Positions 1 to 64,000 of a DNA stretch of 64,000 nt are shown piece by piece. The position numbers were made by a program, and so were the translations under genes. Origin of the DNA: an uncultured Gemmatimonadaceae bacterium (GTDB lineage Bacteria; Gemmatimonadota; Gemmatimonadetes; Gemmatimonadales; Gemmatimonadaceae); assembly GCA_963790305.1 (NCBI GenBank), contig CAWBOC010000009.1:672001-736000 (forward strand), read 5' to 3'. How positions within the stretch are numbered: the first letter of the stretch is position 1; every line of letters starts with the position of its first letter. The notes under the pieces are model-generated. The model did not search any database. It saw only the letters and a program-made list of their open reading frames with translations, and was not told the origin of the DNA.

Positions 1-103
1 GCGGAATGCGGAATGCGGAATACGGAACGACGAACGCCGCTGGATCCGGGCGGTGCGTCAGCCGTCAGTGCCGTTCCATCCGCATTCCGCATTCCGCATT
101 CGC
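1..103. repeat. Inverted heptamer tandem repeats (GCGGAAT)n ... (ATTCCGC)n forming a hairpin upstream of ruvC
   Basis: gcggaatgcggaatgcggaatacggaa at 1-27 and ttccatccgcattccgcattccgcattcgc at 74-103; left arm may be cut by the window edge. Confidence 0.8.
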
Positions 104-108
104 TCTTC

Positions 109-657
109 GTGCTCGTCCTAGGCATCGACCCCGGAACCGCGCTCACCGGCTATGGTGCCGTGCGCGGCGAGCCGTTCGGGGCGCTCGCGCTCGTGGAGTG
201 CGGTGTCATTCGCACCAGCGCGCGGGACCGGCTGCCGGTGCGGCTGCGGGAGATCTACGAGGACGTGCGCGCGCTCATCGAGCGGCTTCGCCCGGATGCT
301 CTCGCGGTCGAGGATGTGTTCTACTCGCGCAACGTGCGCACGACCGTCGTTCTCGGACATGCTCGCGGCGTGATCCTGCTCGCCGGGGAGCAGGCGAACC
401 TTCCCGTGCACGAGTATCCACCGGCGGAGATCAAGAAGGCGGTCGTTGGAACGGGTGCGGCCACGAAGGAGCAGGTGCAGTTCATGGTGACGCGACTGCT
501 GCGACTGCGTACGACACCATCGCCGAGCGACGCCGCCGACGCCGCCGCTGTCGCCCTTGCGCACATCATGTCGGCGCGCGTGCCTCGGCTCGGCGACATT
601 GAACGCGCAGCGACGCTGACACTGGGCGTGCGGTCGGTACGGGGGCGGAAAGTGTGA
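109..657 (+). CDS. ruvC: Holliday junction resolvase RuvC
   Basis: VLGIDPG, LAVEDVF, LGHARGV, IKKAVVGTGAATKEQV and DAADAAAVAL motifs; GTG start at 109. Confidence 0.95.
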   Translation: MLVLGIDPGTALTGYGAVRGEPFGALALVECGVIRTSARDRLPVRLREIYEDVRALIERLRPDALAVEDVFYSRNVRTTVVLGHARGVILLAGEQANLPVHEYPPAEIKKAVVGTGAATKEQVQFMVTRLLRLRTTPSPSDAADAAAVALAHIMSARVPRLGDIERAATLTLGVRSVRGRKV

Positions 658-1253
658 TCGCGCATGTCCGCGGGCGGCTGGTCGCGAAGGATCTCGACCG
701 GGTCGAGATCATGACACAGGGCGGAACCGGGTACGAGCTCTCGGTTCCGCTGTCGGTATTCGAGATGCTGCCGAAGGTCGGCGAGGACACATCGCTGCAC
801 ACCCACCTCGTGGTTCGCGAGGACGGATGGCAGCTCTTCGGCTTCGCGACTGTGGTCGAGAAGCGCGTGTTTCAGCGCCTTCTGACAGCGTCCGGTATCG
901 GGCCTGCATTGGCGCTAGGCATGCTGTCCACGCTGTCCGCGGACAGGCTCGTTCGCGCCATTCGTGAAAAGGACGTGGCGACGCTCCAGGGCGTCCCCCG
1001 GGTAGGGCGGAAGAAGGCCGAGCGCCTGATTCTGGACCTGGCTGACAAGCTGGACGACGTGCAGGGCGAGGTCGGGGGGATTGCACGCCCCGACGGCGCG
1101 GGCGCGGACGATGCGATGCGTGCACTGGTGTCGCTCGGCTATGCCTCGGCCGATGCGGAAAAGGCCGTCCGGAGTGCGCTCGACGAAGGGGGCCGGGGGA
1201 TGTCCGCTCCCGAGCTCATTCGCCGCGCGCTGTCAAAGGTCAGCAGTCGGTAA
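654..1253 (+). CDS. ruvA: Holliday junction branch migration protein RuvA
   Basis: MIAHVRGRL, LHTHLVVREDGWQLFGF, SGIGPALAL, VGRKKAERLILDL, ALVSLGY. Confidence 0.95.
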   Translation: MIAHVRGRLVAKDLDRVEIMTQGGTGYELSVPLSVFEMLPKVGEDTSLHTHLVVREDGWQLFGFATVVEKRVFQRLLTASGIGPALALGMLSTLSADRLVRAIREKDVATLQGVPRVGRKKAERLILDLADKLDDVQGEVGGIARPDGAGADDAMRALVSLGYASADAEKAVRSALDEGGRGMSAPELIRRALSKVSSR

Positions 1254-1302
1254 GGAAAAAGGGTCGCTTCAACGATCGACGCATTCTAGCCGTATCATCT
1301 CG

Positions 1303-2700
1303 ATGATTCTTCCGCTCGTAATTCTCAGCCTGGCAGTCGTTCAGCAGGATACCCTGCGCCTTTCGCTGCCCGAGGCCGTGACGCTCGCGCTGCGAGACGC
1401 CGACGAGGTGAAGCGGGCCAACGCCGACGTCGCGATCACCGAAGCTCAGGTGACGACCTCGCGAGCCGGCGCACTTCCCCAGCTTCGACTCGCCGGCACG
1501 TACAATCACGTTCTGGCGAATGCGCGGGCGCGCGCCGTCAACCAGGTCTTCAACCAGCCGAACACGTACAACGTCAACGCGAACTTCTCGCAGACGCTGT
1601 TTCAGGGCGGTCGCGAATTCGCATCGTGGCGAGCGGCGCGCCGGGTTCGTGAGGCATCGCGCCTGACGGCCGGCGAGACGCGTGCGGAAGTGGCGGTTGG
1701 AGTTCTACGTGCCTACCTGGCTGCGTCCCTCGCGGAACGGTTCGAGCACATTCGCGGCGAGAACCTGATTCTCGCCAGCCAGCGGGTCACGCAATCCGAG
1801 CAGCTGTTCACGGCGGGACGCGTTGCGCGCTACGACGTGCTGCGCTCGCGCGTCGAGCGGGCCAACCTGGAGCCGCTGGTCATTCAGGCACAGAACGACC
1901 GGGAGATTGCACTCCTCGAGCTGCGGCGACTGCTGAACCTTTCCGCGGAAGCGCCCATCCGCCTGACGACGACGATCGACTCGAGCACGGTTCCGCTCAT
2001 CATGACTGCGGTCGCACAGAGCGATGACGACGGGAGCGATCGCGCATCGGTCCGTGCCGCGGAGCTGACGGTGCGCGCTCGCCGCGATGCGATCTCGATC
2101 GCGCGCGCGGACTGGCTACCGACGATATCGGTGTTCTTCCAGACGGGCGTGCAAGCATTTCCGCTGAGCGGGTTCCCTCCCGGCCGCGGCGAGACGGATC
2201 CGCGCTTTTGTCCCTCAGGGTCGCCCGCTGATCGTTCCTGTCAGAACGGCGGCTGGTTCGGCGATCGCACAGTAGGGGTCAACTTCTCCTGGCCGTTGTT
2301 CGACGGCTTGCGGGCCAAGGGAGCGATGGACCTCGCTCGTGCGCAGCTCGAGGTTGCCGAGATCGCGCTCGCGCAGGAGCGTGAGGCGGTAGCGCTCGAG
2401 GTCGCCCGCGCGCGCGCCGAGATGAACCGTTCGCGCTCGGTGTTCGCGGCGCGGCGTCAGACGGTCACCGAAGCCGACGAGACGTTCCGACTCGCCTCGC
2501 TGCGCTATTCTCGCGGTATCGGCACGTCGCTCGAAGTTTCCGACTCGCAGCTTCAGCTGCTCATCTCACAAACCGACGAGGCACAGAGCGCTGTCGACCT
2601 GTACCTCGCCGCCGCGGAGCTGGCGCGCGCACTGGGGCGTCCCATTCCTCTCCCGGGCGGCACAGCCATTTCGCCTCAGACTACCGCTAATGCACCATAG
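1303..2700 (+). CDS. TolC-family outer membrane efflux protein
   Basis: Signal peptide, LSLPEAVTLAL, WPLFDG motif; first gene of an OMF-MFP-RND cluster; ATG 1303 chosen. Confidence 0.85.
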   Translation: MILPLVILSLAVVQQDTLRLSLPEAVTLALRDADEVKRANADVAITEAQVTTSRAGALPQLRLAGTYNHVLANARARAVNQVFNQPNTYNVNANFSQTLFQGGREFASWRAARRVREASRLTAGETRAEVAVGVLRAYLAASLAERFEHIRGENLILASQRVTQSEQLFTAGRVARYDVLRSRVERANLEPLVIQAQNDREIALLELRRLLNLSAEAPIRLTTTIDSSTVPLIMTAVAQSDDDGSDRASVRAAELTVRARRDAISIARADWLPTISVFFQTGVQAFPLSGFPPGRGETDPRFCPSGSPADRSCQNGGWFGDRTVGVNFSWPLFDGLRAKGAMDLARAQLEVAEIALAQEREAVALEVARARAEMNRSRSVFAARRQTVTEADETFRLASLRYSRGIGTSLEVSDSQLQLLISQTDEAQSAVDLYLAAAELARALGRPIPLPGGTAISPQTTANAP

Positions 2701-3850
2701 ATCGGTTGCACGCGCCCTCTGCCTCATTGCCGTGGCGGCAACCGCCGCCTGCGGCGATGGGAAGGAGGACCAGGCTCAAGCGGCCCAAGGGCCTAACGGT
2801 GGCGGCGGCCCCGGTGGCCCCGGAGGCGCCGGCCGACCATTGGTGTCGCTGGCCTCGGAAGACGTCGCCACGGCGAAGCGGGCGCCCATCGAGGAAAGCG
2901 TTCCGCTCACCGGTGACTTGCGTCCCATCGAGACGATCGACGTCCGCGCCCGCATCGAGGGCGACCTCACCGCCGTCTACGTTCGCGAAGGCTCTCACGT
3001 CCGCGAGGGACAGCTCCTGGCGCAGTTCGAGGCGGCCGATCAGGAAAGCTCCAGACAGAGCGCGATCGCGTCACGCGTTGCCGCGCAGTCTGCGCTCTCC
3101 ACCGCGGAATGGAATCTCGAGCAGGGCCGCGAGCTCCTGAAGGCAGGCGCCGTTCCGGAACGTGACGTGCGCGCCGCCGAGCAGGCGGTCGCGGCGGCAC
3201 GCGCGCAGGTCGCGGCGGCCGAGTCGCAGGTGCGCGCGGCGTCGACGGAGTCGCGAGACACGCGAGTACTGGCGCCAACGACGGGCGTGCTCGAGCGTCG
3301 CTTCGTTGAAAGCGGCGAGCACGTCGCACGCGGCGCGCAGCTCTTCACACTCGTGCGAACGGATGCGCTCGAGCTTGCGGCCACCATCCCCGCTCGGTAC
3401 GCGAGCAACGTGCGCACGGGACTGCTCACGCGCTTCAACGCCGACGGCCGCACGATCGAAGGACGCGTCGTCCGAGTGAGCCCGACGATCGATCCGGCGA
3501 CGCGGTCCATCACCGTCTACGTGCAGGTCGCGAATCCCTCCGGCACGCTCAAGGGCGGCACGTTCGTCTCGGGGCGCGTCGTGGGTCGCTCCATTCCACA
3601 GGCACTCGTCATTCCCGGCGCGGCAATCCGCCAGTCCGAGAGCGGCAGCCCGTACGTGTACACCATCGAGGGAGAGACCGTGGCGCAAAAAGAGGTGCAG
3701 ATCGGTGTCGTCGATGACGCGACCGGCATCGTCGAGATCACATCGGGTCTCGAGGAAGGTGATCGCGTGATCGTCGGCAACGTCGGCACGCTCGGCCGCG
3801 GCATGCAGGTCCGCGTCGTCGACCGCGACGACCGGCCCGCTGTGCGTTAG
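2690..3850 (+). CDS. RND efflux periplasmic adaptor (MFP) lipoprotein
   Basis: Lipobox-like ATAAC, lipoyl/hairpin motifs, VSPTIDPATRS, SGLEEGDRVI. Confidence 0.9.
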   Translation: MHHRSVARALCLIAVAATAACGDGKEDQAQAAQGPNGGGGPGGPGGAGRPLVSLASEDVATAKRAPIEESVPLTGDLRPIETIDVRARIEGDLTAVYVREGSHVREGQLLAQFEAADQESSRQSAIASRVAAQSALSTAEWNLEQGRELLKAGAVPERDVRAAEQAVAAARAQVAAAESQVRAASTESRDTRVLAPTTGVLERRFVESGEHVARGAQLFTLVRTDALELAATIPARYASNVRTGLLTRFNADGRTIEGRVVRVSPTIDPATRSITVYVQVANPSGTLKGGTFVSGRVVGRSIPQALVIPGAAIRQSESGSPYVYTIEGETVAQKEVQIGVVDDATGIVEITSGLEEGDRVIVGNVGTLGRGMQVRVVDRDDRPAVR

Positions 3851-3862
3851 GCGGAGGACGCA

Positions 3863-6800
3863 ATGTTTCTTTCAGACGTCTCCATCAAGCGACCCGTCTT
3901 CGCGACCATGCTCATGGTCGCGCTCGTCGTGCTTGGGGTCGTGTCGTATCAGCGGTTGGCGATCGATGAATACCCGGACGTCACCTATCCGGTGGTCGTC
4001 GTCCAGACCAGCTATCCCGGCGCCTCCCCCGAGGTGATGGAGCGCGAGGTCTCGCGCCCCATCGAGGAAGCGCTGAACACCGTGCAGGGCCTGTACGAGG
4101 TCACGTCGACGTCGTTCGAGGGGAGCTCGCTCGTGCGCGTGCAGCTCAACCTCGGGATCAACGTGATGGAGGCGCAACAGGACGTGCAGGCGAAGGTGGC
4201 GCGCATTCGGCGAGCCCTGCCTCGCGACATCGATGATCCGGTCATCGTCCGCTTCGATCCCAACGAGCGGCCGATCATGTCGATCGCCATCCAGAGTCCT
4301 GACAGACCGCTCCGGGAGCTGACGGACATCGCCGAGGAGATCATCGCGCCCCGGCTGGAAGCGATCCCGGGCGTTGGGGGCGTGAACCGCGTGGGCGGTG
4401 TGGAGCGGCAGATTCGCGTGCAGCTCGATCACGCGGCGATGCGCTCGTACGCGATCAGTCCCGTCCAGGTATCGGCAGCGCTGGAGCGCGAGAACCAGGA
4501 GGTTCCGGCCGGACGCGTGACATCGGGCCAAACGGAGCGACTCGTGCGCGTGACGGGACGCGTCGTCGAGCCGGCGTCGTTCAGCAACATCGTCGTCGCG
4601 GTGCGCGACAACGTGCCGATTCGGCTGTCCGATGTCGCCACAGTCGTCGACGGAACGGCCGACCAGCGGAGTGCCGCGCGTTACAACGGTGATCCGGCCG
4701 TCGCGCTCGACCTGCTCAAGATCTCGGGCGCAAACACGGTGAACGTGGCCGACGCGGTCCGCCTCGTCGTCGACGAGCTCGGCAAGCAGATGCCGCCGGA
4801 CATCAAGCTGGCGGTGATTCGGGACGATTCGCGGCGTATCCGCGAGGCGCTCAGCGACGTGCAGCTCACGATTCTCCTGGGCGCCGTGCTCACCATCGCG
4901 ATCATCTACCTGTTCCTGAACTCGTGGCGGTCGACGGTCATCACCGGGCTCACGCTGCCGGTGAGCATCATCTCGGCCTTCTTCATCATGTGGGTGTTCG
5001 GATTCACCGTGAACACCATGACGCTGCTCGCGCTGTCGCTCGCGATCGGGCTGCTGATCGACGACGCGATCGTGGTCCGCGAGAACATCGTCAGGCACAT
5101 CGAGATGGGGAAGGATCACTACCGCGCCGCGCGGGAGGGCACGAGCGAGATCGGTCTCGCCGTCACATCGACGACGCTGGCGGTCGTCGCGGTGTTCATT
5201 CCGGTCGCGTTCATGGGTGGGATGATCGGCAAGATCTTCCTCCAGTTCGGCGTCACGGTCGCGTTCGCGGTGCTCGTGTCGTTGTTCGTCTCCTTCACGC
5301 TCGACCCGATGTTGTCGAGCGTATGGGCGGATCCTGAAGTCGAGCATGGAGCGCAGGCCACCGGCGACGAGGCGAAGTCCAGACGGAAGCTCGGTCGATT
5401 CTCGATTCGACGGATCGCGTTCGCCTTCAACGATCGTTTCGAGCGCCTCGCCGATCGCTATCCGAAGTGGCTCGAGTGGGCGCTGCGACGCCGTGGTACC
5501 GTCATGGCGATCGCGGCGGCCTCGATCGTGGCCGCCTTCATGATTCTGCCGAGGCTCGGGTTCACCTGGATGCCCGAGGCCGATGTCGGGGAGTTCTCGG
5601 TGGGCTTCCGCGCGCCACCTGGATCGCGTCTCGAGTACACGCTCGATCGGGGAACGCGGCTCAGCTCCATGGTGCGCGAGAATCCCGCGGTGGATTTCAC
5701 CTATCTCAACATCGGTGGCGGCTTCCGGGGCTCGCCGAACAGCGGGTCAGTGTTCGTGAAGCTCAAGCCGCGTGAAGAGCGCGATCAGCACATGTCCGAG
5801 ATTCAGAGCTCACTGCGGGAACGGCTTCGCGAGATTCCGGGGATTCGGGCAAACGTGCAGGGTACCCGTTCGATCTTCGGCGGCTTCCGCAATCCGATCG
5901 CGGTGAACGTGCAGGGACCGGAGCCGTCGCGTCTCAAGCTGCTCGCGGCGCAGGTGCTCGAGAAGATGCGGGCCGTGCCGGGTGTGGCCGAGCCGCAGTC
6001 GAGCGACGAGGGGGACATTCCGCAGCTGGACGTGCAGGTCGATCGCCAGCAGGCGTGGGCCGCGGGGCTGGGTATTGGCAGCATTGCCGCGACGCTCCAG
6101 CCGCTGTTCACGGGACAGCGCGCGACGCAGTGGGAAGACGAGCTCGGCTACTCGCACGACGTGGTCGTCGTGTATCCGGACTCGATGCGCGCATCGGTGG
6201 AGGACGTCGCCACCATTCCCGTGCTCAGCAACAACATCGATCCGCGGACGGGACAGCAGGCGGTCATTCCGCTGGTGCAGGTCGCGGAGGTGAAAGCGGG
6301 CATCGGTCCACAGCAGATCGAGCGCAGCTCGCTTCAGCGCCAGATCTCGATCTCGTCAGGCGTACTGCCGGGCGCCAACGTCGGTGATGTCGCGAACGCG
6401 GTAAAGGCCTCGATCGACTCGATCGGATTCCCGCCGGGATATCGCACGGTGTTCGGGGGCGACGTGCAGAATCTCAACGAGACGAAGGGATACGTCCTCG
6501 AGGCGATCCTGCTCGCCGTCATCTTCATCTACCTCATTCTGGCGTCGCTGTTCGGATCGTTCGTGCAGCCGCTCTCGATCATGCTCGCGCTCCCGCTGTC
6601 GTTCATCGGGGTCGCGCTCGCCCTGCTCATCACCGGCGGCTCGATGAACGTGATGACGATGGTCGGTATCATCATGTTGATGGGACTGGTGACGAAGAAC
6701 GGCATTCTGCTCGTCGACTTCACCAACCTGATGCGCAGCCAGGGTCGCGAACGGCGTGAGGCCTTGCTGCAAGCCGCTCGCATTCGGTTGCGCCCAATCA

Positions 6801-7054
6801 TCATGACGACGGCGGCGATGATCTTCGGCATGCTTCCGCTCGCACTGGCCATTGGAGAGGGCGCCGAGGAGCGCGCGCCAATGGCGCGGGCGGTGATCGG
6901 TGGCCTGATCACGTCGACGCTGCTGACGCTGCTCGTCGTGCCAGTGATGTACACCCTGCTGGACGACTTCGCGGGCTGGGTGAAGAGCCGGCGGCGGGTG
7001 CCCGTGGAAGGCGGGTTGCACGGGAGAGAGCCGGAGCCGGCGATCGGGGACTGA
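3863..7054 (+). CDS. RND efflux permease (AcrB/AcrD/AcrF family)
   Basis: 1063 aa; SIKRPVFA, GLLIDDAIVVRENI, GLVTKNGILLVDF, RLRPIIMT. Confidence 0.95.
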   Translation: MFLSDVSIKRPVFATMLMVALVVLGVVSYQRLAIDEYPDVTYPVVVVQTSYPGASPEVMEREVSRPIEEALNTVQGLYEVTSTSFEGSSLVRVQLNLGINVMEAQQDVQAKVARIRRALPRDIDDPVIVRFDPNERPIMSIAIQSPDRPLRELTDIAEEIIAPRLEAIPGVGGVNRVGGVERQIRVQLDHAAMRSYAISPVQVSAALERENQEVPAGRVTSGQTERLVRVTGRVVEPASFSNIVVAVRDNVPIRLSDVATVVDGTADQRSAARYNGDPAVALDLLKISGANTVNVADAVRLVVDELGKQMPPDIKLAVIRDDSRRIREALSDVQLTILLGAVLTIAIIYLFLNSWRSTVITGLTLPVSIISAFFIMWVFGFTVNTMTLLALSLAIGLLIDDAIVVRENIVRHIEMGKDHYRAAREGTSEIGLAVTSTTLAVVAVFIPVAFMGGMIGKIFLQFGVTVAFAVLVSLFVSFTLDPMLSSVWADPEVEHGAQATGDEAKSRRKLGRFSIRRIAFAFNDRFERLADRYPKWLEWALRRRGTVMAIAAASIVAAFMILPRLGFTWMPEADVGEFSVGFRAPPGSRLEYTLDRGTRLSSMVRENPAVDFTYLNIGGGFRGSPNSGSVFVKLKPREERDQHMSEIQSSLRERLREIPGIRANVQGTRSIFGGFRNPIAVNVQGPEPSRLKLLAAQVLEKMRAVPGVAEPQSSDEGDIPQLDVQVDRQQAWAAGLGIGSIAATLQPLFTGQRATQWEDELGYSHDVVVVYPDSMRASVEDVATIPVLSNNIDPRTGQQAVIPLVQVAEVKAGIGPQQIERSSLQRQISISSGVLPGANVGDVANAVKASIDSIGFPPGYRTVFGGDVQNLNETKGYVLEAILLAVIFIYLILASLFGSFVQPLSIMLALPLSFIGVALALLITGGSMNVMTMVGIIMLMGLVTKNGILLVDFTNLMRSQGRERREALLQAARIRLRPIIMTTAAMIFGMLPLALAIGEGAEERAPMARAVIGGLITSTLLTLLVVPVMYTLLDDFAGWVKSRRRVPVEGGLHGREPEPAIGD

Positions 7055-7091
7055 TCGCGGGTTCTCGATCTACGCCGCGAGCCGACGGCAA

Positions 7092-7182
7092 TAACCACAG
7101 AGGCACAGAGGGCACAGAGAACGGCCAACTGCAAGACGTCTGCAGTTGGAGGTTCTCTGTGCCCTCTGTGCCTCTGTGGTTA
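7092..7182. repeat. Large intergenic palindrome of CACAGAG(G) units; possible terminator
   Basis: 31-bp perfect arms taaccacagaggcacagagggcacagagaac / gttctctgtgccctctgtgcctctgtggtta plus inner stem ccaactgca/tgcagttgg. Confidence 0.85.
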
Positions 7183-7271
7183 CTGCAGTCAGGCTCGTGA
7201 CGGTAGAACTAGTTCTTGATCTTGAGACTTCCGCGCCGCACGTTCTCCCGATGAAATTCGCCGGGACTTCC

Positions 7272-7764
7272 ATGCACAAACTCGTCGTCCTCTCCGTCCT
7301 CTCCGTTCTCGCCGCCTGCTCCGCGTCCTCCTCGGGAGGAACCCCCTACGCGGACACGATGTCGACGCGTCGAGCTGCGCGAGTCGGTCATGCAGGCTGA
7401 CCGCGACTTCAACACCGATTTCGCAACCCGCCGCGTCGACGGGTGGGTGTCGTGGTTCGACACCTCAGGGGTGCAGGTCACTTCCGAGGGCGCCGTGCCG
7501 AAAGGGCACGACGCGATTCGCGCGTACATGGCGAAGAGCTTCCCCGACAGCGCGCAGATTCTCGCCTGGCGACCGGTGTCGGTCGAGGTCTCCGCCGACG
7601 GCAGCATGGCATACACCATCGGCACCTGGGACTTTCACAGGCGCGGACGGGATTCGGCTGGCTCGGCCGCGACCGGGCACTACCTCACGGTGTGGCGTCG
7701 TCAGGCGGACAATTCGTGGAAGGTGCTGGCGGACATCGGCAACACCCACCCCAGGAAGCCGTGA
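7272..7764 (+). CDS. NTF2-like (DUF4440/SnoaL) lipoprotein with apparent +1 frameshift near 7365
   Basis: MHKLVVLSVLSVLAAC in one frame; SADGSMAYTIG...YLTVWRRQADNSWKVLAD in the next; span is 3n+1. Confidence 0.7.
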
Positions 7765-8933
7765 GCAACGCTCGACGGATGCGTGCCGCCCGGACGGCGA
7801 CGTTCACCGAGTCGGTCATCCGCGAGATGACGCGGCTCGCCAACCAGCACGAGGCGATCAACCTCGCGCAGGGCTTTCCCGACTTCGCGATGCCCGCCCC
7901 GATGAAGGATGCCGCGTGCGCGGCCATTCACGGGGACATCAATCAGTACGCCATCACCTGGGGGGCGCCCGCGCTGCGTCTGGCGATCGCCGAGAAGTAC
8001 CGGCGCTGGTACGAGATGGATGTCGATCCCGAGCGTGAGATCACCGTTACCTGCGGCGCGACGGAGGCGATGGCCTCGGCCTTTCTTGCGCTGTTCGATC
8101 CGGGTGATGAGGTCGTCGTGCTCGAGCCGTTCTACGAGAATTACGGACCGGACGCCATCCTCGCCGCGGCCTCGCCAGTGTTCGTGCCGCTCGAGATGCC
8201 GGAGTGGCGGCTCGATCCAGATCGGCTGCGCAAGGCCTTCTCGTCGCGCACGCGGGCGATCGTCGTCAACACGCCGCACAACCCCACCGGTCGCGTCTTC
8301 ACGAAAGAGGAGATCTCTCTGATCGCCGAGCTGTGCATTACGCACGACGCGTGGGCGATCACCGATGAGATCTACGAGCACATTCGTTATGCGGGCGGCC
8401 ATCACCCGATCGCCACCTGGCCGGGGATGCGCGAGCGCACGGTGACGATCTCCGGCCTGTCGAAGACGTTCTCCTGCACGGGATGGCGCCTGGGATACGC
8501 GATCGCGCCGGCCGAGCAGTCGCAGGCGATTCGGAAGGTGCATGACTTCCTGACGGTGGGCGCGCCTGCTCCGCTCCAGGCAGCGGGCGCCGTCGGCATG
8601 GCGTTCGGTCCCGACTATTACAACCACATCGCGCTCGACTACCGGGCGCGGCGCGACGTCATCGTTCTCGCGTTGGAGGAGGCGGGATTCCGGTTCTCCA
8701 TTCCGGAGGGCGCGTACTACGTGCTCGCCGACTTCTCGGACTTGAGCTCGCTCGCCGACGACGAGTTCGCGCGCTGGATGACGCGCGAGATCGGCGTCGC
8801 GCCGGTGCCTGGATCGAGCTTTTACCACGATCCCGCGCTCGGTCGAAAGCTGGTGCGCTTCGCCTTCTGCAAGAAGCTGGAGACTCTGGAGCGGGCCGGG
8901 GAGCGGCTGGCCAATGTGCGCGCGAGCGTGTAG
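7761..8933 (+). CDS. PLP-dependent aminotransferase class I/II
   Basis: AINLAQGFPDF, NTPHNPTG, TDEIYEH, GLSKTFSCTGWRLGY, VRFAFCKK. Confidence 0.92.
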   Translation: MSNARRMRAARTATFTESVIREMTRLANQHEAINLAQGFPDFAMPAPMKDAACAAIHGDINQYAITWGAPALRLAIAEKYRRWYEMDVDPEREITVTCGATEAMASAFLALFDPGDEVVVLEPFYENYGPDAILAAASPVFVPLEMPEWRLDPDRLRKAFSSRTRAIVVNTPHNPTGRVFTKEEISLIAELCITHDAWAITDEIYEHIRYAGGHHPIATWPGMRERTVTISGLSKTFSCTGWRLGYAIAPAEQSQAIRKVHDFLTVGAPAPLQAAGAVGMAFGPDYYNHIALDYRARRDVIVLALEEAGFRFSIPEGAYYVLADFSDLSSLADDEFARWMTREIGVAPVPGSSFYHDPALGRKLVRFAFCKKLETLERAGERLANVRASV

Positions 8934-9136
8934 GGCTGGCATCCAGGTTCAAAGTTGGGACGCGGATTACGCGGATGCAGCGGATTCTGCGGATCGTTCC
9001 TGGCGCAGCGAATTCTCCTCGCTCAGAAAAAAAGCAACTGCTTTTTGCTCCTGTAGAGGAGAGATCGGGACACGAGGAGCAATCCGCCTGATCCGTTGAA
9101 TCCGCGAAATCCGCGTCCCCCCTTTGAACCTAGATG
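8934..9136. repeat. MITE-like element with about 55-bp imperfect terminal inverted repeats containing GCGGAT-based nonamer units
   Basis: catccaggttcaaagttgggacgcggattacgcggat... versus ...atccgcgaaatccgcgtcccccctttgaacctagatg. Confidence 0.7.
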
Positions 9137-9202
9137 GTGGAATGTCGTGACTTTCGGCATATCTTCGGCTAGATTGCCACGCAGACCCTGAACCCGCAGC
9201 CC

Positions 9203-10222
9203 GTGTCCCGAGCCGAAATCACCACCCCCGAAGTCATCGCCGAAGAGTCCGTCGTCGAGCTGTCGCTGCGCCCGCAGCGGCTGGCCGAGTTCATCGGGCA
9301 ACAGAAGGTCAAGGACGCACTTCGCATCTACATCGACGCGGCGATCGCGAGACGCGAGCCGCTCGATCATGCCCTGTTCTACGGGCCGCCCGGGCTCGGC
9401 AAGACGACGCTGGCCGAGCTCATCGCGCGCGAGATGGGGGTCAACATTCGCACGACGTCGGGCCCCGCGCTCGAGAAGCCCGGCGATCTCGTCGGTACTC
9501 TCACCAACCTGCGCGAAGGGGACATCCTCTTCATCGACGAGATCCATCGGCTGCGGCCGATCATCGAGGAGTTCCTCTATCCCGCGATGGAGGACTACAA
9601 GATCGACATCCGCCTCTCCGAGGGACCCAAGGCGCAGACGATCACGATGCCGATCGAGCGGTTCACGCTCATTGGGGCGACGACTCGCTTCGGCATGCTG
9701 ACGCCGCCCATGCGCGCGCGGTTCGGCATCATCGAGCGGCTCAATTACTATCCCGCCGACGATCTCGAGCACATCGTGCGACGCTCGGCGGAGGTGATGC
9801 ACGTGGACGTCGAGGCGCAGGGCGCGACCGAGATCGCGCGTCGGTCACGCGGCACTCCGCGCGTGGCGAACCGGCTGCTCCGGCGCGTGCGCGACTACGC
9901 GCAGGTGAAAGCCGACGGACGCATCACACGCGAGGTCGCCGCGCAGGCGCTGGTCATGCTCGACGTCGACGAGTTTGGGCTCGACGACATGGATGCCCGC
10001 GTCCTCAAGACGATCATCGAGAAGTTCGATGGTGGACCGGTCGGTATCTCGACGATCGGCGCCGCGGTTGGCGAGGACGCGAGCACCATCGAGGAGGTCT
10101 ACGAGCCGTTCCTGGTGCAGAACGGATTTCTCCAGCGTACGCCGCGCGGGCGCGTCGCGACGCCGCAGGCGTATCGCCACTTTGGCTACACGCCGCCAAC
10201 GTCTCAGCCAACGCTGTTCTGA
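9203..10222 (+). CDS. ruvB: Holliday junction branch migration helicase RuvB
   Basis: [54 protein letters not shown]. Confidence 0.97.
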
Positions 10223-10281
10223 TTGTGTGAGGGGGCGGCCGCGCGCTTGACAGCGCGCCGCCCCGCTCCGAAGGATAGGGC

Positions 10282-12429
10282 ATGCGACGCTTCGTTCTCG
10301 TCGTCCTCGCCCTCGCGGTCCTGCGAGCTCCCGTCGCAGAGGCGCAGACGGTCACCGACTCAGCGGACGCGCTCAGGGCGCTGGACGACGCGGTGCGAGC
10401 CGATCCAACTGATCACAGCGCGTGGCATCGGCGGGGGATGCTCGCCTGGACGATGGCGCGCGCGCAACGGCGCGTGGGCGATGGCGAGCCCGAGAAGGGC
10501 TCTGGGTTCCTTCAGGTCGCGGAGTCGTCGCTCGAGCGCGCGGTGAAGCTCAACGAGCGCGAGCCACGCTATCTCATCGAGCTCGCCCGTTTTCGCTGGT
10601 CCTCTCCCACGTCGATTGCTCGACGCCGCGCGGGCGGCATGTACGAGCGCGCGCTCGATCTCGCCCGAAAGCAGCAGGACAGCACGGCGATGGCCGAGGC
10701 GCTCGCGGCGTTAGGCGTCATCGCCTGGCGCCGGTACGAGAGCGTGGCCGACCGGCACATCTACAGCTCGATCTTCAACGACCCCGATCGCGAGGGGCTG
10801 ATCAATGACGAGCGCGCGATCGCCTATTTCGTCGAGAACGCCGCGAAGATCGCCGCCTCGAAGAACTGGTCGGGACAGCGCGAATACGACGGGGCATGGA
10901 AGCTGTTCGCGCAGGCACTCGAGGCCGACCCGGACAACCGTCGTGCACGCGCTGGCCGTTACATGATGCTGATCGACCGCAGGCGGTGGGAGGAAGCGCG
11001 GCACGAGACAATGCTTCGCCTTCGGAGCGCGCCATGCGACGCAATGTCGTGGCTCGTGCGTGGACTGGCGGCGCACCAGCTTCGCGCCGAAGGCGAGGCC
11101 ACCGTGGCGTTCGACAGCGCACTGGTGTGTATGCCGCCTGACGAGCGCGAGCGCCTCGACGCACTCGGGCGTGTGCTCTCGCCCAAGGATGGTCGCGAGC
11201 ATGCGCAGCTACCCTCTCAGGAGCGAGCGCTGACGGCACGGCTGTACTGGCTCATGTCCGATCCGTTGTGGCTCACGCAGGCGAACGAGCACCGTCTGGA
11301 ATACCTGGGCCGCGTGACGGCGGCCGAGCTGCGGTGGTCGGTGGAAGAGCTCGACGTGCGGGGCGCCGACACCGATCGCGGCGACCTGCTCGTGCGCTAC
11401 GGTCCCCCTCCCGCGGTGATCTCGTTCCCGCCCGATCCGGAGTACACGCAGGAGATGCGCGTCCGCCTGCTCTGGTGGTACACCGACGGAGTCGCGTTCA
11501 TCTTCCGGATGATGCCCGGGTATGGCACCGCCACCCTCCACTCGGAATACACCCGATACGTGCGCGGCCTCCGCGATACCATCCCGGTGTCGTGGGCGAA
11601 TCTGGGTGTCGAGCGGGCGATCGACACGATCCCCCTCCAGGCGGTGCGATTTCGCGGCGCGGGCGACTCGACCGACGTGTTCGTGATCGCCGACATCCCC
11701 GCCGATTCACTCGTGCGCGGCCTCGATCTCTCCCGCGTGGCGCTCGAGGTCGGGCTCAACATCTTCAACTGGCGGGCGGAGCGCATCGCGCGCGACTCCA
11801 TCCGCGAGGTCATCGATGTCGCGCGCGCGGAGGTGGTGAACACCCGCGCGTGGCGCAAGCGATTGCCGCCGGGGATCTATCTCTATCGCGTCGAAGCTCT
11901 GCAGCCGGACGCGCTCCGGGGGGCGCGCGCGGCGAGCCGCCTCGAGCTGGTGGCCGGTGATGGGTTCGGCATGAGCGATGTGCTCGCGGCGCGCATGATC
12001 GAGCCGAAGCCGGGGTCGACCTCGTCGCGCTGGTCGGACTTCCGGGTGCTCCCGATGACGGGGGTGCTTCGTCGCACTGAGCCGCTCGCGCTGCTGTGGG
12101 AGACGTATGCGCTTGCCGCCGACAGCGGAGTGAATCGCTATCGCGTGTCGATCACGATCGAGCAGCGCGATCGCCCCGGCCGGCTCGCGCGGATCGGCGC
12201 GGCGATCGTCGGCGGCGTGCGCGCGGCGGTTGGTCGCTCGTCGCGCGGCGAGGGTCGGGTGACGCTCAGCTACGATCGGGACGTTCCGGTTAGCCCGGTG
12301 GCGCTCGATTACCTTACGATCGACGCGAGCGGGCTCGACGGTGGTCAGTACACCGTGACGGTCGATGTCGAGGACCTCGTCGCGAAACGGCGCATGGCGC
12401 GGTCGAGCATGCTTACGATCGTCGATTGA
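10282..12429 (+). CDS. Secreted TPR plus GWxTD-type domain protein
   Basis: Signal peptide, TPR-like helices, YW..SDP....NEHRLEY..RV...GADTDRGDLLVRYGPP. Confidence 0.7.
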   Translation: MRRFVLVVLALAVLRAPVAEAQTVTDSADALRALDDAVRADPTDHSAWHRRGMLAWTMARAQRRVGDGEPEKGSGFLQVAESSLERAVKLNEREPRYLIELARFRWSSPTSIARRRAGGMYERALDLARKQQDSTAMAEALAALGVIAWRRYESVADRHIYSSIFNDPDREGLINDERAIAYFVENAAKIAASKNWSGQREYDGAWKLFAQALEADPDNRRARAGRYMMLIDRRRWEEARHETMLRLRSAPCDAMSWLVRGLAAHQLRAEGEATVAFDSALVCMPPDERERLDALGRVLSPKDGREHAQLPSQERALTARLYWLMSDPLWLTQANEHRLEYLGRVTAAELRWSVEELDVRGADTDRGDLLVRYGPPPAVISFPPDPEYTQEMRVRLLWWYTDGVAFIFRMMPGYGTATLHSEYTRYVRGLRDTIPVSWANLGVERAIDTIPLQAVRFRGAGDSTDVFVIADIPADSLVRGLDLSRVALEVGLNIFNWRAERIARDSIREVIDVARAEVVNTRAWRKRLPPGIYLYRVEALQPDALRGARAASRLELVAGDGFGMSDVLAARMIEPKPGSTSSRWSDFRVLPMTGVLRRTEPLALLWETYALAADSGVNRYRVSITIEQRDRPGRLARIGAAIVGGVRAAVGRSSRGEGRVTLSYDRDVPVSPVALDYLTIDASGLDGGQYTVTVDVEDLVAKRRMARSSMLTIVD

Positions 12430-12473
12430 CCGTTATGGGCGAGGCAGGTCAAGCTTTCCCAAGGGCCTAGGCG

Positions 12474-12521
12474 GGCTGGCATCCAGGTTCAGCGTCCCAA
12501 CTTTGCACCTGGATGCCAGCC
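12474..12521. repeat. Collapsed copy of the 8934-9136 element (termini only)
   Basis: ggctggcatccaggttca...gcgtcccaactttgcacctggatgccagcc; right arm matches 8934-8963 at 29/30 in reverse complement. Confidence 0.8.
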
Positions 12522-12569
12522 GCGATTGCCGTTGAAACCTGCATTGAAGAGATCTCATTTCAGGCTCCG

Positions 12570-13586
12570 ATGAAGGTGGGAGGCGGACGAGCGACTACGA
12601 CTTCACGCTTCCCGCCGATCGCATCGCGCAGCAACCACTCGCCAGACGAGACGAGAGCCGCTTACTCGTCGTACGGCCGGAGTCGGGTGCGATCGAGCAT
12701 CGTCGCTTCCGCGATCTCGTTGACCTCGTCGCGCCCGGCAATGCACTCGTCCTCAACACCACCAAAGTCTTTCGCGCCCGCCTGCTCGGTCGCCGCGCAT
12801 CGGGGGCGGACGCCGAGATCCTGCTGCTCCGCGAAATCGGGGATGGCAAATGGGAGGCGATGGTCAGTCCCGGCGGGAAGCTACGACCCGGGCGGACGGT
12901 GAACATCGCACCCGGGTTCGATGTCGAGATCCTCGAGATCACCGACCGCCGAACTCGCGTCGTCCGGCCTGTGACCGGCGGATCGGTGATGGACGCGATC
13001 GAGCGCCATGGGCACGTTCCGCTCCCGCCATACATCGCGCGCGCGGACGCCGCGGCTGACGTCGACCGGTATCAGACCGTGTATGCCATCGAGCCTGGAT
13101 CGGTCGCCGCGCCGACGGCTGGGCTGCACTTCACTCCCGAGCTCCTGGCGGCGTTGTCGGCCCGGGGGGTTCGGCGCGCTGACGTCGTACTCCACGTCGG
13201 CGCGGGTACGTTCAAGCCCGTCGAGGTCGAGGATCCCGCGCAGCACGTGATGCACGAGGAGCGGTTCACCGTGCCCGCGGAAACGGCGACGACGCTCAAC
13301 GACGTGCGCCGCTCGGGCGGGGGGATCTGGGCCGTCGGCACGACGTGTGCGCGCACTCTGGAGAGCGCGGTGCGCGATGACGGAACCTTTACCGAGCGAG
13401 CGGGAGAAACACGCCTGTTCATTCGACCGCCCTATCGCTTTCGCGCCGTAGACAAACTGATCACGAATTTCCATCTTCCCCGCTCCACGCTGGTGATGCT
13501 CGTGGCCGCATTCGCGGGATACGAGCTGACGATGCGGGCCTACCGGGAGGCAGTCGATGAGGGGTACCGCTTCTACTCGTACGGCG

Positions 13587-13606
<20 letters not shown>
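12570..13606 (+). CDS. queA: S-adenosylmethionine:tRNA ribosyltransferase-isomerase QueA (start codon apparently out of frame)
   Basis: RTSDYDFTLPADRIAQQP...SRLL from 12584 is in frame with VPLPPYI, YQTVYA, GSVAAPTAGLHFT, YRFYSYGDAM; ATG at 12570 needs one extra base. Confidence 0.9.
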
Positions 13607-15491
<1,885 letters not shown>

Positions 15492-15495
<4 letters not shown>

Positions 15496-16049
15496 GCCTG
15501 CTCGACATCTACGTCCTGGGAGCCCCGATCCTGCGTGAGGAGACGCGTCCCGTTACCGATGTGGGGCCGGGGTTTCAGAAGCTCGTGGACGACATGTTCG
15601 AGACGATGTACGCCGCGAAGGGCATCGGGCTCGCCGCGCCGCAGGTCGGGCGCACCGAGCGGGTGGCTGTCGTCGACGTCGATGGCGCGCGACACGTCAT
15701 CGTCAATCCGAAGATCGTGCTGCGCGAGGGATCGCAGAAGGGTGAAGAGGGTTGCCTGTCGATTCCGGACATCTATGCCGATGTCGAGCGCGCCATGCGC
15801 GTCGTCGTCACGGCGGAGGACCGCGAGGGGAAGCCGATCGAGATCGACGCGAACGAATTGCTCGCACGCTGTCTTCAGCACGAGATCGATCACCTGCACG
15901 GCAAGCTCTTCATCGACTACCTCGGCCTTCTCAAGAGGCGCGCGGCGCTCAAGAAGTGGGAGAAGCAGCGCGGCGGCGACAAGTCGCTGACGCGCACCGT
16001 CGAGGCACTCGAGGTCGCGCAGCATCACCACCGCGACGAGGAGCTGTAG
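15492..16049 (+). CDS. def: Peptide deformylase
   Basis: GIGLAAPQVG, EEGCLSIP, QHEIDHLHG. Confidence 0.96.
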
Positions 16050-16051
16050 TC

Positions 16052-17003
16052 GTGCGCGTCCTCTTCTGGGGGACATCCGCCTTCGCCGGCCCGTCGCTGC
16101 GAGCGCTCGTGGGCGAGGGATTCGATGTCTGCGGCGTCATCACGCAACCGGACCGCCCGCGCGGCCGCTCGCGCTCGACGTTGGTGCCATCACCGATCAA
16201 GGAGATCGCGGTCACGCGAGAGCATTCCCGTGCTGCAACCGGAGAAGCCGCGGGGCAAGGAGTTCGTGGAGCAGCTGCGTGCACTCGAGCCGGAGCTTTC
16301 CGTCGTCGTCTCATACGGTCAGATCCTGCCGAAGCCCGTCATCGAGCTGCCGGAGCGCGGGACAGTGAACGTGCACGCCTCGCTGTTGCCCAAGCTCCGC
16401 GGCGCGGCGCCGATTCAAGCCGCGATTCGGGAAGGGTTCATCGAGACCGGCGTGACGATCATGCGCATGGTGCCCGAGCTCGACGCCGGCCCCATCGTCC
16501 TTCAGGCGCGCACACCGATCGCGGAGGATGAGACCGCCGGTGAGCTCGAGCTCCGACTCTCCGAGCTCGGCGCCCTCGCGCTCATCGAGGCGCTCACGCT
16601 CATCGTGCTCGGAGAATCGAGCGAGCGCGACCAGAACGAGGAGCTGGCGACGTACGCGCCGAAGATCGAGCGCGACATGGCGCTCGTCCCGTGGGAGGAG
16701 GGGAACGGTGTCGTCGCCCGCCACATTCGCGCGTACGATCCCAAGCCCGGCGCCTTCACCGTCCGAAAGGGAGAGGAGCTCAAGCTGTTCGGCGCCCTGG
16801 CCACGGAGGAAGGGGGCGACGAGGGATCGACCAAGGCCGGCCAGGTTCTCGAGATCGACGGCACCGGGATGCTCGTCGCTTGCGGAGACGGGGCGGTGCG
16901 CGTCCTTCAGGTGCAGGCTCCTGGCAAACGCCGGATTTCGGCGCTCGAATTCGCCCGGGGACGCGGCATTGCCGTGGGCGACGTGCTGGGCAATGCGCGA
17001 TAG
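16052..17003 (+). CDS. fmt: Methionyl-tRNA formyltransferase with apparent +1 frameshift near 16215
   Basis: MRVLFWGTSAFA..VITQPDRPRGR in one frame; VVSYGQILP, NVHASLLPKLRGAAPIQ, LDAGPI in the next. Confidence 0.9.
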
Positions 17004-17044
17004 GCTATAGGCTTGGGCACCTACGGTCTAATATCTTGAAGGAC

Positions 17045-18373
17045 ATGGCTTTCACTGGAACGGGATCGGTCACCGAGGCGCGCCGCGCCGCGGCCGAGGT
17101 TCTCGCCGACATGCGGCATGGCGAGATGCTCGACCCTGCCTTCGAGCTGCGCGCCGCGCCGCTCGACGCGCGCGATCGCCGGTGGACGCAGGAGCTCGTC
17201 TACGGCACGCTGCGCCGCCGCGCCATGCTCGACGCCATGGTCTCCGAGCGCGTCCGCGGCGGACTCGTGAGGCTCGATCCCGACCTCAGTGACCTGCTCC
17301 GTCTCGGGGCTTATCAGCTGCTGCACATGCGGAGCGTTCCCGCCTACGCCGCCATCGCGCAAACCGTGGAGCTCGCGAAAGAGCGTCACGGATTGGGCGC
17401 CAGCAAGCTCGCGAACGCGGTGCTGCGTCGTCTCGATCGCGAGCGTGAGATGCTGGACGTCGCCGTGCCAACCGATCCGGTCGATGCCCTCGCGCTGCGC
17501 CATTCGCATCCGCGCTGGCTCGTCGCGCGCTGGGTTGGGCGATGGGGCGCGGAAGAGACGGAGCGGCTACTCATCGCCAACAACGTCGAGGCGCCGCTCG
17601 TGGTGCGGCCGTACAACATCGTGCGCGAGCAGCTCGAGGCGACCCTCGAGAGCGGGGGCGTCGAAGTCGCCGAGGCTCCGCTTTCGCGCGATTCGCTCGC
17701 GATCAAGAGCCCCGTCTCGCTCACCGAGCTCGGCGCCTATCGACAGGGGCTCTTCTTCGTGCAGGACCCGGCGGCGACGCTCGTCACGCAGTACGCCTGC
17801 GTGGCGACTGGCGCCGAGGTCGCCGACCTGTGCGCGGCGCCGGGCGGAAAAGCGCTCGAGCTCGCGCGCTCCGCCTCGGTGGTCATCGCCGGTGATCGCT
17901 CGGTGCAGCGCATCCAGCGCCTGATCGGGAATGCGCGACGCGTCGATGCCCGCAACGTGCTGGCGGTGGTGTCCGATGCGCGCACGCCGGCAATCCGACC
18001 CGTGGATGCGGTGCTGCTCGACGTCCCGTGCACGGGGACGGGCACGTTCCGTCGTCATCCCGATGCGCGCTGGCGCCTCAAGGTGTCCGACATCGCGGTG
18101 CTGGCGGCGACGCAGCGCAGCATGCTGCGCGCGGCGGCGACCGTCGTGAAGCCCGGCGGGCTGCTCGTGTACAGCACCTGCACGCTCGAGCCGGAGGAGA
18201 ACGACGTGCAGATCGAGGCGTTCCTGCGCGAGAGTCCCGAATGGAAGCTCGAGCCGCCCCCCGAGGGAACGGTCCCGGCGCCGGTCCTCGATGCCGGGCG
18301 TTTGCGCGTTCTTCCACAGCGTCATGGAGTCGATGGCGCCTTCGCGGCGCGCCTGCGGAGGGCACGAGGGTGA
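17045..18373 (+). CDS. rsmB: 16S rRNA m5C967 methyltransferase RsmB (Sun)
   Basis: NusB-like N-terminus, DLCAAPGGK, LLDVPCTGTG, LVYSTCTLEPEEN; def-fmt-rsmB order. Confidence 0.92.
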   Translation: MAFTGTGSVTEARRAAAEVLADMRHGEMLDPAFELRAAPLDARDRRWTQELVYGTLRRRAMLDAMVSERVRGGLVRLDPDLSDLLRLGAYQLLHMRSVPAYAAIAQTVELAKERHGLGASKLANAVLRRLDREREMLDVAVPTDPVDALALRHSHPRWLVARWVGRWGAEETERLLIANNVEAPLVVRPYNIVREQLEATLESGGVEVAEAPLSRDSLAIKSPVSLTELGAYRQGLFFVQDPAATLVTQYACVATGAEVADLCAAPGGKALELARSASVVIAGDRSVQRIQRLIGNARRVDARNVLAVVSDARTPAIRPVDAVLLDVPCTGTGTFRRHPDARWRLKVSDIAVLAATQRSMLRAAATVVKPGGLLVYSTCTLEPEENDVQIEAFLRESPEWKLEPPPEGTVPAPVLDAGRLRVLPQRHGVDGAFAARLRRARG

Positions 18374-19098
18374 GGTGGCGCGGGGGTGCGCGCCGCGCGA
18401 TCCCGTACGTGATCGCCGCGACGGCGGGGTTCGTCCTCTCCTATCTCATCATCGCGTTCTTCGTCTTCCCCGCGACGATCATTCCGAGCGACCGCAAGGT
18501 GCCCAACGTCGTCGGGATGGCGTCCGACGAAGCCGTGAAGCGCCTGACGACGGATGGCTTCCGCGCCTCGACGGGCGAGCAGCGCTTCCACGCCAGTGCG
18601 CCGAGCGGCACGGTGCTGGAGCAGGAGCCGCCGGCAGGCTCCAACGAAGCCAAAGGCGCCGAGATCGTGCTCCACGTGAGCTCGGGTCAGCGTCGCGGCG
18701 AGGTGCCTAACGTCGTCGGCATGACGCGGCAGCAGGCAGAGCTGGCGATCGAGAATGCCGGTCTGGATGTCGGGGATGTGCAGGAGATTCGCGCGCAAAC
18801 GCCGCGCGGAACCGTCACCGCCTCCCAGCCGGTCGCGGGCTCGCGAGTGACAGTGCCTTCGTCGGTGACGCTGACCGTCAGCGTGGGGCCGGCGTCGGTG
18901 GACATGCCCAATGTCGTCGGCGAAAACTACTCGCGCGCGCGCACCGTGCTCGAGCAGCTCGGGCTTCGCATCGGTGACGTCAACGTCGATTCGACGAGCC
19001 TGGCGCCGGGCAACATCGTGATCGCCCAGACGCCGGCGGCGGGACGCGCGGTAGGAGCAGGCGCCCGCGTGGCGCTCACGATCTCGGGGCGACCGTGA
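18370..19098 (+). CDS. PASTA domain membrane protein (3 PASTA repeats)
   Basis: N-terminal TM helix; three VP/MPNVVG repeats. Confidence 0.88.
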   Translation: MRWRGGARRAIPYVIAATAGFVLSYLIIAFFVFPATIIPSDRKVPNVVGMASDEAVKRLTTDGFRASTGEQRFHASAPSGTVLEQEPPAGSNEAKGAEIVLHVSSGQRRGEVPNVVGMTRQQAELAIENAGLDVGDVQEIRAQTPRGTVTASQPVAGSRVTVPSSVTLTVSVGPASVDMPNVVGENYSRARTVLEQLGLRIGDVNVDSTSLAPGNIVIAQTPAAGRAVGAGARVALTISGRP

Positions 19099-19760
19099 GC
19101 ATTCGGATCGCGCCGTCGATCCTGAGCGCCGACTTCGCTCGGCTGGGCGAAGAGATCGCCATGGTCACCGAGGCTGGCGCGGACTGGATTCACGTGGACG
19201 TGATGGATGGGCGATTCGTCCCGAACCTTACCTTCGGTTCGAAGGTAATAGAGACGGTGCGCAGGCTGACCGATCTGCCGATCGACGTGCATCTCATGGT
19301 CGTCGAGCCCGAGAAGTACCTGGAGGACTTCGCCGCCGCCGGCGCGTCGGTTCTCACGGTGCATCCCGAGGTGTCTCCGCATCTCCACCGGCAGCTGATG
19401 CGCATCAAGGAGCTTGGCTGCCTGGCGGGCGCGTCGTTGAATCCCTCGACACCCCTCGACGCGGTTTATGAGGTGGCAGGCGATCTCGACCTGCTGCTGA
19501 TCATGTCGGTGAATCCCGGATTCGGCGGGCAGACGTTCATTCCGGCATCGATCGACAAGATCCGTCGCGCGCGCGCAATGCTGGACGAGGTGGACAGCCG
19601 GGCGGTGCTCGAGGTGGACGGGGGCATCAATCGAGAAACGATCGCTCAGGTGTGGCACGCGGGCGCCGACACCTTCGTCGCCGGGAACGCGATCTTCAAG
19701 GCGAAGGATCCGCGGGCCGAGCTGCGCGCATTGCGGGCGAAGTGCGCGGTGGCCGCATGA
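19095..19760 (+). CDS. rpe: Ribulose-phosphate 3-epimerase
   Basis: IAPSILSADF, HVDVMDGRFVPN, MSVNPGFGGQ, EVDGGIN. Confidence 0.97.
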   Translation: MSIRIAPSILSADFARLGEEIAMVTEAGADWIHVDVMDGRFVPNLTFGSKVIETVRRLTDLPIDVHLMVVEPEKYLEDFAAAGASVLTVHPEVSPHLHRQLMRIKELGCLAGASLNPSTPLDAVYEVAGDLDLLLIMSVNPGFGGQTFIPASIDKIRRARAMLDEVDSRAVLEVDGGINRETIAQVWHAGADTFVAGNAIFKAKDPRAELRALRAKCAVAA

Positions 19761-20305
19761 CGAGGAAGGAACAGTGGGCCTGGGTGGGCGCATTCGCGCT
19801 CGTGCTCGTGGGCGGCGGAATCGTCGCTGGGCATGCGCTCAAGGGCGGCCTGTCCCCTGTCACCCTCGGCAGCCAGGCCCCCGTCTTCGAAGCGAACACC
19901 ATCGACGGGCAGTCGGTGAAGCGGACGCTGGAGGACTATCGCGGGAAGGTCGTGCTGCTCAACATCTGGGCGACCTGGTGTGGCCCCTGCATCGTCGAGA
20001 TGCCCACGCTCGAGGCGCTGCATCGTGAGTTCAAGGACACCGATCTCAGGATCGTCGCCGTCAGCATCGACCAGGCGCAGACGGAGCATGCCATCAACGA
20101 CTTCGTGAGGAAGCTCGGCCTCACCTTCGAGGTGCTGCACGATCCGGAGGGCGACATTACCCGCGACTATCAGGCGATGGGCTATCCGGAGACGTTCGTG
20201 ATCGGTCGCGACGGCGTCATTCGCAAGAAGGTGATCGGCGCGTCGGACTGGCACTCCGAGGGGAATCGCGCGCTCGTCAGGCAGCTTCTCGCCGAGCGCG
20301 TGTAG
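19757..20305 (+). CDS. TlpA/ResA-family thiol-disulfide oxidoreductase
   Basis: LLNIWATWCGPC, GYPETFVIGRDG; N-terminal TM. Confidence 0.9.
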   Translation: MTRKEQWAWVGAFALVLVGGGIVAGHALKGGLSPVTLGSQAPVFEANTIDGQSVKRTLEDYRGKVVLLNIWATWCGPCIVEMPTLEALHREFKDTDLRIVAVSIDQAQTEHAINDFVRKLGLTFEVLHDPEGDITRDYQAMGYPETFVIGRDGVIRKKVIGASDWHSEGNRALVRQLLAERV

Positions 20306-21025
20306 ATGGCGCCGCCCGTTCCCTGGAAGCGGCGCATCACGGCGGCGCTGACCGAGCACCTTCCGCTCAAGCTCGTCGCCATCTTCTTCGCGTTCGTGGT
20401 GTGGCTCGTCGTGAGCGGCGAGCGCCCGACCGAGATGGTGGTGCCGGTGCGCGTGGAGATTGGCGTGGACACATCGGTGACGCTGCGCGGCCCCACGCCG
20501 GAGGTTCGCGCCCTGGTCGTGGGGCGCGGCCGCGATTTAATGAAGCTGTGGGACACCCCGCCGACGATCGCGCAGCGACTCGGCAGCGACGTTCCCGATT
20601 CGCTGGCGATCATGCTCGAGGTGAACAACGTCGAGCTGCCGCCGGGTGTCGCGGGGATCGTGCGCGACGTGCAGCCGCGTAGTCTTCGCCTCCACTTCAA
20701 TGTTCAGACCAAGCGCTTCGTGCCCGTGCGCTCGGCGGTCCGCGTGCGCGCCGATTCCGGATTCCGTATCGCCGGTCCGGTGCAGCTGGAGCCGATTCGG
20801 GTGCAGCTCATCGGCGAGCGCCGCACGGTCCGCTCAATCGATACGGTGGCCACGACGGCGATCGATCTCGTCGTGCGCGATACGACGCCGATGACGGTAC
20901 CGCTCGACACCGCGGGACTCGGCGTGCGCGTGAATCCGTCGTTCGTCCGCGTCCGCGTGCCGGTCACGGCCGTGGAGCCGGCGACCGCGGCGACCGCCGC
21001 GTCAACCAGCCGTCGGCGCCAGTGA
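20306..21025 (+). CDS. YbbR/CdaR-like membrane protein
   Basis: EHLPLKLVAIFFAFVVWLVV N-terminus and beta-rich repeats. Confidence 0.6.
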   Translation: MAPPVPWKRRITAALTEHLPLKLVAIFFAFVVWLVVSGERPTEMVVPVRVEIGVDTSVTLRGPTPEVRALVVGRGRDLMKLWDTPPTIAQRLGSDVPDSLAIMLEVNNVELPPGVAGIVRDVQPRSLRLHFNVQTKRFVPVRSAVRVRADSGFRIAGPVQLEPIRVQLIGERRTVRSIDTVATTAIDLVVRDTTPMTVPLDTAGLGVRVNPSFVRVRVPVTAVEPATAATAASTSRRRQ

Positions 21026-22062
21026 CGCGCATTCTCGGCATCGAGACATCCTGCGATGAGACGTCGGCGGCCGTGGTCGAAGGCACCGGTGATGCAGTCG
21101 AGCAGAAATCGCTGGTGATTCTCTCGCAGGACGTGCACAAGGTCTTCGGCGGCGTGGTGCCCGAGATCGCGTCGCGCGCGCACCTGACGAGCATCGTTCC
21201 CGTGGTGGATCGCGCCTTGTCGGAGGCGAACGTCGGCATCGGCGACATCGACGCGATTGCCGTGACCTATGCGCCGGGGCTCGTGGGAGCGTTGCTCGTC
21301 GGCGTCAGCTACGGGAAGTCGCTCGCGTTCGCGAGCGGGCGCGCGCTCGTGGCGGTGCATCACATGGAAGGGCATCTGTTCGCGACGCAGCTCCAGCATC
21401 CCGGGGCGGTGCCGCCGTTCACGGCGCTGTTGGTGTCGGGTGGCCACACCTTACTCGTCGATGTGGAGGCGTGGGGACGTTATCGCTTGCTGGGTCAGAC
21501 GCGAGACGACGCGGCGGGAGAGGCATTCGACAAGGTGGCGAAGCTGCTCGGCCTTCCCTACCCTGGCGGGCCGCACATCGAGCGGATCTCGAAGGAAGGC
21601 GATCCGTCGCGTCATAGGTTCTCGCGTCCGATGGTGCGGCGCGATCAGCGCGTCGGCGATCCCGACTACTACGATGTCTCCTTTTCCGGGCTCAAGACCG
21701 CCGTGCTCAACGCGACCAAGCGCTCAGATGTGGAGGCCGAGCGTGCCCACATCGCGCGTGGGTTTCAGGACGCCCTCATCGACACGCTGGTGGAAAAGAC
21801 CTACCGGGCAGCGCGCGAGCATGGCCGCACGCGGGTGGTGTTAGGCGGCGGCGTGGCCTGCAACAGGACGCTGGCCGACTCGATGCGCTCGCGCATGGCC
21901 ACGATCGGCGCTGACGTCTTTGCGCCGAGCCCGCGGTTGGCGACGGATAACGCGGCGATGATCGCGCGAGCGGGGCTGTTTCGATATGAGCAAGGTGAGC
22001 GCGCGCCGCTCGACCTCAATGCGTACGCAACTCTTCCCTTACCAGGACTGATCGCCGCATGA
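21022..22062 (+). CDS. tsaD: tRNA t6A37 threonylcarbamoyltransferase TsaD
   Basis: LGIETSCDET, GGVVPEIASRAH, HHMEGH, DDAAGEAFDK, TDNAAMIA. Confidence 0.97.
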   Translation: MTRILGIETSCDETSAAVVEGTGDAVEQKSLVILSQDVHKVFGGVVPEIASRAHLTSIVPVVDRALSEANVGIGDIDAIAVTYAPGLVGALLVGVSYGKSLAFASGRALVAVHHMEGHLFATQLQHPGAVPPFTALLVSGGHTLLVDVEAWGRYRLLGQTRDDAAGEAFDKVAKLLGLPYPGGPHIERISKEGDPSRHRFSRPMVRRDQRVGDPDYYDVSFSGLKTAVLNATKRSDVEAERAHIARGFQDALIDTLVEKTYRAAREHGRTRVVLGGGVACNRTLADSMRSRMATIGADVFAPSPRLATDNAAMIARAGLFRYEQGERAPLDLNAYATLPLPGLIAA

Positions 22063-22889
22063 CGATCGACCATCGCCCGTTGGCGTACGAGCTCGGGCCC
22101 CTGATGATCACCGGATTCGGGCTGGCGGTGCTGGCCGCGTTCGTCGTGGCGCAGATCGTCGCGCAGAACGAGCTGAAGCGGCGCGGTTACAGTCCCGAGC
22201 CGGTGGGCGACATGATCTTCGCGGCGGTGGTGGGGAGTCTGCTCGGCGCGAAGCTCTATTTCGTGGCGTTGACGGGCGACCTCGACACCCTCTTCAGTCG
22301 TGGCGGCTTCGTGTTCTGGGGTGGGCTCATCGGCGGGATTCTCGCGGTGACGGTGCTGGTGCTGAAGCGGAAGCTTGGATTCTGGCGTATCGCCGACGTC
22401 GCCGGCCTCTCGATCATGCCCGCGTACGCGGTGGGTCGCACCGGATGCTGGGCGGTGGGTGATGACTACGGCCGTCCATGGGAGGGTCCGCTGGCGGTGC
22501 GTTTCCCCGATGGTGCGCCACCGTCGACCGCGCAGAACATGCAGGAGATGTTCGGCATCCCGGTGCCGCCGGATGTGCCGCCTAACACGGTGCTGGCGGT
22601 GCATCCGACGCAGCTCTATGAGGTGACGATGGCCTTCATCCTCTTCCTGATTCTCTGGAGGCTCCGCGATCACAAGCACGCCGAGGGGTGGCTCATGGGC
22701 GTGTATTGTGTGATGGCGGGGGTGGAGCGGTTCATCGTGGAGTTTTTCCGGGCGAAGGATGATCGGTTTTTTGGGGCGTTGACGGTGGCGCAGGTGATCG
22801 CGCTGGTGTTCATCGCGATCGGGGTGACGGTCATGGTGCTGCGGAACCGGGTGACGCCCGAGGCGCGCGGGATCTACGCGACGGCGTGA
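22059..22889 (+). CDS. lgt: Prolipoprotein diacylglyceryl transferase
   Basis: [33 protein letters not shown]. Confidence 0.9.
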
Positions 22890-22911
22890 TGCGGGGTGCG
22901 TAGGAGGGGGC

Positions 22912-23922
22912 ATGGAGATGGAGCGGAACGCTGCCATTTCTGAGCGTATGGTGGAGGTTGCGGCGCGCGACCGGCTGATCCCTGCAGCTCGCCGAGTGAT
23001 GCGCACGAAGCATTTCAGCCGGCTGACGGAGGAGGCGTACGTCCGCTGGATCGTGCGGTACGTGCGCTTTCACGGAAGCCGGCATCCACGCACGTTAGGC
23101 GAGCGAGAGGTGCGGGAGTTCCTGTCGCATCTCGCCGCGGACCAGAACGTGGCGGCGAGCACGCAGAGCCAGGCGTTGGCGGCGCTTCTGTTTCTCTACG
23201 TCGAGGTGTTGCGCGATCCGGTGCCCTGGATCGCCGACGTGATTCGGGCGCGGCGTCCGCAGCGCCTGCCAGTGGTGATGACGCGCGAGGAAGTGCGTGG
23301 CGTGCTGGGGAAGATGACCGGTGCGCCGCGCCTGGTCGCGACGCTGCTCTACGGGTCGGGGCTGCGGCTGATGGAGGCGCTACAGCTGCGGGTGAAGGAC
23401 ATCGATTTCGGGATGAGTCAGATCACCGTGCGCGGTGGCAAGGGTGATCGGGACCGGGTAACGATGCTGCCGGCGGCGGTGCGGGCGGGACTCGAGCGCC
23501 ATCTGATCCGGGTGAAGGCGCTGCATGTGCGTGACCTCGCGGCGGGTGCTGGCCGTACGCTTCTTCCTCACGCGTTGGCGTCGAAGTATCCGAACGCGGT
23601 TTCGGAGCTGGGGTGGCAGTGGGTATTCCCTGCGCAGCGAATCGCGGTGGATCCGCGGACGAAGGTGCGCTACCGTCATCATTTACATGAGACGGTGGTG
23701 CAGCGGGAGATGCGGGAGGCGGTGAAGGCGGCGGGTCTAACGAAGCGAGCGACGTGTCACACGTTCCGGCACTCGTTTGCGACGCATTTATTGGAGGATG
23801 GGCACGACATTCGGACAGTGCAGGAGTTGTTGGGTCATCGGAGCGTTGCGACGACGATGATCTACACGCATGTCTTGAATCGTGGGGGGTTGGGAGTGAA
23901 GAGCCCGGCGGATCGGTTGTGA
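22912..23922 (+). CDS. intI: Integron integrase (IntI-family tyrosine recombinase)
   Basis: [24 protein letters not shown]...QELLGH...TMIYTHV, and the integron-specific insertion [19 protein letters not shown]...RHHLHE; RBS AGGAGG. Confidence 0.96.
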
Positions 23923-23944
23923 GGGGTTGGGTGAGGGGTGTTGC

Positions 23945-24143
23945 GGTCGAATCGGGCGGGCGGAATGGAATGCTACTTTTTCTGTTATTCCATCGCTGCA
24001 CGCCGCGTTAGCGGGTGCAATACTTTGGTACGCAGGGGATAGGGTGGTTGCTGCGTTGCCGCTTACGATTGGGTGTTCCGTACTGAGGACAGCGGCGTCC
24101 GCTTCGTTTGTCTCGAAAACTTGCTGCAGAATAGGCGTTATGC
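23945..24143 (+). promoter_or_regulatory. attI region (crossover G/TTATGC at 24137), possibly with cassette promoter
   Basis: Non-attC sequence ending in gttatgccg, complementary to cggcataac closing cassette 1; region recurs at 34903-35100. Confidence 0.75.
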
Positions 24144-24173
24144 CGACAACGGGCCTTTTCACTAAATTGGCTC

Positions 24174-24605
24174 GTGCTCTTCACAATCACGCATCACGGC
24201 GTGCCCATCGGCACCGTTGAGCTCACGCGCGCGGACACTTCCGCTGCAGAGCAGATCGCGTGTGGCGTGTTCCCGCTTCCGGGCTACGCGCCCATCAGCC
24301 CGATCGTGCGCGCAGCAAGTGAGGCGTTACGCAATCTTCTGCCCGCCGGGCCGCCCGCCGATCGCGGGACCGAGCTCGCCGCCGAGCGCGCATTGGGACG
24401 CGGCGCAGAGTTGGGACGCGAGCTCGAGTTGCGTGACGCAACCGGGCTTCTCGTTCCAACGGATTTCATCGAGCTCAGTGAATCGGCGAGGTGGAATCCG
24501 GAGGTCGCCGCGCTCATGAGGTTTAGGCTCTCACACGCCGCGGTACCAGCGCGTCTGCCGCCACGCGAGAGTGGTGGTTCCGATGCAGCGGCGCCTGCGG
24601 CATAA
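24174..24605 (+). CDS. Cassette hypothetical protein
   Basis: ORF fills cassette 1; stop lies in R'' (gcaTAAc). Confidence 0.7.
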   Translation: MLFTITHHGVPIGTVELTRADTSAAEQIACGVFPLPGYAPISPIVRAASEALRNLLPAGPPADRGTELAAERALGRGAELGRELELRDATGLLVPTDFIELSESARWNPEVAALMRFRLSHAAVPARLPPRESGGSDAAAPAA

Positions 24606-24732
24606 CTAGCTGTTGCAACTGGCAGGCGCGATGTCTATGGTAGCCATCGCGACTGCACCCCTTGAAGTGCAACGAAGGCGCGCTGTGCGCGCCTTCTGGA
24701 AGACCGCCTGCAGTTGAACGCAGGCGTTATGC
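24600..24732 (+). repeat. attC 1
   Basis: gcataac...caactg...cagttg...gttatgc imperfect palindrome. Confidence 0.9.
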
Positions 24733-24748
24733 CTCACAGGATGCTTCC

Positions 24749-25231
24749 GTGAGCTTTGATGTTTTCCTCCAACGGTTTGCGGGCGGCGAATCCGCCGAAG
24801 TGGATCGGCGTCCTGTCCGCGAAGTGCTCAGGTCAGCAAGGCATCGCGGGCCGGATACCTTCGGTTTCTACGTCGTGGCATTTCCTGATGGCGTTGAAGT
24901 GGAGTTCTCAGCAAAAGGTCTCGAATCCAAGGAGTCGTTCACGGGATGCGCGTTCCACTTTCGCGGCTTCGGTGATGCCCTGATGACATTCGTGTTCGAG
25001 GTCGCGCGGGCCGGTGACATGGTCATTATTCCGGCCATGGAAGGCAATCCGCTGGTGTTGCTTTCGGAAGAGCAGCAGACGAGATGTCCCAGCCGACCTT
25101 CGAGAGAAGTCTCACTTAATTGTCGTCCGCTCCGCTTCCGAACTGCGGTAGCGTCCTCCGCCGAGGATTGGAGGGCTGGTCCGCTTATCGCGATCAGGTT
25201 CTTCGACAGTCCAAGCCGGAGTGAGGCATAA
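24749..25231 (+). CDS. Cassette hypothetical protein (C-terminus possibly frameshifted)
   Basis: GTG start after attC1, MSFDVFLQRF...; stop in a gcaTAAc. Confidence 0.6.
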   Translation: MSFDVFLQRFAGGESAEVDRRPVREVLRSARHRGPDTFGFYVVAFPDGVEVEFSAKGLESKESFTGCAFHFRGFGDALMTFVFEVARAGDMVIIPAMEGNPLVLLSEEQQTRCPSRPSREVSLNCRPLRFRTAVASSAEDWRAGPLIAIRFFDSPSRSEA

Positions 25232-25273
25232 CCGACGCCTGAGCGTCGTTGACTCAAGATCGCGGCCCGTGAG

Positions 25274-25408
25274 GCATAACTAGCAACTGCACCTGTCAGG
25301 CGCGACATTCAAGGAAGCCATCGCAGTTCGTGTGCTTCAAGTGCAACGGCAAAGCGCGCTGTCGCGCGCTTTTGAGCAAGCCGCCTGCAGGTGAGCGCAG
25401 CGTTCTGC
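25274..25408 (+). repeat. attC 2
   Basis: gcataac...cacctg...caggtg...gttctgc. Confidence 0.9.
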
Positions 25409-25421
25409 CGACGACGAACTC

Positions 25422-26216
25422 TTGAGGTCAATTCCGCTTTCAGTACCTCACCCTGGTGTGGTCGAGGACATGGATCTCACGCCAGAGGGCGCTGCCGTCG
25501 CGGTGGTCCGAGTCGGTGACGCGCTCCGCGTCGTGATGCCCGATTGGGACCTGGGCAGCCCGGCTCCCGTAAGGTTCCCCCGCGTTCGCGCGCTCAACCG
25601 TGACCGAGTTCTGCTAGTGGAGACACGGACAGAAAATGATGCCCCGAATGCCTGGATTCTCGACCGGCCCCGTGGCGTCATCGCCCATTTCCTGATGGGC
25701 GATGCCATCGCCGACATTGTCGTCAGCCCACCCTTCATTGCAGTCACCTACTTTGATGAGGCGTACGGCTCCGCCGGACCTGCCGGCGAAGGCGCGTCGT
25801 TCTTCGATTTTGACGGCCATTTCGTCTGGGGCTACCGCGCTCAGTTTGGCCACGAGGCGGTCGATATGATGGACGTCTATGCCGCCTGCGCCGACGAGAC
25901 CGGGTGCCTCTGGTTTTACCCGTACACCGATTTCCCACTCGTGCGACTCGACATTCACGCGCGTGAGCAGCAGATCTTTGAGCCACCAGAGACGTTGCGT
26001 GGCGCTCACGCGCTGAGCATCCGTAACGGTACCGCATACTTCATCGGGCCATACGAGCGCCATGGGGTGGTCTTTGAATGGCCACTAAAAGCACGCGAAG
26101 CACGGCGTCTTTGCACGCTAGAGGCCAGGGTTCGTGGGCTTCCCGGTGGACGGTTCCTCGCCGCCATTGATGGGACGTGGTCCGTCGTTGACGATCTCGC
26201 AGCGAGAGGGGAATAA
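25422..26216 (+). CDS. Cassette hypothetical protein (beta-rich)
   Basis: 264-aa ORF filling the cassette; start uncertain. Confidence 0.7.
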   Translation: MRSIPLSVPHPGVVEDMDLTPEGAAVAVVRVGDALRVVMPDWDLGSPAPVRFPRVRALNRDRVLLVETRTENDAPNAWILDRPRGVIAHFLMGDAIADIVVSPPFIAVTYFDEAYGSAGPAGEGASFFDFDGHFVWGYRAQFGHEAVDMMDVYAACADETGCLWFYPYTDFPLVRLDIHAREQQIFEPPETLRGAHALSIRNGTAYFIGPYERHGVVFEWPLKAREARRLCTLEARVRGLPGGRFLAAIDGTWSVVDDLAARGE

Positions 26217-26264
26217 CATCGCGTCCGAGGTCTGTGCTCGGCCCTTGCAGACCGCGTACCCGCG

Positions 26265-26395
26265 GCAGAACTAACAGCTGCAACTGTCAGGCGCAATGTC
26301 CAAGGAAGCCATCGCAGTTCGGCCCCTTGAAGTGCAAACCCCACGGCGCGCTAACGCCGCCTTGAGACGCCGCGCAGGTGAACGTAGCGTTCTGC
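26265..26395 (+). repeat. attC 3
   Basis: gcagaac...gttctgc, family-conserved interior. Confidence 0.88.
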
Positions 26396-26468
26396 GGACG
26401 ACAGAGTTCCGAGTGACCGAGAGCGTCTTGGCCCGAGTCTCTGGATATGCCCCGACAGTGACCTCGTC

Positions 26469-26828
26469 ATGCCGAGTTCCTCAAACCTTGCCCAACGCGC
26501 TGCCCTTACGGTGGTGGCCGCACTCGCAGTCACTGTTACTCTTCCGTCGCCCGCACACGCACAGCGCGTTGACAGCGTGACGGTGGCACCGGTGCGGTCA
26601 CCGACGATCCAGATCAGGATCCGCGGCAAGGCGCCCACGGATTCCGTCCACATAGACCCCGCAGATATCGAGATCATTGAGATCCTGAAGTCAGATCTCC
26701 CCGCCCGTTACAGCCCGTGGCGGGGATGCGGTCCGATCATTGTGAGGGTGCCGCCCCGTCGGTGGACGCTCGAGTCACTGTTGCGGCTCCAACCGGACAT
26801 TCCGCATCACGACCCGCCGCAGAACTAA
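26469..26828 (+). CDS. Cassette hypothetical secreted protein
   Basis: Signal-peptide-like N-terminus (AHA); stop just after R''. Confidence 0.5.
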   Translation: MPSSSNLAQRAALTVVAALAVTVTLPSPAHAQRVDSVTVAPVRSPTIQIRIRGKAPTDSVHIDPADIEIIEILKSDLPARYSPWRGCGPIIVRVPPRRWTLESLLRLQPDIPHHDPPQN

Positions 26829-26956
26829 CCGTTGCAACTGTCAGGCGCGACCGTTAGGGTAGCCATCGCAGTTCGTGTGCTTCAAGTGCAACTGCAAAGC
26901 GCGCTGTCGCGCGCTTTCAAGAACACCGCCTGCAGTTGAACGGTATAGCGTTCTGC
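26819..26956 (+). repeat. attC 4
   Basis: gcagaac...gttctgc. Confidence 0.9.
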
Positions 26957-27000
26957 CGAGCACAGGCTCTGTAGCGAAGCGACCCTACATCACCTCTGCT

Positions 27001-27323
27001 ATGACGCGCGTAGAGCAGGAACAAGTCGAGGTATATTCGCGCGATACGAACGCATGGATCGTCCGAACGCCCGGGCGACAGTACCCAGCGCTCGTCGTGC
27101 AGGGCGACTCGTTCGAATACCTTCGTCGCGCTCGCGCAGTCGATTGTTAAGCGGGCTCGAACGTGCGGGTGTGCCGACGATGAACTGGTGGAAGAGAGCC
27201 GAAGAGCTACGCGACCTTCTCTCAGCTCGCCTCTCTCACTATACGACCGCGCTCGGGCAGTACGGCTTCGATGTGCCGTTCGGGCAGCGATACGCATCCA
27301 ACGTAGCGCGTGGTCACCGATAG
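27001..27323 (+). CDS. Cassette small protein (DUF6959-like), frameshifted
   Basis: VEVYSRDTNAWIVRTPGRQYPALVVQGDS, then EELRDLLSARLSHYTTALGQYGFDVPF in another frame. Confidence 0.5.
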
Positions 27324-27334
27324 CGTTCCCGCCG

Positions 27335-27471
27335 GCAGAACTAACCGTTGCACCTGTCAGGCGCGACGGTTAGGGTAGCCATTGCAGTTCGAGCGCCTTG
27401 AAGTGCAACTGCAAAGCGCGCTGTCGCGCGCTTGCAAGAAGACCGCCTGCAGGTGAACGTAAGCGTTATGC
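27335..27471 (+). repeat. attC 5
   Basis: gcagaac...gttatgc. Confidence 0.9.
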
Positions 27472-27490
27472 GACACCCACCTCTCGACTA

Positions 27491-27997
27491 ATGCCACGTT
27501 TGTTCATCGCGCTGGCCACCTTCATTGCAGTAGCCGCCTGCGCGCCACCTGCAACGATTACGGACGCCCCGCGCACCATTCCTTTCCGAGCCGCGCTCGA
27601 GCCGCCTTTCTCCGACTCGGCGCTATTGAGCGGCGAGGTGACCATCCTTCCCGATCGGCTCGAAATCGTTCTGCATCGTCTCGATTACGTGATCCGAAAT
27701 CGGACTGGCACCCGCCCCCCAGACTCCCTTAAAGTCGCTTTGGCGACGGGCGTCCAGCATGCGCGCTGGGATCGTGAAGCGGAAAGTGCGGCCGTCCCGT
27801 TCCTCGACGCATTCCGGGCAATCAGCGACGCGCGCTCACCAGTGCGCTTCGTTATCGCGCGACCGGCCGGGCGCACGCTCGGTCGACGCTGGCTCAGCTT
27901 CCTTTTCACTCTGCACCATCCAGCTCGCGAGGGAGAACCAGCACTCGACGGCTATTATTTTGCGCATACGGATGCTCGGCTCTTCGAGGCTCCATGA
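27491..27997 (+). CDS. Cassette hypothetical lipoprotein
   Basis: MPRLFIALATFIAVAAC lipobox. Confidence 0.65.
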   Translation: MPRLFIALATFIAVAACAPPATITDAPRTIPFRAALEPPFSDSALLSGEVTILPDRLEIVLHRLDYVIRNRTGTRPPDSLKVALATGVQHARWDREAESAAVPFLDAFRAISDARSPVRFVIARPAGRTLGRRWLSFLFTLHHPAREGEPALDGYYFAHTDARLFEAP

Positions 27998-28023
27998 CCG
28001 CCCGACGGCCCTCAGCGCGTGTC

Positions 28024-28158
28024 GCATAACTAGCTGTTGCACCTGTCAGGCGCGATGTCTAAGGTAGTCATCGCGTTTGATCTCCTTGAAGTGCAACTGC
28101 GAAGGCGGGCGTTGCCCGCCTTCTGGACGATCGCCTGCAGGTGAACGCAGCGTTATAC
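28024..28158 (+). repeat. attC 6
   Basis: gcataac...gttatac. Confidence 0.9.
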
Positions 28159-28172
28159 AGCACGGACATTTC

Positions 28173-28598
28173 GATGAAGTAGGCGAGACTCGCTCCGCGC
28201 TTCGTTGATCGCCACTGTCTCCTCTTGGCAGCCTGCGCCAACGCCGATGGCGATCGGTTCGCGCGCACGTTCATTACGCGTCTGGCCGCTGGCGACTGCG
28301 CAGCCTTCTCGCATGTCAGCCGGCAGTGAAGTGAGTCGACGCGGTTGGGCCTCGATCGCCGCGATGGGGGAGTCGATTACACCGGGCGAGCTGCGGAGTC
28401 TCCATTTGATCGACGAAGAACACGGCGTCGATTCTCAGGGCGCGTACCGCAGACTGATCTACGAGTTTGCCCGCGTGGGCGGGACGGCTCACGTTGAGCT
28501 ATGGCTCATCGATCACATGGGCAGACATATATCAACACAGTACGCATCCGTCGGCTCCGCAGCGCCGGCGCCGAGAGTTCGAACGTCTCGATGCGGCT
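28173..28598 (+). pseudogene. Broken cassette gene (lipoprotein-like fragments)
   Basis: CLLLAACANADGDRFARTF in one frame, GAYRRLIYEFAR...VELWL in another; no clean ORF. Confidence 0.35.
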
Positions 28599-28734
28599 GT
28601 ATAACTAGCTGTTGCACCTGTCGAGCGCGATGTTTAAGGAAGCCATCACGTTTGAACCCCTTCCGGCGCGTTGCCGCGGGTGAGCGCCCTGCCTTTCGGG
28701 GCAGATCGCTCTGCAGGTGAACGCAGCGTTCTGC
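28599..28734 (+). repeat. attC 7
   Basis: gtataac...gttctgc. Confidence 0.88.
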
Positions 28735-28771
28735 GGCTACCAACTCTGGACTCGGCGTATGCTTGCATCGC

Positions 28772-29056
28772 ATGAAGTTCCACTCGCCCCGCCCTAACTT
28801 CATCAAGACCGACGCTGGCTTCAGCGTTGAGGTCTTGGGCCGGACCGGCCTTCGCTATCGGGAAGGACTCCGGAGCGTTTTCGTCGACTCAGAGATTCTC
28901 GCCGGTCCAGCCGGAATCGCAGTATTTCAGAAGTCGATTAGGCGGTGGGGGTTTCCATTCTCTCTGTGGCGCATCGGTCCGGCGCGCCGGACAAAGATCC
29001 TGGAGAACATTCGGGCCGCTTTTCAGTCGGAAGGCATCAACGTCGATGTCGGATAG
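28772..29056 (+). CDS. Cassette small protein, possibly immunity-protein-like (Imm74-like, unverified)
   Basis: GFSVEVLGRTGLRYREG...VDSEIL...SIRRW...ILENIRAAF pattern recalled from such proteins. Confidence 0.5.
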   Translation: MKFHSPRPNFIKTDAGFSVEVLGRTGLRYREGLRSVFVDSEILAGPAGIAVFQKSIRRWGFPFSLWRIGPARRTKILENIRAAFQSEGINVDVG

Positions 29057-29087
29057 CAGCGCACAGCCCTCAGCATCGCGACCAGCC

Positions 29088-29225
29088 GCAGAACTAACCG
29101 CTGCAACTGTCAGGCGCGATGTCTAGGGTAGCCATCGCAGTTCATCTCCTTCAAGTTCAACGGCAAGGCGCGCATACGCGCGCCTTTAAGAGCGCCGCCT
29201 GCAGTTGAGCGGTATAGCGTTCTGC
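29088..29225 (+). repeat. attC 8
   Basis: gcagaac...gttctgc. Confidence 0.9.
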
Positions 29226-29247
29226 GGACGAAGGGACCCTATGCGTG

Positions 29248-29689
29248 TTACTCGTCGCGGGTCCGAAAGAAGGCAAGGACATACCCGTCGGCATCACTAA
29301 CCTCGAAGCCCCAGAGGCCATCGTCGATGAACGACAGTTCCTTCACGAACGAGGCACCCCGCTGCTTGAACTCCTCGAACAGAGCGTCGGGGTCAAGGGT
29401 ATAGATGTAGGCATCCCAGCGAGCCCATTCGTGCCGGAGGTGGTTGGGACAGGGAAGCACGTCGGGACATGATGGTCTTCAGCATGATGCCGATCCCGTC
29501 CCGGCTCACGTGGCCGTAGTACACGTCGTCGGGCGGACCCTGGAAGTCCAGCTGGAAGCCGAAGCGCTCGATGTAGTGGGCGATCGAGGCCTGCAGGTCC
29601 TTCACGATGAAGAACGGACTGATTGAAGCGAGGTTTCCCCTCGCTCCTTCCGGATTTGCGCGTTGTGAATCGCTCCTGGTTGAGCTCAT
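29248..29689 (-). CDS. VOC/glyoxalase-family protein, reverse-oriented in cassette, +1 frameshift near 29465
   Basis: ISPFFIVKDLQASIAHYIERFGF ... FEVSDADGYVLAF; span 3n+1. Confidence 0.75.
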
Positions 29690-29946
29690 GGCTGGCACTC
29701 CTGACATTCTGAACGGCAATGTGGGCTGGGGAAACGTGCACGATCCTGGATAGGATCGTATCCGACGTCGTAGCATCTCACAGTGGCTTGATCCAGAGGA
29801 ATGCTCAACCGCCGATCCCGTACTGCTCGAGTGGGCGCTCACCGACGATGAGGCGCTAGCTCAAGAGAGCCGATCGAGTGATCTCGGCGCTAGCCCAGCT
29901 CAAGGGCCGCGACTAGCGACGTCAACTCGAGCTCCACGAAGCCGCC

Positions 29947-30080
29947 GCAGAACTAGCAAATGCAACTGGCACGCGGGATGTCCAAGGAAGTCATCGCAGT
30001 TCGGTGCCTTTGAGTGCAACACCAGGCGCGCTGTCGCGCGCCTTTGAGTCGACCGCGTGCAGTTGAGCGCGGCGTTCTGC
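29947..30080 (+). repeat. attC 9
   Basis: gcagaac...cacgcgg/ccgcgtg compensatory stem...gttctgc. Confidence 0.88.
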
Positions 30081-30309
30081 CGACGCGCAGCCGTCTGTTC
30101 CGCGAACTCCGCTTCAAAGCGATGCTCCGCGAGTGAAGCTTTGTGAATGCGGGTTCGAGCTTATCACGCGACGGTCACGTACGGCTGGGATCGGATCGCT
30201 ACGAAGGGCGCGAGTCCGAACGCGCTTCGCAGCAATACATTGGCGATCGCGCGCAGTGGCGAGTTGGTGGCGCGGGTCGGCGGCGTGGCCAGGAAGGGCG
30301 CGGCAGAAC
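30074..30309 (+). other. ORF-less cassette, family member 1
   Basis: No credible ORF; termini shared with cassettes at 36290, 37192 and 39517. Confidence 0.75.
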
Positions 30310-30436
30310 CGTAGCACCTGCCGAGCGCGAGTGTTAAGGTAGCCATCACATTTAACCGCCGTCGCACTCGCTGCGACGCGAAGCAACCTGCCCCTTCGGG
30401 GCAGATCGCTCGCAGGTGAACGGTATAGCGTTCTGC
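30303..30436 (+). repeat. attC 10 (subtype B; 4-bp deletion after R'')
   Basis: gcagaaccgtagcacctg versus gcagaactaaccgtagcacctg in attC 18. Confidence 0.8.
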
Positions 30437-30513
30437 CGACAGCAGGGCTTCATGCTAGATTAAGGCAGTGCAGGCGCAGTTCGATCCCGACGAGCCTATC
30501 GCTCCGAACCAGC

Positions 30514-30720
30514 ATGCATCTCACTCTCGAAGTCGACCGCGAAGAGGATGGCCGGTGGATCGCCGAGGTTCCCGATCTCAAAGGCGTCTTCGCCTACGGG
30601 GCATCGCGCGACGAAGCGATCGCCCACGCCCAAGCGCTCGCCCTCCGCGTCCTCGCCGATCGCCTCGAGCACGGCGAGGCCGGGCCCGATCTGGTCAGCG
30701 TTTCCTTCCGCGCCGCCTAG
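30514..30720 (+). CDS. hicB: HicB-family antitoxin
   Basis: EVDREEDGRWIAEVPDLKGVFAYGASRDEAIA. Confidence 0.85.
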   Translation: MHLTLEVDREEDGRWIAEVPDLKGVFAYGASRDEAIAHAQALALRVLADRLEHGEAGPDLVSVSFRAA

Positions 30721-30744
30721 CTCCTTCCATAACGGGCTTCGTTC

Positions 30745-30958
30745 GTGGCCGCCTGGCCTTCGACCCGCGCCCGGGCGTGTGCTCGCCGCGCTCCTCCGCA
30801 TTGGCTGGCGCATCAAGCGCGAAACCGGTTCCCATAAAACCCTCGCGCGCGACGGATGGCCGGACTACGTGTTCGCGTTCCACGAGGGCGACGAGATCGG
30901 GCCGAGGATGCTCTCACGCATCGCCAAGCACACGGGGCTCAAGCCTGAAGATCTCTGA
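30745..30958 (+). CDS. hicA: HicA-family toxin, +1 frameshift near 30772
   Basis: MAAWPSTRAR / RVLAALLRIGWRIKRETGSHKTL...FHEGDEIGPRMLSRIAKHTGL; span 3n+1. Confidence 0.8.
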
Positions 30959-30965
30959 CCCTGCG

Positions 30966-31103
30966 GCAGAACTACCCGTTGCAACTGTCAGGCGCGATTG
31001 TTAGGGTAGCCATCGCAGTTCGCCTCCTTGAAGGGCAACTGCGAAGGCGCGCTGTGCGCGCCTTCGGAAATGCCGCCTGCAGTTGAACGGGATCGCGTTC
31101 TGC
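30966..31103 (+). repeat. attC 11
   Basis: gcagaac...gttctgc. Confidence 0.9.
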
Positions 31104-31156
31104 AGCCACGTCCCACAACGATAGGTCAGATTTCGCGCTGCCTCACACGACACGAC

Positions 31157-31570
31157 ATGCCCACATCTTCGCAGGGTGACCTTGCGCGAATCGAGGCGCT
31201 CCACGAAGCCGACATGCGCGCGTCGAGGGACGGGGACTATCAGACGCTCCGATCGATAATGTCGGATGATGCCGTGGTGCTACCGCCGGGCGGTCGCCTC
31301 ATTCGTGGCCGCGAAGCGCTCGATCGGAGTTTCGCCGCGATGAGCGCGACGGAGGCACCGACGGAAGTACTTGAGTATCGCTTCGACTGGCAGGAGATCC
31401 GCGTCCTCGGCGACTACGCGTTCGAGTGGGGCTACATTCACGGCAAAGAGCGCCACAAGACCAGCGGAGCGATCAGCTCGGAACTGTACCAGGTCATGCG
31501 CATCCTGCAGCGGCAGCCCGACGGTGCGTGGAAAGTTCACCGAACAATCTGGAACGAGCCAGCGAAGTAG
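31157..31570 (+). CDS. NTF2-like DUF4440 protein
   Basis: DDAVVLPPGG..IRGREA, GDYAFEWG, RILQRQPDGAWKV. Confidence 0.8.
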   Translation: MPTSSQGDLARIEALHEADMRASRDGDYQTLRSIMSDDAVVLPPGGRLIRGREALDRSFAAMSATEAPTEVLEYRFDWQEIRVLGDYAFEWGYIHGKERHKTSGAISSELYQVMRILQRQPDGAWKVHRTIWNEPAK

Positions 31571-31621
31571 CCTCCGGCACTCAGCGTCACGTATTTTCCC
31601 AAGAGGTTGGGCACGCCGGCT

Positions 31622-31756
31622 GCAGAACTAGCTGTTGCACCTGTCAAGCGCGATGTTTAAGGAAGTCATCACCTTTGAACCCCTTGAAGTGCAACTGCGA
31701 AGGCGAGCTTTGCTCGCCTTCTGAGAAGCCGCCTGCAGGTGAACGCAGCGTTATGC
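31622..31756 (+). repeat. attC 12
   Basis: gcagaac...gttatgc. Confidence 0.9.
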
Positions 31757-31783
31757 GGGCACGTCACTTCTGACGGAATCGAC

Positions 31784-32041
31784 ATGAGCAGATTCTGGCA
31801 ATACGTCGCCCTGGCTTTCGCGGTCGCCGCGCTTCTGGCATCCGTCTACTTCGGCATCGCCGCCGGCCGATTCCTCAACCCCACCCGCAGTGCTGCTGGT
31901 AAGTCGACGGCCTTCTTTTTTACGCGGAAGATGCCCCAGGATTTCATCGCGCCGGGCTATCGACTTTACACGCGCCACGTGGCCGCACTGGCTGTGGCAG
32001 TTGGTTTCCTGCTTGTGGCCGCCATTATTGGCCGCACGTGA
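31784..32041 (+). CDS. Small two-TM membrane protein (paralog of 52971-53228)
   Basis: FWQYVALA...FFTRK...GYRLYTRHVAALA shared with the distal copy. Confidence 0.75.
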   Translation: MSRFWQYVALAFAVAALLASVYFGIAAGRFLNPTRSAAGKSTAFFFTRKMPQDFIAPGYRLYTRHVAALAVAVGFLLVAAIIGRT

Positions 32042-32111
32042 GCTCAATCCCGGTGGTCTCGCGGGCAAGGGTCGCGCGCAAGACACCCGCCGTAAGAATC
32101 GTCCAGCGCCC

Positions 32112-32247
32112 GCATAACTAGCGCTTGCAACCGGCAGGCGCGACGGTTAAGGAAGCCATCGCAGTTCGGTGCCTTCAAGTGCAACAGCAGGCGCGCGTCC
32201 GCGCGCCTTTGAGTTGACCGCCTACAGTTGAATGGCGGGCGTTATGC
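32112..32247 (+). repeat. attC 13
   Basis: gcataac...gttatgc. Confidence 0.88.
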
Positions 32248-32274
32248 GGATGCCAAGCTTGTGCGCATGGTTAG

Positions 32275-32815
<541 letters not shown>

Positions 32816-32821
<6 letters not shown>

Positions 32822-32950
32822 CTAGCTGTTGCACCTGGCAGGCGCGATGTTCAGGGGAAGCCATCACGTTCGAACCCTTCAAGTGCAACTGCGCAGGCGG
32901 GCGTTGCGCGCCTTCTGGAAGATCGCCTGCAGGTGAACGCAGCGTTCTGC
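32816..32950 (+). repeat. attC 14
   Basis: gcataac...gttctgc. Confidence 0.9.
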
Positions 32951-33110
32951 GGACCGCGAGCATCGTTCGTAGGACGACGCTTCCGAATGTCCGGGATTCG
33001 ATCACGGACCACCTCGTACTAGAACACTCCACAGCGCTCAGCCGTTATCCGAATCGTTAATCGGTCGCTCACCGACCGGGTGCGTTTCTTCAAGCTTGCG
33101 GAGGCATGAT

Positions 33111-33578
33111 ATGACCACTCGAACTATTGCTACACTGCTGCTGCTGACCTGCGTTACAACCCACGCAAGCGCTCAGGCTGCGCGGCGGGACACCCTCGCA
33201 GAAGCACGCATCCGTGCCCTCGACAATGAAGAGCGCCTCGCGGCCCTCAACCAGGACTACACGGCGTTGGAGAGGCTTTGGTCCGAGCATTTTCTCGTCA
33301 ACGCGCCGTCCAACCGCATCTTGCCAAACCGGAACGCCGTTCTGGACTGGTTTCGCAAGGGAATGACGACGCGTTCATCCTACGACCGGAGGATCGAGCA
33401 CATCCGCGTTGATGGTGACATAGCAATTGTAATGGGCGAGGAGACAGTAACGCCGACCGCGAACGCGCCGCATGCGGGACAGGTGGTGCGTCGCCGGTTC
33501 ACCAACATTTGGAAGAAGGAAGGCGATACCTGGCGCCTATGGGCGCGCCACGCCAATGTGATCGCGGCACCGAATTAA
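33111..33578 (+). CDS. Secreted NTF2-like DUF4440 protein
   Basis: Signal peptide; DGDIAIVMGEE...RRFTNIWKKEGDTWRL. Confidence 0.8.
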   Translation: MTTRTIATLLLLTCVTTHASAQAARRDTLAEARIRALDNEERLAALNQDYTALERLWSEHFLVNAPSNRILPNRNAVLDWFRKGMTTRSSYDRRIEHIRVDGDIAIVMGEETVTPTANAPHAGQVVRRRFTNIWKKEGDTWRLWARHANVIAAPN

Positions 33579-33788
33579 CGAAGGAAAGGTCGCTCGGGGC
33601 ATGCCGAGGACGTCGAAGTCTATCCCGGTAACTCTCTACTTCTCGAGTTCATAGTGGGCCTTGAGCGGCTATGCGACTGGGTGGATAAGCGAGTCTCTAG
33701 TAACCCGCGCGAGAATCTTTAGGCGCGCTTCTCCGCGAGGTGCCTCACGCCCATCCCGTGCCGGAATAATCAGCATCGTTATGCCGCC

Positions 33789-33924
33789 GCATAACTACCC
33801 ACTGCACCTGACGAGCGCGATGTCCAAGGACGCCATCACATTTACGGCCTGTCGCGCTCGGCGCGACCGCGAGCACCCGTCTCCTGCGGAGCCGGACGCT
33901 CGCAGGTGAATGGGAGCGTTCTGC
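33789..33924 (+). repeat. attC 15 (subtype B)
   Basis: gcataac...gacgagcg...cgctcgcaggtg...gttctgc. Confidence 0.85.
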
Positions 33925-34340
33925 GGAACCGGGCCACACGGTTACCTTTATTGTCCATGCGACGCTTGACGGTAGGCGCAACACTCGCCCTCACTGCGTG
34001 CGCCACCCCCTTGCCCCCGAGCCACGCGGACACCAACCCCGTGGAGACGCGCCTCGCCCGACCGGCTCCTATCCAGCGCGCTCAGCTCACCTCCCGCAAC
34101 CGCAGCTCAACCCTACGGGCAGCCCTTTTTTGCTTGTCGTTCGCCCCTGCTGGACGCCCCTGCAACTCCAGTTGACCGACAATAGGCCTGATGACGTTAG
34201 GCTCTTCGTCGTTCGGCTCGCACCAACCGCGATCACTCCTTCTCATCATGGGCCGCTCACGCGATCGAACATGAAAAACTCTGAAAGCGTATCTCGTTTC
34301 GGGCGTCGCTGTGGGATGAGCGTCGTCGCCATCTCTATGC

Positions 34341-34691
34341 TTGGCGGCTATCTCATGCGGCCCTGGCCCACCTTCTCCTACGCTCTGTTCATTCCCGATG
34401 CACGTACGGACCACGCCGGGAACGGAACCGAAGTTCGATTGGGATGCGTGCGAAATGACCGTGCTTTTCGTCACCGTGGAAGGTTCCTCACCCCGTGAGT
34501 TTATGTGGTGGATCGAGACGACAGAAGGCGCTGAGCTGAGGTCGGGCGTCGTGTACGGGCATCCGCCCGAAGGGGCTGTGGAAGTGATCGCGCCTCGCAG
34601 CCTCGTTCGCGGCGAGACGTACGCTGTGCACGTCATGCATCAACCCGGCAGCGGGCGACAGGAGATTGGCGGCGGGGTATTCGGTTACTGA
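34341..34691 (+). CDS. Cassette hypothetical protein (N-terminus probably frameshifted)
   Basis: PKFDW...MWWIE...SGVVYG..PEGA....PRSLVRGETYAVHV. Confidence 0.5.
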   Translation: MAAISCGPGPPSPTLCSFPMHVRTTPGTEPKFDWDACEMTVLFVTVEGSSPREFMWWIETTEGAELRSGVVYGHPPEGAVEVIAPRSLVRGETYAVHVMHQPGSGRQEIGGGVFGY

Positions 34692-34902
34692 CCGCGGCAT
34701 TGAGAGCGCAGCACCAGTTCTCTCTGCGTTAATACGCGGGGCGTGGGTTCGAGTCCCATCTTGGGAGTCATTGCACCGGAGTCTCCGACCCGCCGACGAG
34801 CACGCGCTCGAGGACCTTCTCGCGAGCAGCCGCGAGCACGAACATCACTAGCGCGTCCCCAGCACCGCGAACAACCTGATCGGACTCGTGTGGTTGGGTT
34901 CG

Positions 34903-35100
34903 GGTCGAATTGAGCGGGCGGAATGGAATGCTACTTTTTTTGTTATTCCATCGCTGTACGCAGCGTTAGCCGGCGCAATACTTTGGTACGCGGCACATAC
35001 ATCATTGGTGCATTGCCGCTTACGGTGGGGTGTTCCATAGTGAGGACAGCGGCCTACGCTTCGTGTGCCGCGAAAACTTGCTGCAGAATAGGCGTTATGC
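34903..35100 (+). promoter_or_regulatory. Second, diverged copy of the attI region inside the array (crossover at 35094)
   Basis: About 85% identical by eye to 23945-24143; identical 3' end cgaaaacttgctgcagaataggcgttatgc. Confidence 0.85.
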
Positions 35101-35211
35101 GGCTACAGGCTATGACTCAAGTCGAACCGGGGCCTACTCAGCTGAGAATACGCATTGCGGGCGTGGAGTGCGCGTGACCTCCTATGTGTGCGAATCGTTT
35201 CTCAATACCGT

Positions 35212-35640
35212 ATGACACACCGTTGCTCTACGGCCGCACGCTTCCTCTTAGCGACGCTGTTGAATGCGGGCCTCCTTCTGGTTCGGAGGCTGGCTGAGTG
35301 CCCGTGGGCGCCCTGGCAACAATGGGTCTTCGGCCTGCCCTATTTCCTCGCATGCTGTTCCTCCTGCCGATCCTGCTCCTCGCGCCTCGGGGTCCGCGCA
35401 CTGCCCGACCCCGTGAGTATCGTCACAGCCAGTGCGCTCTCCTACCTTCTTGCTGGTGCCGTTGACTGTCTACCTGGCGTACGTACTTCTTCGCCAGGGC
35501 CGCCAAGGGTAGCATTCACCGTGGGCGGTCGTAGATGCTGCTTTTGCTTGCCGGCGCACTATCTCTGGGCTGGATTGGCTTCATGTTGTATCACGCCTTC
35601 CTCTCGTTCGCCCGCAAGAAACGTCGCAGCGCTAAGTTAA
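35212..35640 (+). pseudogene. Frameshifted membrane-protein cassette gene
   Basis: Hydrophobic segments alternate between frames (TLLNAGLLLV, IVTASALSYLLAG, LLLAGALSLGWIGFMLY). Confidence 0.4.
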
Positions 35641-35714
35641 CCTCACCGCACCCTTCGGTGCCTGGAAAGCAGATGCCATGGCGATCACTTGCGGGACAAT
35701 TCACGAAGGCGCCT

Positions 35715-35850
35715 GCATAACTAGCATGTTGCACCTGACGAGCGCGATGTTTAAGGTAGCCATCACATTTCACCGCCGTCGCGCTCCGCGCGACAGCGAG
35801 CACCCGTCTCCTTCGGAGACGGACGCTCGCAGGTGAACGCAGCGTTATAC
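35715..35850 (+). repeat. attC 16 (subtype B)
   Basis: gcataac...gttatac. Confidence 0.88.
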
Positions 35851-36168
35851 AGACGGCCAGGCATTCAACCGCCAGGAACAGCACGACGACTTAATTGTTG
35901 GCTCCTCGCGCTCTCGTAAGTGCGACGCACCAAGCGCCGCTCGTGGAGCGCGGTGCGAGTTCGCGCACCACGAGGTGTCATTGATTTCGACCGCGATAGC
36001 TCCGCCGGACACGCTGCTGGCGGCACAAGCGGTCGGCCGTTCGGAATTCTGTGCGGCCACGGTGGGACAACTCGTCATGCACGCTCTTGCAGTGCACCGC
36101 CCTGCCGCACATTGTGGAGTCCGCGCTCAGCGCACGTAGCGCCGGTGATTCGGAGTGGGCTGTATAAC
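35844..36168 (+). other. Probable ORF-less cassette, unrelated to the four-member family
   Basis: gttatacag...ctgtataac boundaries; only low-credibility ORFs. Confidence 0.55.
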
Positions 36169-36296
36169 TAGCTGTTGCAACTGGCAGGCGCGACGTCCAA
36201 GGAAGCCATCACAGTTCGTGTGCTTCAAGCGCAGCAGGAAAGCGCGCTATCGCGCGCTTTTGAGCAAGCCGCCTGCAGTTGAACGCAGCGTTCTGC
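36162..36296 (+). repeat. attC 17
   Basis: gtataac...gttctgc. Confidence 0.9.
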
Positions 36297-36449
36297 CGAC
36301 GCGCGGTCGTCAGTTCCACGCGCTTCTCGCGACCGGCGTTGATGCAGGCCAAGACTCCCCTAACCATTTGGCGTACTCGCGCTCCGGCAATGCCACAATG
36401 TCGTGAGACAGTAAGAAGCCAGCACGTTAGCGCGTCCACCCTGATTCGG

Positions 36450-37000
36450 GTGGGTCTCACACTGCTGATCGCACTTGCCGTCGCCGGCTGCGAGCAGCGG
36501 CAGGACGCCAGTCGAGCAGCGTCCAGCGGGGATAGTCAACGAACGACGGCCACTCTCCGACTCCCTACCCATTCGACGACTCGAGCCATCGATTGCAGGG
36601 ATCTACCGTTTCAATAGCGGTATTCCCGACAGCACGTTTACCACCGTACGCGACGTAGTTCGTCTGGGAGGACATGTGGCGTCGATTGAGCGCACAACAC
36701 AGGCCGGTTCGGTCGCCTCCGCCTGTCGACTTCCAAAAGGAGATGGCAGTGGTCGCGACCCTGGGCGAGAGACGCACCACCGGCTACGTGATCACTATCG
36801 AGGCCGTGAGCGACCGCGGTGCATACCTCGAGGCTCACATATGGCGTCGCGCGCCCGGACGGGATTGCGGCGTAGGCGGAATGGTCACCGCGCCTGCAGA
36901 CGTTGCCATTGTTCCGCGACGCGAGGTGGAGGTCCGCGTGCTCACGCATGATCGTGTAACGGACTGTAGTAGGCGTCGTGAGCCCGACCTCCGTAACTGA
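36450..37000 (+). CDS. Lipoprotein with PrcB C-terminal-like domain (two frameshifts), inside ORF-less-family termini
   Basis: LIALAVAGC lipobox; PPVDFQKEMAVVATLGERRTTGYVITIEAV...PGRDC...VTAP. Confidence 0.6.
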
Positions 37001-37059
37001 GCGGTCGCCCGCGTGGCGAGTTGATGGCGCGGGTCGGCGACGTGGCCTGGAAGGGCGCG

Positions 37060-37198
37060 GCAGAACTAACCGTAGCACCTGACGAGCGCGAGTGTTAAGG
37101 TAGCCATTGCATTTAACCGCATGTCGCGCTCCGCTCGACACGAGCGCCCGCACGCTTCGCGCGAAGATCGCTCGCAGGTGAACGGTATAGCGTTCTGC
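37060..37198 (+). repeat. attC 18 (subtype B)
   Basis: gcagaac...gttctgc. Confidence 0.9.
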
Positions 37199-37458
37199 AG
37201 ACGCGCGGCCGTCTGTTCCACGCGCTTCGCGCAAGCGGCTGATCGAAAGGGCGAGTGGCTTTCTTAATCATTGAGGACTGAAAGCGCCGATCGCCACGAA
37301 GGACGCGTCTTGAGTCCCTTCCTTAGCAAAACGATCGCGATCACGCCGCGGCGGGTGGATGGTCCGAGGACTCGTCCCAGAAAAACACCGGCGAGCAAAC
37401 GCGGCGAACGAGTTGGTGGCGCGGGCCGACGGCGTGGCCAAGAAAGGCGCGGCAGAAC
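37192..37458 (+). other. ORF-less cassette, family member 2
   Basis: Shared termini and internal blocks with 30074 and 39517 cassettes. Confidence 0.75.
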
Positions 37459-37591
37459 TGACCGTAGCACCTGACGAGCGCGAGTGTTAAGGTAGCCATC
37501 ACGTTTGAACCCCTTCTCGCGCTGCGCGCGAGGCTGAGCGCCCCGCCCCTTCGGGGCAGACCGCTCGCAGGTGAACGGTATGGCGTTCTGC
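37452..37591 (+). repeat. attC 19 (subtype B)
   Basis: gcagaac...gttctgc. Confidence 0.9.
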
Positions 37592-37611
37592 AGCTTCACT
37601 AGCTTTGTCGC

Positions 37612-38043
37612 ATGGACGTTTCGGCCACACTCCAACTAGGCGTCGAGATTCTCACGCCGGTACTCGCGCCCCACGGCTTTCACTTCGAGTTCCGAGAATC
37701 CGACAAGGGGAGCGGGGGGCATTTCGCCTGGGGCCAGTTCGTCCGCGGTGATCGCCGCCTCGAGCTGCACTTCCGGCACGCCCTCGGCTTAGTCACGTAT
37801 CACCTGGGCGACGTCGTTCTCACCCATGAAGACTTTATGCGGGTGGCGCTTGGTGGCGCGCGGGAGAATGCCTATCCCGGATTCTCGAATGACCCGCTCG
37901 ACGGGTTTCGTCACCTCCGACACGATCTCGAGCGCTTTGCTGCCGCCTTCCTCGCAGGCACCGACGCTCAATTCAAGGCGATCGTGGACCAGGCGCGCTT
38001 GCATCCACCCGCGCGCGGCTTGCGGGCGATAGATCGCGCATAA
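37612..38043 (+). CDS. Cassette hypothetical protein
   Basis: 143-aa ORF exactly filling a cassette bounded by gttctgcagctt/aagctgcagaac. Confidence 0.75.
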   Translation: MDVSATLQLGVEILTPVLAPHGFHFEFRESDKGSGGHFAWGQFVRGDRRLELHFRHALGLVTYHLGDVVLTHEDFMRVALGGARENAYPGFSNDPLDGFRHLRHDLERFAAAFLAGTDAQFKAIVDQARLHPPARGLRAIDRA

Positions 38044-38047
38044 AGCT

Positions 38048-38184
38048 GCAGAACTAACGGTTGCAACCGTCAGGCGCGACGGCCAGGGTAGCCATCGCAG
38101 TTCGTGTGCTTGAAGTGCTACGGCAAAGCGCACTATCGTGCGCTTTCAAGAGCGCCGCCTGCAGTTGAACCGCGCGCGTTCTGC
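38048..38184 (+). repeat. attC 20
   Basis: gcagaac...gttctgc. Confidence 0.9.
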
Positions 38185-38265
38185 GGATGCTAGAGTCCGT
38201 CCCGACTTTGAGGTGGCTGGCCGTCGCGCTCCGTGGCATATTCCAGCTTCTCCCGACCCCGTCTC

Positions 38266-38457
38266 ATGGATATCAAGGCCGAAGCACGACGCCTCATCGA
38301 TCAGCTCCCCGACGACGCCACATGGGATGATCTCATGTATGAGATCTACGTCCGCCAGGCCATCAATGCCGGGCTCGCCGACGTCGAGGCCGGCCGCGTC
38401 ATCCCGCACGAGGAAGTCCGCTCCCGCCTCGGCCTCGGGAAGAAGCGCTCGGCGTAG
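38266..38457 (+). CDS. Putative antitoxin upstream of RelE/ParE toxin
   Basis: LIDQLPDDATWDDLMYEIYVRQAINAGLADVEAGRVIPHEEV; overlaps the toxin start. Confidence 0.8.
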   Translation: MDIKAEARRLIDQLPDDATWDDLMYEIYVRQAINAGLADVEAGRVIPHEEVRSRLGLGKKRSA

Positions 38458-38744
38458 TGCGTGTCCTTTGGTCGGAAGGGGCGCTCCAACACCTCGCGGC
38501 CATCTATCAGTACATCGCGCAAACGTCGCCCGTCTACGCCGAAGGCGTTGTCGACCGCATTTGGCACCGGAGTGGACAACTCGGAGAGTTCCCTGACTCC
38601 GGCCGCGAGGTCCCTGAGTACAAGCGACCAGACATTCGCGAGATCATCCAGGGGTCCTATCGCGTGATCTACCGACGAGGCAGCGACGCGATTCAGGTTC
38701 TCGCCGTCATCCACGGCGCGCGCCGCTTGCCTCCGCTCCGTTGA
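38457..38744 (+). CDS. RelE/ParE-family toxin
   Basis: VLWSEGALQHLAAIYQYIA...FPDSGREVPE...IREII.GSYRVIYR...VLAVIHGAR. Confidence 0.88.
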   Translation: MRVLWSEGALQHLAAIYQYIAQTSPVYAEGVVDRIWHRSGQLGEFPDSGREVPEYKRPDIREIIQGSYRVIYRRGSDAIQVLAVIHGARRLPPLR

Positions 38745-38766
38745 TGTCGACATCGCCAACGGCACC

Positions 38767-38903
38767 GCAGAACTAACGGTTGCAACTGTCAGGCGCGACT
38801 GTTAGGGTAGCCATCGCAGTTCGTGTGCTTCAAGTGCAACGGCCAAGCGCACTGTCGTGCGCTTTCAAGAGCGCCGCCTGCAGTTGAACCGTGGGCGTTC
38901 TGC
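38767..38903 (+). repeat. attC 21
   Basis: gcagaac...gttctgc; near-identical to attC 20. Confidence 0.9.
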
Positions 38904-38973
38904 GTACACCGAGCCCCGTTCGAAATTGTAGCTTCGTAGCCTCGCGGTTCGTACCCACTGACGCGCTTCGCTT

Positions 38974-39360
38974 ATGCCTCAGGATCGCAAGACCGGTGCA
39001 GCCGGCAATCAGTTCGGCCACGAGAACGCACCGAAGATCGCCGAGGCAATTGGTGCTACTCTCACGCGCGACGGTACTAACGAGGCCATGTGGGAAGGCA
39101 AGCGCGCAGTAATCAAATCCGCTCGAAAAAACACCTCGAGCGTCGGTGTCACCTATTCCATGCTCGACACTCTAGACGTCGTCATCGCGGCCTTTCAGCA
39201 CAGAACCGGCCCTTATGATGTCTACGTTCTTCCCGCTGCCCGATTTGCCGAGCTGGCTGTCGATAGCCGCAGCAGCGGTGCCGCTGGTGGCGTCGGTATC
39301 GTGTCGCGAAAGGCATTTATGGAGGAAGGAAAACGCATTAAGGTAGTGCGAGCCTCCTAG
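38974..39360 (+). CDS. Cassette hypothetical protein
   Basis: 128-aa soluble ORF filling the cassette. Confidence 0.7.
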   Translation: MPQDRKTGAAGNQFGHENAPKIAEAIGATLTRDGTNEAMWEGKRAVIKSARKNTSSVGVTYSMLDTLDVVIAAFQHRTGPYDVYVLPAARFAELAVDSRSSGAAGGVGIVSRKAFMEEGKRIKVVRAS

Positions 39361-39388
39361 CTCGACGTTAGGGCTCACCGCGCCTGAC

Positions 39389-39523
39389 GCAGAACTAGCT
39401 GTTGCACCTGTCCGGCGCGATGTTCAAGGAAACCATCACGTTTGATCGCCTTCAAGAGCAACTGCAAAGGCGGGCGTTCGCCCGCCTTTGCAAAGCCGCC
39501 TGCAGGTGAACGCGGCGTTATGC
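39389..39523 (+). repeat. attC 22
   Basis: gcagaac...gttatgc. Confidence 0.88.
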
Positions 39524-39761
39524 CGACGCGCAGCAGTCACGTCCACGCGCTTCTCGCGGCCGGCATTCGTGAAAAGAACGGCACTTTCTTTTGAACGTCA
39601 CGCTGCTTGAGCTCCGCGCACGACGGCCACGTAGGCTTCGCCATCACGCCGCAGCGGGTGGACTCTTGCAGCTCCCAGCGCGGCAAGACGGTGCAGTTCG
39701 CGTTAGCTAGTCAGCTTGGTGGCGCGCTTCGGCTGCGTGGCCAACAAAGGCGCGGCATAAC
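39517..39761 (+). other. ORF-less cassette, family member 3
   Basis: Shared termini and internal blocks; core is gttatgccg/cggcataac. Confidence 0.75.
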
Positions 39762-39894
39762 CAACCGTAGCACCTGACGAGCGCGAGTGTTAAGGTAGCC
39801 ATCGCGTTTGAACCCCTTCTCGCGCTGTCGCGCGAGACAAGCGCCCTGCCCCTTCGGGGCAGACCGCTCGCAGGTGAACGGTATAGCGTTATGC
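39755..39894 (+). repeat. attC 23 (subtype B)
   Basis: gcataac...gttatgc. Confidence 0.9.
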
Positions 39895-40027
39895 AGCGAC
39901 CGAGGTCATCGTGTCGACCGGCTCGTCGCCCCGCATGATACAAGCTGGAGACAGGCTTAGTGATCGCGATTTCCTGGAGTCAAACCGGCGAGACGGAAGA
40001 CGCGGAGGTGGTTCCGTTACCACGCAA

Positions 40028-40510
40028 TCACGAGCTTTTTCGTGTCAACTGTACCACCTGCGTACTCGGGCGCCCCGCTGCCGTAGCGCGGTAGATCAGA
40101 TCGACCCGGTCGTCACTCAAGAAGACCAGTTCCAGGTTCGTCGTATGATAAGCCTGCGGATGCGAAAGGTTCGTAATGTCGTACATCGTGAACGTGATCT
40201 TGCTGTCGCTCAGCGTCTCCAGACGCATGCGCGGCTGGTTGCCGCGCGCGCAATAGTGTGTGAGCGTAAGCTTGTCGCCGTCCAGTTTGAAGATCGTGAG
40301 TTGCCCGGCTTCGTCCTGGATGAGCGTCTTGCCGCCGTCCGTCACCCGGTACGTCGTGACACCCCGTGATCCGCCACCACTCATGCTCCAGCTGCCGGTA
40401 AGCCCTTTGAGGCGGTCGAAGCCCGTGCGGCCGTCAAGCTGCTGGCTTTGGGCTGTTGCCGCTTGCGATAACGTCACGAGTGCCGCCAGACAAATCGTCT
40501 TCGCCAGCAT
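40028..40510 (-). CDS. Secreted hypothetical protein, reverse-oriented in cassette
   Basis: GGAGG RBS, signal peptide, FDRLKGLTGSW, LTHYCARGNQPRM. Confidence 0.75.
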   Translation of the reverse strand: MLAKTICLAALVTLSQAATAQSQQLDGRTGFDRLKGLTGSWSMSGGGSRGVTTYRVTDGGKTLIQDEAGQLTIFKLDGDKLTLTHYCARGNQPRMRLETLSDSKITFTMYDITNLSHPQAYHTTNLELVFLSDDRVDLIYRATAAGRPSTQVVQLTRKSS

Positions 40511-40673
40511 GCTGGTGCCTCCGATTTGGTAGTTACATGCCACTGCCTCATTGAATCCGACACCTTCGGGAACGGAGAGGTTGCCCTTTGACAACGAACA
40601 GGTATCCGCTACCAAGTCGCTGAAGGGTGCGATGGGTCTCTCACACTACGTAGGGAGTGGGTACCGCCGGGCT

Positions 40674-40806
40674 GCATAACTAGCTGCTGCAACTGTCAGG
40701 CGCGATGTTCAATGAGGCCATTGCGGTTGGTCGCCTTTAAGTTCAACTGCACGGCGCGCGTAGCCCGCCTTCGAAGAGCCGCCTGCAGTTGAGCGCGGCG
40801 TTATGC
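40674..40806 (+). repeat. attC 24
   Basis: gcataac...gttatgc. Confidence 0.88.
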
Positions 40807-40940
40807 GCGACACCAAGCTCCTTTTTTGCGTCGAGTCTTTCGTGACGTCGAGTACTTCGTCGAATACGCTCTTCACGAAGGAACCGCCTGGGGGCGTCAG
40901 CATTCTTCTTTCAGGCAACTATCGAGGCGGAGGTTCGGAC

Positions 40941-41411
40941 GTGTATCTGGCAATGAAGACTCTGCATGTCCTCGCGGTCGTTCTCTTCCTGGGGAACATC
41001 ATCACCGGCATCTTTTGGAAGGTCCACGGCGACCGGACCGCCGACCCGCGGATTATCGCGCACACTCTTGAAGGCATTATCCGCAGTGACCGGTGGTTCA
41101 CCATTCCCGGGGTGGTACTCATCCTCGGGTTCGGGGTGGGGGCCGCCGTCATCGGTGGGCTTCCGATCTTGGGCACCGGTTGGATTTGGCAGTCGATCGC
41201 CCTCTTTGCGGTCTCGGGACTGGCCTTCATGCTGCAGGTGGCGCCCCTACAGCGCCGCCTCCAAGCGTTGGCCTCGGTTGGAGTGGGCGGCGGGCCCTGG
41301 GACCAGGTGGCGTACCGCCGACTCTCGCGCCGGTGGGAACTCTGGGGAGTCGTGGCCCTTGTGACGCCTCTGGCGGCCTTGGTCTTGATGGTCTACAAGC
41401 CTAGCCCGTGA
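40941..41411 (+). CDS. DUF2269-like membrane protein
   Basis: GGAGG RBS; KTLHVLAVVLFLGNI, DRWFTIPG, LMVYKP C-terminus. Confidence 0.75.
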   Translation: MYLAMKTLHVLAVVLFLGNIITGIFWKVHGDRTADPRIIAHTLEGIIRSDRWFTIPGVVLILGFGVGAAVIGGLPILGTGWIWQSIALFAVSGLAFMLQVAPLQRRLQALASVGVGGGPWDQVAYRRLSRRWELWGVVALVTPLAALVLMVYKPSP

Positions 41412-41420
41412 GCGCGCGAT

Positions 41421-41441
41421 GCATAATGAGCAGCGTTATGC
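41421..41441 (+). repeat. Collapsed attC remnant
   Basis: gcataat-gagcagc-gttatgc: R''-like and R' with the interior deleted. Confidence 0.65.
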
Positions 41442-41498
41442 GACTACCAATGTCTCGTCAGCCAGACCCGACGAATCCTCCGACCAAGGAGTTGAGGA

Positions 41499-42035
41499 AT
41501 GGTGGCTTTAGGGGCACGGGAAGAGGCGGTCATTCGGAAGCACAGAGCGTCGGCGAAGAAAGCGGCGAGTACGCGGACGCGTCGCGCGGCTGGCAGAAAG
41601 GCAGCCACAGCCAGCAGCACACCATCCGTCATTCCGATGATCTCTTACGAGGATGGGATCGCGGCTTTGGAATGGCTTGCCAAGGCCTTCGGGTTTCGGG
41701 AGACGTCACGTGTCACAGGGCCGGACGGGAGGCTGTCGCACGGCGAGATGGAAGCAGGCGACGGATTGATCATGCTAGCGTCTCCCACACCTGACTACCG
41801 TAGTCCGAAACGCCATCGGGAGATTTGCGAGCAGGCGCGTATCTGGTCGGCGGTGCCATGGATTATCGACGGTGTGCTCGTTTACGTAGACGACCTCGAT
41901 CGACACTTCAAACGAGCAAAAGCAGCAGGTGCGACGATCCTTTCTGATATTCAGGAGGGGCCGCCTGGCCGGCGATATCGGGCGGAAGATCTCGAAGGGC
42001 ATCGTTGGTTCTTTTTCGACAGCGACGAAAAATGA
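41499..42035 (+). CDS. VOC/glyoxalase-family protein
   Basis: PMISYEDGIAALEWLAKAFGF, VYVDDLDRHFKRAKAAGA, YRAEDLEGHRWFF. Confidence 0.85.
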   Translation: MVALGAREEAVIRKHRASAKKAASTRTRRAAGRKAATASSTPSVIPMISYEDGIAALEWLAKAFGFRETSRVTGPDGRLSHGEMEAGDGLIMLASPTPDYRSPKRHREICEQARIWSAVPWIIDGVLVYVDDLDRHFKRAKAAGATILSDIQEGPPGRRYRAEDLEGHRWFFFDSDEK

Positions 42036-42045
42036 AGCCTTGGCT

Positions 42046-42140
42046 GGCTAACGAGCCGCTGCAGCCGACGAGCGGCGTGAGGAGGTCGGCTGAATCGAGA
42101 CAGTCCCGTGCCGCTCGCGGCTGAGCGGCAAGCATTAAGC
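42046..42140 (+). repeat. Foreign-type attC with mutated R' (ATTAAGC)
   Basis: ggctaac gagccgctgcagccgacgagcggc ... gccgctcgcggctgagcggcaagc attaagc. Confidence 0.75.
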
Positions 42141-42151
42141 GGAGCATCCCG

Positions 42152-42736
42152 ATGGTGAGTGCCACGCGCATGTGTGCGATTCCGCTTATGCTGCTCGGCG
42201 TAGGATCTGCCCCCGCGCAAGTATCGATTTCGCAGGGAAAGAGCGGTCGGGTTGTGGTACTTCCCGATTCGGCAATGCCTCATGTGCTTACGCGATGCTC
42301 GCGCGGCGGACCAACCGGGGTGTCCGGATTCTGGCGCCCTACTCCCGCTGACGTCGCCACGGCCGAGGAGGCCGTCGATCGCGCTCTTGCCCGCGCTCTC
42401 GATAGCGCTATCGCGCGCGACTCCGCCGGCCACAGGGAGTGGCTCGGCCGTCCGCGAACGAGTTGGCCGGATGAGTATTACCGTCAATATGCTGGGCTCA
42501 CGTATCGCGATGGCCGTCGCACCATTTACGTCAACGGATTGGCGGCAGGATGGCCCAGAGAGCTAAGCGAACGCGTCGGACAGTCTGAGGCCGCGGGCTC
42601 CGATCCGTTCGCCAAACCCGACTGGTGGCGGTTTAACGCCGCGCACGTCTGTGACGGCGGCGTGTTCTTTTTCGGCGCCGAGTATGACCCATTGAGCAAA
42701 CGGGTGCTTGCATTTCAGTTCAACACTCGCGCTTGA
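42152..42736 (+). CDS. Secreted hypothetical protein
   Basis: Signal peptide; YYRQYAG...IYVNG...VCDGG..FFGAEYD. Confidence 0.7.
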   Translation: MVSATRMCAIPLMLLGVGSAPAQVSISQGKSGRVVVLPDSAMPHVLTRCSRGGPTGVSGFWRPTPADVATAEEAVDRALARALDSAIARDSAGHREWLGRPRTSWPDEYYRQYAGLTYRDGRRTIYVNGLAAGWPRELSERVGQSEAAGSDPFAKPDWWRFNAAHVCDGGVFFFGAEYDPLSKRVLAFQFNTRA

Positions 42737-42766
42737 GTCAGCGTCAGCCCACTATCACGACCAGTC

Positions 42767-42901
42767 GCATAACTAGCGCTTGCAACTGTCAGGCGCGACG
42801 TTTAAGGAAGCCATCGCAGTTCGACCCATATGAAGTGCAACGGCAAAGCGCGCGTTCGCGCGCTTTTGAGCGCCGCCTGCAGTTGAAACGCGGCGTTATG
42901 C
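42767..42901 (+). repeat. attC 25
   Basis: gcataac...gttatgc. Confidence 0.9.
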
Positions 42902-42912
42902 GGACACCAGAC

Positions 42913-43146
42913 ATGACTCGCAATCTTACTCGATTCGCCCTTTGGATCGCGCTGACTGTTGTGGGCTCCACTCTGCTCGTCGTGCTCGCCTACTTCGTGA
43001 CCGGTTCCCTTGAGCAATTCCCCACAGAGGAGCAGCAAAACAACGTTCGAGTCGTAACAGGTGTCCTTGCGACCATACTGGTCGCCATCGAGATCGGGCT
43101 GTGGACCCTTCTTCGCCATACGAAGTCAAACGGACCCTCCCGGTGA
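42913..43146 (+). CDS. Small two-TM membrane protein
   Basis: Two hydrophobic helices around GSLEQFPTEEQQ. Confidence 0.65.
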   Translation: MTRNLTRFALWIALTVVGSTLLVVLAYFVTGSLEQFPTEEQQNNVRVVTGVLATILVAIEIGLWTLLRHTKSNGPSR

Positions 43147-43176
43147 GCGCGCTCCCAGAGCATCGCCGCGCCTGCC

Positions 43177-43324
43177 GCAGAACTAGCTGTTGCAACTGGC
43201 AGACGCGACGTCTATGGTAGCCATCGCGACTGAACCCCTTGAAGATTCGGGAGCGGTTCACCGACGTCCAAGGTGTCGACGAAGTGCCGCAGAACTAACT
43301 GCTACACCTGTCAGGCGCGATGTC
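43177..43324 (+). repeat. Two truncated attC left halves (43177-43244 and 43289-43324)
   Basis: gcagaactagctgttgcaactggc...cccttgaag and gcagaactaactgctacacctgtcaggcgcgatgtc, both lacking right arms. Confidence 0.75.
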
Positions 43325-43350
43325 GTCGAAATTCAATCTCGGACCCTCAT

Positions 43351-44422
43351 ATGAAGCAGTGGTTGCTGGCCAGCGCGATCGCACTTCTCGCAGGGGCATG
43401 CTCCCCCTCAACGGGTCCCGATGCGGGTCCCCCGGCGAAGACGCTCGCAGAATTCGGATCGCAGCTTGACCGCCTTCGCGCGCAACTCGCGATTCCGGGC
43501 ATGTCCGCAATCGTCATGGCGTACGATACGGTGGTGTGGGAAGGCTCGCTCGGCGTCGCCGACATCCCGTCGCAGAGGCCCGTGACGCCGACGACGCAGT
43601 TCCATCTGGCGTCGCTCACGAAGACCTTCGCATCGACCATTGTGTTGCAACTCGTCGAGGACGGACTGGTACACCTTGACGATCCGATTAGCGACTATGG
43701 ACTGAGCCTGGCGAGCCCCGGCGTCATTCGCGTGCGCCACCTATTGTCGCACACGTCCGAGGGCGTTCCCGGCGATGCGTTTCGCTACAACGGCGACCGC
43801 TTCGCTCTGCTTGACCAAGTAATTCAGCGAGCGACGGGCGAGTCGTTTGCGAGGCGTCTCATGGAGCGCATTGTCACGCCGCTCGCGCTCCTCCACACGG
43901 CTCCTAATCCGCTCAACGCGGTAGCATTTGCGGCATCGGAACGCGACGCCGCGAGGTATATCGCCGAGAATGGCGACAGGCTACGGGATCGACTATCGCA
44001 TGCGCCCGGTACCAGTCGCGTATCCCGCCTCGTTCAGCAGCGCCGCCGGCCTAGTGTCGACCGCGAGTGACGTCGCGCGCTATTCGACGGCGCTCGACGC
44101 GGGACAATTCGTCGGCGCCGCGACCCGCACGCTCGCATACACACCCTCGAGGGGCGGCGACAATCGGATTCTCCCCCACGGCCTCGGCTGGTTCATCAGT
44201 ACGGTTGGTGGGCACACTCTGATATGGCATTACGGCTACTGGACAGGCAATTCGTCGCTCATCATCAAGGAACCCAGCCGGGGCCTTACCTTCGTCGCGC
44301 TGACGAACAGTGACCAGCTGAGTGCCCGGTTTAGACTCGGCACCGGCGATCTGATGAGTTCCACCGTCGCGCAGGCGTTCGTGAACGCGTTCGTAACCGG
44401 ATCTCTCGGAATTGGACCGTGA
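43351..44422 (+). CDS. Serine hydrolase (beta-lactamase-related family) lipoprotein, frameshift near 43968
   Basis: LAGAC lipobox; ASLTKTF (SxxK), LLSHTS, FRYN; SSAAGLVST and WHYG in the next frame. Confidence 0.8.
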
Positions 44423-44524
44423 CACTTTTCGATTGTGACGCCACGGCGAACTGACAAGCAGGTGTGATGCGGCGCTCCACATCGGTGTAGTCTCTTTACG
44501 CGTTCGGCATAGGCGAAGCACGCC

Positions 44525-44660
44525 GCAGAACTAGCTGCTGCAACTGTCACACGCGCATGTTACGGTATTCATCGCAGTCCGCCTCCTTGAAGTGCAGCTG
44601 CAAAGCCGCGCTGTCGCGCCCCTTCAAGTCAACCGCGTCCAGTTGAGCGCGGCGTTATGC
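44525..44660 (+). repeat. attC 26 (diverged)
   Basis: gcagaac...caactg...cagttg...gttatgc. Confidence 0.82.
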
Positions 44661-44704
44661 ACCACCTTGGGTTTTCCTATCATTTGTGATCTCACGGAGG
44701 CACC

Positions 44705-44986
44705 ATGGTCCAACGATTGAGCCGCTTCTCGGTTGGCCAAACGGCGAAAGTCCTCGGCCTGCTATATGGCCTCATGGGACTCATTCTCCTGCCCTTCTTC
44801 CTCATTGGTGCAATGTTCTCTACCGGCGATGATGGTTTTGGGGTCGGCTTTGCTCTGGCCGTCCCCGTCCTCTACGGCGTGTTTGGGTTCATATTCACCG
44901 CGATCGGATGTGCCCTGTACAACTGGGTCGCACGTAAGGTAGGCGGGATTGAACTCAGCCTGGACACGGAGGTCCGTACGGTGTGA
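44705..44986 (+). CDS. Small membrane protein (DUF3566-like)
   Basis: GGAGG RBS; two TM; ALYNWVARKVGGIEL. Confidence 0.7.
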   Translation: MVQRLSRFSVGQTAKVLGLLYGLMGLILLPFFLIGAMFSTGDDGFGVGFALAVPVLYGVFGFIFTAIGCALYNWVARKVGGIELSLDTEVRTV

Positions 44987-45062
44987 GGCTTCGCAGGCTC
45001 GGGCGCGGCGACTCCCGGGTGGGCGGGAGAGGCGGCGAGGCGGAGTGATGGCGCGCCGTGCT

Positions 45063-45124
45063 GCATAACTAGCGGTTGCACCGGTAGGCGCGATACGGAC
45101 GCCAGGCATAACGGTAAGGCCATC
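45063..45124 (+). repeat. Truncated attC fragments
   Basis: gcataactagcggttgcaccggtaggcgcgat, then a second gcataac and ggtaaggccatc. Confidence 0.6.
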
Positions 45125-45142
45125 CCCCGAAGACCCGATCCT

Positions 45143-45575
45143 ATGAAAGCCGTCTCGGCCGTGCTCATTGTCGCCCTAGCCGCAGCGTGCGAAACGACCG
45201 CGCGCGACCCTGGTAGCGACTCGGCGGCCGATACTCGCGTGCACACGGCCTCAGGGCTGATCTACGAGACCACGAACCCCGGAACAGGTCGGGCCGCGCG
45301 CCGCGGCGATACCGTGCGCATCCACGAGACGCTGTCGCTCGCCGATGGCCGGGTGATCTTTAACAGTCGCGAGAAGGGGGCACCCGTCACCTTCGTCCTC
45401 GGTGCCAATCAAGTGATCCCCGGCGTTGAAGAGGGAGTGACCGGGATGCGCGTCGGCGAGCGGCGCTCCCTCGTCGTGCCACCGTCGCTCGAATGGGCGC
45501 ACCTACGACCCGGCATTCATCCCGGCGGGGTCTACCTTGTACTACGACATCGAGCTCGTCACCATCGTCAAGTGA
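45143..45575 (+). CDS. FKBP-type peptidyl-prolyl isomerase lipoprotein, +1 frameshift near 45493
   Basis: TASGLIY, FVLGANQVIPGVEEGVTGMRVGERRSLVVPPSL; IPAGSTLYYDIEL in the next frame. Confidence 0.82.
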
Positions 45576-45723
45576 GTTTCGATCCCCGACTGGGCCCGCG
45601 ATACCCGCATGGCTCGTATGTGATGCGGCTGCAGCTGAATGGCGGCGTTAGGCGGCGGGGACGTTAATGCCCGCAGGCTCGAGAGAGAAGGCTGACGTCC
45701 GCAACCGAGGCTCGGTGCAGCCT

Positions 45724-46656
45724 TTACCGGTGATGCCGCGCAATGTCTTCGGCAGTGAGTCCGAGGAACTTCGCGGCGTTGTCGTAGAAGATGTCCTGCT
45801 TTTCCTCCACCGTCAGGAAATCGAGGCGATTGACGCGATCAATGGCCAGCGCGATTGCCTCAGGCCAGCGCATTTGGTCGCTGCCGAACATCACGCGGTC
45901 TAACATCCGCCTTCGCTTCGCCTCTTTGAGGAAGGGTTCAAGCATATCACCCGCGATCGGGGTCCAGCTCAACGCACCGATATCCACGTAGATATGCGGG
46001 TACATGGTCATGAGCATCAGTGCGTTTTGCGGAAAGAAGCCGCCGGCATGCATCACGTACACTTTCAGTTTCGGATATTTGACCAGCAGGTCCTCGAGGA
46101 GAAGCGGATCACCGAGTTGCAGGCGAAACTTGGGACAACAGGTATACGGTGTCCTGGGCGGACCGCCGCCGGTGTGGATTCCAACTGGTACGCGATGCTT
46201 CTCCGCAATCATCCAATAAGGATCGAACGCCGGATCCGACGGAGAGTAGCCTGCGTACTGCGCTGCGATCTCTCCGAACGCATCCAATCTCTTTTCCTGG
46301 AACAGTCGATCCAGGTCCTCCGGCTTCATGAATGTGGTGGGGTCATCGACGCCGATCGCCTTCAGGATGCGGTCTGGTGCAGCGGCGTCCCAGGGCTCGA
46401 CAGCAGCGACTGACGATCCTGAGACAATGCCGAGGACGACGTTCCTTTCCCTCATAATCTCGAGCGACCGCGTCATGTGTTCTTCAGCGGTCCTCGGCGA
46501 CATCTGGCCGGTCGCTGGATTCGGCGCCGGCTGCTCAAGACTCTCGCGCGTGTGGGCGTGCAGGTGCACATCGATTATCGGTCCGAGGTACTGCGCGGTG
46601 CTTTGAGCGTGCCCAACTGCCGGAATGAACGCGAGTGCGACGAGAAGCGTCTTCAT
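45724..46656 (-). CDS. Secreted amidohydrolase_2-family protein, reverse-oriented
   Basis: IIDVHLH, VGIHTG, VMHAG, VMFGSDQMRWP; flanked by gttaggc (45647) and gcctaac (46706). Confidence 0.85.
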   Translation of the reverse strand: MKTLLVALAFIPAVGHAQSTAQYLGPIIDVHLHAHTRESLEQPAPNPATGQMSPRTAEEHMTRSLEIMRERNVVLGIVSGSSVAAVEPWDAAAPDRILKAIGVDDPTTFMKPEDLDRLFQEKRLDAFGEIAAQYAGYSPSDPAFDPYWMIAEKHRVPVGIHTGGGPPRTPYTCCPKFRLQLGDPLLLEDLLVKYPKLKVYVMHAGGFFPQNALMLMTMYPHIYVDIGALSWTPIAGDMLEPFLKEAKRRRMLDRVMFGSDQMRWPEAIALAIDRVNRLDFLTVEEKQDIFYDNAAKFLGLTAEDIARHHR

Positions 46657-46727
46657 GATTGATCCTGGGAGAATACGGATTCTCTTCGACGTCTCCACGA
46701 ACGCAGCCTAACGCAACTGAACTCAAC

Positions 46728-46757
46728 TTGGGCCTGGCAAGGCGCGATCGCTATAAT
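46728..46757 (+). promoter_or_regulatory. Possible sigma70 promoter
   Basis: TTGGGC-N18-TATAAT; perfect -10 in GC-rich DNA. Confidence 0.4.
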
Positions 46758-47049
46758 GTGCTGGCCGCTGAACCAAGGCGTCAATCGTCGGACAGCGTCC
46801 TGGATTTGCGGCGCTTGTATTGCAGCGTGTTCTCCGCGACGCCTCACCGTTTTTCATCACAGCTGCGAGGGTCCATGCGCCCTGTCCCGTTTTTCCTCCG
46901 CCGGATCGTCGCATGGCCTGCCGCGTTCGTGCTCCTCACGCTCGCCCCCGCCGAGACCCTCGCGCAAGCGAAATTGGCGTGGTCCCTCACGGGCAGTGCC
47001 GGCGATTAAGCGGTGCCGCGGCCCCAGGACTCCAGCTGGAGGCTCGTTC

Positions 47050-47283
47050 ATGCGACGCAAACGCCGAGAGCGTACGCACAGCGTACGCGCGACAGTCAAG
47101 ATCGGGGAGTTGATGAAAACCGGTAGCTCGTTGCATCTCAATGTCTACGCGCGCGGCGCGAAGATCGGGACGCTCGAGCTCGGGCGGGGGTCGTTGTTTT
47201 GGCAGGGTGGCCGACGAAAGCGTCGGAAGCGCCTCCGGTGGTCACGGTTCGCCGAACATATGGACAAGCTTGCCTACACCTGA
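47050..47283 (+). CDS. Small basic hypothetical protein
   Basis: GSSLHLNVYARGAKIGTLELGRGSLFWQGG; followed by a degenerate attC left half near 47313-47365. Confidence 0.6.
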   Translation: MRRKRRERTHSVRATVKIGELMKTGSSLHLNVYARGAKIGTLELGRGSLFWQGGRRKRRKRLRWSRFAEHMDKLAYT

Positions 47284-47400
47284 CCGCGCGAGCTCGCGGA
47301 TCTCGATCAGCCGTACACCTGGCTGCTGCAACTCACGCGCAATGTCCAACGTAGGCATCGCAGTTACCAATAGGTGCACGCAACCCATCCGGAGCACCCA

Positions 47401-47784
47401 ATGAAGCGCAACGTTACGCTGACCGTCCTGTCATTGCTCACGCTTCTCTTGTTGACGCTTCACCTAACGCACGACACTATCCGTCAGGCCGAGGGATCGG
47501 TCAAATATCCAATTCCCGTCGTCGTCTTCTCCCTGTGGCTCTACGCAACCCTGATGGCTTCCGATCGGGTCTGGGGGTACGTCGTCATGCTGCTCGGGGG
47601 ACTGTTCGGAGCGGCCATGATCGTCGTTCACGCGAAGGGACTCGTCGTCGGCAAGTCCGGGGGCTTCTTCTTCGTCTGGACAATGTTCGCGCTCAGCGCA
47701 ACGGGATGGGTCACGTTGATCCTCTCGGCCCGCGGATTGTGGATGGCGTTTCGCGCCAGGCGTTCCAGAGTGTCAGCCAGCTGA
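47401..47784 (+). CDS. Four-TM membrane protein
   Basis: GGAG RBS; hydrophobic helices. Confidence 0.7.
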   Translation: MKRNVTLTVLSLLTLLLLTLHLTHDTIRQAEGSVKYPIPVVVFSLWLYATLMASDRVWGYVVMLLGGLFGAAMIVVHAKGLVVGKSGGFFFVWTMFALSATGWVTLILSARGLWMAFRARRSRVSAS

Positions 47785-47968
47785 CCACGCGGCCGCGCCG
47801 AGGGCTTGCATTGAACGATCGCTGACCGATCTCAACATCGTTCTGCTCACACGTTCCACCAATGCGACCTGGGAGAAGGCCTTTTCCCGAACGCCGGAGT
47901 AGGGCGCCACTACGAAGGCCGTCTGCAGTTGAGCGCGGCGTTATGCGGCGACGACTATCCTTGCTGTC

Positions 47969-48433
47969 ATGGCACGACGAGCCCGCATTCTCGCAGTCAC
48001 GCTTGGCCTAACCCTGACAGGCGCCGTCTTCGGCGGCCTCGCCGGGGTGGTGGCCTTCGCCCTTGCCGTACTGGTCACCGAAGGATTCATCGGCGCGGTC
48101 AATGTCCAGATCCTGCCCTTCGCCGGGTACTTCGGGGCCGCAATAGGCGCCGTCGCTGCGCCAGCGGCAGGGTGGCTCCTGCTTCGCCACGTTCCGCTCG
48201 GCCGCGCCGTTCTCTCGACTGTCGCTGGTGCCGTGGCTGGCGGGGTTACCGGCTGGACTCTTGGCGAGCAATTCGCCACCACCGTTGACGGAGGTTCGGC
48301 ACTCGGAGACCCCTTCGTGAGTGCAGTTCTCGGAGCGGTAGCGGGGTTTCTCATCGCGGCCTTCATACTGCGGCGTCGGGCTTCAATGCACGAGAAGCAG
48401 TCGGTAAGGCTCGAGAAACCGCCGCATAACTAG
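47969..48433 (+). CDS. Gly/Ala-rich membrane protein cassette
   Basis: Bounded by gttatgcggcg (47940) and cgccgcataac (48430); flanking attC sites are half-sites. Confidence 0.7.
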   Translation: MARRARILAVTLGLTLTGAVFGGLAGVVAFALAVLVTEGFIGAVNVQILPFAGYFGAAIGAVAAPAAGWLLLRHVPLGRAVLSTVAGAVAGGVTGWTLGEQFATTVDGGSALGDPFVSAVLGAVAGFLIAAFILRRRASMHEKQSVRLEKPPHN

Positions 48434-48495
48434 CTGTTGCACCTGGCGAGCGCGATGTGAAGTGGATCGCGGGGTCGCACAGCGCCTCCCGCATG

Positions 48496-49482
48496 TTACG
48501 ATTTGCGCGCCTTGGCAAGCTCGCGCCACGTGATCAGCTGAAAGCCCTGCTGCTTCAGCCAGTCGCGGAACTCGGCGTTGCGAACGAGATCGAAATCCCA
48601 CTGCCGCCACGCCGCTCCCCAATCGGGATGATCGAACGTCGCGCCGCGCATCTCGTCGTCGTCGTAGCCGAGGTGCAGAATGAGCTCATAAACCCCAGGT
48701 CCAAGCGGCGCCAGCATCGTCTTGTACGTGTCGACCCACTGCTCCCTCGATACACCGGGCCCCATCTGGAGCACGCGGTCCACGAGCGCGAGGCTCCGCG
48801 CGCGCTCGGCCCACGGCGGCGGTGGGTCGGCGCCGGGCACGATGGTGCGTTCGAGAAGCACGGGGAGTCCGTATGACTCTCCAAGCCCGAGGTAGACGTT
48901 GAACGGCGCTTCGGCGCGGAAGAGCGCGCCCATGTGCGAATCGAGGTGTGTGATGTTCACTCCGGCCCGTCGCGCGAGGTCGATCTGGGCTCGCAGCTCG
49001 CGCTCCACTTCGCGCGGATTCGTCCTCTCGACCCCGTCCGTCACCAGCGGCAGATAGCCGTCAGGCGCGAGCAGCGTCGGCACCTCACTGCGGCCGCTGA
49101 TCGGGCCCCAGCGCAGTGTCGTCCACTCGCTGTTGAGCGCGAGATGGATGCCGAGGTCCGCATCGGGATGCGCTCTGGCCCACGTCGCCACTTCGGCGAA
49201 CCAGGGCGACGGAACGAGAATGCTCGCCGAGGTGATCCAGCCTTTCTCCAGCGCCTCCAGCGATGCGCGATTCACCGAGTGCGACATGCCGACATCGTCG
49301 GCGTGCAGAATGAGAAGCTTGGCCGTCGCCGGATAGCCGAGGCGTTCCTGTATCGTGCGTGTGTCGCTCGGCGCTGGGGATTCGACGGTGAGAGCGCGAG
49401 AGCACGCCGTCGCGAGTGTGGCCATCGCGAACAGGGCCGACCGTGCGGTGAGTCGGGAGCTGCGTGCGGAAATTCGGGTCAT
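48496..49482 (-). CDS. YdjC/ChbG-family carbohydrate deacetylase, reverse-oriented
   Basis: LILHADDVGMSHSVN, DLGIHL, THLDSHMG, ELILHLG. Confidence 0.85.
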   Translation of the reverse strand: MTRISARSSRLTARSALFAMATLATACSRALTVESPAPSDTRTIQERLGYPATAKLLILHADDVGMSHSVNRASLEALEKGWITSASILVPSPWFAEVATWARAHPDADLGIHLALNSEWTTLRWGPISGRSEVPTLLAPDGYLPLVTDGVERTNPREVERELRAQIDLARRAGVNITHLDSHMGALFRAEAPFNVYLGLGESYGLPVLLERTIVPGADPPPPWAERARSLALVDRVLQMGPGVSREQWVDTYKTMLAPLGPGVYELILHLGYDDDEMRGATFDHPDWGAAWRQWDFDLVRNAEFRDWLKQQGFQLITWRELAKARKS

Positions 49483-49775
49483 ATAGCCGAAACCTCTTGA
49501 GGAAGCGGGCGCCAACGTAAGACATTGGCGGCCGACGCGCGAGGCAGACGCCACGCGACTTTCACCATGGCCAGTACTTGAGCGAGCTTGGGCCTCCGCC
49601 GTTGAGCTCGAGCCTGGACAACGTTCGAGAGGAGCGCACACCATTACGCCTTGAAAGGAAGACTCGCCGGAGTTGAGTGCGGCGTCATACGGACGACGCT
49701 CTCATCGATAAGGAGGCTTCGCAGAGTCGTGATTCTTCGCACCGGGTGCGACCGCGTTGTGCGGACAACCAAGCA

Positions 49776-50171
49776 ATGACTCTCAGGCAAATCGCGTGGT
49801 TCCTTGCCGCATATGTTGCGCTCGTAGCCATCGCGATATGGTTCAATCTCGCAGTCCTGTGCCAGGGTGATGTCAAGTTCGACGGTGGCTGCGGCGGCTT
49901 CGGTCTCTATATCCCTCTGTGGGAAGTCTTTCTCGCACCCCTCCCCATCGCTGCCATCCTTCTCGAGCGGTGGAAAAGGTCAGAACCGCCCGCCACTTGG
50001 CGCGTTCTCGGCTATCTCGCCGGAGTTCTAGTCGTTGCAGAAGTGGGTTTTCTTCTCATTGAGAGATTTCCAGTCTTGCTCGCTCTCGAGGCAATAGCGA
50101 TCGCACTTGCCAGCCTCATGCGCTGGAAGAGGATCCAACGTGCCGACGCTTCGCGGGCGGTCCGAAGTTAG
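49776..50171 (+). CDS. Membrane protein
   Basis: Four hydrophobic helices, CQGDVKFDGGC loop. Confidence 0.65.
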   Translation: MTLRQIAWFLAAYVALVAIAIWFNLAVLCQGDVKFDGGCGGFGLYIPLWEVFLAPLPIAAILLERWKRSEPPATWRVLGYLAGVLVVAEVGFLLIERFPVLLALEAIAIALASLMRWKRIQRADASRAVRS

Positions 50172-50260
50172 GCGGAGCGCGGTCGAGTCTCTGACGGGGA
50201 ACGGGCCCAGATCGCCCATCGGAATGCCGAGCGGATCGTCGGTATCACGCCATGATCGTG

Positions 50261-50333
50261 GAGTGCCAACACCATAGCCGCGCTTACGCGCGCCTTTGAG
50301 AAGACCGCCCGCAGTTGAACGGTGGCGTTCTGT
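50261..50333 (+). repeat. attC right half
   Basis: gcgcgcctttgagaagaccgcccgcagttgaacggtggcgttctgt. Confidence 0.65.
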
Positions 50334-50602
50334 GGACGCCGGGGTTACTTAGTTAGGCGGACAACGAGATGTCGTGGAGGCACCTGTTCTCTTCATTGCC
50401 ATTGCGACTACCAGCGCGCATGGACTCGTCACATCGTCGAATGCCCGGCCGGCCGGCAACGCAAGCGATCGACCGCGCGCTGGCGAATGACAATCGTCTC
50501 GCAGCAGGGCGCATCGAGAATGAACCTGTGCCTCACCGAGACGTTCCACGCGAGTGCAGCGCTCGTGAACGCCCCGCGGCCGTGCTTGTGCGGTCGAGGC
50601 TG

Positions 50603-51169
50603 ATGGTACATCTCGCAGGCGGCTGCCTCGCGCTCGTTGGACTGATACTCTCCTCCTGCAACCAGTCCCCGCGGGAGGCATCGCGACGACCGGCTACGCA
50701 GATAGTCCCTCCTCCGACGCCGTCGCAAATAGCCGCACGACTCGGAGTCACCAAGGCGGAATCCGATTCGGCCATCGCCGCCGTGCTCCGAAGCGCGGTC
50801 CCCCCAGATACCGCAGTCGGCTATCGCGTCGTTCGATGGGATTTCCGCGACCGGACCCGATACTTGATCCTCGCCTACCTTCCCCGGGACACTGCTGGTC
50901 ACTACCGCCCCGCGCTCTTCGCGATCGAGGACGGCCGCGTATCGGCTCCCTACGCCTTCAAGGACAACGAGCGCGTGGCGGTCAGGCGCATCGCCGATTT
51001 TGATCATGATGCTTTGCCTGACGTCGCGATTTGTGCGTCCCTCGAGGGGCGGGAAGACGTGGTTGTGGCGCGCGTCATGGGTTTTCGCAACCAGACGTGG
51101 TATCTCATTCCAGCGGCGAGCAGCGCGATCCCTCTTTGTACCTCGGCTGCTCTCTCATGGAGTCCCTAA
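50603..51169 (+). CDS. Hypothetical lipoprotein (start uncertain)
   Basis: LILSSC lipobox; DFDHDALPDV motif. Confidence 0.5.
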   Translation: MVHLAGGCLALVGLILSSCNQSPREASRRPATQIVPPPTPSQIAARLGVTKAESDSAIAAVLRSAVPPDTAVGYRVVRWDFRDRTRYLILAYLPRDTAGHYRPALFAIEDGRVSAPYAFKDNERVAVRRIADFDHDALPDVAICASLEGREDVVVARVMGFRNQTWYLIPAASSAIPLCTSAALSWSP

Positions 51170-51237
51170 GCGAGTTCATTCACATTCTACTTCCATCGCC
51201 GCGCACGGGCATTTGTCGTTAAGCAGCACCAAGCCTG

Positions 51238-51843
51238 ATGAACCGCATTTTCAGATCGGCAGACGGAGACACACGGCCGAACGCAACGGTCTATGATCTC
51301 AAGCAACTCGCGTTCGCCGTTTTCCTCTTCGAGCTCGTCATCGCGGCCCTCACCATCGCGACGCGTGCCTTCTTCGGCATCCGAACCGCGATATGGGTCG
51401 GCCTGGCGATCGGGGTCGTCGTCCTCGTTGCGTTTATCCTTATCACGCTCTTTGGTATTTTCACCCAGGCCGTCGCGGGGTTCTTCGCGCGCCGAGAGAC
51501 ACGCGCCCCACTCCAGGAGAGTCACATGGGTACCTCATCCACGGCTTCCGCCCCCCCGGCCACGGGCCGGTTGCTGCGCTGGGGCGGCTGGCTGCTCCTC
51601 ACGGTTGGCCTGCTCGGCCACCTGTACGCCGCCTACGCCATGGGAGGGAGCCGGATTGCCTACCTGCACCACGTCGGGGGGTTCGCACTGATCCTCCTCG
51701 TCACGGGTGGCCTCATCGCGGCCTTGGGCTATTGGTTGTGGCGGTCACGCCCGGCGCTCACTTTCTTCGCGATCGGGCTCGTGCAGGCGCTCATCGGCCT
51801 GTGGGTCGCGCTGGAGCCGTTCCGCGCCGCTACGGGTCGGTAA
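51238..51843 (+). CDS. Membrane protein, possibly two fused small genes
   Basis: Internal AGGAG RBS before an in-frame ATG near 51526. Confidence 0.55.
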   Translation: MNRIFRSADGDTRPNATVYDLKQLAFAVFLFELVIAALTIATRAFFGIRTAIWVGLAIGVVVLVAFILITLFGIFTQAVAGFFARRETRAPLQESHMGTSSTASAPPATGRLLRWGGWLLLTVGLLGHLYAAYAMGGSRIAYLHHVGGFALILLVTGGLIAALGYWLWRSRPALTFFAIGLVQALIGLWVALEPFRAATGR

Positions 51844-51949
51844 GCCACCGCGCGCGGTGCTTCAAGTGAAACTGAAAACCGCGGCGTGCGCTCGACCTCC
51901 TGATCGGCGGAGCGCAGAAAGAGCGCGAGCAGGCATCACATCCACGGCC

Positions 51950-52008
51950 GCATAACTAGCCGTCGCAACTGGCGAGCGCGATATTGCAGTTGAACGGCGG
52001 CGTTATGC
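51950..52008 (+). repeat. attC 27, shortened to 59 bp
   Basis: gcataac tagccgtcgcaactggc...tgcagttgaacggcggc gttatgc. Confidence 0.8.
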
Positions 52009-52033
52009 GACACCCGATCCTCGCGAGGCTGAA

Positions 52034-52534
52034 TTGACATTCGCCCTTGTCGCTACGGTCTGCGCCGGGATTTTCGCGGGGGCCGCGATCTACATCACGT
52101 TCGTCGAGCACCCGGCCCGACTCTCCTGCGGAAACGCGCTCGCCCTCCGCGAATTCGCGCCGAGCTACCGCCGAGCCACGATCATGCAGGCTGTCCTGGC
52201 CATTGTCGGCCTTCTCACCGCCCTCGAGGCGTGGTCGCGGACCCTGGCCCCGGAGCTCCTGATTGGTGGGCTCGCGCTGGGCATCGTCGTGCCCTTCACC
52301 CTCGTGGTTATCGCGCCCACCAATCGGCGACTCCTCGCCGCGGAGCTGAATCCCGAATCCGCGGAGGCCGCCCAGTTGCTTCAACGTTGGGGTCGCCTCC
52401 ATGCGGTGCGTAGCGTGCTCAGCGGCGTGGCGTTCCTCATCCTGCTCCTGTACGTGATGCGAGCCGGGTCGCGACCGTTAGGTGGCGTCATGCCGCAACC
52501 GAATCACCGTTCAGTAGCAGTCTCACGCACTTGA
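52034..52534 (+). CDS. DUF1772 (anthrone oxygenase-like) membrane protein
   Basis: FAGAAIYITFVEHPAR, PFTLVVIAPTNRRLL, WGRLHAVRS. Confidence 0.8.
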   Translation: MTFALVATVCAGIFAGAAIYITFVEHPARLSCGNALALREFAPSYRRATIMQAVLAIVGLLTALEAWSRTLAPELLIGGLALGIVVPFTLVVIAPTNRRLLAAELNPESAEAAQLLQRWGRLHAVRSVLSGVAFLILLLYVMRAGSRPLGGVMPQPNHRSVAVSRT

Positions 52535-52543
52535 CTCCCCTCA

Positions 52544-52933
52544 GTGGCTTCTATCATTGATCGTCTGGCCGCCAACATTCCGGCGATTCGTGAGGAATGG
52601 AGAAAGTACCGCGAAGAGGATGAGCTGGGTCGCGGCGATCCCCTTGCACTACAGGCCGAAGAGCTCGCCCAACATGTCTGCGATCTCGTGCGCGACGGGG
52701 GCAGCGCTCAACTCGCCGCTTTCTTTGGTGCGCTCGAGGGCGTCTATCAAGGGTCCCTCAACGACCAGGACTCGAACGCTATGTACGAGGGCTTCATGGA
52801 AGCCTTGATCTACCGGGTCGCGCGGAGTGGAGTGTCGCCAGCACAGATATACGCGGAACTGTCGCCGGTATCGCGCGTCGTGTGGAAGCAGCATTGGCGC
52901 TACATCCACGGTACGGCCTGGGGCAATACCTAA
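52544..52933 (+). CDS. Hypothetical protein
   Basis: 129-aa ORF whose stop lies in an R''-like acctaac. Confidence 0.6.
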   Translation: MASIIDRLAANIPAIREEWRKYREEDELGRGDPLALQAEELAQHVCDLVRDGGSAQLAAFFGALEGVYQGSLNDQDSNAMYEGFMEALIYRVARSGVSPAQIYAELSPVSRVVWKQHWRYIHGTAWGNT

Positions 52934-52970
52934 CGAGGCGCTGGCGCATTACTTTGACTCGAATTGATCG

Positions 52971-53228
52971 ATGAAGGCATTCTGGCAATACGTCGCATTG
53001 GCCGTCGCGGGGGCAGCACTGATCGCATCGATCTACTATGGACTCGCCGCGAGCCGATTTGTTGCCCCCACCGGCAGAAGGTTTGGCAGATCGACAGCGG
53101 TGTTCTTTACTCGCAAGGCGCCGCACGATTTCACCGGAATCGGCTACCGGCTTTACACCCGTCATGTCGCGGCCCTCGCCATTGCGGTTTCCGCGATGCT
53201 TGTGGGTGCGATCATCGGCCGCGTGTGA
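52971..53228 (+). CDS. Small two-TM membrane protein (paralog of 31784-32041)
   Basis: Clear similarity to the cassette-borne copy. Confidence 0.75.
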   Translation: MKAFWQYVALAVAGAALIASIYYGLAASRFVAPTGRRFGRSTAVFFTRKAPHDFTGIGYRLYTRHVAALAIAVSAMLVGAIIGRV

Positions 53229-53232
53229 TCGG

Positions 53233-53535
53233 ATGCCGACCTATCGCGTGTTCGTCGAAGGAACAAACCTCCTCATGCGTGACGAGGATCGCGCGGAACC
53301 CCAACGGTTTGGGTTCTACGTGACCCGCTTCATCGACGCCGAGGACTCCGAGCGCGCCGCCGAGAAAGCCCTGACGCTGGTGCGCAACGAGCCCAAGCTC
53401 ATCATGGCCGCGCTCAACTCGGCATACGATCCGCCCGCGTTCCGCGTCGACGAGGTCGAGTGCCTGGCGCCCGACGAGCACGCGCCCGCGATTCCTCCAG
53501 GCTTCGCGTTCTTTCTGGTCTCTCCCGACGGGTAG
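53233..53535 (+). CDS. Hypothetical protein
   Basis: MPTYRVFVEGTN...GFYVTRFIDA...GFAFF. Confidence 0.65.
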   Translation: MPTYRVFVEGTNLLMRDEDRAEPQRFGFYVTRFIDAEDSERAAEKALTLVRNEPKLIMAALNSAYDPPAFRVDEVECLAPDEHAPAIPPGFAFFLVSPDG

Positions 53536-53648
53536 ATCGAGAAAGGCGCGATGTTCAAGCCTTCAGACGCCGCCCGGCGGGCACGGTAAGCATCGCACTT
53601 GCGCGAGCTCGAGGAGCGTAATCGTCAGGCACCACGCCTAGAAAAGAC

Positions 53649-54035
53649 ATGGATAGAGAGACTCACTGGCACGTCTCCGTTTTCCACGGCGCACACGCGC
53701 GCTTTTCGCCGGGCCTCGTTCTGCTCCTCATGCCCGATGCGACCTGGGAAGTTTGCGACGAGGCCGGAGAGATCGGGCCCGCGGGCGCCGCGTATGGAAC
53801 CTGGCCGTCAGAGCGGGCCGCATGTCAGGAGGCGCTGCGCCTGCTGCGGTCGCGCTTCGGAGAAGGGACGCTTCCCTGTTGGGGCGCTGGCGCACCTGAC
53901 CGTGCCCTCGCCGAACTCGGGTATAACCGGGGTCGCGTGCGCTGGCGCTGGTGGCCGCCCGGCCTTACGAATACGGGGCAGCTGCCGGTGGGACCGGATG
54001 GGACACCCGCACCGTCTGCACCGCGGAGAGCCTAA
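53649..54035 (+). CDS. Hypothetical protein
   Basis: ORF ending in R''-like gcctaac. Confidence 0.45.
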   Translation: MDRETHWHVSVFHGAHARFSPGLVLLLMPDATWEVCDEAGEIGPAGAAYGTWPSERAACQEALRLLRSRFGEGTLPCWGAGAPDRALAELGYNRGRVRWRWWPPGLTNTGQLPVGPDGTPAPSAPRRA

Positions 54036-54043
54036 CGCACACT

Positions 54044-54466
54044 ATGCGAGATATAGCTCGGTCCGCCTGGGTGCTCCTCGCAGGGGCCATTGCCGCGTGC
54101 ACTACAGAACCAGGCTGCGATATCTGCACCACGTCCGCCGTCGTCTACGGCACCGTGACGACCGACCTCGGATCTCCCATCCATGGAGCGCGCGTTCACG
54201 TCGAAGCGTTCCCCAATACCTGTGGCGGGGCGTTCGTGGCCGGGGGGTCAACGGTGCCTGTGCTCACCGCCGCTGACGGGTCCTACCGCGATCGCCCGTC
54301 TGCGATCGTTGCACCCTTCCACGCCTGCCTGCGTGTGATCGTCACGCCCCCGCCTGCCTCCGGACTGAGCCCGCGAACGGTCGACGGTGCCGAGGTAGAG
54401 TTCCTGAGTGACTACAGAGGACGAGACCGCGATAGCGTACGCGTCGATGTCTCGCTGTCACTCTAA
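54044..54466 (+). CDS. Hypothetical lipoprotein
   Basis: AIAAC lipobox; VYGTVT...GARV...TAADGSY. Confidence 0.6.
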   Translation: MRDIARSAWVLLAGAIAACTTEPGCDICTTSAVVYGTVTTDLGSPIHGARVHVEAFPNTCGGAFVAGGSTVPVLTAADGSYRDRPSAIVAPFHACLRVIVTPPPASGLSPRTVDGAEVEFLSDYRGRDRDSVRVDVSLSL

Positions 54467-54837
54467 CGCGGCACCTTTGCCAGGGTCGCCGCGACGACCG
54501 CCAGGAAATCCTTGTAGTCGAGCGGCTTCGCGACGTATCCGTCGCAGCCGGCGGCGAGAATGCGCTGCTCGTCACCTTTCATCGCCAACGCGGTGAGCGC
54601 AATGATGGGAATGTCGCTCGTCGCCTCGTCGGCTTTCAGCAAGGCCGTCGCCTGAAGTCCATCCATCCCGGGAAGCTGGATATCCATCAGGATCAGGTCG
54701 GGATGCTGCTCGCGGGCAAGCGTCAATCCTGTTTCCGCATTCGTCGCCGCCACCACCGTATAGTCGGCCGACTCGAGCAGGAACGTCGACAGCTTCATGT
54801 TCGTCGCGTTGTCCTCGACGATCAGGATCGTGGCCAT
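54463..54837 (-). CDS. Single-domain response regulator (DivK-like)
   Basis: ILIVEDN, DLILMDIQLPGMDG, ALTALAMKGD, GCDGYVAKP. Confidence 0.92.
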   Translation of the reverse strand: MATILIVEDNATNMKLSTFLLESADYTVVAATNAETGLTLAREQHPDLILMDIQLPGMDGLQATALLKADEATSDIPIIALTALAMKGDEQRILAAGCDGYVAKPLDYKDFLAVVAATLAKVPR

Positions 54838-54838
54838 G

Positions 54839-57748
54839 TCAGGCAGCCACCGCGCAGCTGGCCATCGCGCGCCGGACCTCGCCCATGAAGCGCTTTCCGT
54901 CGAAGCCCGCCTTGTCCATGATCGCGGATACGAAGCCATTCAGCCGCGCGCGGTCGGCCTCCGAGATCGCTGAGGCCGTGACCACGACGATGGGAATGAG
55001 CGCGGTGGCAAGATTTTCGTGTAACGCCTCGACCACCTCGAAGCCGTTCACTTCCGGCATCAGCAGATCGAGCACGATCAGGTCCGGCACCTCGCGCTGG
55101 GCCATGTCAATGGCCTCACGCCCGCCGTACGCGCGAAGAACTGTGTTCGCGAATCCCGCAATGCGAACCGCGATCAGCTCCACCGCCTTGGGATCGTCGT
55201 CCACGATGAGCACTTTGACCGACCGGTCCCCAGAATTGAGCGACAGGCCAAGCCCGACCAGACAGTCCGACAACTCCTGGCGCGACACCGGCGACTGCAT
55301 AACCGCGGCGGCGCCGAGGGCGAAGCCCTTCGTCGGGTCGGCGAGTATGGAGATGATCACGACCGGGACGAGCCGCATCGCGGGAATGTCCTTGAGACGC
55401 TGGAGGAACGTCCAGCCATCCATGCCGGACATCATGATGTCGAGCGTGATGAGGGCCAGAGGCTCCCGCTCGGCGATCGCTAGCGCTGCGTCCTGATTTT
55501 CGGCGTGCAGCACCTTGAAGCCCTCGGCCTCCAGCTGAACGCGAATCAGCTCGGCGGATTTGTAGTTGCTTTCCACCACCAGTGCCGACCGCGATCCACC
55601 GAGTCTCTCGACCGTTGGGGGGGCCGTCGTCTCCAGTTGGGGCCTCTCCGCGATCAGCGGCTCACGCATCGGAATCCACACGGTAAAACAGGAGCCCTTA
55701 CTGACGGCGCTCTCTACCGCCACTGCTCCGCCGTGCAGGTCCACCAGCAGCTTCACCATGGCCAATCCCAGACCCGTTCCCTCGAACTTCCGGGCCAGCC
55801 CGCTGTCGACCTGGCTGAAGGGCTTGAAGAGATGTTCGAGCCCTTCTGGGGAAATTCCGATGCCGTTGTCGCAGACGCTGACTTTGAGGAATTCCGAGAA
55901 GTCGCTCTCGACGAGTGGGAACGTCAGGCCGGGCCAGAGGCCGGGAAGGACACCGACATCGGCGCGCGACACCTTGTCGGCCGTCAGGATGACGTCGCCA
56001 CCTTCGGCGGTGAATTTGACCGCGTTGGAGAGCAGGTTGTAGACGATCTGCTTGATCTTGCGCGCATCGGCATTCATGAAGCCGAGTCGATCGGGGCCGC
56101 GCATGTCCAGTCGAACATGTCGTGCCGCCGCCTGTCCCTTGACGATCGACAGGCTGTTCCTCAGCAGCGAGGAGAGGTCCACCGGGTCGAGATCGAGCAG
56201 CATCTTCCCTGCTTCGACCTTCGACAGGTCGAGGATGTCGTTGATGAGCGAGAGCAGATGCTTGCCACTCTTGAAGATGTCGCCGATGAACCTGCGCTGC
56301 TTGTCCGTCATGTCGCCCAGCAGCCCATCGCTGAGTACTTCTGAGAACCCGATGATCGCGTTCAACGGAGTCCGAAGCTCGTGCGACATGTTGGCGAGGA
56401 ACTCCGACTTCATGCGGCTGGCGTCTTCCAGCTCGACGTTCTTCTGCTGAAGCGCTTGCTCGATGCGCTTCAGCTCCGTGACATCGCGCGCAGCAGCGAA
56501 CACGCCTTGCAGGCGGCGATCGCGATCGTGGAAGGTGGTGGCGTTGTAGGACACCACCGTCAGCGTGCCGTCCCTGGCCCGCGCGGTCAGCTCGTAGTTG
56601 GTGACTTTTCCTTCATTGAGTACACGATTGATGCCCGCTTCGGCGCGCGCGGCATCGGTGAAGTAGTTCTTGAATGGCGCGCCGATCAGCTCGTCGCGCG
56701 TGCACCCGGTCAACGCTTCCATCTGCTTGTTGACATCGGTGATGATCCCCCGCGGGTCGGTGGTCATCAGCGCATCGATGTTGCTCTCGAGCAGCGAGCG
56801 CGTGTAGAAGTGCTGATCGCGCAACCGCTGGTCGAGCTTCATGCGCTCGTCTTCGATTTGCTTGCGCGCCGTGTTGTCCGTGCCGATGAGCAGATATCCG
56901 ATGATGGCGTCGTCCACATCGCGAAGGGCCGTCACCGAGACCACGGCGGGGAACCGGCTTCCGTCCTTGCGAATGTAGGTGAGCTCGTAGATGTCTTCGA
57001 TACCGCGAGACGCCTTGAACACCAGCGCTTCGAAGCCCGGTGTGATCTCCGTTCCGAGCTCGACACTCAACGCCTTCGCGCGCGCGATGACTTCCTGTGG
57101 ATCGGAGATGTCCGCCGGGGTGATCTTGTTCATCACGTCAGCGGCGGCATATCCGAGCATACGTTCCGCGCCCACGTTGAAGATCTGGATCACGCCCGCA
57201 GCATCGGTGGCGATACTCGAGAAGTTGGCACTGTTGAAGATCGCGCTCTGGAGTGCGCCGGCCTTGAGGAGTGCCGCTTCGGCCTGCTTGCGCGCCGTGT
57301 TGTCGGTGCCGATGAGGAGGTACCCGATGATGACATCCTCCGCATCGCGCAGCGCCGTCACGGACAGGACCGCCGGGAAGCGGCTTCCGTCCTTGCGAAT
57401 GAGCGTCAGCTCATAGATGTCTTCGATGCCGCGGGATGCCTTGAAAACGAGCGCCTCGAAGCCCGGTGTGATCGTCGTTCCCAACTCGGCACTCAGCGCT
57501 TTGGCGCGCGCGATGACCTCTTGCGGATCGGAGATGTCCGCGGGCGTGATCGTATTCATCACTTCAGCGGCGGTGTAGCCGAGCATACGCTCGGCGCCGA
57601 CGTTGAAGATCTGAATGACGCCCCTGGCGTCGGTGGCGATGCTGGAGAAGTTGGCGCTATTGAAAATGGCGCTCTGTAGCGCGCCGGTCGGCAGGAGCGC
57701 TTCAGTGGGCCGAACGTCGAGACGAGTCGGGCGCTGGGCAGCGAGCAT
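54839..57748 (-). CDS. Hybrid sensor histidine kinase (3 PAS, HisKA, HATPase, 2 REC)
   Basis: FLANMSHELRTPLNAI, NLLSNAVKFT, DNGIG, GTGLGL; two receiver domains. Confidence 0.93.
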   Translation of the reverse strand: MLAAQRPTRLDVRPTEALLPTGALQSAIFNSANFSSIATDARGVIQIFNVGAERMLGYTAAEVMNTITPADISDPQEVIARAKALSAELGTTITPGFEALVFKASRGIEDIYELTLIRKDGSRFPAVLSVTALRDAEDVIIGYLLIGTDNTARKQAEAALLKAGALQSAIFNSANFSSIATDAAGVIQIFNVGAERMLGYAAADVMNKITPADISDPQEVIARAKALSVELGTEITPGFEALVFKASRGIEDIYELTYIRKDGSRFPAVVSVTALRDVDDAIIGYLLIGTDNTARKQIEDERMKLDQRLRDQHFYTRSLLESNIDALMTTDPRGIITDVNKQMEALTGCTRDELIGAPFKNYFTDAARAEAGINRVLNEGKVTNYELTARARDGTLTVVSYNATTFHDRDRRLQGVFAAARDVTELKRIEQALQQKNVELEDASRMKSEFLANMSHELRTPLNAIIGFSEVLSDGLLGDMTDKQRRFIGDIFKSGKHLLSLINDILDLSKVEAGKMLLDLDPVDLSSLLRNSLSIVKGQAAARHVRLDMRGPDRLGFMNADARKIKQIVYNLLSNAVKFTAEGGDVILTADKVSRADVGVLPGLWPGLTFPLVESDFSEFLKVSVCDNGIGISPEGLEHLFKPFSQVDSGLARKFEGTGLGLAMVKLLVDLHGGAVAVESAVSKGSCFTVWIPMREPLIAERPQLETTAPPTVERLGGSRSALVVESNYKSAELIRVQLEAEGFKVLHAENQDAALAIAEREPLALITLDIMMSGMDGWTFLQRLKDIPAMRLVPVVIISILADPTKGFALGAAAVMQSPVSRQELSDCLVGLGLSLNSGDRSVKVLIVDDDPKAVELIAVRIAGFANTVLRAYGGREAIDMAQREVPDLIVLDLLMPEVNGFEVVEALHENLATALIPIVVVTASAISEADRARLNGFVSAIMDKAGFDGKRFMGEVRRAMASCAVAA

Positions 57749-57967
57749 AGTGTCCTCGGTTCACCGTTCCCGTACTTAGCGGCTCCGACACGGGCCGCCG
57801 CGAGAATCACTCGAGGGGAAAGGCTCGGAAAGCGTGGTCAGCGGCGATGGTGCGCTGACAATAAGGCAGGGTTTCTACGGTGAAACCCTGCAAGGACTCG
57901 GCCGTGACCGGCTGCCGCCCTCGTGTTACAGTAGTCATCCCGTTCGACTTCCTGACAGGGACCGCCG

Positions 57968-58240
57968 ATGATTGCGCTACGGAATGTCAGCAAGCAATTC
58001 GCGACGGTCTGCGCCGTAGATGGGGCCTCATTCGAGGTCCGGCGAAACGAGATCTTTGCGCTGCTCGGCCCCAACGGAGCGGGAAAGACGACGCTGCTGC
58101 GGATGCTTCTCGGGCTGATTCACCCTGACGGCGGCCGCATTGAGTTCTCCGGCGACGGCGGGCGACCACCCGCTCCCCGCGAGACGGGATACGCGGCGGT
58201 GGATGGCAGAACGAGCGCGGTAGCCATGCGCCGCTGCTGA
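57968..58240 (+). pseudogene. Truncated ABC transporter ATP-binding protein
   Basis: Walker A GPNGAGKTT present; ORF ends at 90 aa without signature motif or Walker B. Confidence 0.75.
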
Positions 58241-58247
58241 GGAACTC

Positions 58248-58778
58248 GTGGCACTCGTGGTTCTGCTGAGAGGGGTCAACGTCGGAGGGCACAGAACCTT
58301 CCGACCCACAACGCTCGTGCAGCAACTGAAGCACCTCGACGCCGTCAACATCGGCGCCGCGGGCACCTTCGTGATCCGCCGGCGGGTGACCCGAGCACAA
58401 CTCCGTGACGAGTTGGCGCGCAGGCTTCCGTTCGATGCCGAGATCATGATCTGCAAGGGCCGGGAGATCGTCAGGCTGATCTCCGCCAATCACTTCGCCG
58501 ACGAGCCGGTAGGGCCGGACATCGTCCGTTTCGTAAGTGTCCTGTCCAAGCGCCCGCGCTCGGCGCCGCCTATGCCGGTGAGGTTTCCTTCCAGCGGCAA
58601 GTGGCTGCTGAAGATACTGGCGATGGAAGGCCGGTTCGTCCTCGGCCTGTATCGGCGCCACATGAAAGTCATCGGCTACCTCGGCACGCTCGACCGGCTC
58701 TTCGGAGTTCCGGCCACGACGCGCAACTGGAATACCATCACCGCGATCGCTAAAGTGTTAGGCAAGGCTTCGACCTGA
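58248..58778 (+). CDS. DUF1697 family protein
   Basis: LLRGVNVGGH and TTRNWNTI. Confidence 0.85.
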   Translation: MALVVLLRGVNVGGHRTFRPTTLVQQLKHLDAVNIGAAGTFVIRRRVTRAQLRDELARRLPFDAEIMICKGREIVRLISANHFADEPVGPDIVRFVSVLSKRPRSAPPMPVRFPSSGKWLLKILAMEGRFVLGLYRRHMKVIGYLGTLDRLFGVPATTRNWNTITAIAKVLGKAST

Positions 58779-58810
58779 TGCAGCGCGTACCTTTCAGGAG
58801 GAATTGACCG

Positions 58811-59326
58811 ATGCCCCTCGCCCGTTCACGCCTCCACGCTCGCCGCAGCGAGCTCACACGCGCGCACGGCCCGCTCAACCTGGTGCCGCTGGTCGACATT
58901 CTCACGGCGATCGTCTTCTTCAGCCTGCTGAGCGCCGTCTCCCTTCGGAGCGCGCTCGCCAGCTTCGACCTGGTCGCGCCGCCCGCGGCAACAGACCTCG
59001 CAGGCGGGACCGACGCGACGACCCTGAGCGCGGACCTCGTCGTGCGCGTCGATCATGAGCAACTCGTCGTGCGACATGGCGACCTGGAGACAGTGATCAC
59101 TCGAGCGAACGAACGCGACGAGACGGCGTTCGCCCGCCTGCGGCAGAGCCTCACAACCCTCACCCAAACTCTTGGCCGGCGCGCGGTCGTTTCCGTCGTG
59201 CCCTCGGACGACGTGTCGTACGACGACGTCGTCCGCGTGCTCGAGCAGGTACAGCACGTGGAGCCCAGGGCCGTGGCGCTCGGAGCACGCGCACGGGTGC
59301 CAGTCAGTGGGGCGTTTGCTCACTAG
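58811..59326 (+). CDS. ExbD/TolR-family protein without adjacent ExbB
   Basis: LNLVPLVDIL, SYDDVVRVLE. Confidence 0.75.
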   Translation: MPLARSRLHARRSELTRAHGPLNLVPLVDILTAIVFFSLLSAVSLRSALASFDLVAPPAATDLAGGTDATTLSADLVVRVDHEQLVVRHGDLETVITRANERDETAFARLRQSLTTLTQTLGRRAVVSVVPSDDVSYDDVVRVLEQVQHVEPRAVALGARARVPVSGAFAH

Positions 59327-59330
59327 CCAA

Positions 59331-59561
59331 ATGTCCATTCGCGACCGAGAGATGCCGACGCCGATGTATTGGAGCGTGACCGTCCTCGGATTCATATCCC
59401 TAGGCCTCGCAATCGCGACCACGGTTGCGCTCGTCCAGGACGGCGGGGGTTGGCGAATGGCCTTGCTGGCCGCCGGGCTGTACGCGGCCTCGGTTGACTT
59501 CCTTTACGCCGCCTTTGGTCCTACCGGCCACTGGCCCATCGTCCTCTGGTTCTGGCCGTAA
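59331..59561 (+). CDS. Small membrane protein
   Basis: Two hydrophobic helices. Confidence 0.45.
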   Translation: MSIRDREMPTPMYWSVTVLGFISLGLAIATTVALVQDGGGWRMALLAAGLYAASVDFLYAAFGPTGHWPIVLWFWP

Positions 59562-59761
59562 CGGGGCTCCCGACGCCGCTTATAGGGGCAGTCAGGTAGC
59601 TGTACTCGGCCGGATCGGGGCACCCCCGAGCGCGGATTGGGCTCTCCAACACGCGATTTCTGGCTTGATTGATCGCGATACCGACTAGAATTCGTGACGT
59701 AGGTGACAGCGGGAGCGCCCAGCCGCTGATATCGATCCGGACCCCAAACAGGATGTTTGTC

Positions 59762-60265
59762 ATGGCAATCTGGAAAGAGCCCACCAGCCCCAACAAGGAA
59801 TCCACGATGACGAGCCCCGAGCCCTCGGTGAAGAGAGAGCCCGATTACCCCGCAGACGTTGCTCCCTCGACGGCTCGGCGAACGGCTCCGCGTGAGGCCA
59901 GGGAGTCGATCATCTCGTCCGAGATCACCATCACCGGCAAGATCGACGGCACCGGCTCGGTTCGACTCATTGGCCGATTCGAGGGCGATGTGCACATTCA
60001 GGGCGATCTGACCGTGGACGCCGGCGCCAAGCTCACCGGCAGCGTTCGCGCCGCTTCCGTGGCGATCGGTGGAGAGATCGAGGGCAACATCGAGAGCGCC
60101 GAAAGTGTGGAGATTCTCTCCACGGGAGTCCTCAACGGCGATCTCAAGGCCGGAACACTGACGGTCGCCTCCGGCTCGCGCATGCGGGGACGCGTGGAGT
60201 TCGGCTGGGGTGACGAAGCAACCTCGAAGTCCTCGCTGACGCTGGCGAATCGTCACGCGTCGTGA
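59762..60265 (+). CDS. Bactofilin (polymer-forming cytoskeletal protein)
   Basis: SIISSEITITGKIDG.GSVRLIGRFEGDV...GEIEGNI...TGVLNGDL...GSRMRG. Confidence 0.85.
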   Translation: MAIWKEPTSPNKESTMTSPEPSVKREPDYPADVAPSTARRTAPREARESIISSEITITGKIDGTGSVRLIGRFEGDVHIQGDLTVDAGAKLTGSVRAASVAIGGEIEGNIESAESVEILSTGVLNGDLKAGTLTVASGSRMRGRVEFGWGDEATSKSSLTLANRHAS

Positions 60266-60642
60266 GCACCGTTCGGAGGACTCCGGCGGGTGCGACTCGC
60301 ACCTGCCCTCACTGCCGAGCAGTGATCCTGCAAAGCACGAGCGTGTGTCCTTCGTGCCGGAAGCACCTTCGATTCGCGGCTGCGGGTGGGGACGCCGTCG
60401 TCCCCACCTTCTCCCCCCTTCGTGTGGAAGGCTCGATTCGCCATCCGAATGCGGGGGAGGCGTGGGAATACGCGGTGATGGTGTCGATTACGAATGACCG
60501 CGGCGTCGAGGTGACGCGCCAGATCGTGGGCGTCGGGGCGATCAAGCCGGGAGAGATTCGCAACTTCACGTTCGCCGTCGAGGTGTTCGCGCCAGAAGGA
60601 GCGGCGGTGGCCGAGCCGGAGAAGAGCGCGACGCATTGGTGA
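60262..60642 (+). CDS. Zinc-ribbon hypothetical protein
   Basis: CPHC...CPSC; overlaps the bactofilin stop. Confidence 0.7.
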   Translation: MSTVRRTPAGATRTCPHCRAVILQSTSVCPSCRKHLRFAAAGGDAVVPTFSPLRVEGSIRHPNAGEAWEYAVMVSITNDRGVEVTRQIVGVGAIKPGEIRNFTFAVEVFAPEGAAVAEPEKSATHW

Positions 60643-61199
60643 CTCGCGCGACGCTCCTCGAGTCGCTTTCCTCTGAAGAACGAGATGTCGCGGAGTTCTT
60701 CCGCTCGCTGTCGCGAGAGGAATTCGTGCTTCGCGTCGCCGACGCCTGGACGCCGGCCGAGCATCTTCAGCACCTGAACATTGCGGTGAGCGCGGTGGCG
60801 CGAGGGCTTTCGATCTGGCCCTGGATCCTCCGCCTCCGGTTTGGACGAGCCCGCCGACCCTCGCGCTCGTTTGCCGAGCTGCGCGATGATTACCGCGACC
60901 GGCTCGCACGCGGAGGCCGAGCGAGCGGCCGGTTTGTCCCGCCACGAGAGGAGCTCACGCCGGAACAGATCGCCAGCCGTCAAGCGCAGCTCCTGGCTCG
61001 GTGGCAGCGGGTGAACGCGAGGCTCGTCGCGTCGCTCGAGCGCTGGACCGATCGTAACCTCGACCGCATCCGGCTTCCTCACCCCATTCTTGGGAAGATC
61101 ACGGCGCAGGAAATGGTGTTCTTCACCATTTACCATGGCCACCACCACATTGCTGCGGCAAAGGGCCGACTACCGCGTTTCAGTCAGGCAGGAGCCTAA
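60639..61199 (+). CDS. DinB-family protein
   Basis: WTPAEHLQHL, PHPILGKIT, YHGHHH. Confidence 0.8.
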   Translation: MTRATLLESLSSEERDVAEFFRSLSREEFVLRVADAWTPAEHLQHLNIAVSAVARGLSIWPWILRLRFGRARRPSRSFAELRDDYRDRLARGGRASGRFVPPREELTPEQIASRQAQLLARWQRVNARLVASLERWTDRNLDRIRLPHPILGKITAQEMVFFTIYHGHHHIAAAKGRLPRFSQAGA

Positions 61200-61759
61200 C
61201 GGTCACGCTTCAGCTCGACGGCCAGCCACGCGCGCGCCGCACGAAGCTCTCGTTTGACGGTGGCGAGCGAGACGTTCAGCGCTTCAGCCGTCTCCTCGAG
61301 CGACAGCCCGCCGAAGTACCGCTGCTCGAGGATCTTGCTGCGTCGCTCGTCGAGGGCGGCAAGCCGTTGAAGCGCCTGATCCAGCTCCATGATTGGCTCG
61401 ACGGCAACATCCGGAATCCAGGTGGCTTCGTCGAGCGGTAGCGTCGCCCCGCCGAGCCCTCGTTTCGCTGCCGTACGAGTGCGTGCGTGGTCGACCAGCA
61501 GGTGCCGCATCACGCGCGAGGCGAGGCCGAGGAAATGGCCGCGGTTCTGCACGCGCATACCCGGCGAGTCGATCAGCTTCAGATAGGCCTCGTGCACGAG
61601 CCCGGTCGTGTTGAGCGATGCGTCGGGCTCGCTGCGCAGCCGCTGTCGGGCGAGCTGCCGGAGCCGCTCATACATGAGTGGCATCAACTGATCGAGCGCG
61701 CCGGCATCGCCCTCCTCCCAGCGGCGGAGCAGCAGCGTGATGTCGGCCGGGTCGGCCAC
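61196..61759 (-). CDS. ECF sigma-70 factor (TIGR02999-like, kinase-associated)
   Basis: ITLLLRRW..GD..ALDQLMP, TTGLVHEAYLKL, MRHLLVDHAR, YFGGLSLEETA. Confidence 0.9.
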   Translation of the reverse strand: MADPADITLLLRRWEEGDAGALDQLMPLMYERLRQLARQRLRSEPDASLNTTGLVHEAYLKLIDSPGMRVQNRGHFLGLASRVMRHLLVDHARTRTAAKRGLGGATLPLDEATWIPDVAVEPIMELDQALQRLAALDERRSKILEQRYFGGLSLEETAEALNVSLATVKRELRAARAWLAVELKRDR

Positions 61760-61765
61760 GAGCTC

Positions 61766-64000
61766 TCAGTTCCTGGAGAAGCGGCCGAGCAGCGCTTCGA
61801 ATCGCGGGTCGCTGCGAAGGGGATCGAAGGTAGGATCCAGGCGCAGGAGCGGAACCGAGACTTCCCTACCCGCGGGCATCGCAAGCAGGATCTCGATCAG
61901 CTCGAGCGCCGCATCGACCTCGCCGAGCTGCGCGAAGATCTCGACCGCGCCGCCCATGTACGCCGTCGCGCCAGGGCTGTTGTCCGACACGGGGACGAGC
62001 TCCGTTGCCATGCGGGCTTCGCGCATCGCGTCGGCACGGCGGTGCAGTCCGGCGTACGCGAGGCCAAGCGCCACGCGGATTCCTGCGGCGCGCGGCTGGG
62101 CCGCGACACTGTCCTCGAGGAGCGCCCTCGCCTCTTCGTAGGCCGAGCGGGCTCGCGTGGTGTCACCCATTCGTTCGAGCGTCTGCGCTCGCAACAGGGA
62201 CACTGGGCGGTAGACGAGATTATCCCCAAGGATGGCCAAGTCGACGCTATCGAGGGATGCCAGCGCTTCGGCGTAGCGGCGCCTGATGTGATGCACGGTG
62301 TAGTGTCCGTATGGCGTCTGTCGCCCGGGATTGGGCCCGAGCGGAATCCGGCGTATGGCTGCCTCGAGCGAGTCGACATCACCTCGCCTGAGATAGTTGA
62401 AGCCCCGAATCATTTGAGGGAACTCATTGGCCGGATCGATGGCGATCACATGATCCCAGTGCGCGATCGACTCGTCGTACCGCCGCAGCCGTGCGTATGT
62501 GAGCGCGGCCTGAGCGTGGCCGCTCATGTCGCGCGGGTCGAGCCGGCTGGCGCGTTCGAACGCGCTCACCGCCTCTTCCCAGCGGCCGATCTGGCGCAGG
62601 CTGAGGCCGAGGAGGCGAAACAGGTGCGGGGCGTTCGGGCGACCCGTCACGGCGCGCTCCAGCTCACTGACCGCCTGCAGCTCATCGCCGCGGAGTGACC
62701 AATAGGTGGCGAGCGCCTCGTGGGCTTCCGGCATGCCAGGTTCCAGTCGGAGAGCGGCCTCCGCCTCGAGGCGTGCCTGGTCGCGCCGCGCGGTAGTCCG
62801 GTCGAATCGGGCGAGTGTGAGATGTGACATGGCGAGGCCCGCGCGCGGAGCGGCAAACTCGGGGTCGCTCTCCCGTGCTCGCGCGTGATACGACTGCGCG
62901 TGTTGAAGGCTTTCCACCTGTGGCCGAGTGAGATTCCGCGGCATACTGACATTGCCGGACCCGGTGCCGATCTGAGCGGCCCTCCCGCGCAGGTAAAGGT
63001 CGTACGCGTCCGCACTTGTCGTGGGAACGTGCATCAACACGGCGCGTTCGCTGCGCGTCAGGTCGAGGTCGAGGGCCGCGACGATCCCGTCCGTCGCGCT
63101 CCGCTGCAACGCGAGCACGGTGTTGACGGGGCCGCGATACTCGCGCGTCCAGACACGGCGGTTCTCACCCGCGTCGAACAGCTCGACCTGGAGCCGCACC
63201 TCGTCGCCCGTCCGCCTAACGCTACCGACGACGACCGCACCGGCGCCGAGCTCGTTGGCGATGTCCATGGTCCGCTTGCCAGAGGCGCGGTACTCCACTG
63301 CGGCCCACTGCGCGGGCACGGCGACCGCGCTCAGCCGTGACAGCCGGGTCGCGATCTCATCGGCGAGCGCTACGCCGAGGTAACGGGTGTCGTCGCTCGC
63401 GCCGGGGGTTTCGAACGGCAGCACCGCCACAATGCGAGGCTCGCCCGCTCCCGTTGCCGCTTCTGCCCCGAGCCGCCACGCCGCGATGATGCCAGCCGTC
63501 ACGACCAACGCGACCACCGAGGCCCACACACGTGGGCGCCGCGCGACTCCGGTGAGCGCGGAACGCCACCGACGCACGTTAGCCGGCGGCGACCGCGATT
63601 CCAGCCCGGTCAATTCGGCCGCAACGGCTTCTGCCGGCGCGCGGCGGTCGCGTGGGTGTCTTGCCAGCAGTCCCAGCACCAGGGCGTCCAGCGCGGGCGA
63701 GATGTCGGGCCGGAGCACCGACGGTCGAACGGGATCGTCGTGCACGATCGCGTGGGCGATCGCGATCTCGTGCTCGCCTTCGAATGGACGGCGGCCCGTC
63801 AACATCTCGTAGAGCAGCACACCCAGGGCCCAGAGGTCGGCGCGGCCGTCGACCTTCTCACCGCGAACCTGCTCAGGCGCCATGTAGGACACCGTACCCA
63901 CGGTGGCGTGTGACTTGGTCAGCGTCACATCTCCCACCCTCGCCACACCGAAATCGAGGATCTTCAGGCCGCCGTCAGAAAGGATGATCGCGTTCGCCGG
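61766..64000 (-). CDS. Ser/Thr protein kinase with TolB-like and TPR domains (5' end outside window)
   Basis: KILDFG, GTVSYMAPEQ, DLWALGV, VAVLPF, TPR repeats, LRLDPTFDPLRSDPRF. Confidence 0.92.
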   Translation of the reverse strand, partial: PANAIILSDGGLKILDFGVARVGDVTLTKSHATVGTVSYMAPEQVRGEKVDGRADLWALGVLLYEMLTGRRPFEGEHEIAIAHAIVHDDPVRPSVLRPDISPALDALVLGLLARHPRDRRAPAEAVAAELTGLESRSPPANVRRWRSALTGVARRPRVWASVVALVVTAGIIAAWRLGAEAATGAGEPRIVAVLPFETPGASDDTRYLGVALADEIATRLSRLSAVAVPAQWAAVEYRASGKRTMDIANELGAGAVVVGSVRRTGDEVRLQVELFDAGENRRVWTREYRGPVNTVLALQRSATDGIVAALDLDLTRSERAVLMHVPTTSADAYDLYLRGRAAQIGTGSGNVSMPRNLTRPQVESLQHAQSYHARARESDPEFAAPRAGLAMSHLTLARFDRTTARRDQARLEAEAALRLEPGMPEAHEALATYWSLRGDELQAVSELERAVTGRPNAPHLFRLLGLSLRQIGRWEEAVSAFERASRLDPRDMSGHAQAALTYARLRRYDESIAHWDHVIAIDPANEFPQMIRGFNYLRRGDVDSLEAAIRRIPLGPNPGRQTPYGHYTVHHIRRRYAEALASLDSVDLAILGDNLVYRPVSLLRAQTLERMGDTTRARSAYEEARALLEDSVAAQPRAAGIRVALGLAYAGLHRRADAMREARMATELVPVSDNSPGATAYMGGAVEIFAQLGEVDAALELIEILLAMPAGREVSVPLLRLDPTFDPLRSDPRFEALLGRFSRN

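Follow-up and report, generated by a model that had tools for sequence, protein, structure and literature searches.

Integron biology assumes one attI per platform, where new cassettes enter and from which expression falls with distance. Salmonella genomic island 1 (SGI1) carries a complex class 1 integron with two identical attI1 copies, the second of which is preceded by a partial intI1 and by duplicated conserved segments. The first and the second attI of SGI1 each have their own cassette or cassettes (PMC7056807). Clusters of attC sites without an integron integrase are named CALIN (Cury et al. 2016, PMC4889954), and the loss of intI is one of the origins proposed for them there. According to the same source, attI is unknown for most integrons and is searched only in classes 1-3. 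Standard tools would therefore miss copies of attI within an array. An attI sequence replacing an attC in mid-array is already known in mobile integrons: in the delta-attI cassettes (Gonzales Machuca et al. 2026, PMC12901181), the attC has given way to attI sequence ending at the G/TT crossover. They were reported 96 times among 1,685 class 1 integrons and 14 times among 57 class 2 integrons; among their attI parts are an attI2 fragment of 244 nt and, in one case, a complete attI1 of 65 bp (FN554979.1), most being 14-18 nt long (PMC12901181). IntI1 excised and inserted delta-attI cassettes, and a cassette between two complete attI1 sites was excised with 100 % frequency in the class 1 assay; as origin, a crossover involving the attC R'' has been proposed, and the former R'' is sometimes still recognisable (PMC12901181). 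The case presented here is new in its chromosomal setting. No report of a complete second attI in a sedentary chromosomal integron was found in the open-access literature searched.

The window, i.e., the whole stretch of 64,000 nt analysed, contains a complete chromosomal integron with an IntI-type recombinase and an array of attC sites with hairpins. The integrase gene intI (22912-23922, plus strand, stop codon at 23920-23922) is located downstream of two housekeeping genes assigned by Pfam, tsaD (21022-22062) and lgt (22059-22889). Its product of 336 aa scored 449 bits on TIGR02249 (cut-off 265) and aligned over its full length with VchIntIA of Vibrio cholerae (PDB 2a3v, 303 bits), including the segment around KYPNA...FP; it is an integron-type tyrosine recombinase with the IntI-specific insertion. 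About 70 clusters of IntI relatives were obtained at 77-98 % identity, and those with names belong to Gemmatimonadaceae or Gemmatimonadota; the named relatives at about 80 % identity are metagenome-assembled genomes of these taxa. The attC sites are read from R'' (GCAKAAC) to R' (GTTMTGC) on the plus strand, so integrase and cassettes have the same orientation and, as a consequence, attI is located at the 3' end of intI. The earlier note on this DNA, made from the sequence, mentioned neither this co-orientation nor the mid-array attI sequences already described in mobile integrons. Integrons with such a layout form the 'inverted integron-integrase' group, e.g., in certain Treponema spp. (PMC4889954). 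The likeness is limited to the layout of the host integron and has no bearing on a second attI.

The cassette array was mapped with a covariance model (R1), which was built from 26 attC sites and run over the window with filters off at E≤10. Twenty-six full-length attC sites were present (98-145 bits), 15 at 24600-33924 and 11 at 35715-44660, exactly the numbers that the earlier note had counted on the two sides of a supposed second attI. The proximal block (24144-33924, plus strand) consists of 15 cassettes, each with a terminal full-length attC of 131-138 nt. The distal array (35101-52008, plus strand) starts with 11 cassettes with full attC sites (105-141 bits) up to 44660 and continues with cassettes whose attC sites are degenerate. 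On model R1 the degenerate sites at 42047, 43177, 48424, 50207 and 51950 scored 25-50 bits and those at 45063 and 47313 only 12-14 bits; degenerate sites continue to 52008. Between 44661 and 52008 the attC sites decay toward the far end of the array (12-50 bits versus 98-145 bits for full sites), and larger minus-strand genes occur among them, an amidohydrolase gene (45724-46698) and a YdjC-like gene (48496-49644). Further upstream, between the degenerate attC 43177-43307 and the attC 44525-44660, two overlapping plus-strand ORFs in different frames (43273-44070 and 43928-44422) cover the PF00144 profile positions 7-189 and 189-313; this pair (43273-44422) looks like a frameshifted cassette gene of the beta-lactamase/serine hydrolase family.

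The attC sites have the layout R'' (RYYYAAC) to R' (GTTRRRY) with an imperfect hairpin, and in three of three sites folded the bottom strand paired R'' with R' (z from -3.4 to -6.3). Mean attC identity was 0.68 among the sites of the proximal block, 0.67 among those of the distal block and likewise 0.67 across the blocks, and for 11 of the 26 sites the nearest neighbour was located in the opposite block. By these measures, the attC sites of both blocks are one intermixed population. Colinear cassette duplications between the blocks were absent from the window, hence the two blocks are not a segmental duplication of an integron. The pair of attI sequences described below was the sole long duplicate in the window without an association to attC. 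Two attC sites, the one before cassette 16 (33789-33924) and the first after the second attI (35715-35850), are mutual nearest neighbours with 82 % identity. Both belong to an apparent minority subtype of about 6 of the 26 sites, as judged by eye from the alignment, and the pairing may be read as the trace of an insertion event or as a coincidence. Four cassettes, at 30243-30440, 37001-37202, 37409-37594 and 39716-39897, have 3' ends with 82-91 % identity that reach to about 50 nt upstream of the attC, into apparently coding sequence; they may be a related family spread across both blocks.

The resident attI (attI#1) was identified by its position between intI and the first cassette. On the plus strand it begins behind the intI stop codon and comprises everything up to and including the crossover heptamer GTTATGC (23923-24143, heptamer at 24137-24143), with cassette 1 following. 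A diverged copy (attI#2) was found by alignment at 34903-35100 on the same strand, ending at GTTATGC (35094-35100). In the local alignment of 23945-24143 with 34903-35100, 172 of 198 columns were identical (86.9 %) with one 1-nt gap, in accordance with the value of about 85 % estimated by eye in the earlier note. The length of 199 bp given there for the spacer describes the cleanly aligned part; from the intI stop to the end of the heptamer the spacer measures 221 nt. A blastn search with 23801-24160 against the whole window returned a single other match at E<0.01 (86.4 % over 199 nt, E 8e-64), thus exactly two attI copies are present in the window. The 31-mer ending at the crossover occurred twice, with one mismatch at its first base, and two matches were obtained in 0 of 100 shuffles. 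Since the mismatch is confined to the first base, the terminal 30 nt of the two copies are identical, as had been read before; given 26 mismatches in 198 columns, such a clean terminus has a probability of 0.010. The homology stops exactly at the GTTATGC crossover.

Both copies end in a core of the type GTTRRRY (24137-24143 and 35094-35100), the cassette starting after the G. Upstream of the core, an imperfect inverted repeat GCAGAAT-AGGC-GTTATGC can be read from the sequence as the attI simple site; it is identical in both copies and occupies 35083-35100 in attI#2. Its inverted L box, GCAGAAT, shares 5 of 7 positions with the inverse of GTTATGC at a spacing of 4 nt in both copies, and attI1 has a comparable arrangement, its inverted L box preceding the R box by a few bases (PMC12901181). 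The covariance model gave weak local matches at the ends of both sites (35070-35100 with 10.3 bits, 24126-24143 with 8.1 bits). Only attI#1 adjoins intI at the boundary to the first cassette; attI#2 is named attI from its homology to attI#1, not from its position. We rejected the view that attI#2 together with the R'' remnant upstream of it forms a giant attC, since 34860-35100 lacks an attC-like fold (z -1.6). The GC content is 0.566 in attI#1, 0.54 in attI#2 and 0.642 in the window. A 7-bp inverted repeat, ATGGAAT/ATTCCAT, with a T-rich loop of 15 nt is located at 23965-23993 and 34923-34951, with a hairpin predicted for attI#2, and a block of 17 nt, GCAATACTTTGGTACGC, was read from the alignment as identical in both copies.

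Cassette 16 starts at the R' box GTTCTGC (33918-33924), where its beginning had been placed before, and runs into attI#2 without an attC. Its body (33925-34866, plus strand) contains small ORFs, and Pfam assigned no family to those at 33906-34175, 33998-34498 and 34341-34691. The covariance model at E≤10 detected no attC in 33925-34902, nor did an nhmmer attC profile in 33925-35100; the observation that the attI copy stands where an attC is expected was thereby substantiated. A degenerate attC upstream of attI#2 was not apparent either, the best pairwise score to any attC being 23 as against 21.8 ± 2.5 for shuffled sequences. Cassette 16 thus resembles the delta-attI cassettes in lacking a 3' attC and in carrying attI-derived sequence up to the crossover in its place. 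In the 3' part of its body, a string resembling a tRNA T-arm, GGCGTGGGTTCGAGTCCCAT, occurs at 34740-34759. A tRNA 3' fragment was rejected, the match reaching only 12.3 bits (E 4.5) on the tRNA model and the searches with ARAGORN and with Rfam at the gathering score being negative; the string is probably due to chance. At a relaxed threshold, Rfam yielded only a chance lncRNA match in 33900-35300.

The left junction of attI#2 preserves two short remnants. The first one, at 34867-34877 (plus strand), reads GC-GAAC-AACC and matches GCAGAACTAACC, the consensus of the attC 5' end, within 2 edits, so that the damaged R'' suspected near 34865 was recovered. On both strands of the window, GCAGAACTAACC had 21 matches within 2 edits, of which 18 were attC sites found by the model; outside these, matches occurred at 29291, at 34867 and once on the minus strand. 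With its 11 nt and two 1-nt gaps, the remnant is too short for profile scoring by the covariance model or nhmmer, but a chance match at that exact place seems unlikely. Directly downstream, at 34878-34902 (plus strand), follows GATCGG, 8 nt and GGTTGGGT. Without gaps, 34878-34899 is identical to 23911-23932 in 16 of 22 positions (binomial p~1e-5 at fixed register), which supports the resemblance to the 3' end of intI that had been noticed earlier. The homology between the copies therefore extends 25 nt to the left of the clean attI alignment and into the last codons of intI; the counterpart in the first copy comprises the last three codons of intI, the stop codon and the first bases past it. 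From left to right, the junction thus leads from the cassette body through some 11 nt of an attC R'' end and some 12 nt of an intI 3' end into a complete attI. The region 34878-35100 is a genuine second attI copy of this integron family, which closes cassette 16 instead of an attC; it holds the entire spacer between intI and first cassette together with the terminal 12 nt or so of an intI gene. A second attI platform is located here at a cassette boundary, with no integrase adjacent to it.

We assign a probability of about 0.5 to the reading that cassette 16 is an attC-less cassette ending in the complete attI of a foreign lineage, and thus a chromosomal counterpart of the delta-attI cassettes. 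The donor would have been an integron of the order intI, attI, cassette and attC, in which the 5' (R'') end of the first attC became joined to the 3' end of intI. Such a join would circularise the attI together with the cassette body, and the circle could then integrate via its own G/TT crossover. Fifteen more cassettes, captured later at attI#1, would have pushed attI#2 down the array. We favour the travelling attI cassette because a normal integron layout suffices as starting point and because counterparts are documented in integrons of classes 1 and 2 (PMC12901181). The left join is off the canonical cleavage position of IntI, therefore one non-canonical event has to be assumed in the origin of the cassette.

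The locus shares with the delta-attI cassettes the replacement of the attC by attI sequence ending at the crossover and, with some of them, the recognisable remnant of the former R'' (PMC12901181). It differs in its host, which is not a clinical mobile integron but a sedentary one on the chromosome of a Gemmatimonadaceae-like genome, with 26 cassettes or more, and in the orientation of the integrase, which is co-oriented here, so that the flank preserved is the intI 3' end. Moreover, the whole platform of 221 nt is retained, compared to 14-18 nt in most known cases (PMC12901181), and the copy has diverged by 13 % from the resident attI and is probably foreign. Cassette 16, with its mid-array chromosomal attI, is a single case.

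A serious rival is the fusion with a second integron whose intI was lost, a scenario that we regard as possible but rather doubtful. Two integrons in tandem (array 1 followed by intI2, attI2 and array 2) would have lost, in one deletion, everything between a point just inside the cassette 16 attC and the final codons of intI2. The junction observed is the one that this deletion would leave, with an R''-like remnant ahead of sequence resembling the intI 3' end, and attI#2 is indeed complete and heads a long array with 11 full attC sites and decayed sites thereafter. It is accepted that integrase-less arrays can arise through the loss of the integrase (PMC4889954), and for the complex class 1 integrons of SGI1 a 'second attI site' is described (PMC7056807). 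However, the starting arrangement, with an intI directly downstream of an attC inside an array, is unusual and would itself need an explanation. The intI remnant measures only about 12 nt, and no copy of the upstream flank of intI is present in the window. Beyond the 12 nt, tblastn matched in the array region nothing but intI itself, and a six-frame profile search of 24144-54000 for an intI pseudogene returned only negative scores; a recognisable partial intI as in complex integrons is thus lacking upstream of attI#2. Compared with SGI1, nothing else has been duplicated and the two copies are 13 % apart. Also the attC sites of the blocks are intermixed and do not form two lineages. Like a CALIN, the distal block has no integrase of its own (PMC4889954), but it is joined to a complete integron without interruption, and an attI is still present in front of it. 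Deletion of intI2 from a tandem arrangement would give the identical junction, and both origins agree with the present sequence. Of the earlier reading, the second attI platform without an integrase has stood; of the two origins offered with it, we prefer the cassette-like unit over the fused integron.

The age and the source of attI#2 were approached with protein libraries, which were searched with spurious ORFs crossing attI as a substitute for the DNA of relatives. No protein matches were obtained for the minus-strand ORF 23788-24162 across attI#1 and for the attI#2 ORF 34923-35177 (residues 1-58, proteins of 46-147 aa). The plus-strand ORF 23927-24220 had four matches in the representative library. 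Two of them, P0122 and P0125, were dropped as long proteins matched in multiple stretches of low complexity; P0123 and P0124 were kept. P0123 is a predicted ORF of 176 aa from another organism, in which an attI homologue (aa 1-58) precedes a short cassette (roughly 250 nt) and then the 5' half of a same-family attC; a relative thus has the same organisation of attI, cassette and attC. The more distant P0124, likewise an ORF predicted in another organism, has residues consistent with a simple site CTGCAGAA...GTTCTGC. In the translated alignment of 58 columns of non-coding DNA, P0123 was identical to attI#1 in 45 and to attI#2 in 44 columns, and the two window copies were identical to each other in 41; this three-way comparison, with 7 changes unique to attI#1, 8 to attI#2 and 4 to P0123, is small, translated from non-coding DNA, unrooted and based on one outside sequence. 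Across the 1-nt indel, P0123 has the same reading frame as attI#2. Since P0123 is closer to each window copy than the copies are to each other, attI#2 is not a recent local duplicate, and the divergence that the earlier note had held against a recent duplication gained weight. The comparison also indicates that the attI copies are at least as old as the split from the attI of the other organism.

These values bear on an ancient duplication of attI within the same integron, the mid-array copy of which would have drifted in place to 13 % divergence. Such an event would require no horizontal transfer, and the copies are alike in layout, with a single 1-nt indel between them. But the unique changes are balanced (7 versus 8), the attI in P0123 is closer to either copy than they are mutually, and the 26 intact full-length attC sites nearby are hard to square with the long residence that a drift of 13 % would take; we consider this origin quite unlikely. 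Neither attI copy looks like a fast-decaying relic in its sequence. With 13 % divergence from the resident attI, attI#2 is probably foreign; most likely, it came from a related integron lineage, in which it had evolved as a working attI. Donor lineages are plausible in view of the approximately 70 IntI clusters at 77-98 % identity.

Further copies were sought at the DNA level. An exact 20-mer of the attI simple site had no match in the genome contigs scanned. A search guided by IntI alignments yielded at least 80 loci, the best among the matches listed being 52-64 % identical in IntI, and blastn with both attI copies against these 80 loci returned no match. The 80 loci were also screened for internal repeats by comparing 450 nt on each side of intI to the own locus, and 10 loci had matches. 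A second example of a mid-array attI was not present among L072, L075, L050 and L040 (L011, L015, L053, L067, L073 and L080 were left out). The repeat in L072 was a paralogous coding sequence, that in L040 a duplicated cassette, as judged by its coordinates alone. L075 (Burkholderiales) has direct repeats of about 280 nt (7229-7510 and 11019-11293, 86-93 %) that flank a 3.8-kb segment with intI, and it was rejected, no attC-like repeat family being present in the 21-kb locus. In L050 (Chthoniobacterales, 10886-11449), a second copy of the final 65 nt of intI occurs 458 nt downstream with 98 % identity, and the repeats flank a small ORF that starts at 11079, has an in-frame stop inside and presumably resembles small GIY-YIG nuclease genes. 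L050 was not counted as a mid-array attI; it looks like a small insertion into the 3' end of intI with a 65-nt target duplication.

An assembly artefact, i.e., a contig joining the integrons of two co-occurring strains, might be suspected because the lineage is probably uncultured, its IntI relatives being mostly metagenomic, and because arrays are rich in repeats. The left junction, however, shares only 6 nt (GATCGG), too little to mislead an assembler, and a chimeric join elsewhere, e.g., in an attC, would still leave one strain with an attI without an adjacent intI. A collapsed repeat is not compatible with the 13 % difference between the copies. We therefore regard an artefact as very improbable.

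The simple site of attI#2 is undamaged and does not differ from that of attI#1, so the resident IntI could probably still use it. Attachment site attI#2 could then serve this IntI as a second insertion point, and recombination between attI#1 and attI#2 could excise the block of 16 cassettes and 10,957 bp between the two crossover points. A cassette between two complete attI1 sites was excised with 100 % frequency in the class 1 assay (PMC12901181), thus a usable attI pair should be unstable; the block is nevertheless still here. The earlier note had also suggested an internal promoter. A scan for the sigma-70 consensus, which may not represent the motifs of this phylum, revealed no promoter-like site in either copy, and the suggestion was not supported. 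Whatever its origin, attI#2 might have been kept for a cassette promoter that restarts the transcription of the distal cassettes. The GC content of both copies is below that of the surroundings (0.57 and 0.54 versus 0.64), and they share long identical blocks, including the 7-bp hairpin with its 15-nt loop and the 17-nt block. At 26 mismatches in 198 columns, however, identical runs of this kind are by our estimate close to the chance expectation, and together with the missing sigma-70 consensus this makes a retention as promoter unlikely. Similarly unlikely, in our opinion, is a more general scheme, in which attC-less cassettes would carry attI platforms at their ends from one related chromosomal integron to another and split the arrays into attI-bounded blocks that the integrase could excise, transfer or re-insert as a whole, an internal attI providing a second point of capture and expression for a silent distal array.

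Mid-array attI sequences have so far been documented, and recently demonstrated to recombine, only in clinical integrons of classes 1 and 2, mostly as stubs of 14-18 nt (PMC12901181). A complete and apparently foreign attI in a large chromosomal array would show the same process in environmental sedentary integrons. The finding suggests a simple screen that current tools omit, in which the spacer next to intI is compared with the remainder of the array. A foreign attI in mid-array would show that attI itself is exchangeable between lineages and, if attI#2 is active, it would provide a route to the block-wise loss or transfer of many cassettes and a possible origin of integrase-less arrays.
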